Below are positions 1 through 64,000 of a stretch of DNA of 64,000 nt, piece after piece. The position numbers and the translations under genes were made by a program. The stretch spans positions 930,001 through 994,000 of the forward strand of contig NW_027191458.1 of the NCBI RefSeq assembly GCF_011745625.1. The letters are read 5' to 3'. Every line of letters begins with the position of its first letter. Position 1 is the stretch's first letter. The notes beneath the pieces were generated by a model. The model ran no database searches. It worked only from the letters and a program-made list of their open reading frames with translations, and was not told where the DNA came from. The stretch is from Cladosporium halotolerans (taxonomy: Eukaryota).

Positions 1-1
1 G

Positions 2-301
2 ACGCTCGGCGGCGCCCTCTTCATCTCCGTCGCGCAGAACGTCTTCACCAACTCGCTGCTGAAGAACACGCGCGCCGCCGTGCCCGGGCTCGATCCCGCG
101 CTCGTGCTCGCGACGGGCGCAACGGACCTGCAGAAGAATATACCGGACCAGTTCTTTGGCGCCGTGCAGGTCGCGTACAATTCTGCGCTCGTCAATACTT
201 TCTATGTGGCCGTTGCGTGCGCGGTGCTGAGCATCATTGGAGCGGTGTCTTTCGAGTGGAAGAGTGTCAAGGGGAAGAAGATTGAGATGGCTGCGGCTTG
301 A
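2..301 (+). CDS. 3' end of an MFS drug/toxin efflux transporter (DHA2-like), truncated by the window start
   Basis: Open frame from nt 2 reads TLGGALFISVAQNVFTN...AYNSALVNTFYVAVACAVLSIIGAVSFEWKSVK, typical of the last helices and C-terminus of fungal 14-TM MFS pumps. Stop at 299-301. Confidence 0.85.
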   Translation, partial: TLGGALFISVAQNVFTNSLLKNTRAAVPGLDPALVLATGATDLQKNIPDQFFGAVQVAYNSALVNTFYVAVACAVLSIIGAVSFEWKSVKGKKIEMAAA

Positions 302-718
302 TTCGGCAGGATCGCGGCGACTGTGTTTTGCGTTGTTTCGATACCCTCTGTTGTGTAATGATATCTTGACAGCGACGGCGTTTGTAAAATGGGTCTTGGG
401 CATAGATTTAGTAATGGACTGACTGGCGTCGAGGCTGCGAGCAAAAGCGGCGTAATATATAGAGCGAAGCACAGGGGGAAACTCTCCAATCCAAGAGATC
501 ATTGATTTTATCACCTGAAAACTTCCAGACTGGTTCCATGTCAAGCGCAATAGAAATCATGCACATTCATTGAAAAGGACGTTGTCTAGCCATCCACCAT
601 GAGTTCCTATTAACACCTCGCCCAAACACAATGAACGAGAAGTCCCCATACCCATGCTCTCCAAAACACCTTCCGTGAATCATGCAAGCATTCCAAAAAC
701 ACAGCAAGAAGACGAGGA

Positions 719-3193
719 CTAGATATCCCCCTCCGAAACCTGCGCCTCAAAGTCCCTCTTCACCGTCAGCTCCTCCCACCCCTCCACGTTCTCGATCACC
801 AGCCCTTTCTCGTTCGCCAAGTGCAGCAGGCAGATGAAGCCGTACGACGTCGAGATGTCCGCCAGCTGCGCCTTGGGGTACACGTGTGAGAGGTTGTTCA
901 TGATGTCCGTGAACTTGAGCACGCCGTCCGCGTCGGCCGCGAGCGTGGGGATCTGCGGTTTCTGCGGGTGCGCGGGCTGCGTGGTTTTGCTGTGGGTGTG
1001 TGTTAGCGGACACTCCTGAAAAATTGGAAATTGCAACGGGGGTGGTGGCTGCACGTACCTCTCTTCTTCTTCTCCAAAGCCGATGCCTTGCCACATCTCC
1101 TCCTTGAGCCGCCGCACGTCGACCTTCTTCGCCACGCGCGCGTACTGCACGTACTCCGGGCGCAGCCTGCGGCTCTGCGTGATGATGTTCTCGCCGAACG
1201 CACCCGCCTGCGCCGGATCGGTGCTGCCGGCGACGGCGTCGATGCCCGGCCCCGTGGGGCCAGCGGCTGCGTCGTCGAGAGCAGGCGAGAAATTCTCCCT
1301 TGCGTCAGCGAAAGAGTCGTCGTCCATGTCGCCGCCGGGCATGGGCAGGTTGTCGTCGGCGAAGAAGTTGGCGTCGTAGTCGCCCTGGACCTGCTGCTCG
1401 TCTGCGGCGGCGGCGGGGCCGTTGTTGGCGGCCCAGTAGGCCTCGTCGACCTCCTCGTGCGCGGGGAGGGGTTTGGCGCCCTTCCTGGCGCCGAGCTTGG
1501 CTTTGGGCTTGAGGAAGAGCTTGAGCAGGTCTTTGGAGTTGAAGTGCTTGTCGTCGGGGAGGAGGTTGCGGGTTTTGCTGCGCCATTCGCGCTTGGGCAG
1601 GGAGATGGTGGCGTTGCTGGAGGCTTTGGTGTAGAGCATTGAGGCGAGCTCGCCGCTCATTGGGGCTGCGAAGTTGATCTCGAAGGGCTCCTTTTCCTTG
1701 CGCACTCGCTGCGGTGCGGCGGGCTTGTTGGCTTCCTTGATACGGGCGATCTTCCAGTGTTCTGGGCCAGCCCAGTTCTTTTGTAGTGCCGTGTCGAAGT
1801 AGTTGAGGATGTTTTCGTGGTCGTTCTGCTCGCGGTGCTGCAATGTGACGCCGTATGCGTTCGAGTCGGCATCGAATGTGCCAACTTCGCCGCCTTCCTC
1901 GCCGCCCTCTGCCGACATAGTGTGAACACGCATCTGAGGCTGAATTGCGGCATCCTTCGCCCACGCCTCGCCACCTTCGCCGAAGCCGACCTCGGCATCT
2001 ACGTCGAAATTGACGCCGCCCACATCATCGTCGTCGTCGAATGGGGCAGGTGCGTCGAAACCAGTCGCGTCTCCTTCATTCTGCTCCTCAGAAGACTCCG
2101 GGTGCTCGTCGCGCCAGTTCTCGGGTGCCTTCAAGAAAGGAAGGTCCATCGCATTCTCGCCACCTCCAAGCTCAAAAGTCTTCAGAGAAGGACAAATATC
2201 CTGCTCGTCCAGCGCATCGAGATTGGGGAAGAATTTGACACCCAATGCAGCGATGTTGACCAATCCGTCCGCTTCTGCTGGCTCATCTTCTTTGACCTCC
2301 TCTTTTGTCTCATCTTGTGGTCCTTCTGGCTCCATGCTGTCTTGTCTCGTCTCCTCTACCTCCTCCCGTGCATCATCGCTGCTGTCGAAGACAATTCTGC
2401 CAGTCCCGTCAATTGACAGGTGGTTCAATAGCAGACCCTTGGCACCTCCCTCATCGAAATCCGCAGATGCCTTCTTGAACAGGGGGTCCACTGAGAATTC
2501 GAGCTCCATCTTCTTCAACCTTAGTTGCTCGAACGAGTTGACCAATGTCGCTTCTGCAGAGCGCTGTGCCTTCTTCTTGCTCTTCTTCTTCTGCCCATCT
2601 TCGCCTTCCTCGTCCTCCTCGTCACCCTCTTCTCCGTCCGCATCCACATTATCGCCCCGGCGCTTCTTGTTCCCACTGTCTGCCAAACCACTGAGCAGCT
2701 TGCCCGTCTCCGTCGCAACACTATCCACACGACTCGTGTAGATCTTGACACAGCCGTCCAAAGTACAACTCGCTTTCTGAAAGTTGATCTGGTCTCCCTC
2801 CTTCAGCAAGCTCATATCGTGGAAATAATCAATGAGCGCAAAATTCCAGCTGTTGTTCGCATTGATCTTATTGTCCGTCGCCATCTTCATCCACTCCTCG
2901 AAATTGGCGAGGATCGGCACGCGCTTCATAGGCGTGACCGCGTCGCCTCGCACGCCGTATGCGCCGTCATCTTGCGACGGTGTTTCCGGGTCTCCTGCGC
3001 CTAGCGATCTGCGCTTTTTGTTCGGTGTCGCGGCGGCTTTGAGTTGGTCAAGCTGTTTCGAGTGTGCCATGTGTCGCGATTGCAGGCGCGCTGCTTTCTC
3101 AGATCGGTCGTCGTTGAGTGGTATTGACATGGTCTTCACGGGCGAGGCGTAGGCTGCCGTGGGCTGGTTGCCCGAGGCGCGTACGCGCGGCAT
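719..3193 (-). CDS. BRN1: Condensin complex subunit 2 (barren/kleisin-gamma)
   Basis: Motifs NFEEWMKMATDNKINANNSWNFALIDYF, NFQKASCTLDGCVKIYTSRVDSV, DPLFKKASADFDEGGAKGLL, YARVAKKVDVRRLK and FICLLHLANEKGL. Likely ATG at 3193. In-frame 69-nt intron 990-1058 (GTACGT..GCTAAC..CAG). Confidence 0.95.
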   Translation of the reverse strand: MPRVRASGNQPTAAYASPVKTMSIPLNDDRSEKAARLQSRHMAHSKQLDQLKAAATPNKKRRSLGAGDPETPSQDDGAYGVRGDAVTPMKRVPILANFEEWMKMATDNKINANNSWNFALIDYFHDMSLLKEGDQINFQKASCTLDGCVKIYTSRVDSVATETGKLLSGLADSGNKKRRGDNVDADGEEGDEEDEEGEDGQKKKSKKKAQRSAEATLVNSFEQLRLKKMELEFSVDPLFKKASADFDEGGAKGLLLNHLSIDGTGRIVFDSSDDAREEVEETRQDSMEPEGPQDETKEEVKEDEPAEADGLVNIAALGVKFFPNLDALDEQDICPSLKTFELGGGENAMDLPFLKAPENWRDEHPESSEEQNEGDATGFDAPAPFDDDDDVGGVNFDVDAEVGFGEGGEAWAKDAAIQPQMRVHTMSAEGGEEGGEVGTFDADSNAYGVTLQHREQNDHENILNYFDTALQKNWAGPEHWKIARIKEANKPAAPQRVRKEKEPFEINFAAPMSGELASMLYTKASSNATISLPKREWRSKTRNLLPDDKHFNSKDLLKLFLKPKAKLGARKGAKPLPAHEEVDEAYWAANNGPAAAADEQQVQGDYDANFFADDNLPMPGGDMDDDSFADARENFSPALDDAAAGPTGPGIDAVAGSTDPAQAGAFGENIITQSRRLRPEYVQYARVAKKVDVRRLKEEMWQGIGFGEEEERYVQPPPPLQFPIFQECPLTHTHSKTTQPAHPQKPQIPTLAADADGVLKFTDIMNNLSHVYPKAQLADISTSYGFICLLHLANEKGLVIENVEGWEELTVKRDFEAQVSEGDI

Positions 3194-3698
3194 GATCGGG
3201 TGCTGTAGGTTTTGAGGATATGCTTTGTGGTTTTCGTGTGCATCCAAGGTATCCGTACGTTGTGGTGATCAATGAGCGTCGACGTCGCCGTTGCCTTCGC
3301 TTCGTCTCGTTATTTGGCACGAAGTAAACAAACGCGCGCGGAATCCTGCCGCTGCGCCCCAGACTGCGGCCGCGGGTTGATCGGCTGCGGCGATCCGCAC
3401 GCACGTCACTCCACCGCTTGCTACTGCCACTGCCACCAGCTGCCAAGTTCTCGACAGGCCACCGGCGGGCAAATGCGGGCCGACGCCATACTACCTCGCT
3501 GCGTCGCTGGCAATCGATCATTGGCGTCTCTTGGTCTGGCCCATCGCCGCCTTGACTGCGCCTCAATACCTGTTGCTCGCTCTGTTGTGATGCCGTTGCT
3601 CGTTCCTGGTTGCCACACTTTACCCTGAGGGCCACCTTCTCCCTCCTTTGTACATATCTTCCGGACTCTGCGATTGCTGGACCTCGGTCAGTCGCGAC

Positions 3699-6600
3699 AT
3701 GCCCGCCTCATGGCCATCTAAGGACACAGCCTCACATATGCGGGCGCCGGGCGCAAGGAAGAGCTATCGCGCCGCGCGGGCCTTTTACCTGGTCATCGCA
3801 ATCGGCCTGCTGCTGGCGGCATGCGCTGCGTACTATCGCCAGGATGGAGTCGAATCGACGTACAGCGCGCAGGCGCTCCTGCGCAGAGACGACAAGTCGG
3901 CAATGAACGAGGAAGAGCAGTGTCGATTGGTACATCGGAGCAAGGACCAATGCCACTTTGTCAAGAAACACTGCCCGGACGATGAAGGCGGGTTCGCCGC
4001 CTACCTGGACCTGTACTTCTGCAAGTTGCCGCACGCCAAACCGGTCGCATTCATGACACTGGTCGTGTGGCTTGGGCTCTTGTTCTCTACGATTGGAATC
4101 GCCGCGAGCGACTTCTTCTGCATCAACCTCAGCACAATCGCAAGCATTCTCGGCATGAGCGAAAGCATGGCCGGTGTCACACTGCTGGCATTCGGCAACG
4201 GCAGCCCGGACGTCTTTTCCACCTTTGCGGCTATGAATACGAACAGCGGTAGTCTGGCGGTCGGAGAGCTCATGGGAGCAGCTGTGTTCATCACAGCCGT
4301 CGTGGCAGGATCCATGGCGCTTATCAAGCCCTTCCATGTTGCGCGCAAGAGCTTCGTCCGGGATGTGGGCTTTTTCATCGTGGCTGCCGGATTCAGTTTC
4401 TCGTTTCTATGGGATGGCAGGCTGCAGCTTTGGGAATGTATTGCGATGGTGATCTACTATCTTGTTTACGTCACATTCGTTGTCGTATGGCATTGGTGGA
4501 TCGGGCGTCGGAGGCGCCAAAGAGAAAAGCAGGCAGCTGCAAGAGGACATTACTTGCCCCCGGGCGACGAGATGGATTTGGAGGGTGAATATCATGATGA
4601 TCCGGAGGATGATGACGCTGGGACTGTCAGGCCAGGCATGTCAAGAGGCGCTTCGAGGGAAGACTTTGCTGCTTTGGAACGTGGCGCTGGTACGCCTAAT
4701 GAAGACCTACCCGACGAGGATGAAGAGGAAGAGGCACGCGACCGGTGGATCAGTGAGCTCAACAGCAACATGCGGGTTTCACGGCCTCAAGTCCGCTCTC
4801 GCCGGAATACTATCGGTCCAGTCAGGCCCTCTCTCGTTGGAGCCTTGGAGTTTCAGGCCGTTCTCAACTCTCTCCAGAAATCGCGCAACATCCAAACGAT
4901 CCCGATGGACTCCAGGCTGCTGTACTCAGACAACCCTGAGATAGATGTGCAAGATCACGACAATCACTCGACGCTGTCTGACCCTGTGGGCCGAGACCCG
5001 CCTAGACTTACAATCGACACGAGCGCGGAGCCGGCAGATGGGAATTCTAGTTTGGTTGTCCCCAGGTCAGCGCCCGCGAGAGGAAGAGCTGTGTCTGCTG
5101 GTGACGCTTCTGGTCGCGGATTGAGTCCAAACTTCCATCGGGCTAATCGGCAACGTAACTCAGGTGACTGGAGTCACAATGAGCACGCTGGTGTTGTCGG
5201 AATGCAGGTTCCCCGCCTGGAGATTCCAAGCCCTGGTCGACAGTCCGCCCCACAAACTCCGACCGTCGAGGTCTCTGCCCCTACGCCTACTTTCCCGATT
5301 CCTGAAGAGCCAGAGGAAGAGGAAGGCGGAACCACGCCAGACCACCTCACGGTTGCCGACGCCGAGGCGACATTCCGAAAACAGTCAGACTACTTTGTGC
5401 CTCGGTCCAGAGGAAACACTATCAGCAATCTGAGTCCCAAAGATTCACCACGCGCAGTACCGCAAGCACGCGATCTGCCCAAGATCAAGATCCCCCGAGA
5501 ACGCCGATCGCGCGAATCAACGCCCAGCTCGTCACCTTTTCCGGCGTACTGGGAGCCAACTTCCGCTATTTCCTCTCGAGCACCCAGCATACACCTACCC
5601 CCGCCTTTGTCGCCAGAGTCAATACCAGTTTCCCAGAGTGCCGAGCGAGAGATCCCATCGCGGCCGACCAGATGGTGGCCTTACAGCATTCTCCCTCCGC
5701 CCGGAGTCCTCATATCGACATTATTTCCTACTATCTATCACTGGCATGACAAGAGCATCTGGGAGAAGATGATCGGTCTTGTCGCAGCTCCTAGTGTTTT
5801 CCTGCTAACGATCACTCTTCCGGTTGTCGAGAGCGGGAAAGACGGCGACGATGAGGACGATTTGCCTCAACCTACGTCTTACGATTCCAGGCGGTCGCGT
5901 GGTGCCACAGTTACATCGAACGATGCCAGTGGAACCTTGAAGGGTTCAATGAACTCAAAAGTGTCGCATTCACATCACGGTTCGATGGGCGGACGCGAGA
6001 CCATGGCATCATTGGCAGCTGCCACCGAGCAACAGTATCGTCATAACTTCGGCACTGTTTCTCATGATGGAACGCCGCCCATCACCGACGAGCAACGGGG
6101 ACTCTTATCTGCATCCCCCGAACCGGTCAGTGAGTTGTCTATCTCACCGCCTGGGTCGCCTACGCCACAGGATCCCAATGAGTGGAATCGATGGCTGGTC
6201 TTGATCCAGCTCTATCTTGCTCCTCTGTTCTGCGTGCTGTCAATCTATGTCCAGTCGACTTCAGACTTATCACCGCGGTGGCTCGTCCTGCCCGTTCTTA
6301 TCAGCCTACTCACCTCCACGGTCCTGTTGATACCAGTACTCCTCACCACAACTTCCAGTCGACGCCCCGCCTTTTACCGCACACTGCTATCTGCGGCCGG
6401 CTTCGTAGTCTCAATCGCTTGGATTTCAACAATCGCCTCCCAAGTCGTTGGAGCCCTGAAAGCCCTCGCCGTTATCTGCAACATGAGCCACGCCATCATG
6501 GGCCTCACCATCTTCGCCGTCGGCAACTCCCTCGGCGACCTCGTCGCAGACATCACCGTCGCCAAGCTCGGATACCCCGTCATGGCGCTTTCTGCCTGCT

Positions 6601-6926
6601 TCGGCGGCCCCATGCTCAACATCCTCCTCGGCATCGGCCTCTCGGGCTCCTACATCCTTATTCGCGGCGCCCACCATCATCAGCACAAACACCCGGGCTC
6701 CGAGCTGCGCTACAAAGCCTACCACATCGAGGTCGGCAGGACGCTGATCGTCACCGGCGCTACGCTGCTGGTTACGCTTGTCGGACTACTCGTCGTCGTC
6801 CCGCTGAACAGGTGGGTGCTCAACAAGCGCATCGGCTTCGCGCTCATCACGCTGTGGCTTGTCACCACTATTCTTAACGTTGCGCTCGAGCTCACGGGCT
6901 GGGGCATGCATAACAGTCAGAGCTGA
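3699..6926 (+). CDS. Cation/Ca2+ exchanger (sodium/calcium exchanger family)
   Basis: Two alpha-repeat motifs, GVTLLAFGNGSPD and GLTIFAVGNSLGD, with two TM clusters separated by a long hydrophilic loop. First ATG is 3699; the start is uncertain. Confidence 0.9.
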   Translation: MPASWPSKDTASHMRAPGARKSYRAARAFYLVIAIGLLLAACAAYYRQDGVESTYSAQALLRRDDKSAMNEEEQCRLVHRSKDQCHFVKKHCPDDEGGFAAYLDLYFCKLPHAKPVAFMTLVVWLGLLFSTIGIAASDFFCINLSTIASILGMSESMAGVTLLAFGNGSPDVFSTFAAMNTNSGSLAVGELMGAAVFITAVVAGSMALIKPFHVARKSFVRDVGFFIVAAGFSFSFLWDGRLQLWECIAMVIYYLVYVTFVVVWHWWIGRRRRQREKQAAARGHYLPPGDEMDLEGEYHDDPEDDDAGTVRPGMSRGASREDFAALERGAGTPNEDLPDEDEEEEARDRWISELNSNMRVSRPQVRSRRNTIGPVRPSLVGALEFQAVLNSLQKSRNIQTIPMDSRLLYSDNPEIDVQDHDNHSTLSDPVGRDPPRLTIDTSAEPADGNSSLVVPRSAPARGRAVSAGDASGRGLSPNFHRANRQRNSGDWSHNEHAGVVGMQVPRLEIPSPGRQSAPQTPTVEVSAPTPTFPIPEEPEEEEGGTTPDHLTVADAEATFRKQSDYFVPRSRGNTISNLSPKDSPRAVPQARDLPKIKIPRERRSRESTPSSSPFPAYWEPTSAISSRAPSIHLPPPLSPESIPVSQSAEREIPSRPTRWWPYSILPPPGVLISTLFPTIYHWHDKSIWEKMIGLVAAPSVFLLTITLPVVESGKDGDDEDDLPQPTSYDSRRSRGATVTSNDASGTLKGSMNSKVSHSHHGSMGGRETMASLAAATEQQYRHNFGTVSHDGTPPITDEQRGLLSASPEPVSELSISPPGSPTPQDPNEWNRWLVLIQLYLAPLFCVLSIYVQSTSDLSPRWLVLPVLISLLTSTVLLIPVLLTTTSSRRPAFYRTLLSAAGFVVSIAWISTIASQVVGALKALAVICNMSHAIMGLTIFAVGNSLGDLVADITVAKLGYPVMALSACFGGPMLNILLGIGLSGSYILIRGAHHHQHKHPGSELRYKAYHIEVGRTLIVTGATLLVTLVGLLVVVPLNRWVLNKRIGFALITLWLVTTILNVALELTGWGMHNSQS

Positions 6927-7524
6927 GGGCTGTTTCACCTGGATATTTTCTAGAGGGAAGAATTGGGCGGTCGCCCGCCCAGGGGATGGAGGTTGATTGG
7001 GTTGCATTTTCCGACACGATACCACTTTTGCACATGATGGGGCCGGCGTTTGATTTTTTGTGTACATATTCTTTGGAATTTTTGTTTTCTTAGTACTTAG
7101 TTCTGTTCATGAGGCACAATTAGACTGGGACAGATCCTCCGGGATGAAACCTCGTGTATTCGGCAAAGTCCATTTATGGACGTGAATCTTGATTTGCCAT
7201 TTACGGTCATTTCGATCAAGACCTGAGTCAAAGCTGAGCAAAGCTGGCCGTGCGACGAAAGACCCGACTCGACTCGCCGGCCAGGAGCGCGACAGGCCAA
7301 GGAAATGCGCTATTTTAATGGAACAAAATGAATATGCATTGATCAAAGTTACATGTCATGTCTGCCCTTATCCCCAAGGGCCTCTCCTCATCACACTACA
7401 GATCCTTGTAGTATTTTGAAGCCATCTGCTCAAACGGTGCTGTACTTCTGACTGTCAGAATGCCGAAAAGGGGTTGGTATCTCCTTTATCCCAACGGTCC
7501 ACTCCCACCCGAGCATCAAACCTC

Positions 7525-8622
7525 TCAGCTTTCCCCGTCCATGACATCCGCGACGCCACAGCCCGCCACGCTCTGGCCGCCTTGCTCGCAGCCAGACTCG
7601 GAAGGCGCAGCGACGGACGTGGACGACGGCGCAGGCTCGGCCTCCCGAGTCGGCTTGTCAACCAGCTGCCCGTGCGACTTCAGCGAGATAGAGAGCGTAG
7701 GGTGCGACGAAGCGGAGCTGGCATCTTCACCGGCTGGAGAGCCCACGCCGGACGTCGGCTCGTCGCGCGTGCTGAGAGCGGGCGTGGCGTCCGGGTCTAC
7801 GATCTTGGTCGAGGTGACGGTCGGGCGCGGCGCGAGCGTGCTGCCGGAAGGGTCGACGGTGAGGACTGTGGTGCTCTTGATTGTCTCGCGGGGTGGCGTG
7901 ACGGTTGCGATGCCGCTGGATGGAGAGGTTGTGCTCGAGGTGGTGGTTGTCAGTTGGGCGGCGCTCTTGATGAGGTCGGCGAGGTTCGAGACGGCGGGTG
8001 CGGCGGAGGAGGAAGAGCTGCTTGTGGAGCTCGTTGATGTCGAGCTTGGAGTCTCCGAGATGCTGGTGGTCGTGGTCTCGATCTCGACAATGGGAGATTG
8101 TGGTCCCTGTCCCATGAAGAAGTTGGGGGAGATGTTGATCGGTTGGGAGTTGCAGTCGCAGCCAGCGACTAGAGTGCCAGCGTTATTGGGATGCAGAAGC
8201 CTCGCCGGCATGCTGTTGACCAGTCCGATGACTGTGTATGCGAACAAGGCTGCACTCTCAAATAGGAAGATTGCCAGCAGAGCCCAGAAGAGGGGTCTGG
8301 CGATGTAGATTCCAGGTTTACGGACGGGCTGCTGAGGGTAGCTCTCGAACGCCTTCGTCGGCGTCGGTGTTGTCGGGCCTTTGGTGTCGAAGATGGTCGA
8401 GAAGCGAGGTGGCGGCTGGTGGCCTTGATCCTTCATCGCCATCTTCTCCGTGAACTCGCGATCCTCGGCCTCGGGAGACGCTGGCATCTTGCCTTTGAAG
8501 TCCGAGCTACCCTGCTCAACGTCATGCGACATGTTGTCGTTGACGTGCGCCTCAAAGCTCTTCCTGAAAGGCATGGTATCGATGGCGGTAGTGTTCGAGT
8601 CGCGCCTTGTGTTCGTGCTCAT
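7525..8622 (-). CDS. Hypothetical single-pass membrane protein with a Ser/Thr-rich (mucin-like) C-terminal region
   Basis: 365-aa ATG ORF with one long hydrophobic stretch (PLFWALLAIFLFESAALFAYTVIGLV), a GCDC motif and then an S/T/P-rich tract. Codon usage is GC3-biased. Confidence 0.7.
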   Translation of the reverse strand: MSTNTRRDSNTTAIDTMPFRKSFEAHVNDNMSHDVEQGSSDFKGKMPASPEAEDREFTEKMAMKDQGHQPPPRFSTIFDTKGPTTPTPTKAFESYPQQPVRKPGIYIARPLFWALLAIFLFESAALFAYTVIGLVNSMPARLLHPNNAGTLVAGCDCNSQPINISPNFFMGQGPQSPIVEIETTTTSISETPSSTSTSSTSSSSSSAAPAVSNLADLIKSAAQLTTTTSSTTSPSSGIATVTPPRETIKSTTVLTVDPSGSTLAPRPTVTSTKIVDPDATPALSTRDEPTSGVGSPAGEDASSASSHPTLSISLKSHGQLVDKPTREAEPAPSSTSVAAPSESGCEQGGQSVAGCGVADVMDGES

Positions 8623-9410
8623 TTTATTTGAAGAGATCGTTGTAGATTTGCTGTGAGAGACCTGCTCTTTGTGCGATTGCGTCGTTAAATGGTGGTTGTG
8701 CGTGCGAAGTGATTGACCAGTCTGTGGCCTTGAGCGTGCAAGAGAGCAAAGAGTTTCGTATGCCGAAGAAGCGTTAGAGTTGTCGGGGTTGGGCGTGAGA
8801 TCAGAGGTACATTAGTGATCAAAGAAAGTTGACGGTCAAGGGCATTGTCCAGCAAGCCTGTAGTGAACAAAGGGAGAGAGTGAAAGGGGAGTGAACAGAC
8901 AATGAAAGCGCAGGAGATCGCTCAGAACGCGGGACTATGGCATGTGAACATTGGAGGGAGGAAGAGAAGAAGCCGATAGCATCGACAGCGCCGCACAACT
9001 GCATTGACGGCGTCGCGTTGGCCTTCGTGTCACAGTCAAGATCGCCAGTCACCTTCTGGGCCCAGGCGTGTCGCTTTTGGTGCCGCATTCAACAGCGATG
9101 CGGCGTTGTCTAAGTATAGCCATTTTTATTCCGCCCATCATGTTGAAAATGAGCGCCTAAGACGTTGCAGACCAATGGTTTGGGCAGTGAAGTGAGGTTC
9201 TGGAGGAGATGCAAGTCTGAAACGCAGCATGTTTCAAAGCCGGCGTGACGCTGAGCGGTGATTGGCCGAGCGCAAGCGCAGCGCGGTTGCTCTCACGGAA
9301 GTCCTGTCGCTTCTTTCAACTCCCCCGTGCAAGGAGAGGATGGAGCCAACACATTTTCGCAAGTTTCGCATTTGAAGGCGCTGCTGAAATGTGTCTATGT
9401 CTCTCACAAG

Positions 9411-10061
9411 ATGGAAAGTAACGACAACGACCGGCTTGACGACAACGACCAGCCTGACGACAGCGACCGGCCCAACTGGCGTAGGAAACAGACCTCTCTC
9501 TACGACGCCGTAGCAGGCCGCGTGGGCTACGAAGGCTTCCTAGGCGAAGAGGTCCCCTCCAAGCGTCACGGCGAGACTAGCCGCTCTGCCACCGCTGTGC
9601 CGCCAGAGGAGGTGCTGTTCCGACGCAAAGGCGCGCCAATACGCTATGAGGAAGACGACATCTACCCCGCCGACCGCCACCTAGGTCCCCACCAGCGTCT
9701 TCCGGATTCGGATCTCCTGAAAACGATCCATGCCTATGCCAGCGATTTCTACGCGAAGACTGGGAGTCAGATCGACTTCAAGAGCCTCGATGAGACTGCT
9801 CTGCTTGCCATGGGTATTCTCCTTGAAGAGGCGGCTGCCGAGTCGCTCGGGAAGAGCGGCGATCTAGCTTTAATGGAAGGTCAGATGGACGACCATGACA
9901 TTGCTGGACCTTCTCCGGGCTCGAAGGATTTCTCGCATGTCACGCGCAACAGGAGTGTCATCGACCGCGGTCAATCGACGGCGAACTTCTTCCGCAGCCA
10001 GGCAGCCAGACGTCCGAGAAGTGCGAGCGCAAGATCGACCCGCAGCCGTTCGAACGGCTGA
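9411..10061 (+). CDS. RRN10: Probable RNA polymerase I upstream activation factor subunit Rrn10-like protein
   Basis: Motifs SLYDAVAGR, PPEEVLF, LPDSDLLKTIHAYASDFY and LDETALLAMGILLEE, recalled from fungal Rrn10-family proteins. ATG at 9411. Confidence 0.65.
   Translation: MESNDNDRLDDNDQPDDSDRPNWRRKQTSLYDAVAGRVGYEGFLGEEVPSKRHGETSRSATAVPPEEVLFRRKGAPIRYEEDDIYPADRHLGPHQRLPDSDLLKTIHAYASDFYAKTGSQIDFKSLDETALLAMGILLEEAAAESLGKSGDLALMEGQMDDHDIAGPSPGSKDFSHVTRNRSVIDRGQSTANFFRSQAARRPRSASARSTRSRSNG
9420..9473 (+). repeat. Three imperfect 18-nt coding tandem repeats
   Basis: aacgacaacgaccggctt / gacgacaacgaccagcct / gacgacagcgaccggccc, encoding NDNDRL-DDNDQP-DDSDRP. Confidence 0.8.
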
Positions 10062-10722
10062 AAGAGTCTGCAGTGTACCTCACACGTACGCATTCAAGCA
10101 AATCAAGCCGAGTCATCATCCCCGAATTTAAGACCTGACACAGGTCGATCATTCAAACCAGTCACCCTGATTGGCGGATCGGCCAATTGTCTTGCTGGAC
10201 CGGCCTGGCGTCGCAGGAATGGTTTGACAGCCCGGTTCGATTACCCTCAACACTGTCTTCATTGCCCAGAAGCAGAGCACAATCTGCATTGACAGACTTG
10301 GAGCGCCATGATGAGGTGTGTCGTGCAAGACTCACAGATGTCACGATCGAGTCACAGGGCCAGGACGAGAGCTGTTGAAGTCAGAGAGGTGTAACACCTT
10401 CTTCAACAACCTCAGGATTAGTGGTAAAGGTGTAACACAGGAGTGAGCTTGATGGATGCCTAAGTCTCAGCAAGCACCAAGCTGTGCACTACGCTCACGT
10501 AGCAGCCCACGCCATAACATCATGACACGGTCACACGGATTGGCCATTCACAGCGGTCGTTCTGTGTCTACACAGCTACATACGCCGACCAAAGCATGCT
10601 TGCAACTTCAACCAGTCCGATGTGCCATAGCAGTGATCACGCTATCTCTAATTCATGTCGATGCTTCCTGTTCAAGCTCATCTCCAATTCCTTCGTCAAA
10701 GTCTGCTTCGCCCTCTACCACA

Positions 10723-11658
10723 TCACATAACCATATCATCATCCCCCGCATCCCCGCCCGAATGCACCACCATCCCAAACCTCTCCCTCGCAATCCTCTC
10801 ATTCATCGCCTCCCAATCCGCGTGATTGCGCACCTGCATGAAAGCCCCATACTGGTCCTCCATCCCCTGCTGCTGCTGTTGGTGCTGTTGCTGACCGGGC
10901 CACAACCCCGCCGAAGCACCGTACACGGGCTCCATCGACGACGCCGACGCCCCGCTCGAACGGTAGCCATCCATGATGTACGGCTCGGCGTCGCTAACGG
11001 GGTGCGCGGCCGGTTTGCTGGACGCGATAGACGCGGCGCGCATGCGAGCCGCGGGCGGCCAGGCGGGTTCCCCGGCTTGCCGGATGGGCGAGATGCGCGG
11101 CTCTATGTGCGTGTCGAAGACGAGGTTTTGGCGCTCCTGGCGGACGGCTTGCGCTTGCGCTTGCGCTTGGGTTTGCGCTTCGTAGCGCTGGCGCGCGGAG
11201 GCTTCTTCCTCCGCGAGGCTGGTTGGGATCTGCGTGGCGTGGAGGTGCTGCTCGAGGGAGTAGGAGGGCGGCGAGATGCGCCAGAGCTCGAGCAGGCGGA
11301 GCCGCTGGTCGAGGTCCGCGTTGCAGTAGAGGTGGAGTTGGTTGGGGAGGAGGGCTGAGGGGTCGATGGAGTGGTCGCGGAGGGTCTGAGCGATGTTTTC
11401 CGGGAGCACGGCTTCGCGGTAGGAGGGAGGTGGGCTGGTGGGTGGCTCTGAGGTGGTGTCGTGGCCGAGGTGGTGGCTGTGGGTGTAGTGGGCTGAGGCG
11501 TAGTGGATGGTGGGCTGCTCTTGCTTCTCTGAGAACTGCTGTTGGGGCACTGGCTCGACAAAGGCATGTTGGTGGTCTTGCTGCATTTGATTTCCTGAGG
11601 AAAAGTTCATGCGCTGCGCAAAAAGCGCTGCGAGCTCGTCGTGCTGTGATTGATCCAT
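10723..11658 (-). CDS. Hypothetical Gln-rich fungal protein
   Basis: 311-aa ATG ORF with strong GC3 bias and a globular-looking core, IDPSALLPNQLHLYCNADLDQRLRLLELWRISPP. Confidence 0.75.
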   Translation of the reverse strand: MDQSQHDELAALFAQRMNFSSGNQMQQDHQHAFVEPVPQQQFSEKQEQPTIHYASAHYTHSHHLGHDTTSEPPTSPPPSYREAVLPENIAQTLRDHSIDPSALLPNQLHLYCNADLDQRLRLLELWRISPPSYSLEQHLHATQIPTSLAEEEASARQRYEAQTQAQAQAQAVRQERQNLVFDTHIEPRISPIRQAGEPAWPPAARMRAASIASSKPAAHPVSDAEPYIMDGYRSSGASASSMEPVYGASAGLWPGQQQHQQQQQGMEDQYGAFMQVRNHADWEAMNERIARERFGMVVHSGGDAGDDDMVM

Positions 11659-12833
11659 ACTTGCCGCCTTTGCAGCAGTCTCGGGACGGTGTTTCCAAGC
11701 GGTTTGCGAGTATGCTGCGATGTGGTTAGCGAACTGAATGTCGAAAAGCCGTGCCCACCATTCTTACACAGGGGGCGTTCTTTCTGCGAGCTATGAAAGG
11801 CAACTGAATTGCGTTATGGCGAAGTGGCCACTCAATTGGCGAACAAAGAGAAGCGCGCTGTTACCGGACTCTGTGTAGTAGCGGTCGCGGAATTTGGTAT
11901 GCGATGTTGCGATCGCTCCTGCAAAAGCAGATACTCGCAATGCAGGCAAGACAAATGACAGGCCTCGTTGGCAGACCGTGCTTTCCTGTGCGCTGCAAGA
12001 CTCGTGGAAACTGGACACTTCTTTTTAGCTTCTCAACAGGCACTTCTGGCGGGAAGTGCTGGCAGCTGTGCAAGTCAGGTGGGGTGCCTCTGCGGCTTTG
12101 TTCTGCTGCGGTGAATGAGATCCAATTTCAGTAGACTGCGGGCTATCAAAGGCTATCTACAGGAGGAGAGGAAAGGAGAGAAGTGGTCGGTCGCGGGCAG
12201 AGAATAATGAAGGAGTCATCGTGATATATAGGCGGTATGGGCGACGGGGTGGGATAGTGGGCAGATGACGCCGCGCCAGCGGACTGAAACGTCCTCTAAC
12301 CGCGGGATGGTCGGGCCTAAGGCCTCAAGGCACGCGGTGATTGGGCGGGCAGCTGTTTTGCTTGGGCAGAGCTGCACAAGGGCCTGTTTCGCTGCATCTC
12401 GTCGTGAAGGCTGCTGCGCCAGACGCTGCTTGGTGTATGAGATGGCTCAGACCTCCCTCGCGCACATTCGATACAGATGAGGCTGGTCGCTGCAATTGAC
12501 CGCGTGAGATAGCGTTCCATGCGCAGGAAACGACGCAGGCGACAGTCGGTGGACAGCCAGATACAACCGGGTCGAGACTCCGAGATCCGTCTGTGTCTCG
12601 CTGTCTCGCTGATGGTGGCCTCAGGCGTCCACGCGCTTGTGACGCGGGCTTCAGTTGCCTGTGAGCTCAAGCAACGCTGCTTCAACACCATAGCTACCAC
12701 TCCACACTCACTGCCACCGCCAACCCCATCACTCTGCCCTTGCGACTCTCAGGATCTTTGCTTCAGTTCTGTGTACTATCTCCCGGTCACGCCAAACACA
12801 AATCAACATCGCACATCTTCCTAAACCGGCGCC

Positions 12834-13814
12834 ATGGTGAGCACAATCGCTCGTCCGCTCACAAACGCCGCGCGCTGACATGAATCGTAGACGTCAATAG
12901 GCACCGGCTACGATCTTTCCAACTCCGTCTTCTCTCCCGATGGTCGCAACTTCCAGGTCGAATACGCCACGAAAGCCGTAGAGAACGGCGGCACCGCGAT
13001 CGGCATCCGGTGCAAGGATGGCGTTGTGCTGGCCATGGAGAAGCTCGTCACAAGCAGACTCATGAAGAAGGACGCGAACAAGCGCATCGCGACTGTGGAT
13101 AGGAATATCGGTGTTGTACGTCGCAGAGCGCTCGTGTCTCCCAGACGGAATGGCTGGATTCGCTAACACATCGACTCTCAGGTCTCCGCTGGTCTCGTCC
13201 CCGACGGCCGCCATTTCGTCTCTCGCGCGCGCGACGAAGCGTCCAGCTGGCGCAGCACCTACAAAGCCCCGATCCCCGTCGCCTCGCTCGCAAACCGCAT
13301 GGGCTCCTACGTGCAAGCCTTCACCCTCTACTCTTCCGTTCGCCCCTTCGGCATCACCGCCATCGTCGGCGGCTTCGACGCAGAAACCGAGGTCGACGTC
13401 GACGGCGCCGTCGGCAGCGGGCCCAAGGTCGGCTCCGGTGGCAAGACGCAGGGCGTCAAGGAGGGCGGCCCATACCTGTACATGATCGAGCCCTCGGGTC
13501 TCTACTGGGGCTACTACGGCGCGGCGACGGGCAAGGGAAGGCAGGCGGCGAAGGCGGAGCTGGAGAAGCTGAACCTGGACCCGAAGAAGGGCGACACTAT
13601 CTCATTGGAGGAGGGCGTCAAGGAGGCGGCGAGGATCATCTACGTGGCGCACGAGGACAGCAAGGACAAGGAGTTTGAGCTGGAGATGACGTGGATCTCG
13701 GCTGTCAGCGGGCCCACGAAGGGCAGGCACGAGGATGTACCGAAAGAGCTGAAGGACGAGGCGGAGAGGCTGGCGAAGAAGGCTCTTGAGGGTGATGACG
13801 AGATGGAGGAGTAG
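12834..13814 (+). CDS. PRE10: 20S proteasome subunit alpha-7
   Basis: Exon 1 is ATG only (12834-12836); introns at 12837-12890 and 13116-13181. The spliced product begins [27 protein letters not shown] and contains [23 protein letters not shown]. Confidence 0.97.
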
Positions 13815-14271
13815 ACTTCTTTCGAAGTGCTGTACGAATACCGCGAGATACACTCTGCACGCCGCATAGAGAGCGGCATACGAAACGGACATAGCATGGC
13901 TTTATTGATGTCGAGACGCCAATTCAAAGCCTCTCAGCAATCTACTGTCACTGAAAGTGATAGGCTTCCCCTTTCCCGACTTAAGAAGTGTCAAGATTCG
14001 AGCGAGATCTGATATCCTTCCTTCAGGCGTCCAGGATTCACGAGCTTTCAGACGCTCACCATGACTTCCGTTACGCGGAGAGGAGCTATGTCGTAGCAGC
14101 TAAATTCGCTTTTCAGCGCGCATAGAACTACCTCCATTTTTCTGAACAGGCTGATGATCATCACAGGTGCGACTCTCATCCATCGGTCCGGCCCAAATGC
14201 TAATCATTTATCACAAATGCAGCTCACGGACAAACATAAACTCATGACACACCAAGCCAATTCCCTCCCAC

Positions 14272-15646
14272 CTACAACTTCGCATTCCACGCCGCTCTAT
14301 CCGCCGACTCCAGCACCCGCTCCCTCCCATCCCAGAAAAGCGGGCACAGCTGGAACCACTTCTCGCGGCTGCAGACCGAGTGCACGCTGCGCTTGTGCCC
14401 GAGGTCGACGTACTTGCCGATCGTCAGCCCGACCGCGTTCTCGTACGACAGGATCGTGCCGCCCGTCGCCCGCGGCTCGCCCACCACGCTCGCCGTCCGC
14501 ACCTCGTCCAGGAAGCAGTAGTGGATGCAGCTCGAGTACCACGCGTTGACGCGGTGCGAGCCCCGGAACGACGCGTCGCCGACGAGCGAGTGCCGCCCGC
14601 GGTCGTAGTCGTCCGCTCTGTAGTGCGCGCCGTAGTGGTCCTCCTGCGGTTGGGTTAGTGGACTGTGATACGGTGTCTTCGGACCGGCGGCTTACCTTGG
14701 CCCAGTACAGCTCGTAGTACGAGAAGCGGGTGTCGTTGAACCGGCCGAAGAGGCACAGGACGTGCGGGTCGAAGTGCAGCTTGCGGAGGTACTCGCGGTG
14801 CTCGTCGAGCGTGCCGGTCTCGTTCCAGCCCTTGGCGACGCGCGGGTCGTTCTGCCACGTGTTGAACAGCTTCAGGTGCTCCGCGTCCTCCCAGTCGATG
14901 ACTTCGAGCGAGAAGTGCTCGTCGAGCTCCGGGATGTAGCGGCTGTAGCAGATGGATCCAGGATGCGGTTTGGGCTGACGTGTTGGGTGCATGGTGTAGA
15001 TCGGCTGCTCGGGGAATTTCATCGTGAATTGCTGGTGTTCGGGCATCGCTGGATACTGGGAGATGGGCTTCCTGGCGAGCCCTTGGGTGCCGTCGCCTAC
15101 GGCCCAGATCGGTCGGGGGCCTGTTGGCGAAGCGGCTCCTTGCCAGAATGCGCTTCTCAAGATCAACAGGTCGCCGTCGGCGATACCGTCATTCTGCACA
15201 GGCCGCCATGGTTGAGGGTGCTCGATTGCAAGTCCGGTGGCAAGCAGTTCTTGACGGATCACGCTCTTCCCATATCCCTCCAGAGCCAGTCTGAAATACT
15301 CGATCGTCGGATGGGCAAGATAAATAGCATGAACGACGTTCCAGATCTGGGCCAGAGATGGAGTTTCCTGGCTCGGCCATTCAAAAGTCGTCTTTGGGCT
15401 TCTGTATGCTCGGGCCCAAGCGCTGTTGTCATTGTCGGGGGGACACTGTTTGGCGGTTCGTGAAGTCAGGTCTCGCCATGAGAGCGACTCTGAATGCAGT
15501 GGTTCTGGCAAAGATGTTGTGCTGGGTGGCTGATCGTCCAAAGCCAGAACGAACTTGGCGGGCGTGACGTCCGCGTTGCATCGCACTTGATATGAGGTGA
15601 GAAACGGATGCGGCAGTTTCACCGCGGGGTATTTTTGTGGTGACAT
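14272..15646 (-). CDS. sidF: N5-hydroxyornithine acyltransferase (SidF/IucB-like GNAT), about 440 aa, ends in PTS1 AKL
   Basis: Motifs FWQGA, YSRYIP and [14 protein letters not shown]. Intron 14644-14695 joins [37 protein letters not shown]. Confidence 0.92.
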
Positions 15647-16059
15647 GATGGTTTGGCAATTGAATTGTTCTGAATATGAATTGCGATCAATGTAAGTCGT
15701 AGCAAAAGCGCAATTGGACGAAAGTGAAGAACGGGTCTTAAAGATCCGATTAAGAGACACAAGACCTAGCTGGGCCGCGGCCTTGGTCGTAGGAAGTGGA
15801 CCGGCTTGCCTACCATCCTGGGCTGCTCGAATCGCGAACCGAGCATGGCAGGTACGAAAATGGCAGCTAGTTCTCGCCAAACCCAAAATTCGAGACGAGG
15901 GCTACCGTCCGAGATGCCTAGCCTCCTCGTGGCGCCGATACCGCGGCTGGGGTGCCCTAGATGTTCCTACACCTACCAGTGCGGGCATATACGTCTTTGG
16001 CACATTTACGATCGTCTTAAAGAAACTACTCGAATTCGTTTGCGAACCATCCATTCAAT

Positions 16060-16933
16060 ATGTCTTCTGGATCGGTTCAGACCGACCACAAGAACTTCAT
16101 CGTCACCTTTCCACGCTTAAAAGTCATCCAGGTGACACTAAACAGACCGAACAAGCTGAACTGCATCGACACTGCTACGAGTAAAGAAATCGCAAAGGTC
16201 TGGGAGTTGCTCGATCACGGTGAGGATTTATGGGTTGGCATCATCACAGGAAGTGGAAGGGCTTTTTGCACAGGAGCAGACCTCATCGGTAAGCCGAACC
16301 TCCAAATGCTGCGGGCTTCCTCGGAACTGACGATGTACGTTAGAATGGAATGAAATGAACAGAGCCGGTGTAGTCAACGACATGTCGGCGCCAGGGCTGG
16401 CTGGACTCCCACGTCGTGACGGAAAGAAGCCAATCATCGCCGCGGTCAACGGAATCACCATGGGCGGTGGATTCGAGATGGTGGCCAACTGCGACATAGT
16501 TGTTGCTTCATCGGCTGCAACCTTCGCTTTGCCAGAAGTGAAGCGAGGAATCGTCCCCGTCGCTGGATGCTTGCCACGATTGACGCGGACTCTCGGTCTG
16601 CAGAGGTGCACCGATCTGGCCCTGACCGGCCGTAGCGTCAGCGCCACGACGCTGTACGACTGGGGCCTCGTCACCCGCCTAATTGACTCATCAGCCGACG
16701 TGGTCGACGCCGCCGTTCAGGTCGCAGAGGAGATGTGCCGCAACAGCCCAGACGCGCTAATCGTTGCCCGCAGAGGGATTCGGATGAGTTGGGAGACGGG
16801 CAACGCTGAAGAGGCCGTGTCGAGCTTGGCGGAACATTGGTACCCTCGCTTGGTTGAGGGGGCCAATTTTGCCGAGGGCATCAAGGCGTTCTCGGAGAAG
16901 CGTAGCCCGCAGTGGGTGAATTCCAAACTGTGA
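16060..16933 (+). CDS. sidH: Enoyl-CoA hydratase family protein, probable mevalonyl-CoA hydratase, about 272 aa, ends in PTS1 SKL
   Basis: Crotonase motifs LNRPNKLN, AFCTGADL, KPIIAAVNG..GGGFE and FALPEVKRG. Intron 16289-16343. Divergent from sidF. Confidence 0.9.
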
Positions 16934-17014
16934 TCCGTTGGAGTGGGAGAGGTAGAGAACTAGTGAGGGACCCATGTGTGATGCATGGTCGGGCGTCCAG
17001 GGATCCACTCTGGG

Positions 17015-17041
17015 ATCAGATAAAAATTTCTCATCAGATAA
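17015..17041 (+). promoter_or_regulatory. Tandem ATCAGATAA boxes (SreA/SRE-type iron-responsive GATA sites) upstream of the ABC transporter
   Basis: Exact ATCAGATAA at 17015-17023 and 17033-17041. Confidence 0.8.
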
Positions 17042-17221
17042 ATTCCCCACAACGTTGCATGCGAGGTCGGCGAGACAGGGATCTCAGTCTCAAATGGTAG
17101 AATGTTAGCGAGCCAGCACGCCGTGAGGTGTGAAGCCCTTGCTCAAGAAGTGTGGCTGTCCAAGCTCGAAGCTTGGGCTTAGGGCTGGAAGCTGCTCGGG
17201 TGGACTCGGGTCCGTGCGAGG

Positions 17222-17245
17222 ATCTGATTATTTTCCATCTGATAA
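17222..17245 (+). promoter_or_regulatory. SreA-type box pair upstream of the ABC transporter
   Basis: One-mismatch ATCTGATTA at 17222-17230 and exact ATCTGATAA at 17237-17245. Confidence 0.75.
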
Positions 17246-17637
17246 TTCTATCACTTCTCGGCGGCCCACCCTGGTGCCGCCATCTGTTTTAGCGCGCATT
17301 GTTCGAGGGATTGCTCCGGAGGCGCACGACTAGTCATGTCTTGCAATGCATTGACCTTCTTCGTGAGAAGGGCTCGTACGTTCAGGCAAATGGCCCACCA
17401 CCATGGCGGCATTAGCCGACCTCGGAGTGTTCTTGCTTGCTGTCAAGACTCGTCCAAGATATTGGCGTGTCGTACTAGGCCCAAGGTGAGACTGTTAGTG
17501 TTGGTCGAAAGACGAAGACTTGGACTGCTGCATGCTAAGCCGCTCCTTTCATTCATCCATCTTGGCCCTACCTCTTGGACAGCCTTGGAAGAAAGGCGAT
17601 CATCGACACGACTGATTGGCAGCCCTCTACTGCGGCG

Positions 17638-20600
17638 ATGCAGGCTGTACAGAAATTCACGGGCTACTATCGGCTGCTAGTAGCTGGCAACCCTTCGAAG
17701 ATCGAGATTCTGACATTGGTTGCTGGTGCCATTTTCTCGATAGCAGCGGGAGTTCCTTTTCCGATCATTGGCATCTTGTTCGGTGAACTCTTGGACGACT
17801 TTAATGGAACGACATGCAGCCAAGGAGATCCATCAAGCGCGGGATACCAGGGTGATATCAACGACAAGATCTTGATCATCTTCTACTTGGCAATTGCACA
17901 GTTCGTTCTGATCTATGGTCATCTCTTCTGCTGGAGTTATTCTGGTGCTAGACTCGCACAGAGACTTCGGGAGTCTTACCTGCATACTCTCTTGCGACAG
18001 GAGCCATCCTATTTTGACAACCTGCCGCCAGGTGAGGTTGCATCCCGCTTAGACAGCGATATTCAGACGATTCGATCAGGAACAGCAGAAAAAGTGGGAA
18101 TATGCCTTTCCAGCTTTTCCTTCTTCGTCACGGCGTATATCGTCGCATTTATCAAGAACTGGGAACTTGCGGCAATGCTGATCTCCTTAATCCCGGCGTA
18201 TCTACTGATGTCGTTCATCGGTGGCCACTACATTGAGAAGTACACCGGACTTATGTCAGATCACGCTGCTACCGCAGCTTCCATCGCCTCCGAGTCGCTG
18301 TCAAATCTGGTCGTAGTGCAAGCTTTTGGTGCAAATCTTCGTCTAGAGGAGAAGTTCTGCAAAGCCCTTGCAGCGTCTCGCCACGAGGGCATCAAGAAGG
18401 CCACGGCAATCGGAGTACAGTCTGGTATCCTGTACTTCGTTGCGTATGCGGCGAACGGCCTCGCGTTCTGGCAGGGGAGTCACCAAATTGCCGAAGCCGT
18501 CCGTGACAGCACGGGTGGCACTACAGTCGGAGCTGTGTTCACTGTGATTTTCATCCTGGTCGAAGGTCAGTTCTTTCCACAAGCCTATCCAACGCAAGCT
18601 AATCAATGTGCAGCCACTCTACTTCTGAGCCAGGTTGCTCCCTTCATTCATCTTTTTGCGGCCGCGGTCGGCTCATACGAGAAGTTGAGAGTCGACATGG
18701 ATCGACAATCTCTCATCGATGGTACCTCGCTTGAAGGTGTTCGACTCCCGAACCCTGAAGGCAAGATTGAGTTCAAAAATGTTTCGTTCGCCTATCCTTC
18801 TAGGCCGGAGATCACAGTCCTCGAAGAATACAATCTTGAGATCCCAGCCAACAAGCACACCGCTCTGATAGGTCTTTCCGGTAGCGGCAAGTCGACCATT
18901 GCTGGGCTCGCGACCAGACTATACGATCCAAACGAGGGCCAGATTCTCTTCGACGGGGTGAACATCCGTGATCTCAATGTCTTCGATCTCAGGAGCTCTA
19001 TTAGCTTGGTACAACAAGAAGCTCCGCTTCTCGACAGATCACTATTGGAAAACATTGCACATGGCCTAATCAACTCCAACTCCCCGGAGCACGCAGATGT
19101 CAAGGCCACATTGCTGGGTACGGATCTTGCAGATGTAGCTGCGGATGTTAGAGATGGTCAAGACCTTGAGATATCGGCAGAGAAACGTGGACCGATCGTT
19201 CTCAAGATCGTCCACCTGGTGCGAAAAGCAGCGACCCTCGCAGATGCGGATGACTTCATTCGTGCGTTGAAGCAAGGGTATGGCACGGCTGTAGGTGCCA
19301 GTGGACGCCTCATCAGCGGCGGTCAGAAGCAGAGGATCGCTCTTGCAAGAGCCCTCATCAAGGAGCCCAGAGTTCTCATTCTCGATGAAGCCACAGCGTC
19401 CCTCGACTCTAGAAGCGAGCAACGAATCCAACGGGCCATCGGAAACATCTCCAACGGTCGTACCATGATCACAGTGGCTCACAGACTTTCCACCATCACG
19501 CATGCGGACAACATCGTCGTGATGCAAAAAGGCCGACTTTTGGAACAAGGAAGCCACGCCGAGTTGTTGGCTCGTAACGGCGCCTATGCGGACCTCGTGA
19601 AGTTGCAGACCCTAGGAACGGCGTCTTCGAGCGACGGAACGACCAGCGAGAGCGAGACTGTTGCAAAGTCTGAGCCTGTTGCCTCATTGAGCTCGCTTAA
19701 CGAGAAGACTGAACACGTAAGCGAGCATCAGGTGGACAACGAAAAGAAGGAAACTGCTAGCAATAAAGACGAATCTGCAGATGCTGAAGAAGATGAGCCT
19801 CCTTCGCCTAGAAAGTCTATTTGGGCGCTGGCGAAAGGCTATGCACCTGCTTTGAGGCCTCACACGCTGGTCATTTTTGTCGCACTTCTTGGGTCAGTAG
19901 TCGTCGGCGGCGCATTTTCCGGCGAAGCGGTCATCTTTGGTAATACCGTGGGAAGCCTGAACCCGTGTAAGACTCCTGGTTTCATTAGGTCCCACGGAAA
20001 CCTTTTCGGGCTGATGTTCTTCGTACTTGCGATCATTGAGTTTTTCGCCAACTTGATCAGCTGGTCCGGATTTGGATGGACGTCTGAGCGTCTTGTCTAC
20101 ACGGTCAGGGTTCTTTCTTTCCGGTCACTCTTCGAGCAGGATCTTGAATGGCATCAGTCTGAAGGGCGGACGCCTTCAATGCTCTTGTCCTACATTACTC
20201 GCGATGGTAATGCTCTTGCAGGTCTGAGCGGATCTGTCCTCGGCACCTTGTTCTCCATCACCGTCAATCTCTTCGCCGCCATTATCTTGACCCACATTGT
20301 TGCCTGGAAGATTGCTTTGGTCTGCTTGTCCTTGGTTCCGCTGCTCCTAGGATGCGGTCTCATGGAACTCAACGTTCTCGGAAAGTTCGAAGAGAAACAC
20401 GAGACTGCGTGCACCAAGTCTGTAGCGATTGGTGTGGAGGCTGTCACTTCTATCAAGCTTGTTGCTGCACTTTCCTTAGAAGAGGAAACCCTGGGCACAT
20501 ATAAGAGATCTCTGGTCGGCCCGCGCAAGGAAACGTTCAAGGTTATTCTGCAAGCTAGCTTCTGGCAGGCAATGACTTATTTTCTCGGCAACTGCGTGAA

Positions 20601-21639
20601 TGCACTTTCCTACTGGTGGGGAGCAAAGCAGATCATCGCTGGAAACTATACGCAGACTCAGTTCTTGATCGTTGTCTTCTCTCTCCTGGTCGGTGCATTG
20701 CTTTGGGCACAGATGTTTGCTCTGGCGCCTGAGCTGTCCAATGCCCGAGGTGCAATGGCAAGAATTCTGAGCTTGATCGAGATCGGATCTGACGGTATGA
20801 GAGGTCATGTTCCCGACCCCAGCATCCAGCCGCGCCTTGAAGATAAGGACGTGGAGGCTGTCGCTGAGTCAAAGCCTGTCCACCTTTTTGATGGCCGGCC
20901 ATCTGGCGTCCAGTTCTCGAATGTGCACTTTACCTATCCCGCCCGCCCGGACTCTAAGGTTCTGAACGGTCTAGATATAAACGTTCAGCCAGGTCAGTTT
21001 TGCGCCCTAGTCGGGCCAAGCGGCGCTGGGAAGTCCACGATCATATCTCTCATCGAGCGCTTCTATGTGCCGCAGTCTGGCTCTATCCTCGTCGACGGTG
21101 TCGACATAACCAAATTCCGAGATGTGTCCTTCCGCGATGCGATTGCTCTAGTACCTCAAGAAAGCGTACTGTTCGAGGGCACCGTCGCATTCAATATCGG
21201 CCTGGGCTCAAGGCCATCGCAGGAGGCCACCATGGACGAGATTATCGAGGCTTGCAAGCTGGCCAACATTCACGACACCATTAATGATCTACCAGATGGC
21301 TACAATACTCTCTGCGGGCCGAATGGTAGCCAGTTCTCCGGTGGACAGAAGCAAAGACTTTCCATCGCCAGAGCGCTCGTCCGCAAGCCTAAGCTGCTCA
21401 TCCTTGATGAGTCGACTAGCGCTCTTGATGCAGAGTCTGAGAAATTATTGCAGGATAGTTTGGATCAAGTTGCGAAGGAGACAACTGTGATTGCTATTGC
21501 GCATCGTCTGCGCACTATTCGAAAGGCCCATATGATCTTCCAAATCGAGGCTGGCCAGTGCCTGGTATCTGGAACGCATGAGGAGTTAATGTTGAAATCG
21601 GAGACATACCGCGAGAACGCGATGCATCAGACAGTATAG
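17638..21639 (+). CDS. Full-size ABCB/MDR transporter, probable siderophore exporter (SitT-like)
   Basis: TMD-NBD-TMD-NBD layout with Walker A GLSGSGKST and GPSGAGKST, signatures ISGGQKQR and FSGGQKQR, and Walker B ILDE. In-frame 48-nt intron 18566-18613. Start uncertain: ATG 17638, or ATG 17403 via a possible intron 17486-17582. Confidence 0.93.
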   Translation: MQAVQKFTGYYRLLVAGNPSKIEILTLVAGAIFSIAAGVPFPIIGILFGELLDDFNGTTCSQGDPSSAGYQGDINDKILIIFYLAIAQFVLIYGHLFCWSYSGARLAQRLRESYLHTLLRQEPSYFDNLPPGEVASRLDSDIQTIRSGTAEKVGICLSSFSFFVTAYIVAFIKNWELAAMLISLIPAYLLMSFIGGHYIEKYTGLMSDHAATAASIASESLSNLVVVQAFGANLRLEEKFCKALAASRHEGIKKATAIGVQSGILYFVAYAANGLAFWQGSHQIAEAVRDSTGGTTVGAVFTVIFILVEGQFFPQAYPTQANQCAATLLLSQVAPFIHLFAAAVGSYEKLRVDMDRQSLIDGTSLEGVRLPNPEGKIEFKNVSFAYPSRPEITVLEEYNLEIPANKHTALIGLSGSGKSTIAGLATRLYDPNEGQILFDGVNIRDLNVFDLRSSISLVQQEAPLLDRSLLENIAHGLINSNSPEHADVKATLLGTDLADVAADVRDGQDLEISAEKRGPIVLKIVHLVRKAATLADADDFIRALKQGYGTAVGASGRLISGGQKQRIALARALIKEPRVLILDEATASLDSRSEQRIQRAIGNISNGRTMITVAHRLSTITHADNIVVMQKGRLLEQGSHAELLARNGAYADLVKLQTLGTASSSDGTTSESETVAKSEPVASLSSLNEKTEHVSEHQVDNEKKETASNKDESADAEEDEPPSPRKSIWALAKGYAPALRPHTLVIFVALLGSVVVGGAFSGEAVIFGNTVGSLNPCKTPGFIRSHGNLFGLMFFVLAIIEFFANLISWSGFGWTSERLVYTVRVLSFRSLFEQDLEWHQSEGRTPSMLLSYITRDGNALAGLSGSVLGTLFSITVNLFAAIILTHIVAWKIALVCLSLVPLLLGCGLMELNVLGKFEEKHETACTKSVAIGVEAVTSIKLVAALSLEEETLGTYKRSLVGPRKETFKVILQASFWQAMTYFLGNCVNALSYWWGAKQIIAGNYTQTQFLIVVFSLLVGALLWAQMFALAPELSNARGAMARILSLIEIGSDGMRGHVPDPSIQPRLEDKDVEAVAESKPVHLFDGRPSGVQFSNVHFTYPARPDSKVLNGLDINVQPGQFCALVGPSGAGKSTIISLIERFYVPQSGSILVDGVDITKFRDVSFRDAIALVPQESVLFEGTVAFNIGLGSRPSQEATMDEIIEACKLANIHDTINDLPDGYNTLCGPNGSQFSGGQKQRLSIARALVRKPKLLILDESTSALDAESEKLLQDSLDQVAKETTVIAIAHRLRTIRKAHMIFQIEAGQCLVSGTHEELMLKSETYRENAMHQTV

Positions 21640-21795
21640 AAATACATAGTAGATAGTGTCCAATTTCTGCGAACTCATAACATGTACATGATCAAGTCTG
21701 ATCCCTCAGTCTCCAAGGTTGAGATTTATACGATATTGGGGAAAATTTGTTCCAATGTGAACATACTTATCTTAGAAAGCTATGGAATCGGCAGC

Positions 21796-24700
21796 TTATA
21801 TCTTCAATACAGACTTCGGATCTGCCACCTCCTCAAAGACACCAGCAAACTCTTCCAAGATGGCCTTGACTCTCGCCGAATCTCTCTCGCTCCCAACGAC
21901 ACCCACGTGCATCTGCCCTTCTTTGACAAATGTGACGGCCTTGAAAGGGTGCGCCGCGTCTCCATGAGGGAGCAAAATGTCCACCTTACATGTACCGTCC
22001 GCGAACGGCATAGTGTCAAAGTCTTCAAAGTCCTGGTGATGGACGATAGAGTCGTAGAAAGACGCATTCGGTGCCCAATCAGCGCAATTCGTCGCAATCT
22101 GGCTGAAACCGAGGAAGTCATGCGCTGCCGACTCAGCCATTTGAGCCTGCACGGAGCGCAGCAGATCTATGGACGTCCACTGATCCTGCAGCTGGACACG
22201 GACGGGAATGATGTTGTAGCAAGGTCCGACGACTCCTTCGACGTTGTCCAGGTCAATGTTGCGGCCAGAGCTGACGGCGCCGAATGTCACGTCGGACGTA
22301 CACGTCTGGCGAGCCAGAAGTAACGCCCAAGCCGCGCTCAGCAAATTTGAAGTTGTAATTTCGGTTGGTCGGTCCGAAACGATGACCTGCCTCGACAGGA
22401 ACAGGCCGCGATCGGTCACTTCCTTTGAAGTGCCTCCCAGGCGAGTCAAATGTGAGCCTTGTAGTAGCCTTCTCCAATATGACTGCGCAGCCTCAAGTGC
22501 ATTTTGATGGCGAGTGGCAGCGACGTAAGCTGAGAATGGCACAAATGGCGCGATCTTAGAACCAGCGTATAGATGCTCGAAGTCTTGGAGTAACCTTGGA
22601 AGAGAAACACCATCGTACTGTGCATGCGAGAGACGAACAACCAAGCCAATACGGCCCTCGTTGTCTTCAACCATGAAAGCTTTCAGGAAAGGCTCTTCTA
22701 GCGTGAGTTCGGACTCCGCGTCATCATTGCAAAGCATATTGATGGCTTGCTCCAACGGTTCCTCAGCCTTGTAATGGGACAAAGTCCCCTGGAGCTTCTT
22801 CAGGACCACCTGGAAATAACTCGATTCGTGCTGAACAAACACAGTGCGGAGTATGTCGTGTGACTCAACAAGGCTATCGTACGACTTGATCAGCCGCTCT
22901 CGATCGATATCGTTCTCAAAGCACATCATGGTGTACTGAACAGAGGTCCGCGGCTCACGAATAGTCGCCCGAACATCTAGTGACTGTAAATCCGTTGTCG
23001 GCAAGACGTCCAGGATGGCCCAATTTTGGTCAACGAGTTTCGGCTGAATATGACTGGAAACAAAGTATTCAGCGTTAGAGACAGCCAATGTGGAGTATGG
23101 CTTGTAAGTCTTCGCTTGCGCTTGCGGGACCTTGTTCACTTTCAAAACCCGTGCGGCGTCGCTCAGGCGCATGTTTTGGAAGATGTCTGCCACGGTCAGG
23201 CTGTGTCCCTGTGAGCGAAGGTTGGAAATCAACTTCATCGCCAAGACAGAGTCACCGCCGAGGCGGAAGAAGTTGTCATCAACGTCTATTTGCTCCGCCG
23301 GGATTCTCAGAACTTCCGACCAAGCCGACCGGAGGATATTGGCCGGGCCACTAATGGTGGCGTTCATAGCACTGCTAGACCAAGCTTGTTTGAACCCTTC
23401 ATTCAGCTGCGCAAGATCATCAGAGGAGAGGCTCGCTGCCAACCGGTCTAGACAAGCACGGTCTGGCTGTCCGATCGAGTCTGAAGGGATGCTATCAACC
23501 ACGGCATATGCCAACGGCAACATGAAGGATGGCAGTGAGTCTCGGATGAATTTGTCAAAGCGCTTCGTCGCAGCGGCGAGATTCACGGATATCAATGCGC
23601 AGATCGTCGTTTGACAGCTTCGGGGGCTAGCATCCCCGCAAGTCAGATCCTTTGGCTGGTCCAAGAGCTTTAAGGCGTTGTCCTCGAAGGGCGGTTGTTC
23701 GATGAAAAGGACGGGACCAGTCGACGATGCGAGGGCTTTCTCACCAGCTGCTCGGTGGATGACCGTGGCAATGACGCGGGCACTAGGCGGTAGATGCACG
23801 GAAGCATGAGCCTCAAGTTCCGCGACATCGACGGTGTGGCCTTCGGCGGAAAGGAATTCGGCCTTCCTGCCCACAAAGGTCAAGCTACCATCGGCTTGCA
23901 ACTGCACGAGATCTCCAGTTGACTTGATAGGGGATGATCGGCCTGGACACGAAGGGCTTCCTGCCAACAACCACGGGGGTGACGGTTCAGTCGTTCCATG
24001 AAGGAGAGACCCTTCAAGCCAAAGCTCGCCAACAGTACCAATTGGAGATAGCAGTGCAGTATTTTGTGGATCACAAACCCACGGTACCAACGCGCGAGGG
24101 TACTGTGATCCTTGCTTGGTGGAGTTGCTTGCTCGAATTGTGTCCGTTGAAGTGTCGAGCTCAATCGGCGGGTCCTGATTCCAGAGCCACAGCTGTTCTA
24201 ACTCCGTCGCAGGCAGGCAAGACACCTCACTGACAGGCTTTGAAAGATCTTGCACGATTTGCGAGCATGCGTTTTCAAGTTGTGCGAGTACTCGTTCCAT
24301 TTGCGCAACTGACACCAGGTCTTTGTCGAAACTTGCACAGACTCGGAAGCCATCGCTCCGGATTCCGAATGCCAACATCAATGGGTACGGGTTGAAGTGC
24401 AAAGCCTCGCGCACAGGATCACCCTTCGCAAAGCCAAGCTCATTACCATCATACTCAGGCTCCGGCTGGATGACCAGACCTGTGCCGGCCTCGCAAGCGT
24501 ATTGCGCATCCGTGCTGACCTTGCGAATGTTCTGCATACCCATATGCTGGTACGAAATTCTGGACAGAACGCCTTGCTGCACCGCTTGTAGATACGCGTG
24601 GACGGACATGGTGCGGCGCACTCGGATACGCATCGGTATCGTCGCGATCATGGGACCTACGATGCTTTCGGCACCATGGAGGGGGATGTCTCTGCCTGTG

Positions 24701-27700
24701 AGAGTCTCACCAAAGACGACATCATCACTTCCGGTGTACTGTGAAGCCACAAGGGCCCAGGCGCCACGAATGACGGTGGCTTTGGTGAAAGGGGAGCAAT
24801 CGCTTGCATTGAGTGGAATGATCCTCTCTACCATGCCGTTTGGCGTAGGCATGTAGTCCCGAGTGGGGAGTCTTGGGAATTGAGATCCCGTCGCACCGTT
24901 CAGCTCTTGGCGCCAGAATTCGTTCATCGTTGCGGCATCGACGTTTCCGAGATATCGTACGAAGTCTTTCATGTACGCTAGTGGTTCGCTCTGGTGATCT
25001 TGCAAGTAGTTGCGCAACTCTTGTAGAATGATGGGCTCAGACCAGCCGTCATATAAGACGTGGTGGACTGTCCAAACCATGTATCGCTGGTTTGATTTGC
25101 CGTCTTCGATAACTGCGTAGCGAGCAAGCTCCTGGCCCAATTCTGACTTCTTCTGAAGATCTTGTTTCAGGTATTGTTCCAAATCTGTCGCCAAAGCCCA
25201 TTCGATGCCCTCGCTAAGGACTACCTGCTGTAGACCAGGCTCCTGCAATTGGGCTAAGCGGGTGCGCAAAATCGGGTTCGCTGCCACGACCTTTTCCCAC
25301 GCATTCTTCCAAGCCTGGGTATCAATATGTGAGGGAATCTTTGAGATCCGTTGAGCAATATATGCTTCGTTAGATTTGAGTGAGAAGGTGAAGAGAGACT
25401 CTTGTGTTGGCGTGCAAGGGTAGATGTCTTCGACAGCAGTGGGCTCCAAACCGCAGGCTTGAGCAGCTTCGATGCATGCATCTTCAACAGAGCGACTGAT
25501 CATGGAGAACGCGGGCATTTCCTCGCGATAGGATCCATCGCATAGCCGCACAACGCTGGCCATTCCAGCGAGCGTAGGGTGGTTGAAAGTGTTCATTACC
25601 GTAGCTTCGATGCCAGCGTCGCGGCAAGCGGATACCATCTTCATTGCGGCCAAGGAGTCACCGCCTAGTACGAAGAAATTGTCGCCTGCGCCAACAGCGC
25701 TTTCGTCAAGCTTGAGTATATCACACCAAACCCTCCGCAATCGTGACTCCATCTCGTTCAGCTCCCGAGACTCCGTTGCGGTTGTCGAAGACCCCTGATC
25801 AAGCTGCTGGAGATCAACCGTCGCTCCGAATTGTCTCAGCATCTTACGATCAGTCTTTCCCGAAATCAAGACGGGAAGCTTATTGACAGGAATATATGCG
25901 GTCGGGACCATATACCTAGGGAGGACCTTTGAGATCTCTGTGTTGGCTTCAGCTAAGGCGCTGCGTACGTTCTCGGGGAGCTCCACAGCTACAATGTCAC
26001 CTTGGGTCGATGCATTGACGGATTGAAAAGTGACAAACGCCACCAAGGTTGACTGTCCACCCATGGAGGCAGGCTTGATGACCTCAGCGATGACGGTCGC
26101 GTCTGAAGGAAGACGAGCATTCAGCTGACTCTCAATCTCACTGAGCTCGACGCGCTGACCTCTTAGCTTCACCTGGGTATCCTTTCGTCCAGCGAAAACG
26201 ATTCCTCCAGATCCATCGGGGTCGTACTTGCCGAGATCTCCGGTTTTGTAGAGTCGACCCTTGCGGCCCGTGTGCCCTTTGTGGCCAGCAGCGAGCCACC
26301 TTGGGTCCTCGATGAAAGCAGCAGCTGTCTTTTCTGGATCATTGAGGTAACCTTGCCCAACAATCGGGCCCTCTACTAACAGCTCACCCACAGCGCCGAC
26401 GGGCAGGAGGACTTCGTGGTCATTAGGATCAACAATCCACATTGCGGCACCGTTACCAGTTCCAATGGAGATGTAGGGTCGGCCAGTAGCGGTGTCGCTG
26501 TTGATAGTGCATCCGATCGTGCATTCACAGGGCCCATATCCGATGACGATTCTGGCGCTTTTGCCCCAGAGAGCAACATCACTAGCCGCGGCTGCCTCTC
26601 CGCCGAGTCCCAAAGCTTCGAGAGAATCAATGACGTCTGGCTCTAATATACGAGCAAGCGAAGGTGTAAGGCCAGCATAGTTGATCTGCATCTTCCGGAT
26701 TGCGTTGTTAATGTCATTCATCCTGTCTTCGTCAGATGGAATGCACAGACAGCCACCGTTGCCCAGAGTCAATAGCATGCTATCGATGCTAACATCGAAA
26801 GCATATGAGGCGAAGTCGAGCACTCTCGATCTCTCCGTGTATCCAACTGCCTGGGCTCTAGGTAGTGCACTGCTGGTATACGTTCGGTGCGAAATTTTGA
26901 CACCCTTCGGCGTTCCAGTACTTCCGGATGTGAAGATCAAGTACATGAGCGCAGTTGGTGGGACAGCATCCAGCTCCGGTGACGCCTCTACGTCCGCTGA
27001 CGATTCGAAAGCACCGGCTTCTATTACCAATAGGCTGCCTTTGGGAAGGATGGTTTCAGAAAAGCTGAGCTGTTGGCGAGACGACAGCATTATTCTGGCG
27101 TTGACCTGCTGCGCCATATTCTGAAGCCGAGCCAGGGGAAGAGATGGATCCATCATGACTAGAGTGCCTCCTGCCTTCATCACTGCTAGTACGGCGACAA
27201 TGGTCCATCTTGACTTTTCGAAGCAAAGCGGCACAAAGTCATGCAGCTTGACTCCTTTCTCTAGAAGACGTTTCGCGGTAATTGTGGAATAATTGTCAAC
27301 TTGGCCGTATGTCAATTCTCCATCCCAGGAAGAGATTGCCACTTTAGACGGGAAAGAGCGTGCCTTTTCGGAGATCAGGTCGTGCATGCAAAAGTCGTGT
27401 GTCGGGGGAAGAGTGTGATTCCAGCTCCAAATATCGTCCAGATCTTGGACCGTGGGCTTGATGATTTCCTCGATGGTTGCATGAGGCTTTCTTATGCATG
27501 CTTCAATAGTCTCAACCAGGACGCCCATCAGTCTGGACACCGTCCACTGAGGAATGTTGTCTGTGCTGAATAAAGGTTGGATGCAAAGCTTGCCGGCATC
27601 AAGCCGTAGGCCGTAATGAACAATTCCCTTTCCACGTCCCGTTAGTTAATTGCAATTTTCTCATTGACCAGATGCACACCTACCTCGTCCTTTGCTTGGT

Positions 27701-28079
27701 CAGATGTTTGTGACAGAGATCCGCTACTGAAGTATAACGAAGCAGGCTCTGCCATCTGAATTTGCTGGGGCTTTGTGATTGACGGAATCATTCCAGAGAG
27801 ATTGGCTGTAGCCTGTCCAGCATGACTCTGCATCCCAATCGTAACATCGCCGGGAGACAAGCTCCTGATCGAGTCTACGTTGCTCAATACAGCAGATGCG
27901 TCATTGTACTTCCATTCGAAACGGACTTGACTGCTTTCTTGTATCCGCAGAAGGACGATGAGCCATGAGATCAGAAGGAGTTCATCCCGCATGCCGGTGG
28001 GCGTGGCGCAATTGTCTGGCGCCAGGCCAGCGATTTCAAACCGCCTGGCTTCCATATCGCCGGCTCCAGCGAACGCCAT
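21796..28079 (-). CDS. NPS6: Extracellular siderophore NRPS (NPS6/SidD type), A-T-C-degenerate A-T-C, about 2075 aa
   Basis: A-domain cores YLIFTSGSTGTPKG, GYGPCE, GELLVEGP, YKTGD and QVKLRGQRVELSEIE. T domains FFVLGGDSL and FFRLGGDSV. C domains HHVLYDG and SHAQYDG. Exon 1 (28079-27684) joins in frame across intron 27628-27683. Confidence 0.92.
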
Positions 28080-28839
28080 ATTCTTCAATGTGAGTTGTCT
28101 CTTGTCATGCGTGCTTGTTGCAGCATGCGTTGACCAGTCGTCTCGGGAATATTCTGTTAGTACATGTAACGCAAGGGAACGGTAAACGAGTAACAATCAT
28201 AAGCTCGAGTAACACATCACGGCAGTACCCGAGGCACAGGTCCAGTAGCTTAGCCTACCTCACGACTACAGAGCATGGAGACTTGCCTGGCCGATGTCGC
28301 CGACACACAACGTCCAAGGCGACGAGGGCGAAAATAGCCGCGTCCGAGAAGTGACAGTGGCACACACGAAGGGCCAACTCGTGCACAAGACGGCGTGGCA
28401 CCGCAGACGCACGCGCGAAGGCTAGGGCATGCCCTGGACGAGCCACGCATCTGCAGCTAGTGCAAACCGCCATGTTGATGGGAACGTTGGTCTTTGCCAG
28501 TGAGAGGCCAAAACACGGAGTCGTGCGGCAGCGTCGAAGTCAGCGGCCTCTCGGCTGCGACGCGGCAAAAATAATCTGATCCGAGCGAGCCCTGCGCCAA
28601 GAGGAAATCACCCCTGCGAAGCTAATAATAAGGCAGACTCCACAGACAACGACAGCCACAAGCAGACATGCAGACTCTAGTCAACAGTCCGAGCTCCCGT
28701 GTGAGGTGTGGAAAAATTTATCAGACCATCTGATTGACGATGCCCAATGTAGACGTCGGCCGAGCGCCATGGCGTGCAACGTCGCACGGCAGACTTCGCC
28801 CTTGTGCGCGCTAGCCGCTGGTAGCGAGGGCTCAACAAA

Positions 28840-28848
28840 ATCTGATAA
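28840..28848 (+). promoter_or_regulatory. SreA-type box in the divergent NRPS/esterase promoter
   Basis: Exact ATCTGATAA, with near matches at about 28572-28580 and 28718-28736. Confidence 0.75.
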
Positions 28849-29170
28849 CTGCTCTGATCCATCTTATCATTTTCATTTGTCCAGCATTACAAGGATGCGG
28901 GTCTCTTGGGTCCGTCAAGTCAATGCTCGATTGCATCAGCCGAGGTCGGGAGCGCGAGCGTAGGCTTGTCGCCAGAGCTACGATGGATGGCGGTGTCGTG
29001 ACACTTGCAGCGCTTGCAAGCCCTCCTCCAGTCCGTCAGAGCGCGTTCGTACGCAGGAGGTCGCAGGAAGTTCTCTACGTGACACGGCGTTGTTCAGCAT
29101 TGGTCCCAGTCATCTGTCACTGCGAGCGAACAGCCGACATCCTCCCACGTGACCGGATCTCACAGACATC

Positions 29171-30312
29171 ATGTCCAAGTTCTGGCCCAAAGGTGGTCTC
29201 CCTGGCATCCTTCATCATTATGTATGTATCTACGGTCTAGCTAGCTCAAGCTTACGTTGCTGATGATTTCGTTGTAGGCGGAGAGTCTTGTGACCTTCGA
29301 GTATACCGGAAGCACGGTCCGCAAGCCTCACAGCCTACTGTTTGTCGGAGGCTTGGGCGACGGCATAGCGACGACTTCATACATGTCCTCATTGGTCTAT
29401 GCACTGCAGCCCACACAATGGTCTCTCTTCACCATTAACCTGTCGTCGTCGTATCAAGCGTGGGGTCTTGGCCATCTCGACAGAGACACTACCGAAATCG
29501 CGCAATGCATTGATTATGTCAATGAGTACAAGCAAGCAAAGTTCGGTGGCGGCAAGATTGTCTTGATGGGTCATTCTACTGGCAGTCAGGACGTTCTCCA
29601 CTATCTTTACAGACCTAATCCCCACAACAGCATACCTGCCTTTGACAAGGACCTCCAGCATCGCAAGAGGCCTGTCATTGACGGTGCAATCATGCAAGCT
29701 CCAGTGTCAGACAGAGAAGCGATCCACTGGGTTTTGGAGAAGGGCTTTGCCGGCAGATCTCCAAGTGATTGTCGCGCGGCATATGACAAGCTGATTGCTA
29801 TCGCACAAGAAGCAGCGAGTCAGGGCCGAGATTGCGATACTTTGCTGCCTTTGGAGACTACCTCAGCGCTGTGCTACCCAGCCACTCATCCCATCAGCGC
29901 TCGCAGATTTCTAAGTCTCGTCAGCCCGGAGAGCCCTCAAGCTCCCCAGGAGGATGACCTTTTCAGCTCCGACATCAGTGATGAGGAGTTGGACAAGACC
30001 TTTGGCATGATCCATCAACAAGCACTGCTCAGATACAAACTTCTGGTACTACCTTCAGGGTCAGACCAAGCAGTTCCTGACTGGGTCGACAAGAACGCAG
30101 TTCTTGCGAAGTGGAGGAAAGCTGTCGATCGAAACGGTCTATCACAGATCTGGGATGCGGAGAACAGCGGTCCTGTGCCAGGTGCTTCGCACGCACTGAG
30201 CAATGACGATCAGGAAGGGCCAAGGCAGTATCTCGTCGAAAGGGTTCAGAACTATCTGAATGGGCTCGAGCGGGCGCTATTACCTGCTTCGACAGAAGCA
30301 AACACATCATGA
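29171..30312 (+). CDS. sidJ: DUF1749 alpha/beta hydrolase, SidJ-like siderophore esterase, about 361 aa
   Basis: Exon 1 MSKFWPKGGLPGILHHY, then intron 29222-29277, then LLFVGGLGDG, nucleophile motif MGHSTGSQD, QAPVSDRE and GASHAL. Confidence 0.8.
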
Positions 30313-30636
30313 GACAACGGCAGCGTTCAAAGATCACAATGGAGCCTCTTCGTCTCGTCAAACTCGTCCCCTTTGAGCCAGCAATTTCTAGCGCAATCGT
30401 TCAAACCATGTGATCGAGTCGGAAGTAAGTTCTTCCTGGCGATGTCTTGGGACGAAGAGGTATCCTGCTCTCACGTTCTCGGGCATTACTCAATGCCGCA
30501 ACGATCGACAAACGTATGGCATGACATGTGAATCGTGGGCCTTGGATGGTCAACGGCCTCGGCTACAAGAGGATCCGTCGACCGTTGGAAAAAGCCGGCG
30601 GATGTGCCATGCGTCCGCTTCTGGGAACGCCCCACA

Positions 30637-30886
30637 ATCTGATAAGATTCAGCCTTCTCGTGTTCGTCGACTAAGAAGATAGCGTGCAAGGGTCGCCCGG
30701 AATCTCGGACAAGCTTTGGCGCAAGTCTTGGTCTGGCTTCTCGGCCGCGATCCACAGGCAAGGCTGGGCTTCAGCGCCATTCCCGCAGCCAACCCCCAAA
30801 CCAGCAGCCAAGCAGCGCTACTGCACCGAGGCCGTCCAGCGAGTTTTCTTTCTGCAAACCCTAGATGAATGTAATTATTATCTGAT
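30637..30886 (+). promoter_or_regulatory. Two SreA-type boxes upstream of the SidA-like gene
   Basis: ATCTGATAA at 30637-30645 and TTATCTGAT (reverse complement of ATCAGATAA) at 30878-30886. Confidence 0.75.
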
Positions 30887-31318
30887 CATCTGATGTGGGC
30901 CCCGATGTCGCTCCCATACCAAGCCGCGCGCGAGGATGGAGCTACGGCTCCTCCAAGCCACGTTCTGGTCGGTGAATGCCGCATAACTCGGCGGGGTCGG
31001 AATCGTGCGAGCCATATTGAATCATGCAGCAGCTGAACTTGCAACGTGGGTGATCCGTAGCGAGACTTCGTTGGGTGTAAGCCGCGCAAGGCTAAGTGTG
31101 CACTGTTTGGCATGATGGCAGTCAAGTCCCAAAGAGAGAGCCCGGTCCCTGGGCACGCAGCGGATGGGCGGTGTTGTACCAGGGCACACAAGGGTCGATT
31201 TACATGCTCGGACGATTCTTCTTCCGTCGATGCAACCCGCGGAAACGCTTACTTGCAAGCATTCAGACCTGTCGCCTTGTAGCCGGAGTTCACTTTCATC
31301 ACATCAATTGTCGAACAA

Positions 31319-32802
31319 ATGGTTTCTATCACTGCAAACATGGAATCCCACGGCGACGGTCTGTCAAATTTCGATTCGAGTGGTACAGATCATTCAACGA
31401 CGTACGACGTTGTCTGCATCGGTTTCGGTACCAAAGGCCTGGCTTTCACTACCGTACTTGCCGACCATGACCCTTCACAGAGAGTCCTTGTCGTTGAGCG
31501 AGACAGCCGCTTCAACAATGATCTGGGTTTCGCGGCTGAGGATGGTTCTGCTGGTTCTACTTTCCTTCGGGACCTGATCACCCTTCGCAACCCGCGCTCA
31601 GAATTCACGTTCGTCAACTTTCTGCACGAGACGAATCTCCTGGTCGCTTTCACCAATGCATCGCAGCTCACCACGTCGAGGCGGCTGACAGCTCGCTATA
31701 TGGCATGGGTAGCCCAGAAGATCGAGCAGCTTGGCTGGGTGAGCTTCAACAAAGAAGCTGTCAACATCAAGCCGACCAGCATTGCCGCCAATGGCCAGGT
31801 CACTAGGTGGACGATTGATCTGAGAGCTAGTGGCACCGGAGCCGCGTCGAAAGTCAGCTGCAAACGCCTCATTGTCGCCACTGGAGCTCAGTCCCGGCTT
31901 CCCAGGTCTCTCGCCTCCCCAAAGCTCTCTTCAAACGTGCTACCGTTGAGCAAGTCGGCGGAGCTGTTGAAGAGGATTCACAATGCTGATCGGGCACTCA
32001 GCATTGCGATTATTGGTGCTGATCAAGAAGCTGTTGAGCTGTTTGAGCACTTGATCTCGGCTCCTGGCCAACACCGTGCCACCATGATACTAGCAGGCTC
32101 TGCTCTGCGTGTCGAAGACTGCACTCCATTGTAAGAACCGAACAAGGCACCTCTAAACCCGATCCAAGCTGACAACTTTAAAGTACACAAGAGATGATCG
32201 ATGGAGCGAACAACACATCCCTTCACCATCTCCCACCTGAAGTCAGGCAAAGGATGCTCGCAACTAGTGTGGCCGCCGAGTTTCCCACCGTGGACCTGCA
32301 CACTCTCGAGGCCTTGTACGTCCTTCTCTACACTCAGCATATCCAGCAGCACGACAAGACGCAGCACCGCTTCCACCTTAAGCCGCACACTCGCATCAGC
32401 GGAGCTCAGCTGCAAGACGCAAAAGTGCAGCTTACTGCCAGCGACGTCAGGTCACACGCGGAGACTCAACTTCCCGACCTCTACGACTTCGTCATCGCAA
32501 CGACCGAGCGCGAAGCCCTCCCCGGTAAGCCTCTGCTGGCTCCGCTCTCCCGAATGTTCGATTCCGGCAACGGATCCTGGACTGTTGACAGCGGCTACAA
32601 AGTCAACTTCCGAAGGAACGTTCTGGCCCCTGGTTGTGGTCTGTGGGTAATGGGTACTCTCACCGACCCGAAAGTGCGACGCGACAACTTCAGCGTCCTC
32701 TCCGCCAGCGCAGGCCGCGCTCTGGAAAGCATGCTTGAGGTTGCGCAAGTCGGAGAGACTGAGGAGTCGGCTTCGAAGTATGGTCAGCTTGCGATGTTGT
32801 AA
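31319..32802 (+). CDS. Divergent L-ornithine N5-monooxygenase (SidA)-like protein, about 476 aa, with degenerate catalytic motifs
   Basis: YDVVCIGFG, FLRDLITLRNPRSEFTFVNFL, IAIIG, VDSGYKVNF, CGLWVMG and C-terminal LAML follow the SidA scaffold. Intron 32131-32183 joins the two ORFs in frame (DCTPF-TQEMID). Confidence 0.85.
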
Positions 32803-33007
32803 GGAGTTCTTTTGGCAAACGTGTATGGGTGTTCCGGTGTCATTGTCTAAGGGCCTAGAGGTTATCAAGGAATGAATGATCAGATATTCAAGGGAAATTG
32901 CTTTTCGCATGGTTCGTTCAGTACCTCAAATCACAACCAAGAGACGGTACGATCTCGAACGTCCACTCAATAAACCTGTATGTCGTAGATGCGAAAAAGA
33001 TCTACAA

Positions 33008-34784
33008 CTAAAGTTTCGCTCTGGGTTGGCTCAGCAACTCCTGTCCAATCTTCTTCATCTCGAATTTCTTGATCTTCCCACTTCCTGTCACCGGAACCTC
33101 TGCAGTCACGCCGTCCTCGCCAAGCCAGAAGACATGCACAGGTGTCTTGTGTCTGCCGAGCTTCTCCCTTGTCCAGGCCTTGATGGCATCTATGCTGGGC
33201 TTCTCAGCATTTGCAGGCCGCTGCAGGAAAGCAGCAACCTTCTCGCCGTATTTCTTGTCGGGCAAGCCAACAACAATGGCACGGTCGACAGCTTCGTGTT
33301 CGACCAGTCTCTCTTCGATCTCGAGTGGGTAGATGTTCTCGCCTCCGCGGATAATGATGTCCTTGAAGCGGCCTGTGATGGTGCAATAGCCGTGGCGGTC
33401 GATGAAAGCTTCATCACCGGTGTGAAGCCACAGCACCCCGTCTGCATCACGTCTCATCGCTTCGTCTGTTTTCGCCTGATTGCGCCAGTACCCTTGCTGC
33501 AACTGGTAGCCGGCGATGCACAGCTCGCCGCGGGATCCTACAGGCAGGATGTTCCCGTTGGCATCCACGACCTTGGCAGAAGCATGAGGCATCAGAGTGC
33601 CGACTGACGTCAGACGACGGTCCATGGTGTCGTCGACGAAGGCATTGAAGCAAGTCGGCGACGCTTCGGTCAAACCGTAGCTGCTGGTGAACTCAGTCAT
33701 ACCAAACTCATTGACGAGCAGCTCCATCAGGTGACGCGGGACTGGGGCGCCTGCAATGATGCCCGTGCGTAGCGCGCTGCAGTCGAAGCCGGTGGGTCGA
33801 GGAAGGCTGAACAGAGTGTCGAACATCGCGGGGACTCCATGAACGGCAGTGCATCTCTCATCTGAGATAGCGCGAAGAACAGCGGGTCCATCGAAGATCT
33901 CCGCGGGATAGACAATCTTTGCCCCATGGGTAATTACGGCGAGAAGCCCGAGTACTAGTCCGAAGCAGTGGAACAGGGGTGGCGGACAGCACAGCACATC
34001 CTTTTGTGTGAGGCTCATGCGGTCGCCAATGAAGCGTGAGTTGTTGAGTAAGTTGTGCTGTGTCAGCATGGCGGCCTTGGGGTGGCCTGTGGATCCGCTG
34101 GTGAACTGCAGGTTGCATGTGTCGAACGGGCTGACAGCCGCTTGAGCTGCAGCTAACGGGTCTGCTGGAAGGCGAGTACCAACATCAATGACTTGACGAT
34201 ACTCTGTCAGGCCATCCAATGATCCAGACAGAAGAACAATCTGCCCAAGTGCAGGCAAATCTTTTGCTGCCCGGCTGAAAGCCTTCAGCATGGATGTGTT
34301 GTCGGTCCGGCCAATTTTTGCGGTTGCAAACAATATTTTGCATTCTGTCTTTGGCATTAGCAATCTATTTAATTCAGGTCTTTCAGAATCCAGGCTTCAT
34401 ACCTGCATACTGCAATGCGTACTGTGCTTCGGCGGAAGTGTACGTGTTGTTCAGGATGACCAAGATCGCGCCGATCCTCATACAGGCAAAGAATACGGAC
34501 GCGTACTCTACACGGTTTCCAGCTAAGATCGCTACACGATCTCCGGATTTGATACCATTGTCGAGCAGATATCGAGCAAGATAGATGCTGTGTTGCTGGA
34601 GATCATTGTATGTCCACCGCGTTCCGTCCCAAGGTGTCACAACGGCCTCATCGTTGCCAAAGTGAAGACACTGGTAATCCAAAAAATCCGCCAATGTCAC
34701 ATCGAGCAAAGGCGGATTCTGTAGTCCATGGAAAACCGAGAGCGCGGTAGAACCGTTGTCCAAGTCGTTTGGGGGCGTCGCCAT
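33008..34784 (-). CDS. sidI: Acyl-CoA ligase, probable mevalonyl-CoA ligase, about 572 aa, ends in PTS1 AKL
   Basis: Motifs LQFTSGSTGHPK, PPLFHCFG, YGLTE, HTGD, GRFKDIIIRGGENIYPLEIE and TGSGKIKK. Intron 34345-34402. Confidence 0.9.
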
Positions 34785-34831
34785 GATGTTCTGTATTGAT
34801 GATAGATCTACTGACGTCCGTCAACCGACGG

Positions 34832-35321
34832 ATCAGATAAGAACTACAGAAGGTACACCACGTGCCATGGCTCCTAGCAGACCTCTCACCGAGACCGGTC
34901 CGTCGCTAAGAATCGACGTAATCCCAGAGAGCTGGGGCCTCGGCGAAAGGCGGCATGCCTGGGTCGAGAGGCAGGTTTGAAGGCTTCGAGGGCTTGGACC
35001 CCTGCCCACTCGTTGGGGTCCGTTTGCAACCCTACATGAGTAGCATGCTGCCTCGGGACGACTACGACCTGACGTGGCATGATCGCGGCACCAACGCGGT
35101 ATCGGTGCCCGGGCACGTTGCTTCTTTGATCAGCCACCACTTCTTGTCTTGAGTGGCACTCGGACGTAATGCTTCAGCTTGGCTAAGCGAGGGCTGCAAG
35201 AAACAAGCCTTACCGAGCAAACTCGCGTACTTGGCCGCATCTTGCGCCTTCTTGGTTCTCGCCCGGTGGAACTGCAGTGGAGTCCGCATGAGCAAGGGTT
35301 GAAGCTCGGTGATTATCAGAT
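34832..35321. promoter_or_regulatory. Two SreA-type boxes upstream of sidI
   Basis: ATCAGATAA at 34832-34840 and TTATCAGAT (reverse complement of ATCTGATAA) at 35313-35321. Confidence 0.75.
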
Positions 35322-35553
35322 TGATAACTTTAATTCCTGTCGCGCTAGGAATGCACTGGCCATGTAGGGCATCGTATTTGGCGCCGCGCCGGAACAAGCA
35401 GGAAGCCGAAGTGGAAACATCGCATAGCCCAAGAACTGGAGCTAGTTGATGGTGCCGAGGAATTTTGGTCATGACGGGCTTGAGCGATTTGAGAGTTTAC
35501 AACGAGGGCCCAGCGCGAGATTTTCGAGTTGGAAAAACCCTCATCCCGAGCTG

Positions 35554-35584
35554 TAGGGTTAGGGTTGGGGTTAGCTTGGGGTTA
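35554..35584 (+). repeat. Short degenerate telomere-like (TTAGGG) tract
   Basis: tagggttagggttggggttagcttggggtta. Confidence 0.4.
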
Positions 35585-36044
35585 CAATTGCATCTCATTC
35601 ATCGCACGTCAACCACATCTACGAGTGCTCCGGCTAGTTTCAAAGGATTCAAAAATCCCTCTGTAGTATTATGGTAATAGTTTTGGGAATGCTGAACCAC
35701 CTGCGCTGTCTCAAGGCGGCATTCAGATGAATCAAGCGATCATGTCTCTTCGATCATTCAAGAGTTCAATAATGCTGGATTGCACGGTTGCACCCCCCTT
35801 CAAACGCCGCACAACCGCACAAGCACCCTGATCTCATTGGAAACCGTTGCGCAATCCCAAGTTGACTGTGTCCTTCCGTTGTCAACGTTCCTTGAGATCA
35901 GGCTTATCACTCTCTTCATGGTATTGGAGTAGTCAATGTACAACGGCTATCCAACAACGGGCCCAAGATCCACGTTCATTGTAATAGCAATGGAAAAGAA
36001 AAGGACTGCCATACGACCACACAACAAGCAAGGTCAAGCCGAAT

Positions 36045-37951
36045 CTAGCTCGAGTTCGAATTGTCCGCGCAAGACCAAGACGAAGCACCTCCCTCGCCCG
36101 AGTAGTCATCAATCAATCTGACTACCGCCCGATACGTGCCGCCGATCATGCAAAACGTTCCCGCGACTATGACAAAGAGGCTCCAGCCTACCATGAACCA
36201 GTACTTCCAGTCCCGCTCTTCTTTCCTAGGCGTCCAATTGTCGTACAGCCACATGCAACCCATAGGCTGGAAGCAAATGAGCGTGCCTAGCAAAGCACCG
36301 ATGAGTGAGACCAGACTGCCGAAGTTGGGGACTGCGCTGGCTATGATGTATGCGATGATGACGACCGCTGAAGTACATGATAGCCAAGTGATCCAATGTG
36401 TGACCGTGTTTGCGGTGAGATGCCTGGAGCCTCGCAGGATGCGAACGAAGAGGTGCTTAGCCGGCAGCTGTAAATCGATGCGTTAGTGCTATTAGATCCG
36501 AGGAGTATTCACTGTAAGGCTCACATGGCAAGCGATCATCTCAGTGACCAAAAGGCCCGGCAGGGCGATACCGTAGCAAACCTTTTTCATCAAGGTACCA
36601 GCGGATCCTAGGGCCGGAGAAGCGACGTATGACCCGCAAAAGTAATACACTACCACGCCGACGACGAGATACACGGTGAAGACTGTTGCCTGACAGATGA
36701 GCATCGACCGGGCATAGTGCCTAGGCTCCTTCATTTCGGATGCGATCGGGAAGAAGGCCGGAGTCCCGGAGAAGGCAAAAATGATCGTTGCAACGGCTGA
36801 CATTGCTTGAGCGAAATCAGGAGCTCCGACGATCTTGACATCTCGCGTGAAAGGACCGGTCTGAGGTGCAGAAGCCGGGCGGTCTTGCACACCGACGGCG
36901 ACTGTCACAATAAATACTGTATGGTGATGGTCAGCAAATGCCAGCAGAGAAGATGATGACATAGCTTACAAGAAACTAAAATGCTGACACCGCCTGCAGC
37001 AGCGAGCCAACTGATCTTTGATAGCGTGCGGATCGAAGCAAGGCAGACGGCGGCGATGGCAGCCACGGTCACGAAGATTGCTGTACACACGGCGTGGTCG
37101 GAAACGGCGTTCAGCCCAATAGACAAGCTTAAAATGCTCGATCCAGCAACGAAAGTGTAGTCTATGTCACAAGTATTAAGAGCCTAGCCATGCGTAATTA
37201 CGATGTGCGGAGACTCACATAAGAAGAACGCCATGCCAAAGATCTCGCGTCCAATCTTCCCAAACATTATACCGCCAGTATCATCGAGGCCATACACTTC
37301 AGGATGACGAAGCTTGAAGCAGCCGACAATGTAATCTAAGAATGGAGAATGGTCAGCGACATCATGCATCCCTGCATCAAATCGCAGGCCCACGTTGCCC
37401 AAGACAAGACCAAGTTATGATCACAACAGCACCTTAGGTCCTACGACTAGACAAGGAATGGCCGCGAACGAATATATGCATACTGTAGACAAGTCAGTAC
37501 ATTGTTGTAAATGCAATAGTGATCGTGATGCTTACCCTGACCAAGTTGTGATGACTGCGACCGTGATGAGGATGAGGACTCCTGGGACAACGCCAAGAAT
37601 GTCGAAAGCGCCAGGGATAGAGAGGGCTCCGATGCCAATCTGCGTCTTGATCATGATGACTGCCGTGCCAACCCAACCCACCTACTCTATGTCAGGTACT
37701 GGTTACCTTTGATACAAAGAGGTCTCGCACGTATTACTCACATTTCTGTAATTCGGGCCATCCTCATCTATCTCGCCGAAGACTGGATCTGTTATTGTGT
37801 TCCTCTTTTCCAGCTTGAGGCTTTCGACGTCGCAATCTTCATGATATGGTTCATTCCCAACACGACCAGCGGCGGTGTCTGCTGTCTTGGAACCAACGGT
37901 CCGGAGGGAGAGATCGTCTCGCACGACATCGATGTTGTTGTTGTATGACAT
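36045..37951 (-). CDS. Neutral amino acid permease (Mtr-like, AAAP family), 492 aa, 6 exons
   Basis: Exons 37951-37742, 37681-37537, 37335-37219, 37161-36970, 36916-36525 and 36467-36045 sum to 1479 nt in one frame. Motifs GPNYRNVGW, KTQIGIGALSIP, TWSDYIVG.FKLRHPEVY, FAFSGTPAFF, YVASPALGSAG and WSCADNS. Confidence 0.92.
37336..37536 (-). other. Spliceosomal twin intron (stwintron), [D1,2] type
   Basis: Minus strand reads TCA G | G [GTAAGC..ACTGAC..CTACAG; 37535-37483] TATGC..GCTGAC..TTAG | AT TAC. Removing the inner 53-nt intron creates the donor GTATGC of a 148-nt outer intron. Confidence 0.85.
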
Positions 37952-40163
37952 GTCAATTAGTTATCGTCGTTCCAAAAACGTCCAAGCAAAAGATTCCCCA
38001 TCAAAGAGCAGGTTTGTCATTGCAGAAAACGGCATTGCGGAAAACGTGCTCCTTCTTGTGGACGCCAGCTCGTCTAGAATGCGGCTCTGCGAGACTTCCC
38101 CCGAGGACATCATGCTTATCAGCAGAAGACGCTTTCTTGACTCCACTTAGCAATTGCCCTGGGAAATGTTTGCTCGCAAGGGAATAACGTCGTCGATCAT
38201 GGTGCTAGCTGTCCCGGTTCCGCCCCAGATTTTCTCCACATTTCTCCATGGCAATTCGCGGGGCATGAAAGCATCTTCTTCATATTCTCCCAAAGAGGGA
38301 AAAACTTTAGTTGCTGACATGGCATTGGCGTTGTGGAGCCGGAAACGTCGGATGCATGATGCTGAAGTGGGCCTTGGAAGGTCGCAATTAGAATCCAATC
38401 TTCCCAATTGGCCACTACGAGACGATGCATGCTATCGTCCGCTTGCCTTTCCCACCTATGGTATACTGCTGATTAGTTTTCGTCCAGAAGCCCTCTCATG
38501 TACGGGGCGAATTGCTGCAGTAGCACAGCCCCGACAAGCCTCTCTTGATCGGTGCCACGTTTTGACGCGCGGAAGCCCAAGCTTGACTGGTCTGGTAGTC
38601 ACGAGTGCGCCTTGAGTCAGTCGACCCGTCATCAGGATGGCTGTGCAGGTGTTCTGCCTGATCGAACAGAAGTTTCGGGAACCCCGGCTGTCATGCCTCA
38701 GCCGACGGCGTGTTGCCATTGCCGTTTCCAGATAGACCCTAGCGGAAATTACCTGAATGGGCAGTCGCTTGAGAAAGACTATACTATGTCTTGCATGACC
38801 ATAGGAAGCTCAATGGGTGCGAATTTGCATATCTAGGGTATGATTAGAACATACAATCGGGAACTCAAAGTTTCACGTTCTCTGTGCTGAGATGTGCTCG
38901 ATCGCATGAATGGACCTTCGCATTTCTCGCAAGCCCTTTCTTTGCTATGGGCTGCTGTGCTGAGAGCGATGCCCGAATAGACAGGCCAGGTTGGGCAGTA
39001 CGGTCTCACCAAGCGGTCCATTATGGATTGCGCCTTAGACTCTTTGTACCAAAAGAAAGAGTTCCGTGAAAATTGCAAAAACATACAACAGGCGGGATTC
39101 CCAGATGGTCACCCACTCTAGTACTAGTCGCCCGGTTCAGTGCTTATGTATGGCAGAGCGGACGGGATGCCCAGTTTTCACTGACCTATGGTCGTATGTA
39201 CTGAGCAGTTGCTTCCTGCAAATTATAACCACATTTTTTAGCTGAATAGAATGGAAAGTGATGCCCATACTTCAAGTAGCTCCTCGGCTTCTTGGGCTCA
39301 GAGGCTTCGGGAATGAATACCGTCGTGAACCAGAAAATTGACAGAATCGGTACGGATCAAGCGCCTTCATCACTGAAGTTCCTACTTCATTGCGATGCAG
39401 CGCGATCCGTAAAACTTGGAGGCTGCTCGTGGCCACCAAGATGTGGTCTCGAAGCTCTGATTGGCGTCCGTTGCTCGAGACGAGTGTGCTGCTAACAGGT
39501 ACTGCCGACCACATGCATCTTGGCCGGGCTCCACTGACTCCAAGACGAATAGCATGTTCGTGGAAACCTATGAATGCAGATGAGGGCCCCATAAGGCAAA
39601 GGAGTCTGACGAAATGGAAGTCGTGCGACAGTCATCTTGAGTCGCGAGGCGAGTTGGATGCTGTGGCGCCAAAAGATGAGAGGGCGTTCCGAGCCGGCCT
39701 TCCCGCGTAGCGTGGCTTGGCGGCGCGTGGGCGAGTACAAGAACTTTGCGAAACTTGCCCAACAGATGGATTTTCTTTCTTTCGTGCGGCGACGCGATAA
39801 GAATATTGTTTCCCAAAGTTGCTTGTACATCTACAAATCTGTGGTGTCACAAGTGTCCATCGCGTCACAGAGTAAAAGATATTGCACATCGACCTGCTAG
39901 CCAACTCCGACTTCGCCATCTTCGGTTGGCTCTGTTGGCGCGCTGGCGATCGAACATCACCTTTTTTTCCGATCCCTCTCAATTGTATGACTCGCTATCT
40001 GCCATCTTCTGATGAGGCTTGCTTGTCTGATCCCGCGTAGAAACGCAAATTGGGCGAAAGAAGCTCTCGAACTTTTCGCACGGGGAAGATTCCGTGCGAT
40101 CTGAAAGCCTGAAGTCCAGTTTCATTAGCCCATCTCACACCCACCTTCACACTCTCTGGGACC

Positions 40164-42092
40164 ATGACTGGTCTCAAGATCGTTGCTCTCATATCCGGTG
40201 GGAAAGACTCTCTGTTCTCCCTCCTGCACTGTCTCGCTAACGGGCACGATGTTGTTGCTCTCGCGAATCTCTACCCTGCCGGCTCGTCTGTCGAAGACTC
40301 GGACAGCTTTATGTACCAGACTATTGGCCACGCCGTGATACCGCTGTACGAGAAAGCCCTAGGTCTGCCTCTTTACCGTCAAGCAATCGACGGTGGGGCA
40401 GTAAACCAGAGCAAAAACTACGGACCGACTCCCAATGATGCTGAGAAAGCAGACGAGACAGAGTCTCTCATTCCGCTGCTGCGCAAAGTCATGGCGGCGC
40501 ACCCTGAGGTGGACGCCGTCAGCACCGGAGCTATCTTGTCAGACTATCAACGCACAAGAGTTGAGTCTGTTGCCTTGCGCCTGGGTCTGACGCCGCTATC
40601 CTACCTTTGGCAGTACCCACATCTGCCACCTGGTACGCAGACGTCCCTGCTAGATGACATGACGGATGTTGCGCAGGATGCTCGGATCATCAAAGTCGCC
40701 TCCGGGGGAATGGACGACAGCTTCCTTTGGCAGGACGTCGCCGATTACCGTACGAAGGCTCGACTGGTGAAGGCTTCGCAAAGGTTCGGCACTGGTGGAG
40801 ATGGCGCTGCCCTTGGGGAAGGCGGCGAGTATGAGACTCTTGCTGTAGCCGGACCAGCGCCTCTGTGGAAGGCCAGAATTGTTGTAGACGAGCAGGAGCG
40901 GACTGTTCTTCCGGGTGAAGCCGGCAGTGCATCTATCAGGATTGCGAGGGCGGATATTGCACCTTTGGAGTCCTCGGAGACTAAACAAGTTCGCAAGCCG
41001 CAACTACTAGACGATCAATTCGCTCAATTGCTCGGAACCCTGCGAAAAGACTCAACAGAAGATTTGTCGTCCAGCTCATCGGACGCACTGCATACTGGCA
41101 AAGAATCAACGGATGAGAGGATTATCACTCTTGTTAAAGGCCTGACCGCGGCAGGCCTGACCGCCTCAGAGCAGACAGAAAACATTATGCGCGACCTTGA
41201 GACCAGACTCCTAGACGCCGGCCATGGCTTCTCAAACGTTGCCTACACATCCATCATTCTCCGTAACATGGCGGACTTTGCAGCTGTCAACACGGCTTAC
41301 GGCAAATACTTCCAATACCCAAACCCACCTGCTCGAATCACACTGGCTTGTGCTAGCGTGCTCCCGGACGACGCTCTCGTTACCATATCTGCCACAAGCG
41401 TGAAGAAAATCGCAGCGAACGACCGGAAAGGTCTGCACGTGCAAAGCCGCTCATACTGGGCGCCTGCAAACATCGGTCCTTACTCGCAAGCCATTTCCGT
41501 ACCTGCCACTCAGGCAAACGGTACTGAGGCTAGCCTCACATACGTCGCAGGTCAGATACCCTTGGAGCCAGCGTCCATGGAGTTGCACAGCTCTCACGGC
41601 TTCGACACATCGGAGACGTTTCTCGACCAGGCTGTCCTGGCACTCCAGCATCTTTACCGTATTGGTGCTGCTGTTGGCGTTGGAAGATGGACGAACGTGA
41701 TAGCCTTCATCACTGCTCCCTCTCACGAGGCCGCGGTCTCCAGAGCAGAAGTCGCACGACGGGTGTGGCAGACAAAGCACACGCCACCGAGTCTGAAGAG
41801 CGGAGACGAGGACGATGACAGTGAGGACGAGGATGAGAGCTTCGACGTCTGGGATCAGCAACGAGGTGCTGGACGAGCCGCTTGGCAGAGTTACACTACG
41901 GGCGCCAGTGATGAGAGCAGTAACGAGACCTCGCAAAGTGTGCCACCAGTGTATGTCGTCCAGGTTGACAGTCTGCCTCGCAATGCCAGCATAGAATGGG
42001 CGGCTTATGGATCGACCGGGAAGGGCGATGAGACGATCGATATACCGCATCTGGCACACTTGCTGGAAATGTTCCAGGGTTGCACGCGGTAG
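40164..42092 (+). CDS. DPH6: Diphthine--ammonia ligase with C-terminal RidA/YjgF-like domains
   Basis: Motifs VALISGGKDS, DSFMYQTIG, GAILSDYQRTRVESV, GEGGEYET, PNPPARI, LHVQSRSYWAPANIGPYSQA and LPRNASIEW. Confidence 0.95.
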   Translation: MTGLKIVALISGGKDSLFSLLHCLANGHDVVALANLYPAGSSVEDSDSFMYQTIGHAVIPLYEKALGLPLYRQAIDGGAVNQSKNYGPTPNDAEKADETESLIPLLRKVMAAHPEVDAVSTGAILSDYQRTRVESVALRLGLTPLSYLWQYPHLPPGTQTSLLDDMTDVAQDARIIKVASGGMDDSFLWQDVADYRTKARLVKASQRFGTGGDGAALGEGGEYETLAVAGPAPLWKARIVVDEQERTVLPGEAGSASIRIARADIAPLESSETKQVRKPQLLDDQFAQLLGTLRKDSTEDLSSSSSDALHTGKESTDERIITLVKGLTAAGLTASEQTENIMRDLETRLLDAGHGFSNVAYTSIILRNMADFAAVNTAYGKYFQYPNPPARITLACASVLPDDALVTISATSVKKIAANDRKGLHVQSRSYWAPANIGPYSQAISVPATQANGTEASLTYVAGQIPLEPASMELHSSHGFDTSETFLDQAVLALQHLYRIGAAVGVGRWTNVIAFITAPSHEAAVSRAEVARRVWQTKHTPPSLKSGDEDDDSEDEDESFDVWDQQRGAGRAAWQSYTTGASDESSNETSQSVPPVYVVQVDSLPRNASIEWAAYGSTGKGDETIDIPHLAHLLEMFQGCTR

Positions 42093-42981
42093 GGTTGAAT
42101 TTGAGACATTTCCTGAAGACCAAATTCACAATCTGTGCAATTCGCCACGGCGACAGCTTACGCATGTTCTTTGAATGCTGTCAAGTGTATACAACAACAC
42201 AAGCTACGGAGATTAGCCTCGTATCGACTAGCTAGGGCAAATCCTAAATTTGATTCAGACCGTGGCGTGAGTATGCCATGCCATTGATGATCCCAAAACC
42301 GCGTCACAAAAATTCCTCGTCCGTCAGGCCATCCATCCATGCCGTACTCGAAGCGGCACAGATCGCGCGTGACATGTTTCCCTGATGAGCTGAGAGGCGA
42401 ATATTCGAAGGCGTCCCCTCTGCGGCTGCGTCAGCGGCGTGGATGGGCTCTCGCAAGTCCAGGGTCCCTCGTTGCCAGCGGCGAATGAACCCCACAGTTC
42501 GAGTGTTGATGCTGACTTCGACCTCGCCCGCCCCGAGATTGCAGGACGTCGCGCGCGATCCCACTTTGCCGTTCACATCAACATCCTCCGCCGGCGAAAG
42601 ACTGCGACCATCACGCCTCACTCCTCCCGCCACCGGCCACGTCGTGCGACCGTCGCCACACCCAAGGCAGCGACATTGCCATCGCGCCGCCCGTCACGAG
42701 TCGCAGGCCACGCCCACGCTTGCCGCGCCCTAGCGCCGACCCTAACGTTGCTGCTGCTGCGCGGGCAGCCCTTCACGCGCGTGCGGTTTCAGAGCTACCA
42801 CTCCCACCTTATTATTGCCCAACTGCCGCTCTACCACCACTCTCCCGCCGACCCTCCTGCATCCTTGATCGCTGCCCCCCGAGCGCCTGCGACCCCGACA
42901 ACACCGCTCTTCCCTGTCCCACCGCCGAATTGCCCGCTTGACGATCCGAGGCTCCAGGGCCTCTGAGCCACGCGGCTGGCC

Positions 42982-45900
42982 ATGGGGAACGTGGGAAGTC
43001 GGCTCGACGACGGCTCGTCGCTGTTTTTGAAGGATCAGACAAGATGTACGCCAGACACATGATTTGGCGGCATGCGCCTGCTAGTCTCTACGCTGACCTG
43101 TCCCTCCAGTCTTCGTCTCCGCCGTCCATATCACCAACTCGCGGGGCCAGACATTGCTACGCATATCCCCAAATGCATTCCCAGCGAGCAGATACAACAC
43201 AAACAAAGATCAAGGCGACGACTCGCCGGTGGACTATGTGCAGGTGCGCAGACACCCCGCCGCCGGAACTACTATGCGAAGAGACATTGACATTGTGCAA
43301 AAGGACCCCGATGCTATCGCCAACGGGCAGCCGCCGACCTTCCTCCTGCGATTCTCCAACGCGGACGAATTAAACTTCAACTTCACGTTCGTATCGAGAC
43401 AACAGACCTTGTCCAATGGCAACCAGGCGACTGGCAGTGCTTCACAGCCACCGCCCACAGTGGACACGCAAATCGCCGGCTTGACCTACATCTTCGCATC
43501 GAATCCGAAAGAGGTGGACAACCTGGTGGTCAGAGAGTTCAACGCGAATCCGAACCTGCACAAGAACGCGAACGTCGATCTCGTCGGAGATTTCACAACT
43601 GGCGGGAGCCCGAGCGTACAATTCAACTGGTCGTGGAAATGGCGACCGCCAAAGCCTAGCGAGGACCGGGGCGGTGGCTGGCGCAGCAGCTGCAGCTTCG
43701 TGGAGTACGACCAGCGCGCGAACAAGTTGAACACGCTCGCAGGCTTCGATTTCTGGGTGCAGAACGCGCAGAAGCAGCTAGGCTCGAGGTCCCCGAGGTT
43801 GGACGTTCCTTTCCCATCGAGATTGCGCGTGCCGTCGACGCAATCTATCGAGTCTCGCGTTAGCAACGTGAGCGACTCGGATGGTGAGGGCGGGCCGCTG
43901 TACAAAGATCTTAAGGAGCCGGCGTCACCTCTTTTCGATCCGATCCCGGAGAATGGACTTGGACTGGTTCCCACGATGACCGCGTCGACCGCTGGAGGAG
44001 TGGGACCCGTGAAAGTCGACGTCGCCACTTGCAAGCCTGGAGAGGATCCTGCGAATAACGAAGATGGACCTTTGTTCCGCGCGACAATGCGCTCCCTCGA
44101 GCAAAAGACCGGCAACATGCGATTGAGAATGAAGAAGGTGCTGCGAACGGCCGAAGCTGCCGAGGCGGCTCAGCACAATTGCAACAATGCAGTAGCAGAC
44201 TTCACAGATGCTTTGAGAGAAGCCTCCCACTCAAACGCAAACGCCGTGCGACCGGCCTTGGATCATTACTTTGAAAAGATTGCTAAGGAGATATTACTAT
44301 ACGAGCGACAGAATTCGGCCAACCTGCATCGACTGATTATAGATCCCGTTAGCAAGCTCTACAATAATGAGATCAAGCAGGCGGACGTTAAGAAGCGCGA
44401 ATTTGACGAAGAGAGCAAGGAATACTATGCTTTCACGAGCAAATATCTCGGCCAAAGAAGCGAAAGTCTGAAGGAGAAAAAGCAGAAGCAGAGCGACGAG
44501 AAATACCAAGCGAAGCGCAGGACCTTCGAGCTGAAGCGCTTCGACTATTCGAGCTTTATGCATGATCTGCACGGTGGTCGGAAAGATCAAGAGGTGCTGT
44601 CGCAGCTCACCAAATACGCGGACGCCCAGGCACGCAGCTATCTGGCTACCGCGAAGAAAGTCGAGGAGATGGTCCCACAGCTCGATGCTCTGATCACAGA
44701 GGTCAACGCGGCGGAGAAGGATTATCAGCTTCGACGGACGGAGCGCGAAGAAAAGCGACGCACTCTTGAAAAAAGCACCAAGCTGGTCAGCGAGGACGGC
44801 TCCGTAGTCCCCACGACGCTGTCACATTCTCTTTCCCTGTCTGCGGCAAACCGATCAGGCCAGGATAATTCGAATAGGGCGCCGAGTTATGGAGCCCTTA
44901 GCACGTCTCCGCCGTCTACTAGCAGCGCGGTACAGCCGCCCGCTTCTGGCAATTTCGCGACACCAACTAGTGCGTCATCTGCAGTCAACACTAGCCCCAA
45001 CAACAAATTCAAAGGCATTCGGGACCTGGACGACAGCAGCGTTGGCAACTCGAACGGCACACATCGCAAGGAAGGCCTGTTATGGGCTCTGAGCCGCCCC
45101 GGCAGCCACGTTGATCCCAAGGGTCTCAACAAGCAGGCATGGCACAAGTTTTGGATCGTGCTCGACCAGGGCCGGTTATCTGAATACGTCAATTGGAAAG
45201 AAAAGCTGGACCTGCACATGGACCCCATCGACTTGCGCATGGCTTCGGTGCGGGAGGCACGCAATTCCGATCGCAGGTTCTGCTTCGAAGTCATCACACC
45301 TCAATTCACGCGAGTGTACCAGGCGCCTTCGGACGATGATGTCAAGGCTTGGATTGGAGCTATCAACAATGCGTTACAGAGTGCTTTCGAGAACAGAGCT
45401 TCGCCTATGGCCACTCCTCAATCGTCTCAACAAGGAGGCCACCGCAAGGATATCGCTGCGGTGCTGACTGGCAAGAGCTCGTCATTCTCTGGCCACAGGC
45501 AGATCTCGAACCCCAATCGCAGCGACGCGCAGAAATCGGTCAGCCGACATGCAACCACTGGCGAGAAGCCCAGCCTTGGACGCGCAACTAGCGGCAACGA
45601 AGCAGAAGCGTCTGCCCTCCTTCAGCGCATCCGCAGCACAGACGAGGGAAACCGAGTATGCGCCGACTGCGGCAGCGACTTCAAAGTAGACTGGTGCTCC
45701 ATCAACCTCGGTATCCTGCTGTGCATCGAATGCTCCGGCATTCACCGTTCGCTAGGCACGCATATCTCTAAAGTGCGTTCGCTCACGCTGGATACGGCAG
45801 TCTTCACGCAAGACATCGTAGAGCTACTTCTGTTGATGGGCAATCGCGTAAGCAATATGATCTGGGAGGCGAAGCTGGATCGATTCCTCAAGCCTTCGGC

Positions 45901-46699
45901 TCACTCGACGCGCGAGCAGCGTCTGCATTTCATTACGGCGAAGTACATCGACCGCACCTACGTGTCCGCCGGCCACGTGCTGCAACCCCCCGACGACCTG
46001 CTGCTCACCAGCATCAAGCGTAACGACATCCAGAACGTCATGCTCGCGCTCGCCCTGCGCGGCAACCCCAACGTCCAAGACCGCTCGCGCGCCACCCACG
46101 CCGTCTTCCTCGCCCTCGCGGCCGCCGACCCCGCCGCCCCAGGCGGATCCGCAGGCGGCAGCATCAGCGGTTTCGCGCACGCGACATCATCATCGACGAG
46201 CTCCGCGCGCACCCCGCTCTCATCCCCCGGCCTCCTCGCAACAGCGACCGCCACCTCCCCGGACCCCTCGTCCGCCCCGCCCCGCAAACCCTTCGCCGTC
46301 GCGGAACTCCTGCTCCAAAACGGCGCCAACATCCCCTCCGAGCCGGCCCCGATCGCCCTCTCGCAAGCCGCGAAGCTCTACATCGAGTACAAGAAGGAGC
46401 TCAAGCTCGGCCGCAGCCCGGCGGCGGCCTTCGCCAGCTCGCCCGCGCAGCAGGGCCAGGCGGCCTCGAGCACGGGCGCGCGCGACGCGAACGGCGACTC
46501 GCTGTCGTCGCTGCCCAGCCGCGCGATCGGCAGCAGCGCCGGCGGCGCGGGAGCAGGCTTCGCGGCCTCGGGCTCGGCGGGCGGCAGCACGCCGCTGGAG
46601 AAGCGCGACAGCCGCGGGTCGAAGCGCAGCAGCGGCGGCTTCGGCAAGATCGCGGGCAGCAAGGGCTTCGAGGCGCTGGAGGGGATGGTGCGGAAGTAG
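42982..46699 (+). CDS. BAR-PH-ArfGAP protein (centaurin-beta/ACAP, Csx2/Age1-like)
   Basis: Exon 1 MGNVGSRLDDGSSLFLKDQTR (possible myristoylation site), intron 43046-43109. BAR start EDGPLFRA, PH domain RKEGLL..RRFCFEVITP..W, ArfGAP zinc finger CADC..CIECSGIHRSLGTHISKVRSL. Confidence 0.93.
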
Positions 46700-47562
46700 A
46701 AGGAGCCGTCTCTACCTGACCCTTTCGCGTGCGGCGAGGAGCCGAGAGAGCGAGAGCGGAGGGGCACGAGCCCCGAGCTGTGGTTCGAGCGGAGCAAGAG
46801 GGCGCGCCGCTTGCGCCGCAGCAACACCACGGGCGAACTGAAGGCTGCGCGATCCCCCCGCTCGCGCGGCTCGACGGATGTCACGGACAGCAGCGGGCAC
46901 GCGAGCGCGCGCGAGGGAAGCGAGAGGAGCAGGTCGCGCCTCCGCCGCGCGGCGTCCAGGGGTTTCCGCGAGTTCTGGCAGGTCGACGGGGCCTGTGACG
47001 CTCGCAGCTTCGTGCCGCGCGAAAGCGGCGTCGACGTCTTCTTTGGGATGGAATTCTTCGCGACGCGCAGGCACGCCGTCACGGCCGGGATCCGCGAGCG
47101 GATTGCGGGACTGCGCAGGCGTGCGCGGACGGCGCCCGGGAGGCTGGAGAGTTGAGCATGCCAGCCGGCGTCGAGGATAGAGCATCAGAGCAAGCTTCGA
47201 ATTGCTATCGAGCGTGGTTTAGGATACCGAGATCACTTGGGTTTGGTCGGGCGGTATAGAATCCTCGGGTGGCGGTGCATAGTAGAGCAACGCTGGTAGA
47301 TGGCCGAGAGATTAATGCGTAATGGGTTATGAACAGGACCGGTAAGATGTCACCAGTACTGGCCGGTGGAGGGGAAGGCCGGCATAGATAGCGTCTTTAG
47401 TGCCAAGATTTTGTTCTGGCGTCGCCGACCGCCGTTTCTGCAGCATTCTTCGCTATCCCGTTAGTCCCGGATCAGGGCGTATTTTGCGTCTCCCGGCCAT
47501 GGAATTATAGAAGCTTCCTCGTTGTAGCTCTCAAAAGAATCATCGCCCCTTGGATCTCGATA

Positions 47563-48729
47563 TCAACCCTGCAAAGGCAACACATGCTGAACGAGAGCAC
47601 TCTGCCGACAAAGCGGACACATCGGCTGCTCGCGCAGCCACTCATTCACGCATTGCCAGCAAAACACGTGCCCGCAAGTCGTCGCAGCAGGGTCCTTCAT
47701 GGCTTCCAGACACAGCGTGCACTTGCGCTGCTGCTTGCCGTCGATCCACATCATAGACTCGTCGTCATTCAGATCGTAGCGGTGCTGGCCGGCCGCGCCT
47801 GAAGGCATCGGAGTGTGTGTGATGCGAGCAAGGTGCTCGCGCTGAGCGGCAGGATCAGTGGCGTGGGAGGCCTCGAAGAGCAGAGGCGAGGAGAAGCCGG
47901 GCAGGGACTCGTCGTCGGCGATGGCGCTCTCGTCCGCGGTGCTGCTGGCTGGCAAGGGCTGCTGGGCGCTCTGCACGTCGCGGACTGCTTCTTGCGCGTG
48001 GAAGTATCCCTGCACCATCATTTGGAGGACGAGGAGGACGCCCAGGACTTCGTAGCCGACGCGCTGGTCGCTGGGTTCGACTTTCCTCGTAAAGACATAG
48101 CGCAGGCCGGTTAATCTTTTGGAGAGCTCGTAGTAGGCGCCGGTGAAGTAGAAGGTCGCAAGGCTGACCGCGTAGATGAGAGAGGGCGACGTGAGGGAGT
48201 CGAGGTTCTTGAGGATGTATTGCTGCAGCTGAGCAGTCTTGGGTGTGGGCTGTTGGCTGCGAGTTGGAGAGGAAGCCCTGCGTTGGTGGGATTTGCGGAC
48301 GTTGACTTCGAGTTTGGCCCGGAGGCGGCGGCGGAGGGCCGGTAAGAGTCGGCTGAGGAGGTAGGGTGTGAGGACGCTGGACAGTATGTAGGATGTGCGG
48401 CGAGCGATCGAGGGCAGCTGGTGCGTGTCGTCTTGGACTTGGACAATGTCTGTGTACTCCTCGCCGAGGGTGCGGTTGCCGACGAAGGTGGTGAGGGCGA
48501 GGTAGAGGAGCTCGGTGAAAGTGCGGGCTTCGTTGGCCCAGGCGTGCGAGAGGCGGGCGCCGTAGAGGGAGCGCAGGATGTTGGAGAGCTGGTGTAGGAG
48601 GTGGGACTGGAAGTAGGCGTCCTTCTGGTGCGAGCGGATCATATCTGGTGCGCCGGCCCACGGATAGCTGAAGCTGGCGAGGGCGTCGCGGCCGCCGTCG
48701 GGCGGAGCATCGCGGATGTGGTCGGACAT
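47563..48729 (-). CDS. PEX10: Peroxin 10 (RING E3 ligase)
   Basis: Motifs AGAPDMIRSHQKD, RTLGEEY, YFTGAYYELSKR and GYEVLG, plus C3HC4 RING CTLC..CGHVFCWQC..CPLCR. ATG at 48729. Confidence 0.95.
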   Translation of the reverse strand: MSDHIRDAPPDGGRDALASFSYPWAGAPDMIRSHQKDAYFQSHLLHQLSNILRSLYGARLSHAWANEARTFTELLYLALTTFVGNRTLGEEYTDIVQVQDDTHQLPSIARRTSYILSSVLTPYLLSRLLPALRRRLRAKLEVNVRKSHQRRASSPTRSQQPTPKTAQLQQYILKNLDSLTSPSLIYAVSLATFYFTGAYYELSKRLTGLRYVFTRKVEPSDQRVGYEVLGVLLVLQMMVQGYFHAQEAVRDVQSAQQPLPASSTADESAIADDESLPGFSSPLLFEASHATDPAAQREHLARITHTPMPSGAAGQHRYDLNDDESMMWIDGKQQRKCTLCLEAMKDPAATTCGHVFCWQCVNEWLREQPMCPLCRQSALVQHVLPLQG

Positions 48730-49590
48730 GGCGATGCTGAGGCACTGGCAACACGAGGCGTGCGTGTCGGGGTGCGTGGGAGTTGCCTGGTATTCTTCCC
48801 TCCGGCACCGCCGGTGAAACGCGTGTTTGATGAGGCTCTGGCACGTCGGCCGGCAAGCTTGCTCGCCTCCAATCGCCGAGGTACGATCGGTCTGGCATCT
48901 GCGCGTGCGGGCGGGTGGCTGCGTTGCCCGCATACCGCCCAGACCCTGGGAGATCAGGCCGCGGCAGGGTCAGCCGAGTGGCACTGCGGCACTGCCCAGA
49001 GTGAGCGATGACGTCGCGGCCGGAGGCCTGAGGCCGGATCTTCAGGAACGCTGCGCAGGGTTGTGTGGCCCAGCGTGGTATACACGGCAGCCCCTCACTG
49101 CGCCTGTCCGTCCACACACCAGCAGCACCCGCACCCACCCGAGCAACGCTGTGATCCTTCGCAATGTCGAGAATAGACCGCAGCCGCGTCGTCGCGTCGC
49201 TCTGGGCGGCCACGCAGCAGCAGGCGGCGGCGTGTCAGTGCGCGCGTCCGTCGCGCGCAGCAGCCCTGCGCCTCACTCCAGCTGTCTGCCCATTCCCTGG
49301 CACACGGCACTAGCGCATGCGTCTGGCCCTGCGCCGCCGCCTTGTAGACCACGTCGCCGCGATGCACCACGCCTTGGTACCGCCTAAACTCAATCGAACC
49401 TCACGCCAGTTGCGCCTGATGAGTCCATAAGTACTTGCTCCTGTTTCCAATCTTTCCGAACTCTACCAATTCTCACCACACCACTCCTAACGATCCTCAC
49501 GTACGCCGTTGCCATTGTGCAAACGCCAATATCCTGATACTGAAATCCTACCTCACCAACCAAACAAATCACATCACATCAATCGCAACC

Positions 49591-50252
49591 ATGCAGCTTT
49601 CCCACCTCATCCTCCTGCTCCCCGCCTTCATGGCTGCCGCCCAAGATGACAACAACAACATCTTCAGTGACATCTCGAACATCGGCTCAGACATCACCAG
49701 CATTGCAGGCAGCGCCGTTGCATCGGTAAGCATCAACTACTCAGTTCCGTTCCCTTCCTACTCATTGCTAACCCACCCCAGGTCACGTCCGTCGCCGGTG
49801 GAGCTGGCTCAGCCGCAGTCTCCGGCGCGTCGTCAATCGGCTCAGCCGCGGTCTCTGCTGCTTCATCCGCAGGCTCAGCAGCCGTCTCCGGTGCCTCCTC
49901 TGTAGGCTCAGCAGCAGTTTCAGGTGCCTCGTCTGTCGGCTCAGCAGGCGTTTCCGGCGCGTCCTCTATCGGCTCAGCAGGCGTCTCCGGCGCCTCGTCT
50001 GTCGGCCAGGATGTCACAAGCGGTGCCGGCGGCGCATTCTCTACCGCAACGAGCGGCGCAGCCGGTGCCTTTTCCACTGCTACAAGCGGTGCTGCCGGAG
50101 CTGTATCGTCAGCGACTAGTGGTGTCGCAGGCGCGGCTTCTGACGCCAGCTCCGTGGCCGCTGATGCTACTACAACCGACTCGGGTGCGGCACACACCGG
50201 CGGTGCTATGGCTGGTGTCCTTGCAGTCGGCCTTGCTGCTGCCTTGCTGTAG
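49591..50252 (+). CDS. Secreted, probably GPI-anchored Ala/Ser/Gly-rich repeat protein, 201 aa (not correctly represented in the ORF track)
   Basis: Signal peptide MQLSHLILLLPAFMAAA, intron 49726-49781 (GTAAGC..GCTAAC..CAG), 11-aa repeats, and hydrophobic tail GGAMAGVLAVGLAAALL-stop. Confidence 0.85.
49806..50147 (+). repeat. About ten 33-nt (11-aa) coding tandem repeats
   Basis: Six GSA[AG]VS[GA]ASS[VIA] units, then four TSGxxGAxSxA units in the same 11-residue register. Confidence 0.85.
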
Positions 50253-50981
50253 GCAGGATGAAGTTTTTGGAAGACGGGGATGGCGGCGCGATTTCGATTC
50301 AAAGACCGAGGCTACGACAGCACAGCACGGGTCATGTAATTTAATTTGGTCATAAGGCCTTTCAATGAATGACGATTTTCATGTATTCGACACGTTAGTT
50401 CATTTTGGATTCTGTCTGTGCCATTCCTATGCAAATCTCACAGACTATCACACGAGATCGTCAATATAGAACGATACGGCATGGTACGTTTGGACGTGAA
50501 TTAAAGCATGGGACCTTGCACACGGCTCTGAGCACGTGTTGAACACCTGCGTTCAGCTGAGCTGAGACCCCAGCTGGCGTCCAGTGCGGAGAATGTTGCA
50601 ATCGCGAAAGCGCAACGCCACAACGATCCTTCGTGTCCCTACTAGCCACACATCATCTTGCTCGCCGTCAGCTTCCAAGACGGCGTACTGTCCTACCATC
50701 CGATAATCTCAGAAAAGGTCATGGTTTCAATACCTGTTGTGCAGAACGCGGCCTCGTGCATGTCTACGCACGATGCTCATTCGGTCATGATCCTGGACGT
50801 GGTATCGCGCCGCGTCCACGTGTGTGAGCCGTCGACTTCAAGACTACGGACCAAATAGGCAGGTGGTGTCTTCCATGTGCACTACCAGATAAGCTAGGAA
50901 TGCATATAGCTTGACAGAGCTTCGCCAATCATGAGTTGCAAGTAATCCAACATTAACGTCCCTTCACGGCACTCCAACACC

Positions 50982-52826
50982 ATGACCGTCCCACCGCTCG
51001 AATCAGCCGACATCGTAATCATCGGCGCCGGCACAGCAGGCTGCGTCCTCGCCAACCGCCTCAGCGCCGACCCCTCGCTCTCCGTCCTCGTACTCGAAGC
51101 CGGCGAAGACCACAGCAGCGACCCGCGAGTCTACACTCCCGCGCGGGCGCGCGAGCTGCTCGGCGACGAGCAGATCGACTGGGACTTCGAGTCCGAGCCC
51201 GAGCCCGGACTCTGCTTTCGCGAAAGTGCACCGGGCGGTCCGCGGGAATCTGGTCGCCGCATGGCGCAGCCGCGAGGGAAGGCTGTGGGCGGCACGAGCG
51301 TGATCAACTCGTTTGCGCTGATCAATCCTTCTGCGGCGGAGTTTGATGCTTGGGCTGAGATGGGGAATGGGGGCTGGGATTGGGCGGGCGTGAGGAAGTA
51401 TTTTAGGAGGTTTCAGACGGTTGTCCCGCCGGACGAGAAGGTGGTAGAGGAGCTTAACCTGGCGCACAATTTCACAGCGGGGGGTGGGTCGGGCCCGGTC
51501 CAGGCGACTTTTCCTCTCAATGCGACTCCGCTTCAGAAGGCGTGGTTACAGGCTTTTAGGGATCTGGGTCTTGAGAACGTGAACGATCCTTTGGAGGGTC
51601 GGGCGATAGGCGGTGGGATCACTGCGAATCACATTGGAGCGAAGGATAGGGAGAGGTGTCATGCTGAGGTGGCATATCTGCGACCTGTGAAGGGGAGGAA
51701 GAATCTAAGCGTTGTATCTGGGGCAATGGTGCAGCGAATTTTGTTCGAGAAAGAAAATGGTGACAGAAAAGCCGTAGGAAGGGGCGTGATTTACCAAAAG
51801 GCAGGGGAGACGCGTCAGGTCAGAGTTCGCAAGGAAGTCATTGTCGCCGCCGGGGCTTTTGGCACGCCACAAATGCTCGAACTGTCTGGTATCGGGGATG
51901 CTGAACTTCTTCGCGAACAAGCCATCGATGTCATCTATGACAATCCTGCAGTCGGCGAGAACTTGCAAGATCACATCCGCGCCGGGATCTCCTTCGAAGA
52001 CACCGAAGCCGCCGCCGGCATATTTCCGCCAATGTCCAGAGAGGAAGCAGAGAAGCTGTACGAGGACAGCCGCTCGGGACCTTGGGCCGAAATGGCGGCT
52101 TGGATGTTTGCGTACATGCCACTTGCTCGTTTCGCTTCGAAGGCAGACATGAAACAGCTCGAAGCAACGTGCCGTCAACATCTAGACTCCAACAGCCAAG
52201 ACCACTCGGCACATCAGAGCAAGGACACCGCATTCATCGAACGTACCCTTCTTTCTCCCAAGGAAGCAAGTGCAACAGCGTACCTTATCCGCAAACCAGT
52301 GGCGCCGGTCCCGGGCCCGCAGCTAGGAGTAGGCAAATGCGTCACGTTCTGCGCAATGCTGTCTCATCCTCTGTCTCGGGGAAGCGTGCATATCACATCC
52401 CCTGAGGCCAAGACAAAACCAGTGGTTAGATTCAACTACTACACGCACCCCGTCGACCTCGAAGTCCACGCACGCCACCTACTTGCGTTGCAGGATCTGG
52501 CCCAGGCACCTGCGTTCAAGCCTATGATCAAAGAAGGCGGTGCACGGTACCCTCCTGTTTTGGACCTAGAGGCCGCGAAGTCGTTTCTCAGGGAGACGGC
52601 GACGACTAATTACCATCCTTGCGGCTCTTGCGCTATGAGGCCTGAAGGCGATGGGGGTGTGGTTGATGAGAGATTGAAGGTCTACGGGACTGCGAATGTG
52701 AGAGTGGTAGACGCCAGTGTCTTTCCTGTGATTCCCAGGGGAAACATTGTGAGTTCTGTTTATGCGGTGGCGGAGAAAGCGGCAGACATTTTGTTGGAGG
52801 ATCTGGGATTGAAGACGGGAGATTGA
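50982..52826 (+). CDS. GMC oxidoreductase (AA3; aryl-alcohol/choline dehydrogenase-like)
   Basis: Motifs IIIGAGTAG, PRGKAVGGTSVIN, VGENLQDH, YHPCGSC and VRVVDASVFP..GN (His/Asn catalytic pair). No signal peptide. Confidence 0.93.
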   Translation: MTVPPLESADIVIIGAGTAGCVLANRLSADPSLSVLVLEAGEDHSSDPRVYTPARARELLGDEQIDWDFESEPEPGLCFRESAPGGPRESGRRMAQPRGKAVGGTSVINSFALINPSAAEFDAWAEMGNGGWDWAGVRKYFRRFQTVVPPDEKVVEELNLAHNFTAGGGSGPVQATFPLNATPLQKAWLQAFRDLGLENVNDPLEGRAIGGGITANHIGAKDRERCHAEVAYLRPVKGRKNLSVVSGAMVQRILFEKENGDRKAVGRGVIYQKAGETRQVRVRKEVIVAAGAFGTPQMLELSGIGDAELLREQAIDVIYDNPAVGENLQDHIRAGISFEDTEAAAGIFPPMSREEAEKLYEDSRSGPWAEMAAWMFAYMPLARFASKADMKQLEATCRQHLDSNSQDHSAHQSKDTAFIERTLLSPKEASATAYLIRKPVAPVPGPQLGVGKCVTFCAMLSHPLSRGSVHITSPEAKTKPVVRFNYYTHPVDLEVHARHLLALQDLAQAPAFKPMIKEGGARYPPVLDLEAAKSFLRETATTNYHPCGSCAMRPEGDGGVVDERLKVYGTANVRVVDASVFPVIPRGNIVSSVYAVAEKAADILLEDLGLKTGD

Positions 52827-53277
52827 GCACCAGAGTGCAGAGTGTTGTCGCATGCCATGCCGCGAGAAGTCGATGATCCTTGTCTGCTTGTAACACAGAA
52901 TTTCAGGAGCCCGGATAGTGAGCATCTAACCTCAACACAGCATGTATTGACCATGACCACGATCAGACGCCGACACTAAAGTACTGAATCGCATGTGAAA
53001 CCAATGAAGTCACAGAGCCAGTTCTGATGTCTGCTAGCATTCCGTGGACGTTCCTCCGCGCGCCTGGAAAGCCGAGCGGTCCGGCCGCCGCGCAAGGCTG
53101 AGCCGCGGGCTGACGTTGATGGTGGGAAACCCAACGAGCACCGCGCAGCAACGTACCTGCAAGCACTGCGCTCGTAAACGTAACGCTGCACTTGGCGAAC
53201 ATGCTCTCGCAGGCCCACGCTCGCTACTCTTCCGTCCCGTAATCCTCTCATACCATGTTCTCCCGCTGCGCGCCAGC

Positions 53278-56145
53278 ATGCCCACAGATCAACTAGAACC
53301 GTCTGAAGTCCCGCAATTCGACAGCATCACCACAAACACTGCCGAGGAAAGCGAAGCGTCAGCAAACATCATAGAAGAAGACACCCCATCCCGCACCTTG
53401 ACACGCTCCCCACACCCCTACTTCCGCCATGGATCCACGAGTCGCAAGCAAGGCCGTCACGGCGTTGGCGCTGAGCGTGATTCCCGCAGCGGCTCTGTGG
53501 TACATCAACAAGGACGAGATCACGAACTCCCCGATTTCGAAGACCCAAACACCACCACAACCCCAGCGTCCGAGACAGGAGTGAATGCCCCAATGTCGGT
53601 GACCGGCAGCGAGAGCGGCACGGAAGCTGACGACGAGAGGCCTGATTTCATGAAGTTGCTGCCTCCTCCAACACTCAGGCCACGGAAGGGACTCAAAGTT
53701 GGGGAGAGGAGCGAGGAAGCGTTTTTGTCGCCGAGCCAGCTGGACGATGACGGGAGGCATGAAGAAGACTATTTTCGCCAAAGAAAATGCGCTGCGAATG
53801 AGAGTGACGAGGCCCAGAAGAGCAGGGAAGATGAGGAGAGGGATAAGCTGTACCGGAGACGACTACACGAGTTCGCGCGACGAAGTTCTGAAGTCGCGCT
53901 CGTTGGACTCGTCGTTCTGCTCGTGTTTTGCGGAGAGGGCGTTCTGGCTACTGCCTGGGAATGGCGGCTGGAGCTTTTGAGCCATTCCGTAATCACGGCT
54001 CTGCTTATTCTTATCTACCCGGTCAAGCTTTCGATCGTCGATACCAGAGCGACGTACAACAAGCCCTGGCAGAGGTTTCGTGTGCCTGCTTCCTTCGACC
54101 CGGCGACGGTTCTGTATCCGCCTTTCCTGCCGGCGCTGGTTGCTCTGACGGTCTCGCCACTAAATCCTCAAATTATCCTCCCGAACATTGTCTTAGGACT
54201 ATCGTCTCTTCCACAGCGGCTCTTCCCACGGTCAAGCCGATTTTCTGGGATCAATGTTGTGCACTGGCTCATTTCAATCCTGCCACTTTTGGTTTCGGAG
54301 AACAGCAATTCGGTGCCGTGGCTTGCGGCAGAGAAGCCCTACTCAGTCAAAGCGACGGCTGCGCTTTCCACAGAGGTCCTGGTGACGCTTTATCCACTTC
54401 ACCATGCCTTGTTGCAACCATTACAGTACCTTACGACTACCAGTCTCCTAATATCGGAGCTACACTTGCTGTCAGTGGTACTCATAAATCTACTGCTATT
54501 CGCGCAAACCCCTCAAACCACCATCTTGAAAGCGTGCTTATGGATAGGCGGTCTTTCACTCTTCGTTCTCACAGAGCGTGTCTTACATTGGAACGTCACT
54601 CTTGCGCGCGTGCCGAAGTGGAAGTTACGTCGACCTGGCCATACAGCTGAAGAGCGTAAATCTTTAATTGATGCCGTGACGGACATCATCCAGGCACAGC
54701 GGGCCACTGCCGCGTTCAGGTCGTCTTCACCAGGCCATCACAGCGATGCTGACGAGGACCAACCTGAGGTTACTCTCAAGAAAGCACCTAACGGCCAGCC
54801 GAAGTTGGCGACGCGTGTCTGGCAGAACCTATACATGGACGGGAGCCACGAGCTAGAGCCGCAGTCTGCTGTCGAACCCCGGAAGCTCACATCCGCTCTC
54901 TCATCGCCGAAAGTTGACGGCAGCGCGGCCAAACGCAGGCGGAACACCGTACCGGCAGGTATGGCAGCGAGCTTGCCAGCAAAGCTGGCGTCCAAACGGA
55001 AAAAGGGGAGATCCGGTAATTTGCTGTGGTGTTTGCAGCTTACACCAGTCCAAGCACTTAGAAGGAAGTGGATATATGCTGGTTACGTCTATGCAGTCAT
55101 TGTTGCTGTCGTACTTGGCCCCGTCCGGAATTACGTCTCACGCAAGGCGCTCAATGGCAGCGAACCGATCGGCTGGGCCGTCGGCTATCTGTTGGGTAGT
55201 TTGGAGCCAGCTCGCTCCGTGATTGTGGCTCTACATCTCCAAAACTGGATTTTACTGCCGCCGCCATCCGCTTCTCTATCCACCATAAACTTCACATTTC
55301 CTCTGGACCTGCCCTCAATTCGCTACGCTCTCGGCCCCTCCAATGTCCGCATACTACTAATATCGTACTGGCTTCTCGTCCTCCTCGCCGGCCTTCTCGC
55401 AGTCTTCACCCTGACTGCATACGTCGAAGTCGATACGCGCCGCAAAGTCTTCCACGGCGTCATGGTCGCCATGCTCCTACCGTCGACTTTCATCGACCCG
55501 AGCGCCTGCGCCCTCGCCCTAGCCCTCTTCCTCACCCTCTTCCTGCTCCTCGAAGTCATCCGCGCCGGCCAAGTCCCGCCCCTCGGCGCCGCGCTCGCCT
55601 CCTTTGTCGCCCCATACGTCGACGGCCGCGACCTCCGCGGCCCCGTCGTCGTTTCGCACATCTTCCTGCTCGTCGGCTGCGCCGTCCCACTCTGGTTCTC
55701 CCTTGCCGCCACGCCCCGCGGCGTCGACGGCTGGGACCTTGCGAGAGAGCACCGTGACGTCGGAATGCTCGCCGGCGTGATCTGCGTCGGCATGGGCGAC
55801 TCGGCAGCCAGCCTTATCGGCCGCCGTTACGGGCGCCACAAGTGGTCGTGGGTCGGCGGCAAAAGCCTCGAGGGTAGCGCGGCGTTCGTGGTCGCTGTGA
55901 CCGTCGGGCTGCTGTTCGGGAAAGTCTACCTTTCTCTGGGAGGTTGGACGGACGCGACCGGGCAGCTTTGCGGCGGACGAGGAGCGCTAGAAGTGCTGCT
56001 TTCGGGCTGCTGGGTCTTGACGGTCATCAAGGCCGTGGTGTGCGCTTGCGGAGCGAGTTTCATGGAAGCTGTGCTGACTGGTGCGAACGACAACGTGGTT
56101 GTGCCTGTCGTGTTTTGGTTACTTGTCAAGGGGGTTAGGTTGTGA
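53278..56145 (+). CDS. SEC59: Dolichol kinase
   Basis: Motifs VDTRRKVFH, DGRDLRGPVVVSHIFLLVGCAVP, GMGDSAASLIGRRYG..W..GKSLEGS and NDNVVVP. Likely ATG at 53278. Confidence 0.92.
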   Translation: MPTDQLEPSEVPQFDSITTNTAEESEASANIIEEDTPSRTLTRSPHPYFRHGSTSRKQGRHGVGAERDSRSGSVVHQQGRDHELPDFEDPNTTTTPASETGVNAPMSVTGSESGTEADDERPDFMKLLPPPTLRPRKGLKVGERSEEAFLSPSQLDDDGRHEEDYFRQRKCAANESDEAQKSREDEERDKLYRRRLHEFARRSSEVALVGLVVLLVFCGEGVLATAWEWRLELLSHSVITALLILIYPVKLSIVDTRATYNKPWQRFRVPASFDPATVLYPPFLPALVALTVSPLNPQIILPNIVLGLSSLPQRLFPRSSRFSGINVVHWLISILPLLVSENSNSVPWLAAEKPYSVKATAALSTEVLVTLYPLHHALLQPLQYLTTTSLLISELHLLSVVLINLLLFAQTPQTTILKACLWIGGLSLFVLTERVLHWNVTLARVPKWKLRRPGHTAEERKSLIDAVTDIIQAQRATAAFRSSSPGHHSDADEDQPEVTLKKAPNGQPKLATRVWQNLYMDGSHELEPQSAVEPRKLTSALSSPKVDGSAAKRRRNTVPAGMAASLPAKLASKRKKGRSGNLLWCLQLTPVQALRRKWIYAGYVYAVIVAVVLGPVRNYVSRKALNGSEPIGWAVGYLLGSLEPARSVIVALHLQNWILLPPPSASLSTINFTFPLDLPSIRYALGPSNVRILLISYWLLVLLAGLLAVFTLTAYVEVDTRRKVFHGVMVAMLLPSTFIDPSACALALALFLTLFLLLEVIRAGQVPPLGAALASFVAPYVDGRDLRGPVVVSHIFLLVGCAVPLWFSLAATPRGVDGWDLAREHRDVGMLAGVICVGMGDSAASLIGRRYGRHKWSWVGGKSLEGSAAFVVAVTVGLLFGKVYLSLGGWTDATGQLCGGRGALEVLLSGCWVLTVIKAVVCACGASFMEAVLTGANDNVVVPVVFWLLVKGVRL

Positions 56146-56351
56146 AGGGTGGATCTCAGAGTCATTTTGTCAGCATATAGATACCTATGTAGCGCGGAGT
56201 CAAGGATTGTGCTTATGTTATATCTGAGTCTACACGGCGTTGCGTTGGCGGATGATTAGCGGAGGCGATACAATTCGCATCCGGTATGACATTGTGAAGC
56301 GGCTATAAGAAATGCAATGCGACTGACTTCAACAAATCAGCTTGATTTCAC

Positions 56352-56456
56352 GGTGAGATGGCCGAGCGGTCTAAGGCGCTAGCTTAAGGTATTGTCCTCA
56401 GACGTCCCTACAATCGCTAGTCCGAAAGGGCGTGGGTTCGAATCCCACTCTCATCA
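56352..56456 (+). tRNA. tRNA-Leu(AAG) with a 25-nt intron (56390-56414)
   Basis: Acceptor stem GGTGAGA/TCTCATC, A box TGGCCGAGCGG, anticodon stem CTAGC/GCTAG around TT-AAG-G, long variable arm, B box GGTTCGAATCC and a downstream T run. Confidence 0.95.
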
Positions 56457-56638
56457 ACATTCTCTTTTGCCATCTTAGAGACCTGCGAAGGTTCTTTTTT
56501 GATCAATACCGAAAGCTCCGATGAGTCGTGCATTGGTAGCGTCAGTGTAACGTGCTTTCACGCACTATGGCGTCTCGATACATTTGCTCTATGTGTTCAT
56601 CGAATTCGATTGACTACCTTGTTAGTATCAACCCATAC

Positions 56639-58023
56639 TCAGATAAAACCAGCTCTTCTCACAAACCATCCCAACCCGCCAGCCAACGCGGTGCATCCTG
56701 TGAAAATGATAATTGAGCCGTACTGGCTGTCATAAGCAGATGTGGCGCCTTCGTGCAAAGTTTTGCTCTGATCAATGAGCGATTCGCTGAGCGGCCCAGA
56801 GATGATAGACCCGACGCCCCTGCCCATAGCCAGCAGACCAAAGACAAGGTTGGCATCGGTGTTCTCGTACTTGCCTTGCAGCTCGCGGATAACGCCTCCC
56901 CAGCTCGTCGAGTAAGCGGCCGCGGTTAGGCCGTATAGCAGACTGAAGACGAACAGCGGGGCCACGGACGTGGTGAGGCCGAGCACGACGAAGACCGCTA
57001 TGCAAGAGAAGATGCATTGTCCGAAGAGCACGAGAGTCACGTCGAAGCGGTCGACGAGGGCGCCGACGCCGATGCAGCCGAACATGGCTGCGAGGTTGAC
57101 GAATAGGATCGTCAGCGAGCCCATGGTCCTGCCGAGCCCGAGGGCGTCGGCGATGGTGGGCAGATAGTTCGTGGGTAGGAAGTAGCCGAGAGCTTGGATC
57201 GTATTGAACAGTTGAAGGGTCCAAAAGAATGGTGACTTGAGGAAAGACACGTCAACTGGCGGCGCGACATGAGCCGCGGAGATTGGGAGACGAGGCTTCA
57301 GAAAAATAAGAATGGGGGAAGATAAGACAACAATGATCGAGGCAACGATACGAAGAGTCTGTCAAAGCGTGAGCGAACGGTGAATTTTGATGAGCGCACG
57401 GCATTGTCACCTACCCATCGAAATCCGACTTCATCGAGAATGGCCTGTAGCACGAGAGGCATTGCGATACCACCGGCGAAGTCACCGGCGATAGCGATTC
57501 CAATTGCCAGGCCTCTCTTACGGGAAAACCATTCGTTGAGCAGGTTTATGGTCGGCATGACCAGTGCGTTTCCGGCAATAGCATAGATAACGCCTTGGCA
57601 GGCAATGAGCTGCGGTACGGTGTTCGCAAACGAAGCACCCACAAGGGCAACTGCGATCGTGGGCACACTGAACCAGAGAGACCAGCGCCTAGCTTTTGGC
57701 CATTTGCGGAAAGCCCAGAGGAACACCGGCATGGTGAGGTACATAATGCCAGTCGATGTAGTACCAATGGCTGCGATTCCACCTTGCGAGGCAAAGGGTT
57801 CGGTGGATGCATAGTACTCCTGCAGAACACCGAAAGATAGAGCGAAGCCCCATATCAAGAAGTTGCTGAGGAAAGAACCCGCAAGCGTAATCCAGGCCAA
57901 GTAGCCTTCGTCTGTTGGTGGCAAGGCATGTTGAGCGTCTCGCCGGGAAGCCGTGGGCGTCAAAGAAGTGAAGTCGTTTTCGGTCTGCGTCGGGACCCTA
58001 TCGTCGAAGTTAGAGAGTTCCAT
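56639..58023 (-). CDS. MFS monocarboxylate-porter-like transporter (Mch family)
   Basis: Motifs PPTDEGYLAW, WGFALSFGVLQEYY, EWFSRKRGLAIG and QALGYFLP. Intron 57359-57414 joins GFRW|TLR in frame. Confidence 0.9.
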
Positions 58024-58691
58024 CTTTGTTATGTGCTCGGTTTGAACAGTTATTCGGCTGGTAGTTCTTTCTTATGGTAGGATACAAACGCACATCCGAC
58101 GTCGGCGCTCGGCTTAGGAAACCCTAAAGTCTTGGAGTACACGCGCCCTACATTGTTCCGCCATCCCATGCTTACACATCACAGAGCTCATCAGAGAATC
58201 GGGTCAAAACATTGGCTATCATGCGATCTCTTCAGTTGCAGTCAAACGGGTCTGGTGAATGCGACTACTTATGATTTGTGAGACGAGCAAGCCTTGGCGG
58301 CCGTGGACGGATGAGTAGCAACATCCGGAGTATGTCTTGGGACGGAGGTCAGAGTCAAACGATACAGGGGACGGCAATACTGCATTAACGACTCAATTGT
58401 AGAGTAACGGTGTAGTACTGAAGATGAAGAGGTTGTTGCATATACACCAGGGCACTGCTCGCGCTCAAAGGAGTTTGGCACGTGTGCGGCTGAACACGAT
58501 TGGCGGAAGCGGACTCCCTTCGATTTCCCATCTTCATCGTACGACTGACAGTCATCTCAACTTGGCATTTTGCACGGGTGTGATTGTCATAAGAGAAAAG
58601 ACTGAGCACTCGTCCCTAGGAAAATCGCCGGCTTTGTCACAACATCTCGCATTCCAAAAAACACGTCTCGTTACTCACCTCTACTGCAGAC

Positions 58692-59692
58692 ATGGAAAGC
58701 ATTAGGATCTCATTTAAGCAAGACGTTTTCGGCAATGACATCTTTGCTCGAATCACTTGGATCAAAAATGAGACCCGGACAGCAAAGCCAATAGGTGAGC
58801 CATGACTTGAGCACGGACGACCATATCTGCTAACTGATATTGAGCCTTGATCTATCATGGAGGCGGCCTTATGATCGGTAGCTCTGAGATCATTCCTCCT
58901 CCACAAGTCAAATGGCTGGCAGACCATGGATTCTGCATCGTCATCCCCAACTATCGACTCGCACCTCAGGTGAACGGCAACACTATCTTCGGCGACGTCG
59001 CGGACGCCTACGACTGGGCATCGTCACGCTTGGTAGATATCATGCAGACTGAGCATGGAGTGACTATCGACGGGGCCAACATCACCGCCATGGGACATTC
59101 GAGCGGTGGAACTCTCGCGCTCCATCTAGCCTCATGCAGGCCGGTCAAGGCCGTCACCGCTTTCTATCCGTCACTATACTTCGCCGATCGAACCACAAGC
59201 TCGCACAAAATCTATAATGAACCTCCGTTCGACAATGTTCCTGAGTTTGTTCCCACCGAGGATGACTGGAACGCCATATCACCGGCTGGCAAACAGATTT
59301 CGGAAAGCGGTCTCCCAGTGCCGGGCTTACCAGTGCCACCGCGCAGCAAGTGGCAGATGCACGTCTCGACGAGAGGTCTGTGGATGAAGACGTTGTGTCC
59401 TGATGGGAACTATGCATCCATTGATCCATTGACTCGCCTCAGTGCTGACTGGCCACCCGTGATGTTCGTCACTGGCGAGGCAGATGTCATCCCGGGTAGT
59501 GGCCTTGATCTTGTTCAGCGTGCGGAGAAGGACATGAAAGCGGCAGGCATGAAAGAGATAGTTGTGAGGGTGTTGCCCGGAGCCGGACACATGTTCGATC
59601 TGATCAAGCCACTAGGATCTGAAGACTTCGGACCCGAGTGGCAGGCTGTGGTAGAGGGATTGCACTTCTTGGAATCTCACGTCAAGCAATAA
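58692..59692 (+). CDS. Alpha/beta hydrolase (HSL-like esterase)
   Basis: Exon 1 from ATG 58692 and intron 58795-58844 give KPIALIYHGGG; further motifs NYRLAP, GHSSGG, GEAD and GHMFD. Confidence 0.88.
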
Positions 59693-59767
59693 ACGATAGA
59701 ATTTGCAACACGCTACCGGTATGTGTATGATAAGAATACCATATGAAACAGACTAAGGCTCTACGCT

Positions 59768-60241
59768 CTAGCCATGCCTATTGACAGCCTTGGCTCCAAT
59801 TGGCGTGAAAGGCCTCGGCCCAAAAGCAGTCGCACCGTCCGACCTTCCCTGGATCTTGAACTTCTGGCATCCATTCCTGCCATATGCTCGCCAGTTCCAG
59901 CCTCGGGGATCCCGAGTGTTCGCACAAAGATCGTGGAACTGCGCGAGACACCACTGGTGCGGGACCCACTGAGGAGGTGAGCAGTTGCCGTCGATCTTGA
60001 TGTGCAGCTTGTTGCCCTTCATTCCGATGGTTCCCACGCCCCTGCCAGCGTACTGAGACGGGACCTTGATATCATTAGATGGGCCATCACCGTCGGCCTT
60101 GTTGCAGAAGATTTCAATGGCTTGGTTGATGCGAGGGAACCGTTGGCCGCATTTCACCGCATTCTCAAAGTCCGATGCGGCGGAGGCGAGGGCTACGATA
60201 GCCAAGAGAGTGAGGAGTGCCAAAGTCGAGAGAGACTTCAT
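59768..60241 (-). CDS. Small secreted protein with six cysteines (effector candidate), 157 aa
   Basis: Signal peptide MKSLSTLALLTLLAIVALASA and six Cys in the mature region. Confidence 0.8.
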   Translation of the reverse strand: MKSLSTLALLTLLAIVALASAASDFENAVKCGQRFPRINQAIEIFCNKADGDGPSNDIKVPSQYAGRGVGTIGMKGNKLHIKIDGNCSPPQWVPHQWCLAQFHDLCANTRDPRGWNWRAYGRNGCQKFKIQGRSDGATAFGPRPFTPIGAKAVNRHG

Positions 60242-60665
60242 GGTTGCGTCTTGATAACGATTTTCGTGCTAGAAAAGCTTCGTAGAAACACGCTGTCGCG
60301 ACAGACTTGATGTCAGCAGGGACGGATGCAGTTCTCGCAGCGAGGACAGCACAAGGAATATGGCCGGTTTGGGGAACAAAGGACTTCAATAACACCGCGC
60401 TGCCATCGCCAATCACATGGGTGTGCAATTTCTTTACAGTTGAACAAAGGAAGCTGTCGGTTGCTACAAAATGAAAGTGAAAAGTAATCAAAAATCTCTT
60501 TGCCGTCATTGACGAGCGTCTTCGCGCATATTGATATGACCCCGAATTCAAGGTATCAGCACTAGCAAGATGAAACAAAAACTCCCCCTCAGTTGTGGGA
60601 CCACTTGCACTCGATCGATGTAGGTGATGAACACCGTAGCTCAATCCCTGGTCACAAGACCTACC

Positions 60666-61004
60666 TTAAGCATGCAGCTCACCACGATAGAACGCGCCCT
60701 GCAAGTGATCGTCAATGCCCATTTTCGCATTCCGACCTCTCAAGCGGAGCATAAAACAGACAGTTTCCCGACTTACCGAGTATCCAGTCTTCTTCCACCT
60801 CGCGTTGACCCAATTGGTCAGAGCATCTGAAGAGTTGCACCAGTCGTATTTGTCCCAGCAAATTACAAGGACATCAGCAATCGGGGAGGGAATGGGCTCG
60901 TGGGCCGCGGCGGAGACAACGTAAGCATGTTGGGGTTTCTTCCAGGAGAGGTTGATGACCGGCATCGCGGATCTCGCCTTGGAACAGAGGCTGTTGGGGG
61001 CCAT
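60666..61004 (-). CDS. Hypothetical 112-aa protein with an HTH-like segment
   Basis: ATG ORF with globular-looking composition. LTNWVNARWKKTGYSVSRETVCFMLRLRG resembles winged-HTH patterns. Confidence 0.4.
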   Translation of the reverse strand: MAPNSLCSKARSAMPVINLSWKKPQHAYVVSAAAHEPIPSPIADVLVICWDKYDWCNSSDALTNWVNARWKKTGYSVSRETVCFMLRLRGRNAKMGIDDHLQGAFYRGELHA

Positions 61005-61620
61005 GTTGAGTGGCAGTAGTTTGGGGGTTGATGCTTAGCGTGCAATAAGGCCTGGTCCCGCACGTAGGGATGGTGAGCCTTCAGTGCGATATTGCACATG
61101 TCCGAAGTTTTATGGCCTCTCAAGGTAAAAGGGGTAGCCATACGCCTTTGTGAGCATTGTTCATCATCTTTGTCGCAAGACACTATAGAGGGGGAGCTTG
61201 ACAAAGCTTTATTTAAAGCACTCGCTTTGTCTTTATTTCGAGAGGAGTACCGTGAGCAAACAATCTCGGTCGAAAGGTAGCATCAACCTTGGCTTCGCTG
61301 ACAGGCGCATTATGCTGTTGGCTGGTGCGGCAAGTGACATAATCTGCAATTGTACGATTCGAATTTATAGGCCCGCTCGTGACGAGAATGCAGTGGAAAT
61401 GGCCGTCCTCCACCTTAGATTCGTCTTGTGACAGCGCTATGTGTGAGACAATGATATAAGCATGGCCCAGAACGTAAAATCAGGCAGACGTCGGAGGCAC
61501 AGTGAGATACCAATTTCGTTGGTAAAGAAATAAGGACTGTGTTTCTGTACTATTATTACTACATTCGAAATGGAAATTTTAATAGAAGAGACACATTATT
61601 CTCACAGTGTAGTTGGCTGC

Positions 61621-63064
61621 TTAGTCCTCACAGTCCTCATCGACGTTCTTGTTGGACTTTTCCTTGTGCTCCTTGATTGCGTCCTTGACCATATCAACGT
61701 AGGCGGGAGCGACGTTGAGACCAGAAGCGACCTCGGCAAGATCCTTGTCACCCAGCTCCTTCACGAGCTTGGGGTGCGCGGCGACGATGTCGGGAAGGCT
61801 CTTGACAATTTGCGGGTTTGCGGCCACGATGTCAGGAAGCGCCTTCATGATGGATGGAAGGTCGAGGTCGAAGGTTGCTGTAGTGCCGGAGGTTGTAGAC
61901 TCCGGAGCTGATGCGTTTGATGGAGTCTCGGCGGCGGTGGAGGCGTTAGAAGACGTAGAAGCGGTGTTCAGGCTCTCCTCCGCGACGCTGGAGTCTTGTG
62001 CATCTCCAGAAGCTTCGGTGCCGTTTGCAGTCGAAGAAGCTCCGGACTCCGATGCTCCGTTGGAGCCAGATGGGCAAGTCAGGTCGAACAGCGGCTCGCC
62101 GAGGTCTCTGCCGACGATGCCGAATGATGGCTCTGGCGCAGGCGAGGCGTTGTTGTCGCGGAGGATGTACCACCAGACATTGTAGTTGTTGAAGATATCG
62201 CAGCCGACCTCATCCCAGAACGTCTTGGAGTTCTCAACGGAAGCGACGGCGTCACCCTGGGTCGGGCCAGAGACGGGCCATCCGGTCTCAGTGATCCAAA
62301 GGGGCTTGTCTCCCGCAACACCTTCAACAGCACTGAGTGCATTATAGAACAAGGCGTTGCCATTCTCAACAGAGTTCTCAAGAGAGCTTTCCCAGAAAGG
62401 GAAGGCTGCGTGATGTCAGTACAAAATTCTTCCACTTGCAGATGATACAAAGCTGAAACATACCGTTGAATCCGACCCAGTCAACAGCGTCCAGCACAGC
62501 GCTGTTGCTTCCATTAACCCAATCATTCCATGTGTCGACGTGGCCAACGGGGGCCTCGGAAGCCGCAGTGTTGGCGATGACAGAACGTGTGCGCTGGATG
62601 TAGTCGACGAGGACGTCAGGGCCTTCACCGAGCCCGCTGTCGTTCTCGATGCCCTGAACCGAGACTCTGTAGAGATCCTCGGACCCGACGGAGATACCAA
62701 CGATCAGGTCAGTCAAAGCGGTACCGTACTGATCAATGGCAGCGCTGAGAGCATCGAGCTCGTTCTGGAAGACCTCGCTGCTGGCTGAAGCCCAGAGTCC
62801 GAGCAACAAAGTCGTCTGCGTGTCAATGGCAGCCTGGAGAGCAGAGATGGGAGTGTTCGTCGTGCCACCTTGGATCATAGTGTATAGGCGGGCCGAAGAA
62901 AACCCAGATGCATTGGGAAGACTGTTGGCACGGTTGAACTCGGCCTCAAAATCCGACTGCTGTTTCGGGGCGCCGTTGGTGAAGACATTGCCGTAGTTGA
63001 AGCCCTTGGACACGCCTTGGGCGGCGGCGGTAGCGGCCAGGGCCAACAAAGATGTGTACTGCAT
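61621..63064 (-). CDS. Secreted GH17 beta-1,3-glucanase/glucanosyltransferase (EglC-like) with an atypical C-terminal extension
   Basis: Signal peptide and motifs [28 protein letters not shown] and WITETGWP. Intron 62406-62463. Confidence 0.92.
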
Positions 63065-63872
63065 ATTCGATAAACGATGGTCGGATTGGAAATCCCAGCA
63101 AACCTGCGTTTAGGACGGAGAGTTACTTTTGTAATGCCACAGCGGTACCTGCGTCATGGGTCTGGCCTAGACTTACGCATACTCCAAGCCGCGGACTCCA
63201 CGTCTACCGCTCTCAACGCGAGAGTCCCACCTTTAGGTACCTGTACTTTCCACGGCCTGGAGCGCATTCAGTCTCTGGGCCGCCGGCGGCCGCGTGGCGA
63301 GTGTGGAGGACACGACCTTAGTGTCTTGGGGAGCTCGGGGCTGCGGGTAGGTCGTTCATGATAGGCTGCAACAGGGATCAACTCTTGCTATTTCCGTCAG
63401 GTCAGGAACAAATACACAGTAATAGGCTTCGCTGGAATGTGGCGCATCCGGATGGAGATGTCATCGGCCGCGGTCCGCTGCTTGGCGGTATTCTTTCGCT
63501 GAGCACCGTCTGATCCCGGGGCATGGCTGAGCACTGCAAAATCAGCAGGCGGAGTGCCACGGGAGATTCGCCATGCCATAGCTTATACTACGCTTTTGCG
63601 CCGATGAAAAGCTATGATGACCGCGGAAGATAAACTGCTATATTCCCTATAGATGTACTTGACGTTCAGGACGTTGAGGAGTGGAGTGCGGGCGGCAGAT
63701 CTGGAGAAAAACGGCCCAGCTGTGATCGGCAGAGTGGCACACATCACATCACAGACTCTCTCGATCTAAAATTTCCACGCACGTGACTTCACAAGCCATC
63801 CGTTCTGCCGCATCCGCCGCACTCTTTGTTGGGATCAAAGAAGCTCTTGGTAGCTCAGCCAGCCGCTGTGGG

Positions 63873-64000
63873 ATGGCGGCAGATTTTCAGGCACCGTCGG
63901 GTGATCATCCAGACTACTATACCATCCTGAACCTTGCAAGTCGCAAGCAGGACCCCTCCCTGTCCCCTGCGGAGGTGAAGTCGGCCTACAAAAAAGCTCT
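63873..64000 (+). CDS. 5' end of a J-domain protein, possibly diphthamide protein Dph4 (truncated by the window end)
   Basis: MAADFQAPSGDHPDYYTILNL..LSPAEVKSAYKKAL matches J-domain helices I-II. The HPD loop would lie beyond the window. Confidence 0.7.
   Translation, partial: MAADFQAPSGDHPDYYTILNLASRKQDPSLSPAEVKSAYKKA

Follow-up and report, generated by a model that had tools for sequence, protein, structure and literature searches.

All fungal hydroxamate siderophores depend on SidA for their committed step, and the fungal siderophore pathway is partly peroxisomal. In SidA, Ser257 contacts the pyrophosphate of NADPH and Arg279 its 2′-phosphate, Lys107 binds the carboxylate of ornithine, and N293, N323 and S469 are ornithine binders; the K107A mutation kills hydroxylation, and the R279A enzyme remains active with no coenzyme preference (PMC7347517). 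Two genome papers report pairs of candidate genes. In Cladosporium sphaerospermum, UM843_7304 belongs to the SidD cluster and UM843_8412 adjoins the ferrichrome NRPS (PMC4886633). In Cladophialophora carrionii, the two genes are named sidA1 and sidA2, the latter being CLCR_02414 (PMC10382037). Both UM843_7304 and CLCR_02414 have a neighbourhood of monooxygenase, esterase, SidD, SitT, hydratase and SidF, accompanied by a separate SidA by the ferrichrome NRPS; they are annotated as working ornithine monooxygenases, and the accessible parts of the two papers do not mention missing motifs (PMC4886633, PMC10382037). Papers on A. melanogenum refer to one functional ‘sidA’ and, in their accessible parts, leave unstated which gene it is (PMC8313269). 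A limited literature search did not find the term ‘pseudoenzyme’ used with ornithine monooxygenase or siderophore, its only match being the C. carrionii sidA1/sidA2 paper.

The locus described here lies in a window of 64,000 nucleotides from Cladosporium halotolerans (contig NW_027191458.1, positions 930,001 to 994,000), and all coordinates below are those of this window. Its cluster is a complete, iron-box-rich cluster of the fusarinine type. It comprises a SidF-type N5-hydroxyornithine transacylase (14272–15650, −; upper coordinate approximate), a SidH-type enoyl-CoA hydratase (16021–16933, +; 5′ end approximate), an ABC transporter of the SitT type (17539–21639, +), a SidD/NPS6-type NRPS with SIDD_N, AMP-binding, PP-binding and Condensation domains (21796–28196, −), a DUF1749 protein corresponding to a SidJ-type esterase (29278–30312, +), the SidA-like gene and a SidI-type acyl-CoA ligase (33008–34786, −; 5′ end from sequence reading). 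The SidF, SidH and SidI proteins end in AKL, SKL and AKL, respectively. The idea that the SidA-like gene substitutes for a missing SidH is ruled out by the ECH_1 gene ending in SKL at ∼16021–16933. The order SidD–SidJ–SidA-like gene–SidI is common to the related loci L001–L003; at 40–41% identity, L006 retains SidJ upstream and L007 retains SidI downstream. The window gene matches the cluster-embedded ‘SidA2’ that the genome papers regard as a second ornithine monooxygenase, its orthology to UM843_7304 and CLCR_02414 being drawn from gene order and genus. The closest named proteins come from Cladosporium species.

The SidA-like gene occupies 31319–32802 (+), starts with an ATG at 31319 and encodes, in two exons, a product of 476 amino acids. 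Exon 1 (31319–32130, +) carries residues 1–270 and two bases of codon 271, and covers the FAD fold, the substrate-domain segment and a degenerate NADPH loop; exon 2 (32184–32802, +) carries residues 271–476 and the stop codon. The phase 2 intron between them (32131–32183, +) has 53 nt and reads GTAAGA...CTGAC...AG. In RNA run X15, a single contig covers 31251–32130 and 32184–32518 and omits precisely the 53 intron bases, with its junction at 32130/32184. This bears out the intact frame and canonical intron proposed in the preliminary description. The coverage of this contig also delimits a minimum 5′ untranslated region (31251–31318, +), with no ATG ahead of 31319. The DNA-like run X4 continues through the intron bases without a gap, and RNA runs X16 and X17 give short contigs within exons, none of them across the junction. 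The intron position is identical in L001–L004 and in the canonical SidA gene L017.

Two SreA-type GATA boxes, already noticed in the preliminary description, are real. They are found upstream of the SidA-like gene, as ATCTGATAA at 30637–30645 (+) and as ATCAGATAA at 30878–30886 (−). When the extended GATA box consensus ATCWGATAA is scored, the window totals 8 SreA-type boxes against 0.45 expected, a number reached in 0 of 100 shuffles, and all 8 occur in intergenic DNA of the cluster (17015–35321). A T>A variant of run X4 at 30883 hits the W position of the ATCAGATAA box and leaves the consensus intact. In L001, L002, L003, L006 and L007, the orthologue is preceded by at least one box at a distance of ∼300–600 nt, so that an upstream box is conserved in 5/5 of the related loci whose upstream DNA extends over 300 nt or more. 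With such promoter boxes, the SidA-like gene is predicted to be regulated as part of the SreA-repressed iron regulon.

The family assignment is clear. The profile PF13434 (Lys_Orn_oxgnase) is matched by exon 1 with 142.2 bits (E 2.9e-41) and by exon 2 with 31.2 bits (E 1.6e-7), for a curated cut-off of 21.3 bits, and A. fumigatus SidA is the best sequence match of exon 1 among solved structures (E 5e-27). With A. fumigatus SidA (PDB 4B63), the window protein has in common PF13434, the FAD GxGxxG, Glu83, the 105–125 segment and Ser469; it differs in being ∼26–27% identical, in its PTS1-like C-terminus and in its gene being inside the SidD cluster and not beside the ferrichrome NRPS. A structure model, one of the checks suggested in the preliminary description, was made for P0182, the closest full-length orthologue, in place of the spliced product of the window gene itself. 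The P0182 model (pLDDT 84.3, pTM 0.80) has SidA 4b63 as its best PDB match (TM 0.83), and via this orthologue the window protein is predicted to adopt the three-domain SidA fold. Bacterial PvdA, KtzI, IucD, DfoA and DesB share family and fold with the window protein, but all retain the second dinucleotide loop.

The FAD motif is modified without being abolished. Its fingerprint G35-F-G-T-K-G40 (31421–31438, +) is altered from GFGPAS to GFGTKG, as previously listed among the changed motifs; yet the motif is not lost, since GxGxxG still fits and the acidic residue ending strand 2 is retained (Glu60, equivalent to SidA Glu83).

The situation is different for the NADPH- and ornithine-binding residues, whose correspondences were read off an HMMER alignment with the SidA chains 4b63 and 4nzh. 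This alignment reproduces every motif change on the earlier list. The SidA loop G253-S-G-Q-S-A258 is replaced by G233-A-D-Q-E-A238 (32015–32032, +), where the second Gly becomes Asp and Ser257 becomes Glu, and GADQEA no longer fits the NADPH fingerprint GxGxxA/G with Ser257. The basic residue for the 2′-phosphate of NADPH is missing as well, with Ala259 (32093–32095, +) at the Arg279 position; since R279A SidA is still active, this change alone is not disabling. The ornithine-binding set Lys107/Asn293/Asn323/Ser469 reads Arg84/Gln273/Glu303/Ser441, with Arg84 at 31568–31570 (+) and serine as the only residue retained, the alignment at positions 323 and 469 being less certain in a fast MAFFT run. 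Because the K107R and N293Q changes are conservative and Ser469 is kept, an amino-acid-like ligand could still bind. Elsewhere, W90-H91 becomes N-D and M101-Q102 becomes A-G. In the C-terminal half, A404-TGY407 becomes TTER (Gly406 to Glu379 and Tyr407 to Arg380), and the window reads D-F-V-I-A-T-T-E-R; it has no match to D-x3-[LF]-A-T-G-Y, which we take to be the motif of class B N-hydroxylating monooxygenases.

These changes are not private to one species. The window protein falls in a well-supported clade of fungal paralogues (‘SidA2’) from Dothideomycetes and Chaetothyriales. Relatives came from a near-relative search, the exon 1 query having given no match against longer proteins. Comparison was made between canonical fungal SidAs (n = 67), dereplicated members of the paralogue clade (n = 27) and other family members (n = 57). 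Lys107 is kept in 67/67 canonical SidAs and 55/57 other members, against 0/27 in the clade. The second glycine of the loop is found in 67/67 canonical SidAs versus 7/27 clade members; among other members, scored for both glycines (GxG), the count is 55/57. Ser257 occurs in 67/67 versus 2/27, with Glu at its place in 19/27 clade members, Gln102 in 67/67 versus 3/27, Asn293 in 64/67 versus 0/27, and a basic residue (K/R) at the Arg279 position in 66/67 versus 3/27. The FAD glycines are largely kept in the clade (G46 in 27/27, G48 in 24/27), and Gly406 is retained in 16/27. Collectively, the window protein lacks residues for NADPH and ornithine binding that 67/67 canonical fungal SidAs possess, in agreement with the loss of catalytic motifs first deduced from the window alone. 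Degeneration is unevenly distributed. The NADPH loop is intact in Chaetothyriales and degenerate in two Dothideomycete branches; the sister subclade (Exophiala, Phaeomoniella and Lophium) retains GxGQxA, and in this its Exophiala members are unlike the window protein. The window protein also carries a Gly-Trp insertion that is absent from 97–99% of canonical SidAs.

Clade members can coexist with a canonical enzyme. A named canonical SidA and a clade member are both found in Rhizodiscina lignyota, and likewise in Lophium mytilinum. In the metagenome that yielded L001–L004, locus L017 displays the canonical arrangement of NRPS, ABC transporter and SidA, but it was rejected as the canonical gene of the L001–L004 organism because it is of Alternaria type, with 99% identity. 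The scan kept 80 of 227 loci, and no canonical SidA of the Cladosporium type was among these 80; its peptide patterns could have missed one.

The C-terminal Ala-Met-Leu (32791–32799, +) is PTS1-like in the relaxed form [SA]x[LMFI] and does not fit the canonical PTS1 (S/A/C)(K/R/H)(L/M). It terminates all 5 orthologue models, including those of L001–L004, and 0/67 canonical fungal SidAs. The view that AML had been kept from SidA is therefore wrong, and this ending instead marks the paralogue clade. An [SA]x[LMFI] ending characterizes 26/30 clade members versus 5/67 canonical SidAs, and five of the 26 show the canonical form, as ARL, SRL or ARM. Thus, the SidA-like protein is possibly peroxisomal, with the proviso that the relaxed [SA]y[LMI] rule is from plants (PMC3487989).

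Despite these losses, the gene is maintained. The orthologues in L001–L004 are all four intact and have the intron position in common; overall, five reading frames are intact, with 68–78% identity to the window protein. Pairs containing the window are saturated at synonymous sites (dS 1.7–2.0), and weight was placed on pairs among L002–L004. The NG86 dN/dS ratio is 0.106–0.150 in the three least saturated pairs and 0.086–0.202 over all ten, values which indicate that the SidA-like gene is under purifying selection. Between L002 and L003, its ratio (0.15) is 2–5 times those of its neighbours SidJ (0.037), SidI (0.029) and SidD (0.085); such an excess points to relaxed constraint and does not by itself identify the remaining function. 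Constraint is strongest where the sequence has been remodelled. Residues 226–275, comprising the loop region, have a dN/dS of 0.00–0.08 with 78% invariant sites and form the most constrained part among orthologues. Intact orthologues, dN/dS of 0.09–0.20, spliced RNA and conserved upstream iron boxes together uphold the earlier opinion that the gene is maintained.

The reading to which we incline, with some reserve, is that of a maintained but catalytically degenerate SidA paralogue having a non-hydroxylating accessory role, possibly in the peroxisome. Judging from its sequence, the SidA-like protein would not perform NADPH-dependent L-ornithine hydroxylation; that reaction would fall to a canonical SidA whose gene adjoins the ferrichrome NRPS at another genomic location. 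It would probably be a non-catalytic accessory in making the extracellular siderophore. Its most likely site would be the peroxisome, beside SidI, SidH and SidF, reached via the C-terminal [SA]x[LMF], and its action would rely on the strongly conserved 82–113 segment and the remodelled GADQE-helix region, which would bind a protein or a ligand. If the functional ‘sidA’ of A. melanogenum proved to be the clade member, whose loop reads GEDQEA, this reading would fall. In a more specific version, to which we give little credence, SidA2 would be a pseudoenzyme adaptor, that is, a dead paralogue retaining the fold and oligomer surfaces of SidA and bearing a weak PTS1. By forming an assembly with canonical SidA and/or SidF, it would bring the supply of hydroxyornithine to SidI, SidH and SidF in the peroxisome, either by piggyback import or by substrate hand-over.

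Among the alternatives to a non-hydroxylating accessory, the one that survives best, although it is unlikely, is an active flavoenzyme with a new chemistry. Such a protein would bind FAD, dispense with NADPH and act in the peroxisome as an oxidase, dehydrogenase or non-redox flavoprotein on an ornithine- or mevalonate-derived intermediate of the cluster pathway. The retained GxGxxG and Glu83 agree with this proposal, and a PTS1-like tail would fit an H2O2-forming oxidase. In the degenerate subclade, Arg replaces Lys107 in 16/16 members and Glu replaces Ser257 in 15/16; these states look like gains and not noise. The strong constraint seen in the remodelled loop region would likewise be compatible with a newly formed site for a cofactor or substrate. 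However, no derived state is conserved clade-wide at positions 101, 102, 293 and 323, and the N293 position is occupied by Q, H or R even between close orthologues. This variability at flavin- and substrate-side positions weakens the case for a new active site under conservation. In addition, W90-H91 and ATGY are also gone in the window's subclade. To our knowledge, no redox step of the known fusarinine pathway is left unassigned, and the cluster includes a SidH.

It is improbable that the SidA-like protein is still the N-hydroxylase of the cluster, acting on ornithine or another amine and binding its reductant in an unusual manner. Its gene does take the place of SidA in a cluster that is complete in other respects, and its counterparts are annotated as L-ornithine N5-monooxygenases (PMC4886633, PMC10382037). 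The GxGQxA loop of the sister subclade and the activity kept by R279A SidA (PMC7347517) point in the same direction. Against this, Asp in place of the second Rossmann glycine, together with Glu in place of the serine for the pyrophosphate, would work against the binding of a dinucleotide, GxG being retained in 122/124 family members outside the clade. Moreover, Lys107, whose change to alanine kills hydroxylation in SidA (PMC7347517), is absent from every clade member analysed, and Gln102, Asn293 and Asn323 are lost too. Finally, a functionless, decaying relic of a duplicated sidA is very hard to credit: the many lost catalytic residues and a dN/dS above that of neighbouring genes would suit it, but the low absolute ratios (∼0.1–0.2) and the four intact orthologues speak against simple decay, as do the conserved intron position and C-terminus, a cluster position conserved down to ∼40% identity, spliced RNA and conserved upstream iron boxes.

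The copy in the SidD cluster has been counted as a second ornithine monooxygenase in genome papers, and residues invariant in working enzymes are absent from it here and across the clade. If the reading as a degenerate, maintained paralogue is true, automatic annotations of such clusters are wrong on function, and for many indoor and plant-associated moulds the models of the siderophore pathway lack a component that is either non-catalytic or catalytic in a different way. The peroxisomal tail would then link the SidA-like protein to the peroxisomal part of the pathway. Should the adaptor version hold, fungal siderophore output would be partly controlled by a non-catalytic subunit that the annotations of many genomes from Dothideomycetes and Chaetothyriales present as an enzyme. 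More generally, the clade would represent a natural series for the transition from flavin monooxygenase to pseudoenzyme.

The SidA-like gene (31319-32802, + strand), read from the sequence and from stop-to-stop frames, has two exons and a product of 476 residues. Exon 1 (31319-32130, +) opens with the ATG at 31319, and exon 2 (32184-32802, +) follows a 53-nt intron with GT..AG ends (32131-32183, +; GTAAGA ... CTGAC ... AG). This intron, judged canonical in the preliminary description, is confirmed by RNA: a 1,215-nt contig from a metatranscriptome run (X15) covers 31251-32130 and resumes over 32184-32518, omitting precisely the 53 nt, while a contig from a DNA-like run (X4) continues unbroken through them. 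A spliced transcript thus exists, the contig evidence being silent on its level, and no ATG precedes 31319 within the RNA-covered stretch. Both exons match Pfam PF13434 (L-lysine 6-/L-ornithine 5-monooxygenase; E 2.9e-41 and 1.6e-7), and the best solved relatives found by HMMER are chains of Aspergillus fumigatus SidA (E 5e-27 and 1.1e-5). Modelling used the closest full-length orthologue, P0182 (458 residues, 83% identity over exon 1), with a 50-sequence alignment, in place of the window's own protein. The model (mean pLDDT 84.3, pTM 0.80) has SidA 4b63 as its top PDB match (TM 0.83, 26% identity), and on this orthologue the SidA fold is predicted to be intact.

The active site is a different matter. 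Residue numbering was set by HMMER alignments of both exons to SidA, in which Gln102, Lys107, Arg279, Asn323 and Ser469 fall at their literature positions. On the cofactor side, G253-S-G-Q-S-A258 of SidA becomes G233-A-D-Q-E-A238 and R279 becomes A259; according to a review of the family (PMC7347517), SidA Ser257 holds the NADPH pyrophosphate and Arg279 the 2'-phosphate. Among the residues that the same review assigns to ornithine binding, N293 is replaced by Q273 and N323 by E303, and S469 is retained as S441. Further changes are W90-H91 to N-D, M101-Q102 to A-G, K107 to R84 and A404-T-G-Y407 to T-T-E-R. The motif changes first listed from the sequence thus hold in this alignment, with two exceptions. 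The change of G46-F-G-P-A-S51 to G35-F-G-T-K-G40 had been listed among the altered motifs; GFGTKG still conforms to GxGxxG, and with Glu83 also retained the FAD site shows no obvious loss. The C-terminal AML had been taken for a conserved SidA feature and ends none of 67 canonical fungal SidAs.

These changes characterize a whole clade. An exhaustive profile search returned 876 relatives at E ≤0.001, from which 154 proteins of 400-560 residues and four spliced models were aligned (fast MAFFT) and placed in a FastTree tree of 158 sequences; the length limits excluded longer proteins as well as short gene calls that cover one exon only. The tree puts the window protein in a 34-member clade (support 0.996), sister to the 67 canonical SidAs, with other members of the family making up the last 57 sequences. 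Named clade members belong to the Dothideomycetes (Cladosporium, Zalaria, Aureobasidium, Neodothiora, Lecanosticta, Elsinoe, Sphaceloma, Venturia, Tothia, Microthyrium, Rhizodiscina, Lophium and Paraphaeosphaeria) and to the Chaetothyriales and their relatives (Exophiala and Phaeomoniella). After removal of seven near-duplicates (n = 27), Lys107, present in 67/67 canonical SidAs and 55/57 other members, is found in no clade member (Arg in 16, Gln in four, others in seven). The second loop glycine (255) occurs in 67/67 canonical SidAs and 7/27 clade members, and both loop glycines (GxG) occur in 55/57 other members. Canonical SidAs and the clade likewise differ at Ser257 (67/67 versus 2/27, with Glu in 19), Gln102 (67/67 versus 3/27), His91 (66/67 versus 2/27), the basic residue at 279 (66/67 versus 3/27), Asn293 (64/67 versus 0/27) and Asn323 (64/67 versus 3/27); the least secure columns of the fast alignment lie near 323, 406-407 and 469. 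The FAD side is retained in the clade (Gly46 27/27, Gly48 24/27, Glu83 23/27). GxGQxA is retained in a subclade that includes Exophiala, Phaeomoniella and Lophium, and the degenerate loop appears twice, once in the subclade of the window protein (support 0.99) and once in a group of Venturia, Tothia and Rhizodiscina. Pocket positions vary among clade members, the Asn293 position being Q, H or R even between close orthologues. At least 90% of the degenerate subclade (16 members) share a Gly-Trp insertion at residues 139-140 (nt 31733-31738), where 97-99% of canonical SidAs have gaps. A limited literature search found no description of this gene as degenerate.

By its predicted genes, the window carries a complete fusarinine-type cluster. 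It comprises a SidF-type transacylase (14272 to about 15650, −), a SidH-type enoyl-CoA hydratase (about 16021-16933, +), an ABC transporter (17539-21639, +), a SidD-type NRPS (21796-28196, −), a DUF1749 protein of SidJ type (29278-30312, +), the SidA-like gene and a SidI-type acyl-CoA ligase (33008-34786, −). Neither a SidG-type acetyltransferase nor a MirB/MirD-type siderophore transporter is seen within the cluster (14000-35500), and the nearest MFS gene lies at 56639-58071; absence of SidG is also noted in the Cladosporium sphaerospermum genome paper (PMC4886633), in agreement with the window. An interstitial telomere-like stretch (TAGGGTTAGGGTTGGGGTTAGCTTGGGGTTA; 35553-35585), just past the SidI promoter, lies at the right-hand edge of the cluster, and an amino-acid transporter gene comes next. 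The extended GATA iron-regulation (SreA) box ATCWGATAA occurs eight times in the window versus 0.45 expected, a number reached in none of 100 shuffles. All eight boxes lie in intergenic DNA of the cluster, and the search recovers the two already described upstream of the SidA-like gene. In the X4 contig, a T>A change at 30883 hits the W position of the box at 30878-30886 and leaves the consensus intact. In all five related loci with enough upstream DNA (L001, L002, L003, L006 and L007, L004 and L005 being without it), the orthologue is preceded, at a distance of ∼300-600 nt, by one or more boxes.

That the gene is maintained, as first proposed, is upheld by its orthologues and by the spliced RNA. 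Four orthologous loci from the metagenome scan (L001-L004; 72-79% identity over exon 1) all have open frames, an intron at the identical codon position and a product ending in MAML. Nei-Gojobori dN/dS is 0.106 for L002-L004 (dS 0.37), 0.150 for L002-L003 (dS 0.63) and 0.147 for L003-L004 (dS 0.62), within a range of 0.086-0.202 across all ten pairs; pairs containing the window are given no weight because their dS is saturated (1.7-2.0). For L002-L003, the neighbours give 0.037 (SidJ), 0.029 (SidI) and 0.085 (SidD), so constraint on the SidA-like gene is two to five times weaker than on these, although purifying selection on it is still clear. Its loosest region is residues 276-370 (dN/dS 0.10-0.71). 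The order SidD-SidJ-gene-SidI is conserved in L001-L003, and of the relatives at 40-41% identity, L006 retains SidJ upstream and L007 SidI downstream. A further relative at 44% identity (L005, 202-1641) is a single open frame with loop GANQEA and ending AMI; it has no intron, so not every clade member carries one.

That a canonical SidA is also encoded elsewhere in the window's genome is suggested indirectly, by other fungi that have or are reported to have two genes. Rhizodiscina lignyota has both a canonical SidA (P0310) and a clade member (P0011), as does Lophium mytilinum (P0300 and P0054). Two putative ornithine monooxygenase genes are reported from C. sphaerospermum (PMC4886633): UM843_7304 shares a cluster with SidD, SitT, SidF, an esterase and a dehydratase, and an ABC transporter stands between UM843_8412 and a ferrichrome-type NRPS. 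In Cladophialophora carrionii, sidA1 adjoins sidC and sidA2 lies inside the sidD cluster, and the authors describe two sidA genes as common (PMC10382037). UM843_7304 and C. carrionii sidA2 are matched to the SidA-like gene by gene order and genus, not by sequence. A functional 'sidA' is described in Aureobasidium melanogenum (PMC8313269). An Alternaria-type locus (L017, 99% identity) with canonical arrangement and all canonical motifs shares its intron position with the SidA-like gene, which fits an old duplication. On a long fungal contig (L009), some 5-6 kb separate a fully canonical, intronless SidA (9836-11344) from a SidI homologue (16382-17467; 55% identity), another way of linking SidA to fusarinine genes.

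The C-terminal tail sets the clade apart as well. Among 30 members dereplicated on their last 40 residues, the terminal tripeptide fits [SA]x[LMFI] in 26, versus 5/67 canonical SidAs and 2/57 others; five of the 26 carry a canonical peroxisomal (PTS1) tripeptide (ARL three times, SRL and ARM). The window's SidF, SidH and SidI all end canonically (AKL, SKL and AKL, the last at 33008-33016). AML matches only the relaxed [SA]y[LMI] rule, derived in plants according to PMC3487989, so peroxisomal targeting of the SidA-like protein is a lead, not a result. SidI of A. fumigatus has an N-terminal PTS2, and a PTS1 form is reported for Sordariomycetes (Gruendlinger et al.); the N-terminus of the window ligase, as read, shows no nonapeptide resembling a PTS2. 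A Pex2/Pex12-family RING peroxin gene (47563-48969, −) lies ∼13 kb from the cluster and its three PTS1 enzymes, probably by coincidence.

A non-hydroxylating accessory role, probably non-catalytic, is the reading towards which these sequences incline us, with modest confidence. New flavin chemistry independent of NADPH is unlikely, though two features speak for it: a remodelled loop that is strongly constrained (residues 226-275 are the most constrained region, with 78% invariant sites among five sequences and dN/dS 0.00-0.08), and Arg84 invariant (16/16) with Glu237 nearly so (15/16) in the degenerate subclade. That the protein still works as a hydroxylase, with an unusual cofactor site, is more doubtful still; in SidA itself, K107A abolishes hydroxylation (PMC7347517). 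Simple decay is scarcely credible and is contradicted by the intact orthologues, shared intron position, purifying dN/dS, conserved gene order and spliced RNA.

Collectively, the intact fold with its FAD fingerprint, the acidic residues exactly at the NADPH pyrophosphate site and the loss of all ornithine contacts but one in a clade-variable pocket point to a paralogue that lost ornithine hydroxylation early; clear purifying selection, a conserved place in the cluster, the iron boxes and splicing of its RNA point to its retention for another purpose. In such an accessory role, the protein may act in the peroxisome beside SidI, SidH and SidF, and would work by binding rather than by catalysis.

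Follow-up and report, generated by a model that had tools for sequence, protein, structure and literature searches.

How an amino-acid transporter gene can be expressed when its reading frame is interrupted by a sequence that begins with GG rather than GT is the question raised by positions 37951–36045 (minus strand) of the window, i.e. the whole 64-kb stretch of Cladosporium DNA that was analysed. All positions given below are those of the window, and the gene, being on the minus strand, is read from higher to lower numbers. It was modelled with six exons (37951–37742, 37681–37537, 37335–37219, 37161–36970, 36916–36525 and 36467–36045, the last including the stop codon) that, once joined, form an open 1,479-nt coding sequence specifying 492 amino acids. 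Exons 2, 5 and 6 matched the Pfam family Aa_trans (PF01490) with scores of 30.4, 45.3 and 42.3 bits, respectively (gathering cut-off 25.6). Four of the intervening sequences are ordinary introns, each supported by the spliced model and by a joint in RNA contigs: intron 1 (37682–37741; 60 nt, GTGAGT..TAG, its joint being reported with an equivalent cut at +3), intron 3 (37162–37218; 57 nt), intron 4 (36917–36969; 53 nt, donor GTAAGC) and intron 5 (36468–36524; 57 nt). The remaining one, second in order along the gene (37336–37536), is a phase-1 element of 201 nt with GG..AG ends that interrupts codon 119 (Asp) between its first and second bases. The initial annotation of this DNA had proposed that the family motif T-W-S-D-Y is interrupted here by 201 nt starting with GG, and the sequence and the homologue alignment agree on this: the spliced model was gapless across the motif when compared to 87 of 89 homologues (430–500 amino acids long, taken from the best 120 matches). 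Of the other two, P0065 does not cover the site, while P0105 has an 18-amino-acid insertion there.

The signals of two introns, one placed inside the donor of the other, can be recognised within the 201 nt; such an arrangement was defined by Fekete, Flipphi and co-workers as a [D1,2] stwintron (PMC9024468; PMC5587772). The first nucleotide of the element, G37536, which is the third G of TCA-GGG, would be the first base of the outer intron's split donor, and it stands directly before the full canonical donor GTAAGC (5′-G/GUNNGN), one of the 24 donors in the published [D1,2] model (PMC9024468). This donor (37535–37530) opens an inner intron of 53 nt (37483–37535) that continues with the branch element ACTGAC (37498–37493), a spacer of 7 nt and the acceptor CAG (37485–37483), in agreement with the DYTRAY branch element located 4–20 nt before HAG, and with the length of at least 42 nt, that characterise the class. 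The stretch CAG/TATGC fits an acceptor followed by the U-RWGY remainder of a donor. The remaining 147 nt (37336–37482) form, together with G37536, an outer intron of 148 nt with the donor G/TATGC (TATGC at 37482–37478) and with its own branch element, GCTGAC (37357–37352), and acceptor at the 3′-end, TAG (37338–37336), separated by 13 nt. Excising the 53-nt inner intron brings G37536 next to TATGC, which creates the new donor GTATGC; among the four AGs able to end the inner intron, only that at 37483 yields a canonical new donor. Exon 2 ends in ACT TGG TCA G (37537) and exon 3 begins with AT TAC ATT GTC GGC (from 37335), so that joining 37537 to 37335 renders S-D-Y and the open 492-amino-acid frame. 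The motifs and lengths initially claimed (201, 53 and 148 nt; GTAAGC, ACTGAC, CAG, TATGC, GCTGAC and TAG), as well as the open frame obtained by nested removal, were all confirmed. The inner intron resembles the four ordinary introns of the gene (53–60 nt) in size and signals; the outer intron, at 148 nt, is far longer than these, which counts against the stwintron reading.

Removing a single canonical intron gives no equivalent product. Retention of the element leads to a stop at codon 120, and removal of the inner 53 nt alone to a stop at codon 135. Excision of the 200 nt from 37535 to 37336 in one step, from GTAAGC to the distal acceptor, shifts the frame and leads to a stop at codon 131; these last two outcomes had been anticipated in the initial annotation. 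When every GT or GC donor in 37600–37400 was combined with every downstream AG, nine single introns that keep the frame were obtained, all with poor donors (e.g. GCGTTG or GTCCCA) and each deleting 7–32 residues of a conserved helix. Thus, no single GT/GC-AG intron in this enumeration keeps both the frame and the conserved T-W-S-D-Y. The alternative splicing route known for stwintrons that can be read as either [D1,2] or [A2,3] needs a G directly after the distal acceptor (PMC5587772, legend to Figure 1); since the base at that position (37335) is an A, this route is closed, as had been claimed.

The motif itself might be found by chance. The published [D1,2] regular expression (PMC9024468, section 2.1), with its distance variants A, B and C (section 3.1), gave 0, 0 and 1 matches, respectively, on both strands of the 64-kb window, the sole match being 37536–37336; the outer donor-to-branch distance is 120 nt, which fits model C (111–200 nt). 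Random windows generated with a first-order Markov model from the window's dinucleotide transitions gave ∼0.05 model-C matches per 64 kb; a match to some [D1,2] model occurred in 6 of 60 such windows. The authors of the models report a true-positive rate of ∼30% (PMC9024468). Since random windows also match, the motif set alone is only mildly unusual and constitutes weak evidence; the weight of the case is carried by the exact frame-restoring position of the element and by RNA contigs.

The 2-kb stretch containing the gene is present, in whole or in part, in 20 public runs, four of which (X3, X15, X9 and X17) were aligned to the window. All four are assembled contigs (Logan), in which rare forms such as a splicing intermediate are not visible. 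X3 shares its sample with the run that contains 100% of the words of the stretch; its 1,291-nt contig showed 0 differences to the window exons over 1,261 nt, with joints at 36467/36525, 36916/36970, 37161/37219, 37335/37537 and 37678/37739 (equivalent to 37681/37742). In X15, which belongs to another study and bears another organism label, the contig is 1,529 nt long, shows 19 differences and has each of these five joints as well. The joint from 37335 to 37537, which skips 201 nt and reads CT..CC on the plus strand, was found in X3 and X15, in one contig each. It has a 2-base ambiguity; the possible placements are GG..AG, GG..TA and AG..TT, none of them canonical. Mature mRNA lacking exactly the whole element, alongside the four ordinary introns, is therefore present in two studies, and the mature junction 37537/37335, which the initial annotation had suggested looking for, was found. 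The X3 contig departs from the window at 36290, inside exon 6, and continues with 30 unlike letters; its depth is 0 over 36201–36267, and there is no GT donor at 36290. This departure is probably a contig chimera, although an alternative 3′-end is also possible.

The DNA has three Gs, the mRNA lacks exactly 201 nt, and no single canonical intron explains the removal. All the sequence features that define a [D1,2] stwintron were present and the mature junction was seen in RNA contigs, which supports the initial interpretation. It is highly probable that the 201 nt constitute a [D1,2] spliceosomal twin intron removed by two consecutive reactions, and we infer that these proceed in the order inner, then outer. 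In the first reaction, a U2 spliceosome would remove the 53-nt inner intron (37535–37483), joining G37536 to TATGC and generating the donor GTATGC of the 148-nt outer intron. A second U2 reaction would then remove the outer intron by means of GCTGAC and the TAG ending at 37336, so that exon 2 (ending TGG TCA G) would be joined to exon 3 (starting AT TAC) to yield an intact 492-amino-acid Aa_trans transporter. Both reactions would take place by intron definition, the outer donor existing only after the first step. Experiments have established a two-step mechanism of this kind for many [D1,2] stwintrons (PMC9024468; PMC5639578; PMC5587772). As the initial annotation stated, stwintrons of this kind are known in Pezizomycotina, where hundreds with the same architecture have been validated, their intermediates being demonstrated by reads or by RT-PCR (PMC9024468; PMC12403724).

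The main alternative is that the 201 nt are excised in one step as a non-canonical GG-AG intron, the nested signals being incidental. The mature junction present in X3 and X15 is equally compatible with such an excision. However, to our knowledge GG is not accepted as a donor at a U2 5′ splice site, and the element contains an inner intron that is complete, canonical and typical in size, positioned exactly where its removal creates GTATGC, a motif set expected by chance, as indicated above, ∼0.05 times per 64 kb. Furthermore, when distal one-step splicing occurs in Xylariales, the cut is made at GT and the frame is shifted (PMC9024468; PMC12403724). One-step GG-AG excision is thus considered improbable.

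A second alternative is an assembly or sequencing error, the true genomic sequence being TCA-GG-TAAGC, in which case the remaining 200 nt would be a single ordinary GT-AG intron in phase 1. From the mRNA junction alone, GG and GGG are indistinguishable. A run of three Gs, however, is not an error-prone homopolymer, and the contigs from X9 and X17, which come from other studies, span the site. The X9 contig (799 nt, 37146–37944) showed 15 substitutions, and that of X17 (1,162 nt, aligned over 37080–38000) 29; both crossed the element with 0 gaps, none of the listed differences being an insertion or a deletion. The differences in study and the 15 and 29 substitutions indicate that these are not the same data as the window. 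As the X9 and X17 contigs show no splice joints, they were taken to be DNA or unspliced sequence and are uninformative on splicing; nevertheless, since they cross the element without an indel, the third G is real in at least two other strains. The finding of only two Gs after TCA, named at the outset as what would overturn the stwintron interpretation, was therefore not borne out, and the error explanation is largely refuted and very unlikely. The contigs also revealed that the length of the (AAC)n run at 37933–37944, corresponding to Asn4–Asn6 of the transporter, varies between strains, 16–18 extra TGT-repeat letters being present at this place in the X15 and X9 contigs. Finally, that the spliced contigs derive from another gene copy (a paralogue, an allele or a processed copy), the window copy being a frameshifted pseudogene, is scarcely credible: Aa_trans genes are indeed multi-copy in these fungi (66 related loci), but the X3 contig is identical to the window exons, the five joints lie at the window's own intron borders, and the closest other loci have only 75–83% protein identity in exon 5.

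To place the stwintron among its relatives, metagenome contigs were scanned with exon 5, which rendered 66 loci (240,403 nt), and the site of the element was scored in each by tblastn with the spliced model. No intron was found at the site in 32 of the 66 (e.g. TGG TCT GAT TAC). In 18, an intervening sequence starts directly after the Trp codon (TGG/GT), while in the other 16 the site was uncovered or ambiguous; three of the latter (L006, L029 and L032) have, by eye, the same intron as the 18. Fifteen of the 18 gave cleanly parsed introns of 55–67 nt, ending AG/TCN directly before the Ser codon. The intron of the relatives therefore lies between the Trp and Ser codons, in phase 0 and 4 nt upstream of the phase-1 element of the window. 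This departs from the initial annotation, which had expected a plain phase-1 intron in orthologues. The stwintron was present in none of the 53 related loci that cover the site, no [D1,2] model matched anywhere in the 66 loci (240,403 nt), and the element was found only in the window and in strains ∼98–99% identical to it; deeper relatives therefore lend it no comparative support. The Logan-derived protein P0105 has its insertion exactly at the W-S-G/Y site. The insertion has the look of a short intron, in frame, that was kept in the predicted protein, which would be consistent with a conserved intron position in related loci.

Two of the loci, L002 and L004, are syntenic orthologues of the transporter gene: the downstream AMP-binding gene follows in both, with 90% and 89% amino-acid identity, respectively, and their intergenic DNA aligns with that of the window at 80–81%. 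The breaks between their HSPs coincide with the other intron positions of the window gene; apart from the four ordinary introns chained in L001, L002 and L004, the shared intron positions rest on such breaks. The phase-0 position is also shared by the more distant paralogues L051–L061 and is therefore the ancestral one. In the window gene the Trp and Ser codons are contiguous, so the phase-0 intron is gone. By this comparison, the element is lineage-specific, the relatives carrying their ordinary 55–67-nt phase-0 intron instead.

Two routes to this state are possible: either the old intron changed its position, or it disappeared and the stwintron was gained beside it. When the stwintron was compared to the introns of the relatives by the Smith-Waterman algorithm, the best match was that of L001, whose score was reached by 19 of 300 shuffles; for the other eight introns, 9–286 of 300 shuffles reached the score, the 9/300 case (L051) not being collinear. 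Since this similarity is not above that of shuffles, a shift and a loss followed by a gain are indistinguishable. The proposed model in which stwintrons are born by ligation of RNA into a double-strand break calls for ‘an additional G to be inserted in the break’ (PMC12403724), and the layout of the present site, an exon ending in TCAG followed by a G and a complete GT..AG unit, agrees with this demand. It is conceivable, though rather unlikely, that a single recent coupled event took place here, in which the phase-0 intron was lost and a complete GT..AG intron RNA (or DNA) plus a stray G was inserted 4 nt downstream. The insertion would have occurred during break repair or reverse splicing. 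If so, the locus would have captured, in nature, the ‘extra G’ step on which that model depends, and would exemplify an intron shift (4 nt, between syntenic orthologues) that proceeds by way of a twin intron. The window gene and its syntenic orthologues, with their intron 4 nt away, make a test bed for distinguishing a shift from a loss plus a gain, and the same pair can be used to address the demand of the break-repair model for an ‘additional G’.

Several features that might bear on the origin of the element were sought. An imperfect direct repeat of 17 nt (15/17 identical) has one copy in the outer intron (37408–37424) and the other at the end of exon 2 (37555–37539), the two being 131 nt apart; it is marginal, its score being reached by 6 of 500 shuffles, and may reflect templated repair or chance. 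In MAFFT alignments, the exon-2 ends of the orthologues were placed on 37424–37408. This placement was treated as an artefact, because the similarity between the outer intron and the exon ends of the orthologues was no better than that of shuffles (66–311 of 500), and a ‘pseudo-exon’ in the outer intron was accordingly rejected. The last seven bases of exon 2, TGGTCAG (37537–37543), are perfectly complementary to CTGACCA (37350–37356), which overlaps the outer branch element and is part of a 16-nt inverted repeat with 75% identity reaching into the exon. Neither the 64-kb window nor the 66 related loci contained a second copy of the element, the best other matches having E values of at least 0.42, and an introner-like element was discarded on this basis. 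The fold of the element was no more stable than that of shuffles (z = −0.37; 64 of 200 shuffles folded at least as well). No near-terminal 10-nt stem was detected in it, its only inverted repeat being the 16-nt one formed with exon bases; a stable hairpin or an NTIRE-like stem was therefore dismissed by both the repeat search and the fold test.

The closest known counterparts are the 81 uniquely occurring [D1,2] stwintrons described in Hypoxylon sp. CO27-5 (Fekete et al. 2022, PMC9024468). The layout is the same (G plus donor, inner branch element and acceptor, HAG/U-RWGY, outer branch element and acceptor), and the element, at 201 nt, is within their size range (114–313 nt) and falls in their model C. 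As in Hypoxylon, the stwintron is a single copy with no similar sisters, in this case within the window and the 66 loci, and distal one-step splicing would shift the frame. The differences concern the host, Cladosporium (Dothideomycetes) rather than a member of the Xylariales, and the gene family, which is PF01490 here while the transporters in the Hypoxylon tables belong to pfam13520 and pfam00209. In addition, most of the uniquely occurring Hypoxylon stwintrons are reported at family-conserved positions (PMC9024468), whereas at the present site the element was seen in 0 of 53 loci and a canonical intron lies 4 nt away. For published [D1,2] stwintrons the splicing intermediate has been demonstrated, while the two-step order proposed here is deduced from the arrangement of the signals.

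A second group is that of the propagating ‘sister’ [D1,2] stwintrons of Hypoxylaceae and Xylariaceae, which are reported to carry near-terminal inverted repeats (NTIRE-10) (PMC12403724; PMC8469720). The present stwintron shares with them the [D1,2] type, a position not shared by relatives, and the extra G before a complete GT..AG unit. Unlike them, it has no copy in the 64-kb window or the 240 kb of related loci, an average fold and no near-terminal stem. The alternatively spliced [D1,2]/[A2,3] stwintron of a DHA1 antiporter gene (Fekete et al. 2017, PMC5587772) likewise adjoins a discordant canonical intron within a conserved peptide motif; in that case, however, the discordance is 1 nt rather than 4 nt. 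In addition, for the stwintron analysed here the [A2,3] route is closed, and losing either of its constituent introns would not regenerate the phase-0 position of the orthologues. Introner-like elements of Dothideomycetes (Collemare et al. 2015, PMC4457414) are similar in being lineage-specific, in occupying a new position and in residing in a Capnodiales-related fungus, but they are described as multi-copy elements with stable folds, whereas the present element has an average fold and no copies in the window or the related loci.

The initial annotation had suggested that this instance may be undescribed, and none was found in the open stwintron literature or in two sets of supplementary tables. 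Stwintrons of pfam01490 genes or of Cladosporium are absent from the supplementary tables of PMC9024468 and PMC12403724, which deal with Xylariales and list pfam13520 and pfam00209. The main texts of the open stwintron papers do not contain ‘amino acid transporter’ or ‘amino acid permease’, and in the available text of these papers the sole co-mention of Cladosporium is in a general review. The element is thus a genuine [D1,2] stwintron, of a well-known kind but apparently not described before. Stwintrons illustrate that fungal spliceosomes define introns singly, and offer one of the few handles on the origin of new introns; the one described here, supported by transcripts, belongs to a lineage (Cladosporium-like Dothideomycetes) and a gene family (Aa_trans) that are absent from the stwintron papers and tables searched. 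It also has a practical consequence, as gene callers that demand GT-AG introns cannot model the transporter gene correctly; its 201-nt GG..AG gap is best recorded in annotations as a pair of nested introns. Among the best 120 matches in the protein collection searched, there was no window-identical protein of at least 229 amino acids for the transporter gene, which is a weak hint that its full-length model is absent from this collection and that gene callers may mis-annotate the gene, as the initial annotation had deemed likely.

By the look of the window, the transporter gene lies beside a siderophore-type biosynthetic cluster (14297–34396). This region includes an NRPS open reading frame at 21796–27645 (minus strand), with AMP-binding, Condensation, PP-binding and SidD N-terminal domains, and open reading frames for a GNAT acetyltransferase (14297–15901), a DUF1749 protein (29278–30312) and an AMP-binding, acyl-CoA ligase-like protein (33008–34396), the last of these being the gene downstream of the transporter gene. 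A gene specifying a Dph6-like diphthine-ammonia ligase is found at 40113–42092; a protein identical to that predicted from the window (P0121) is present in the same protein collection, and its nearest named relatives are those of Cladosporium fusiforme (74%), Cladosporium sp. NU13 (71%) and C. inversicolor (71%).
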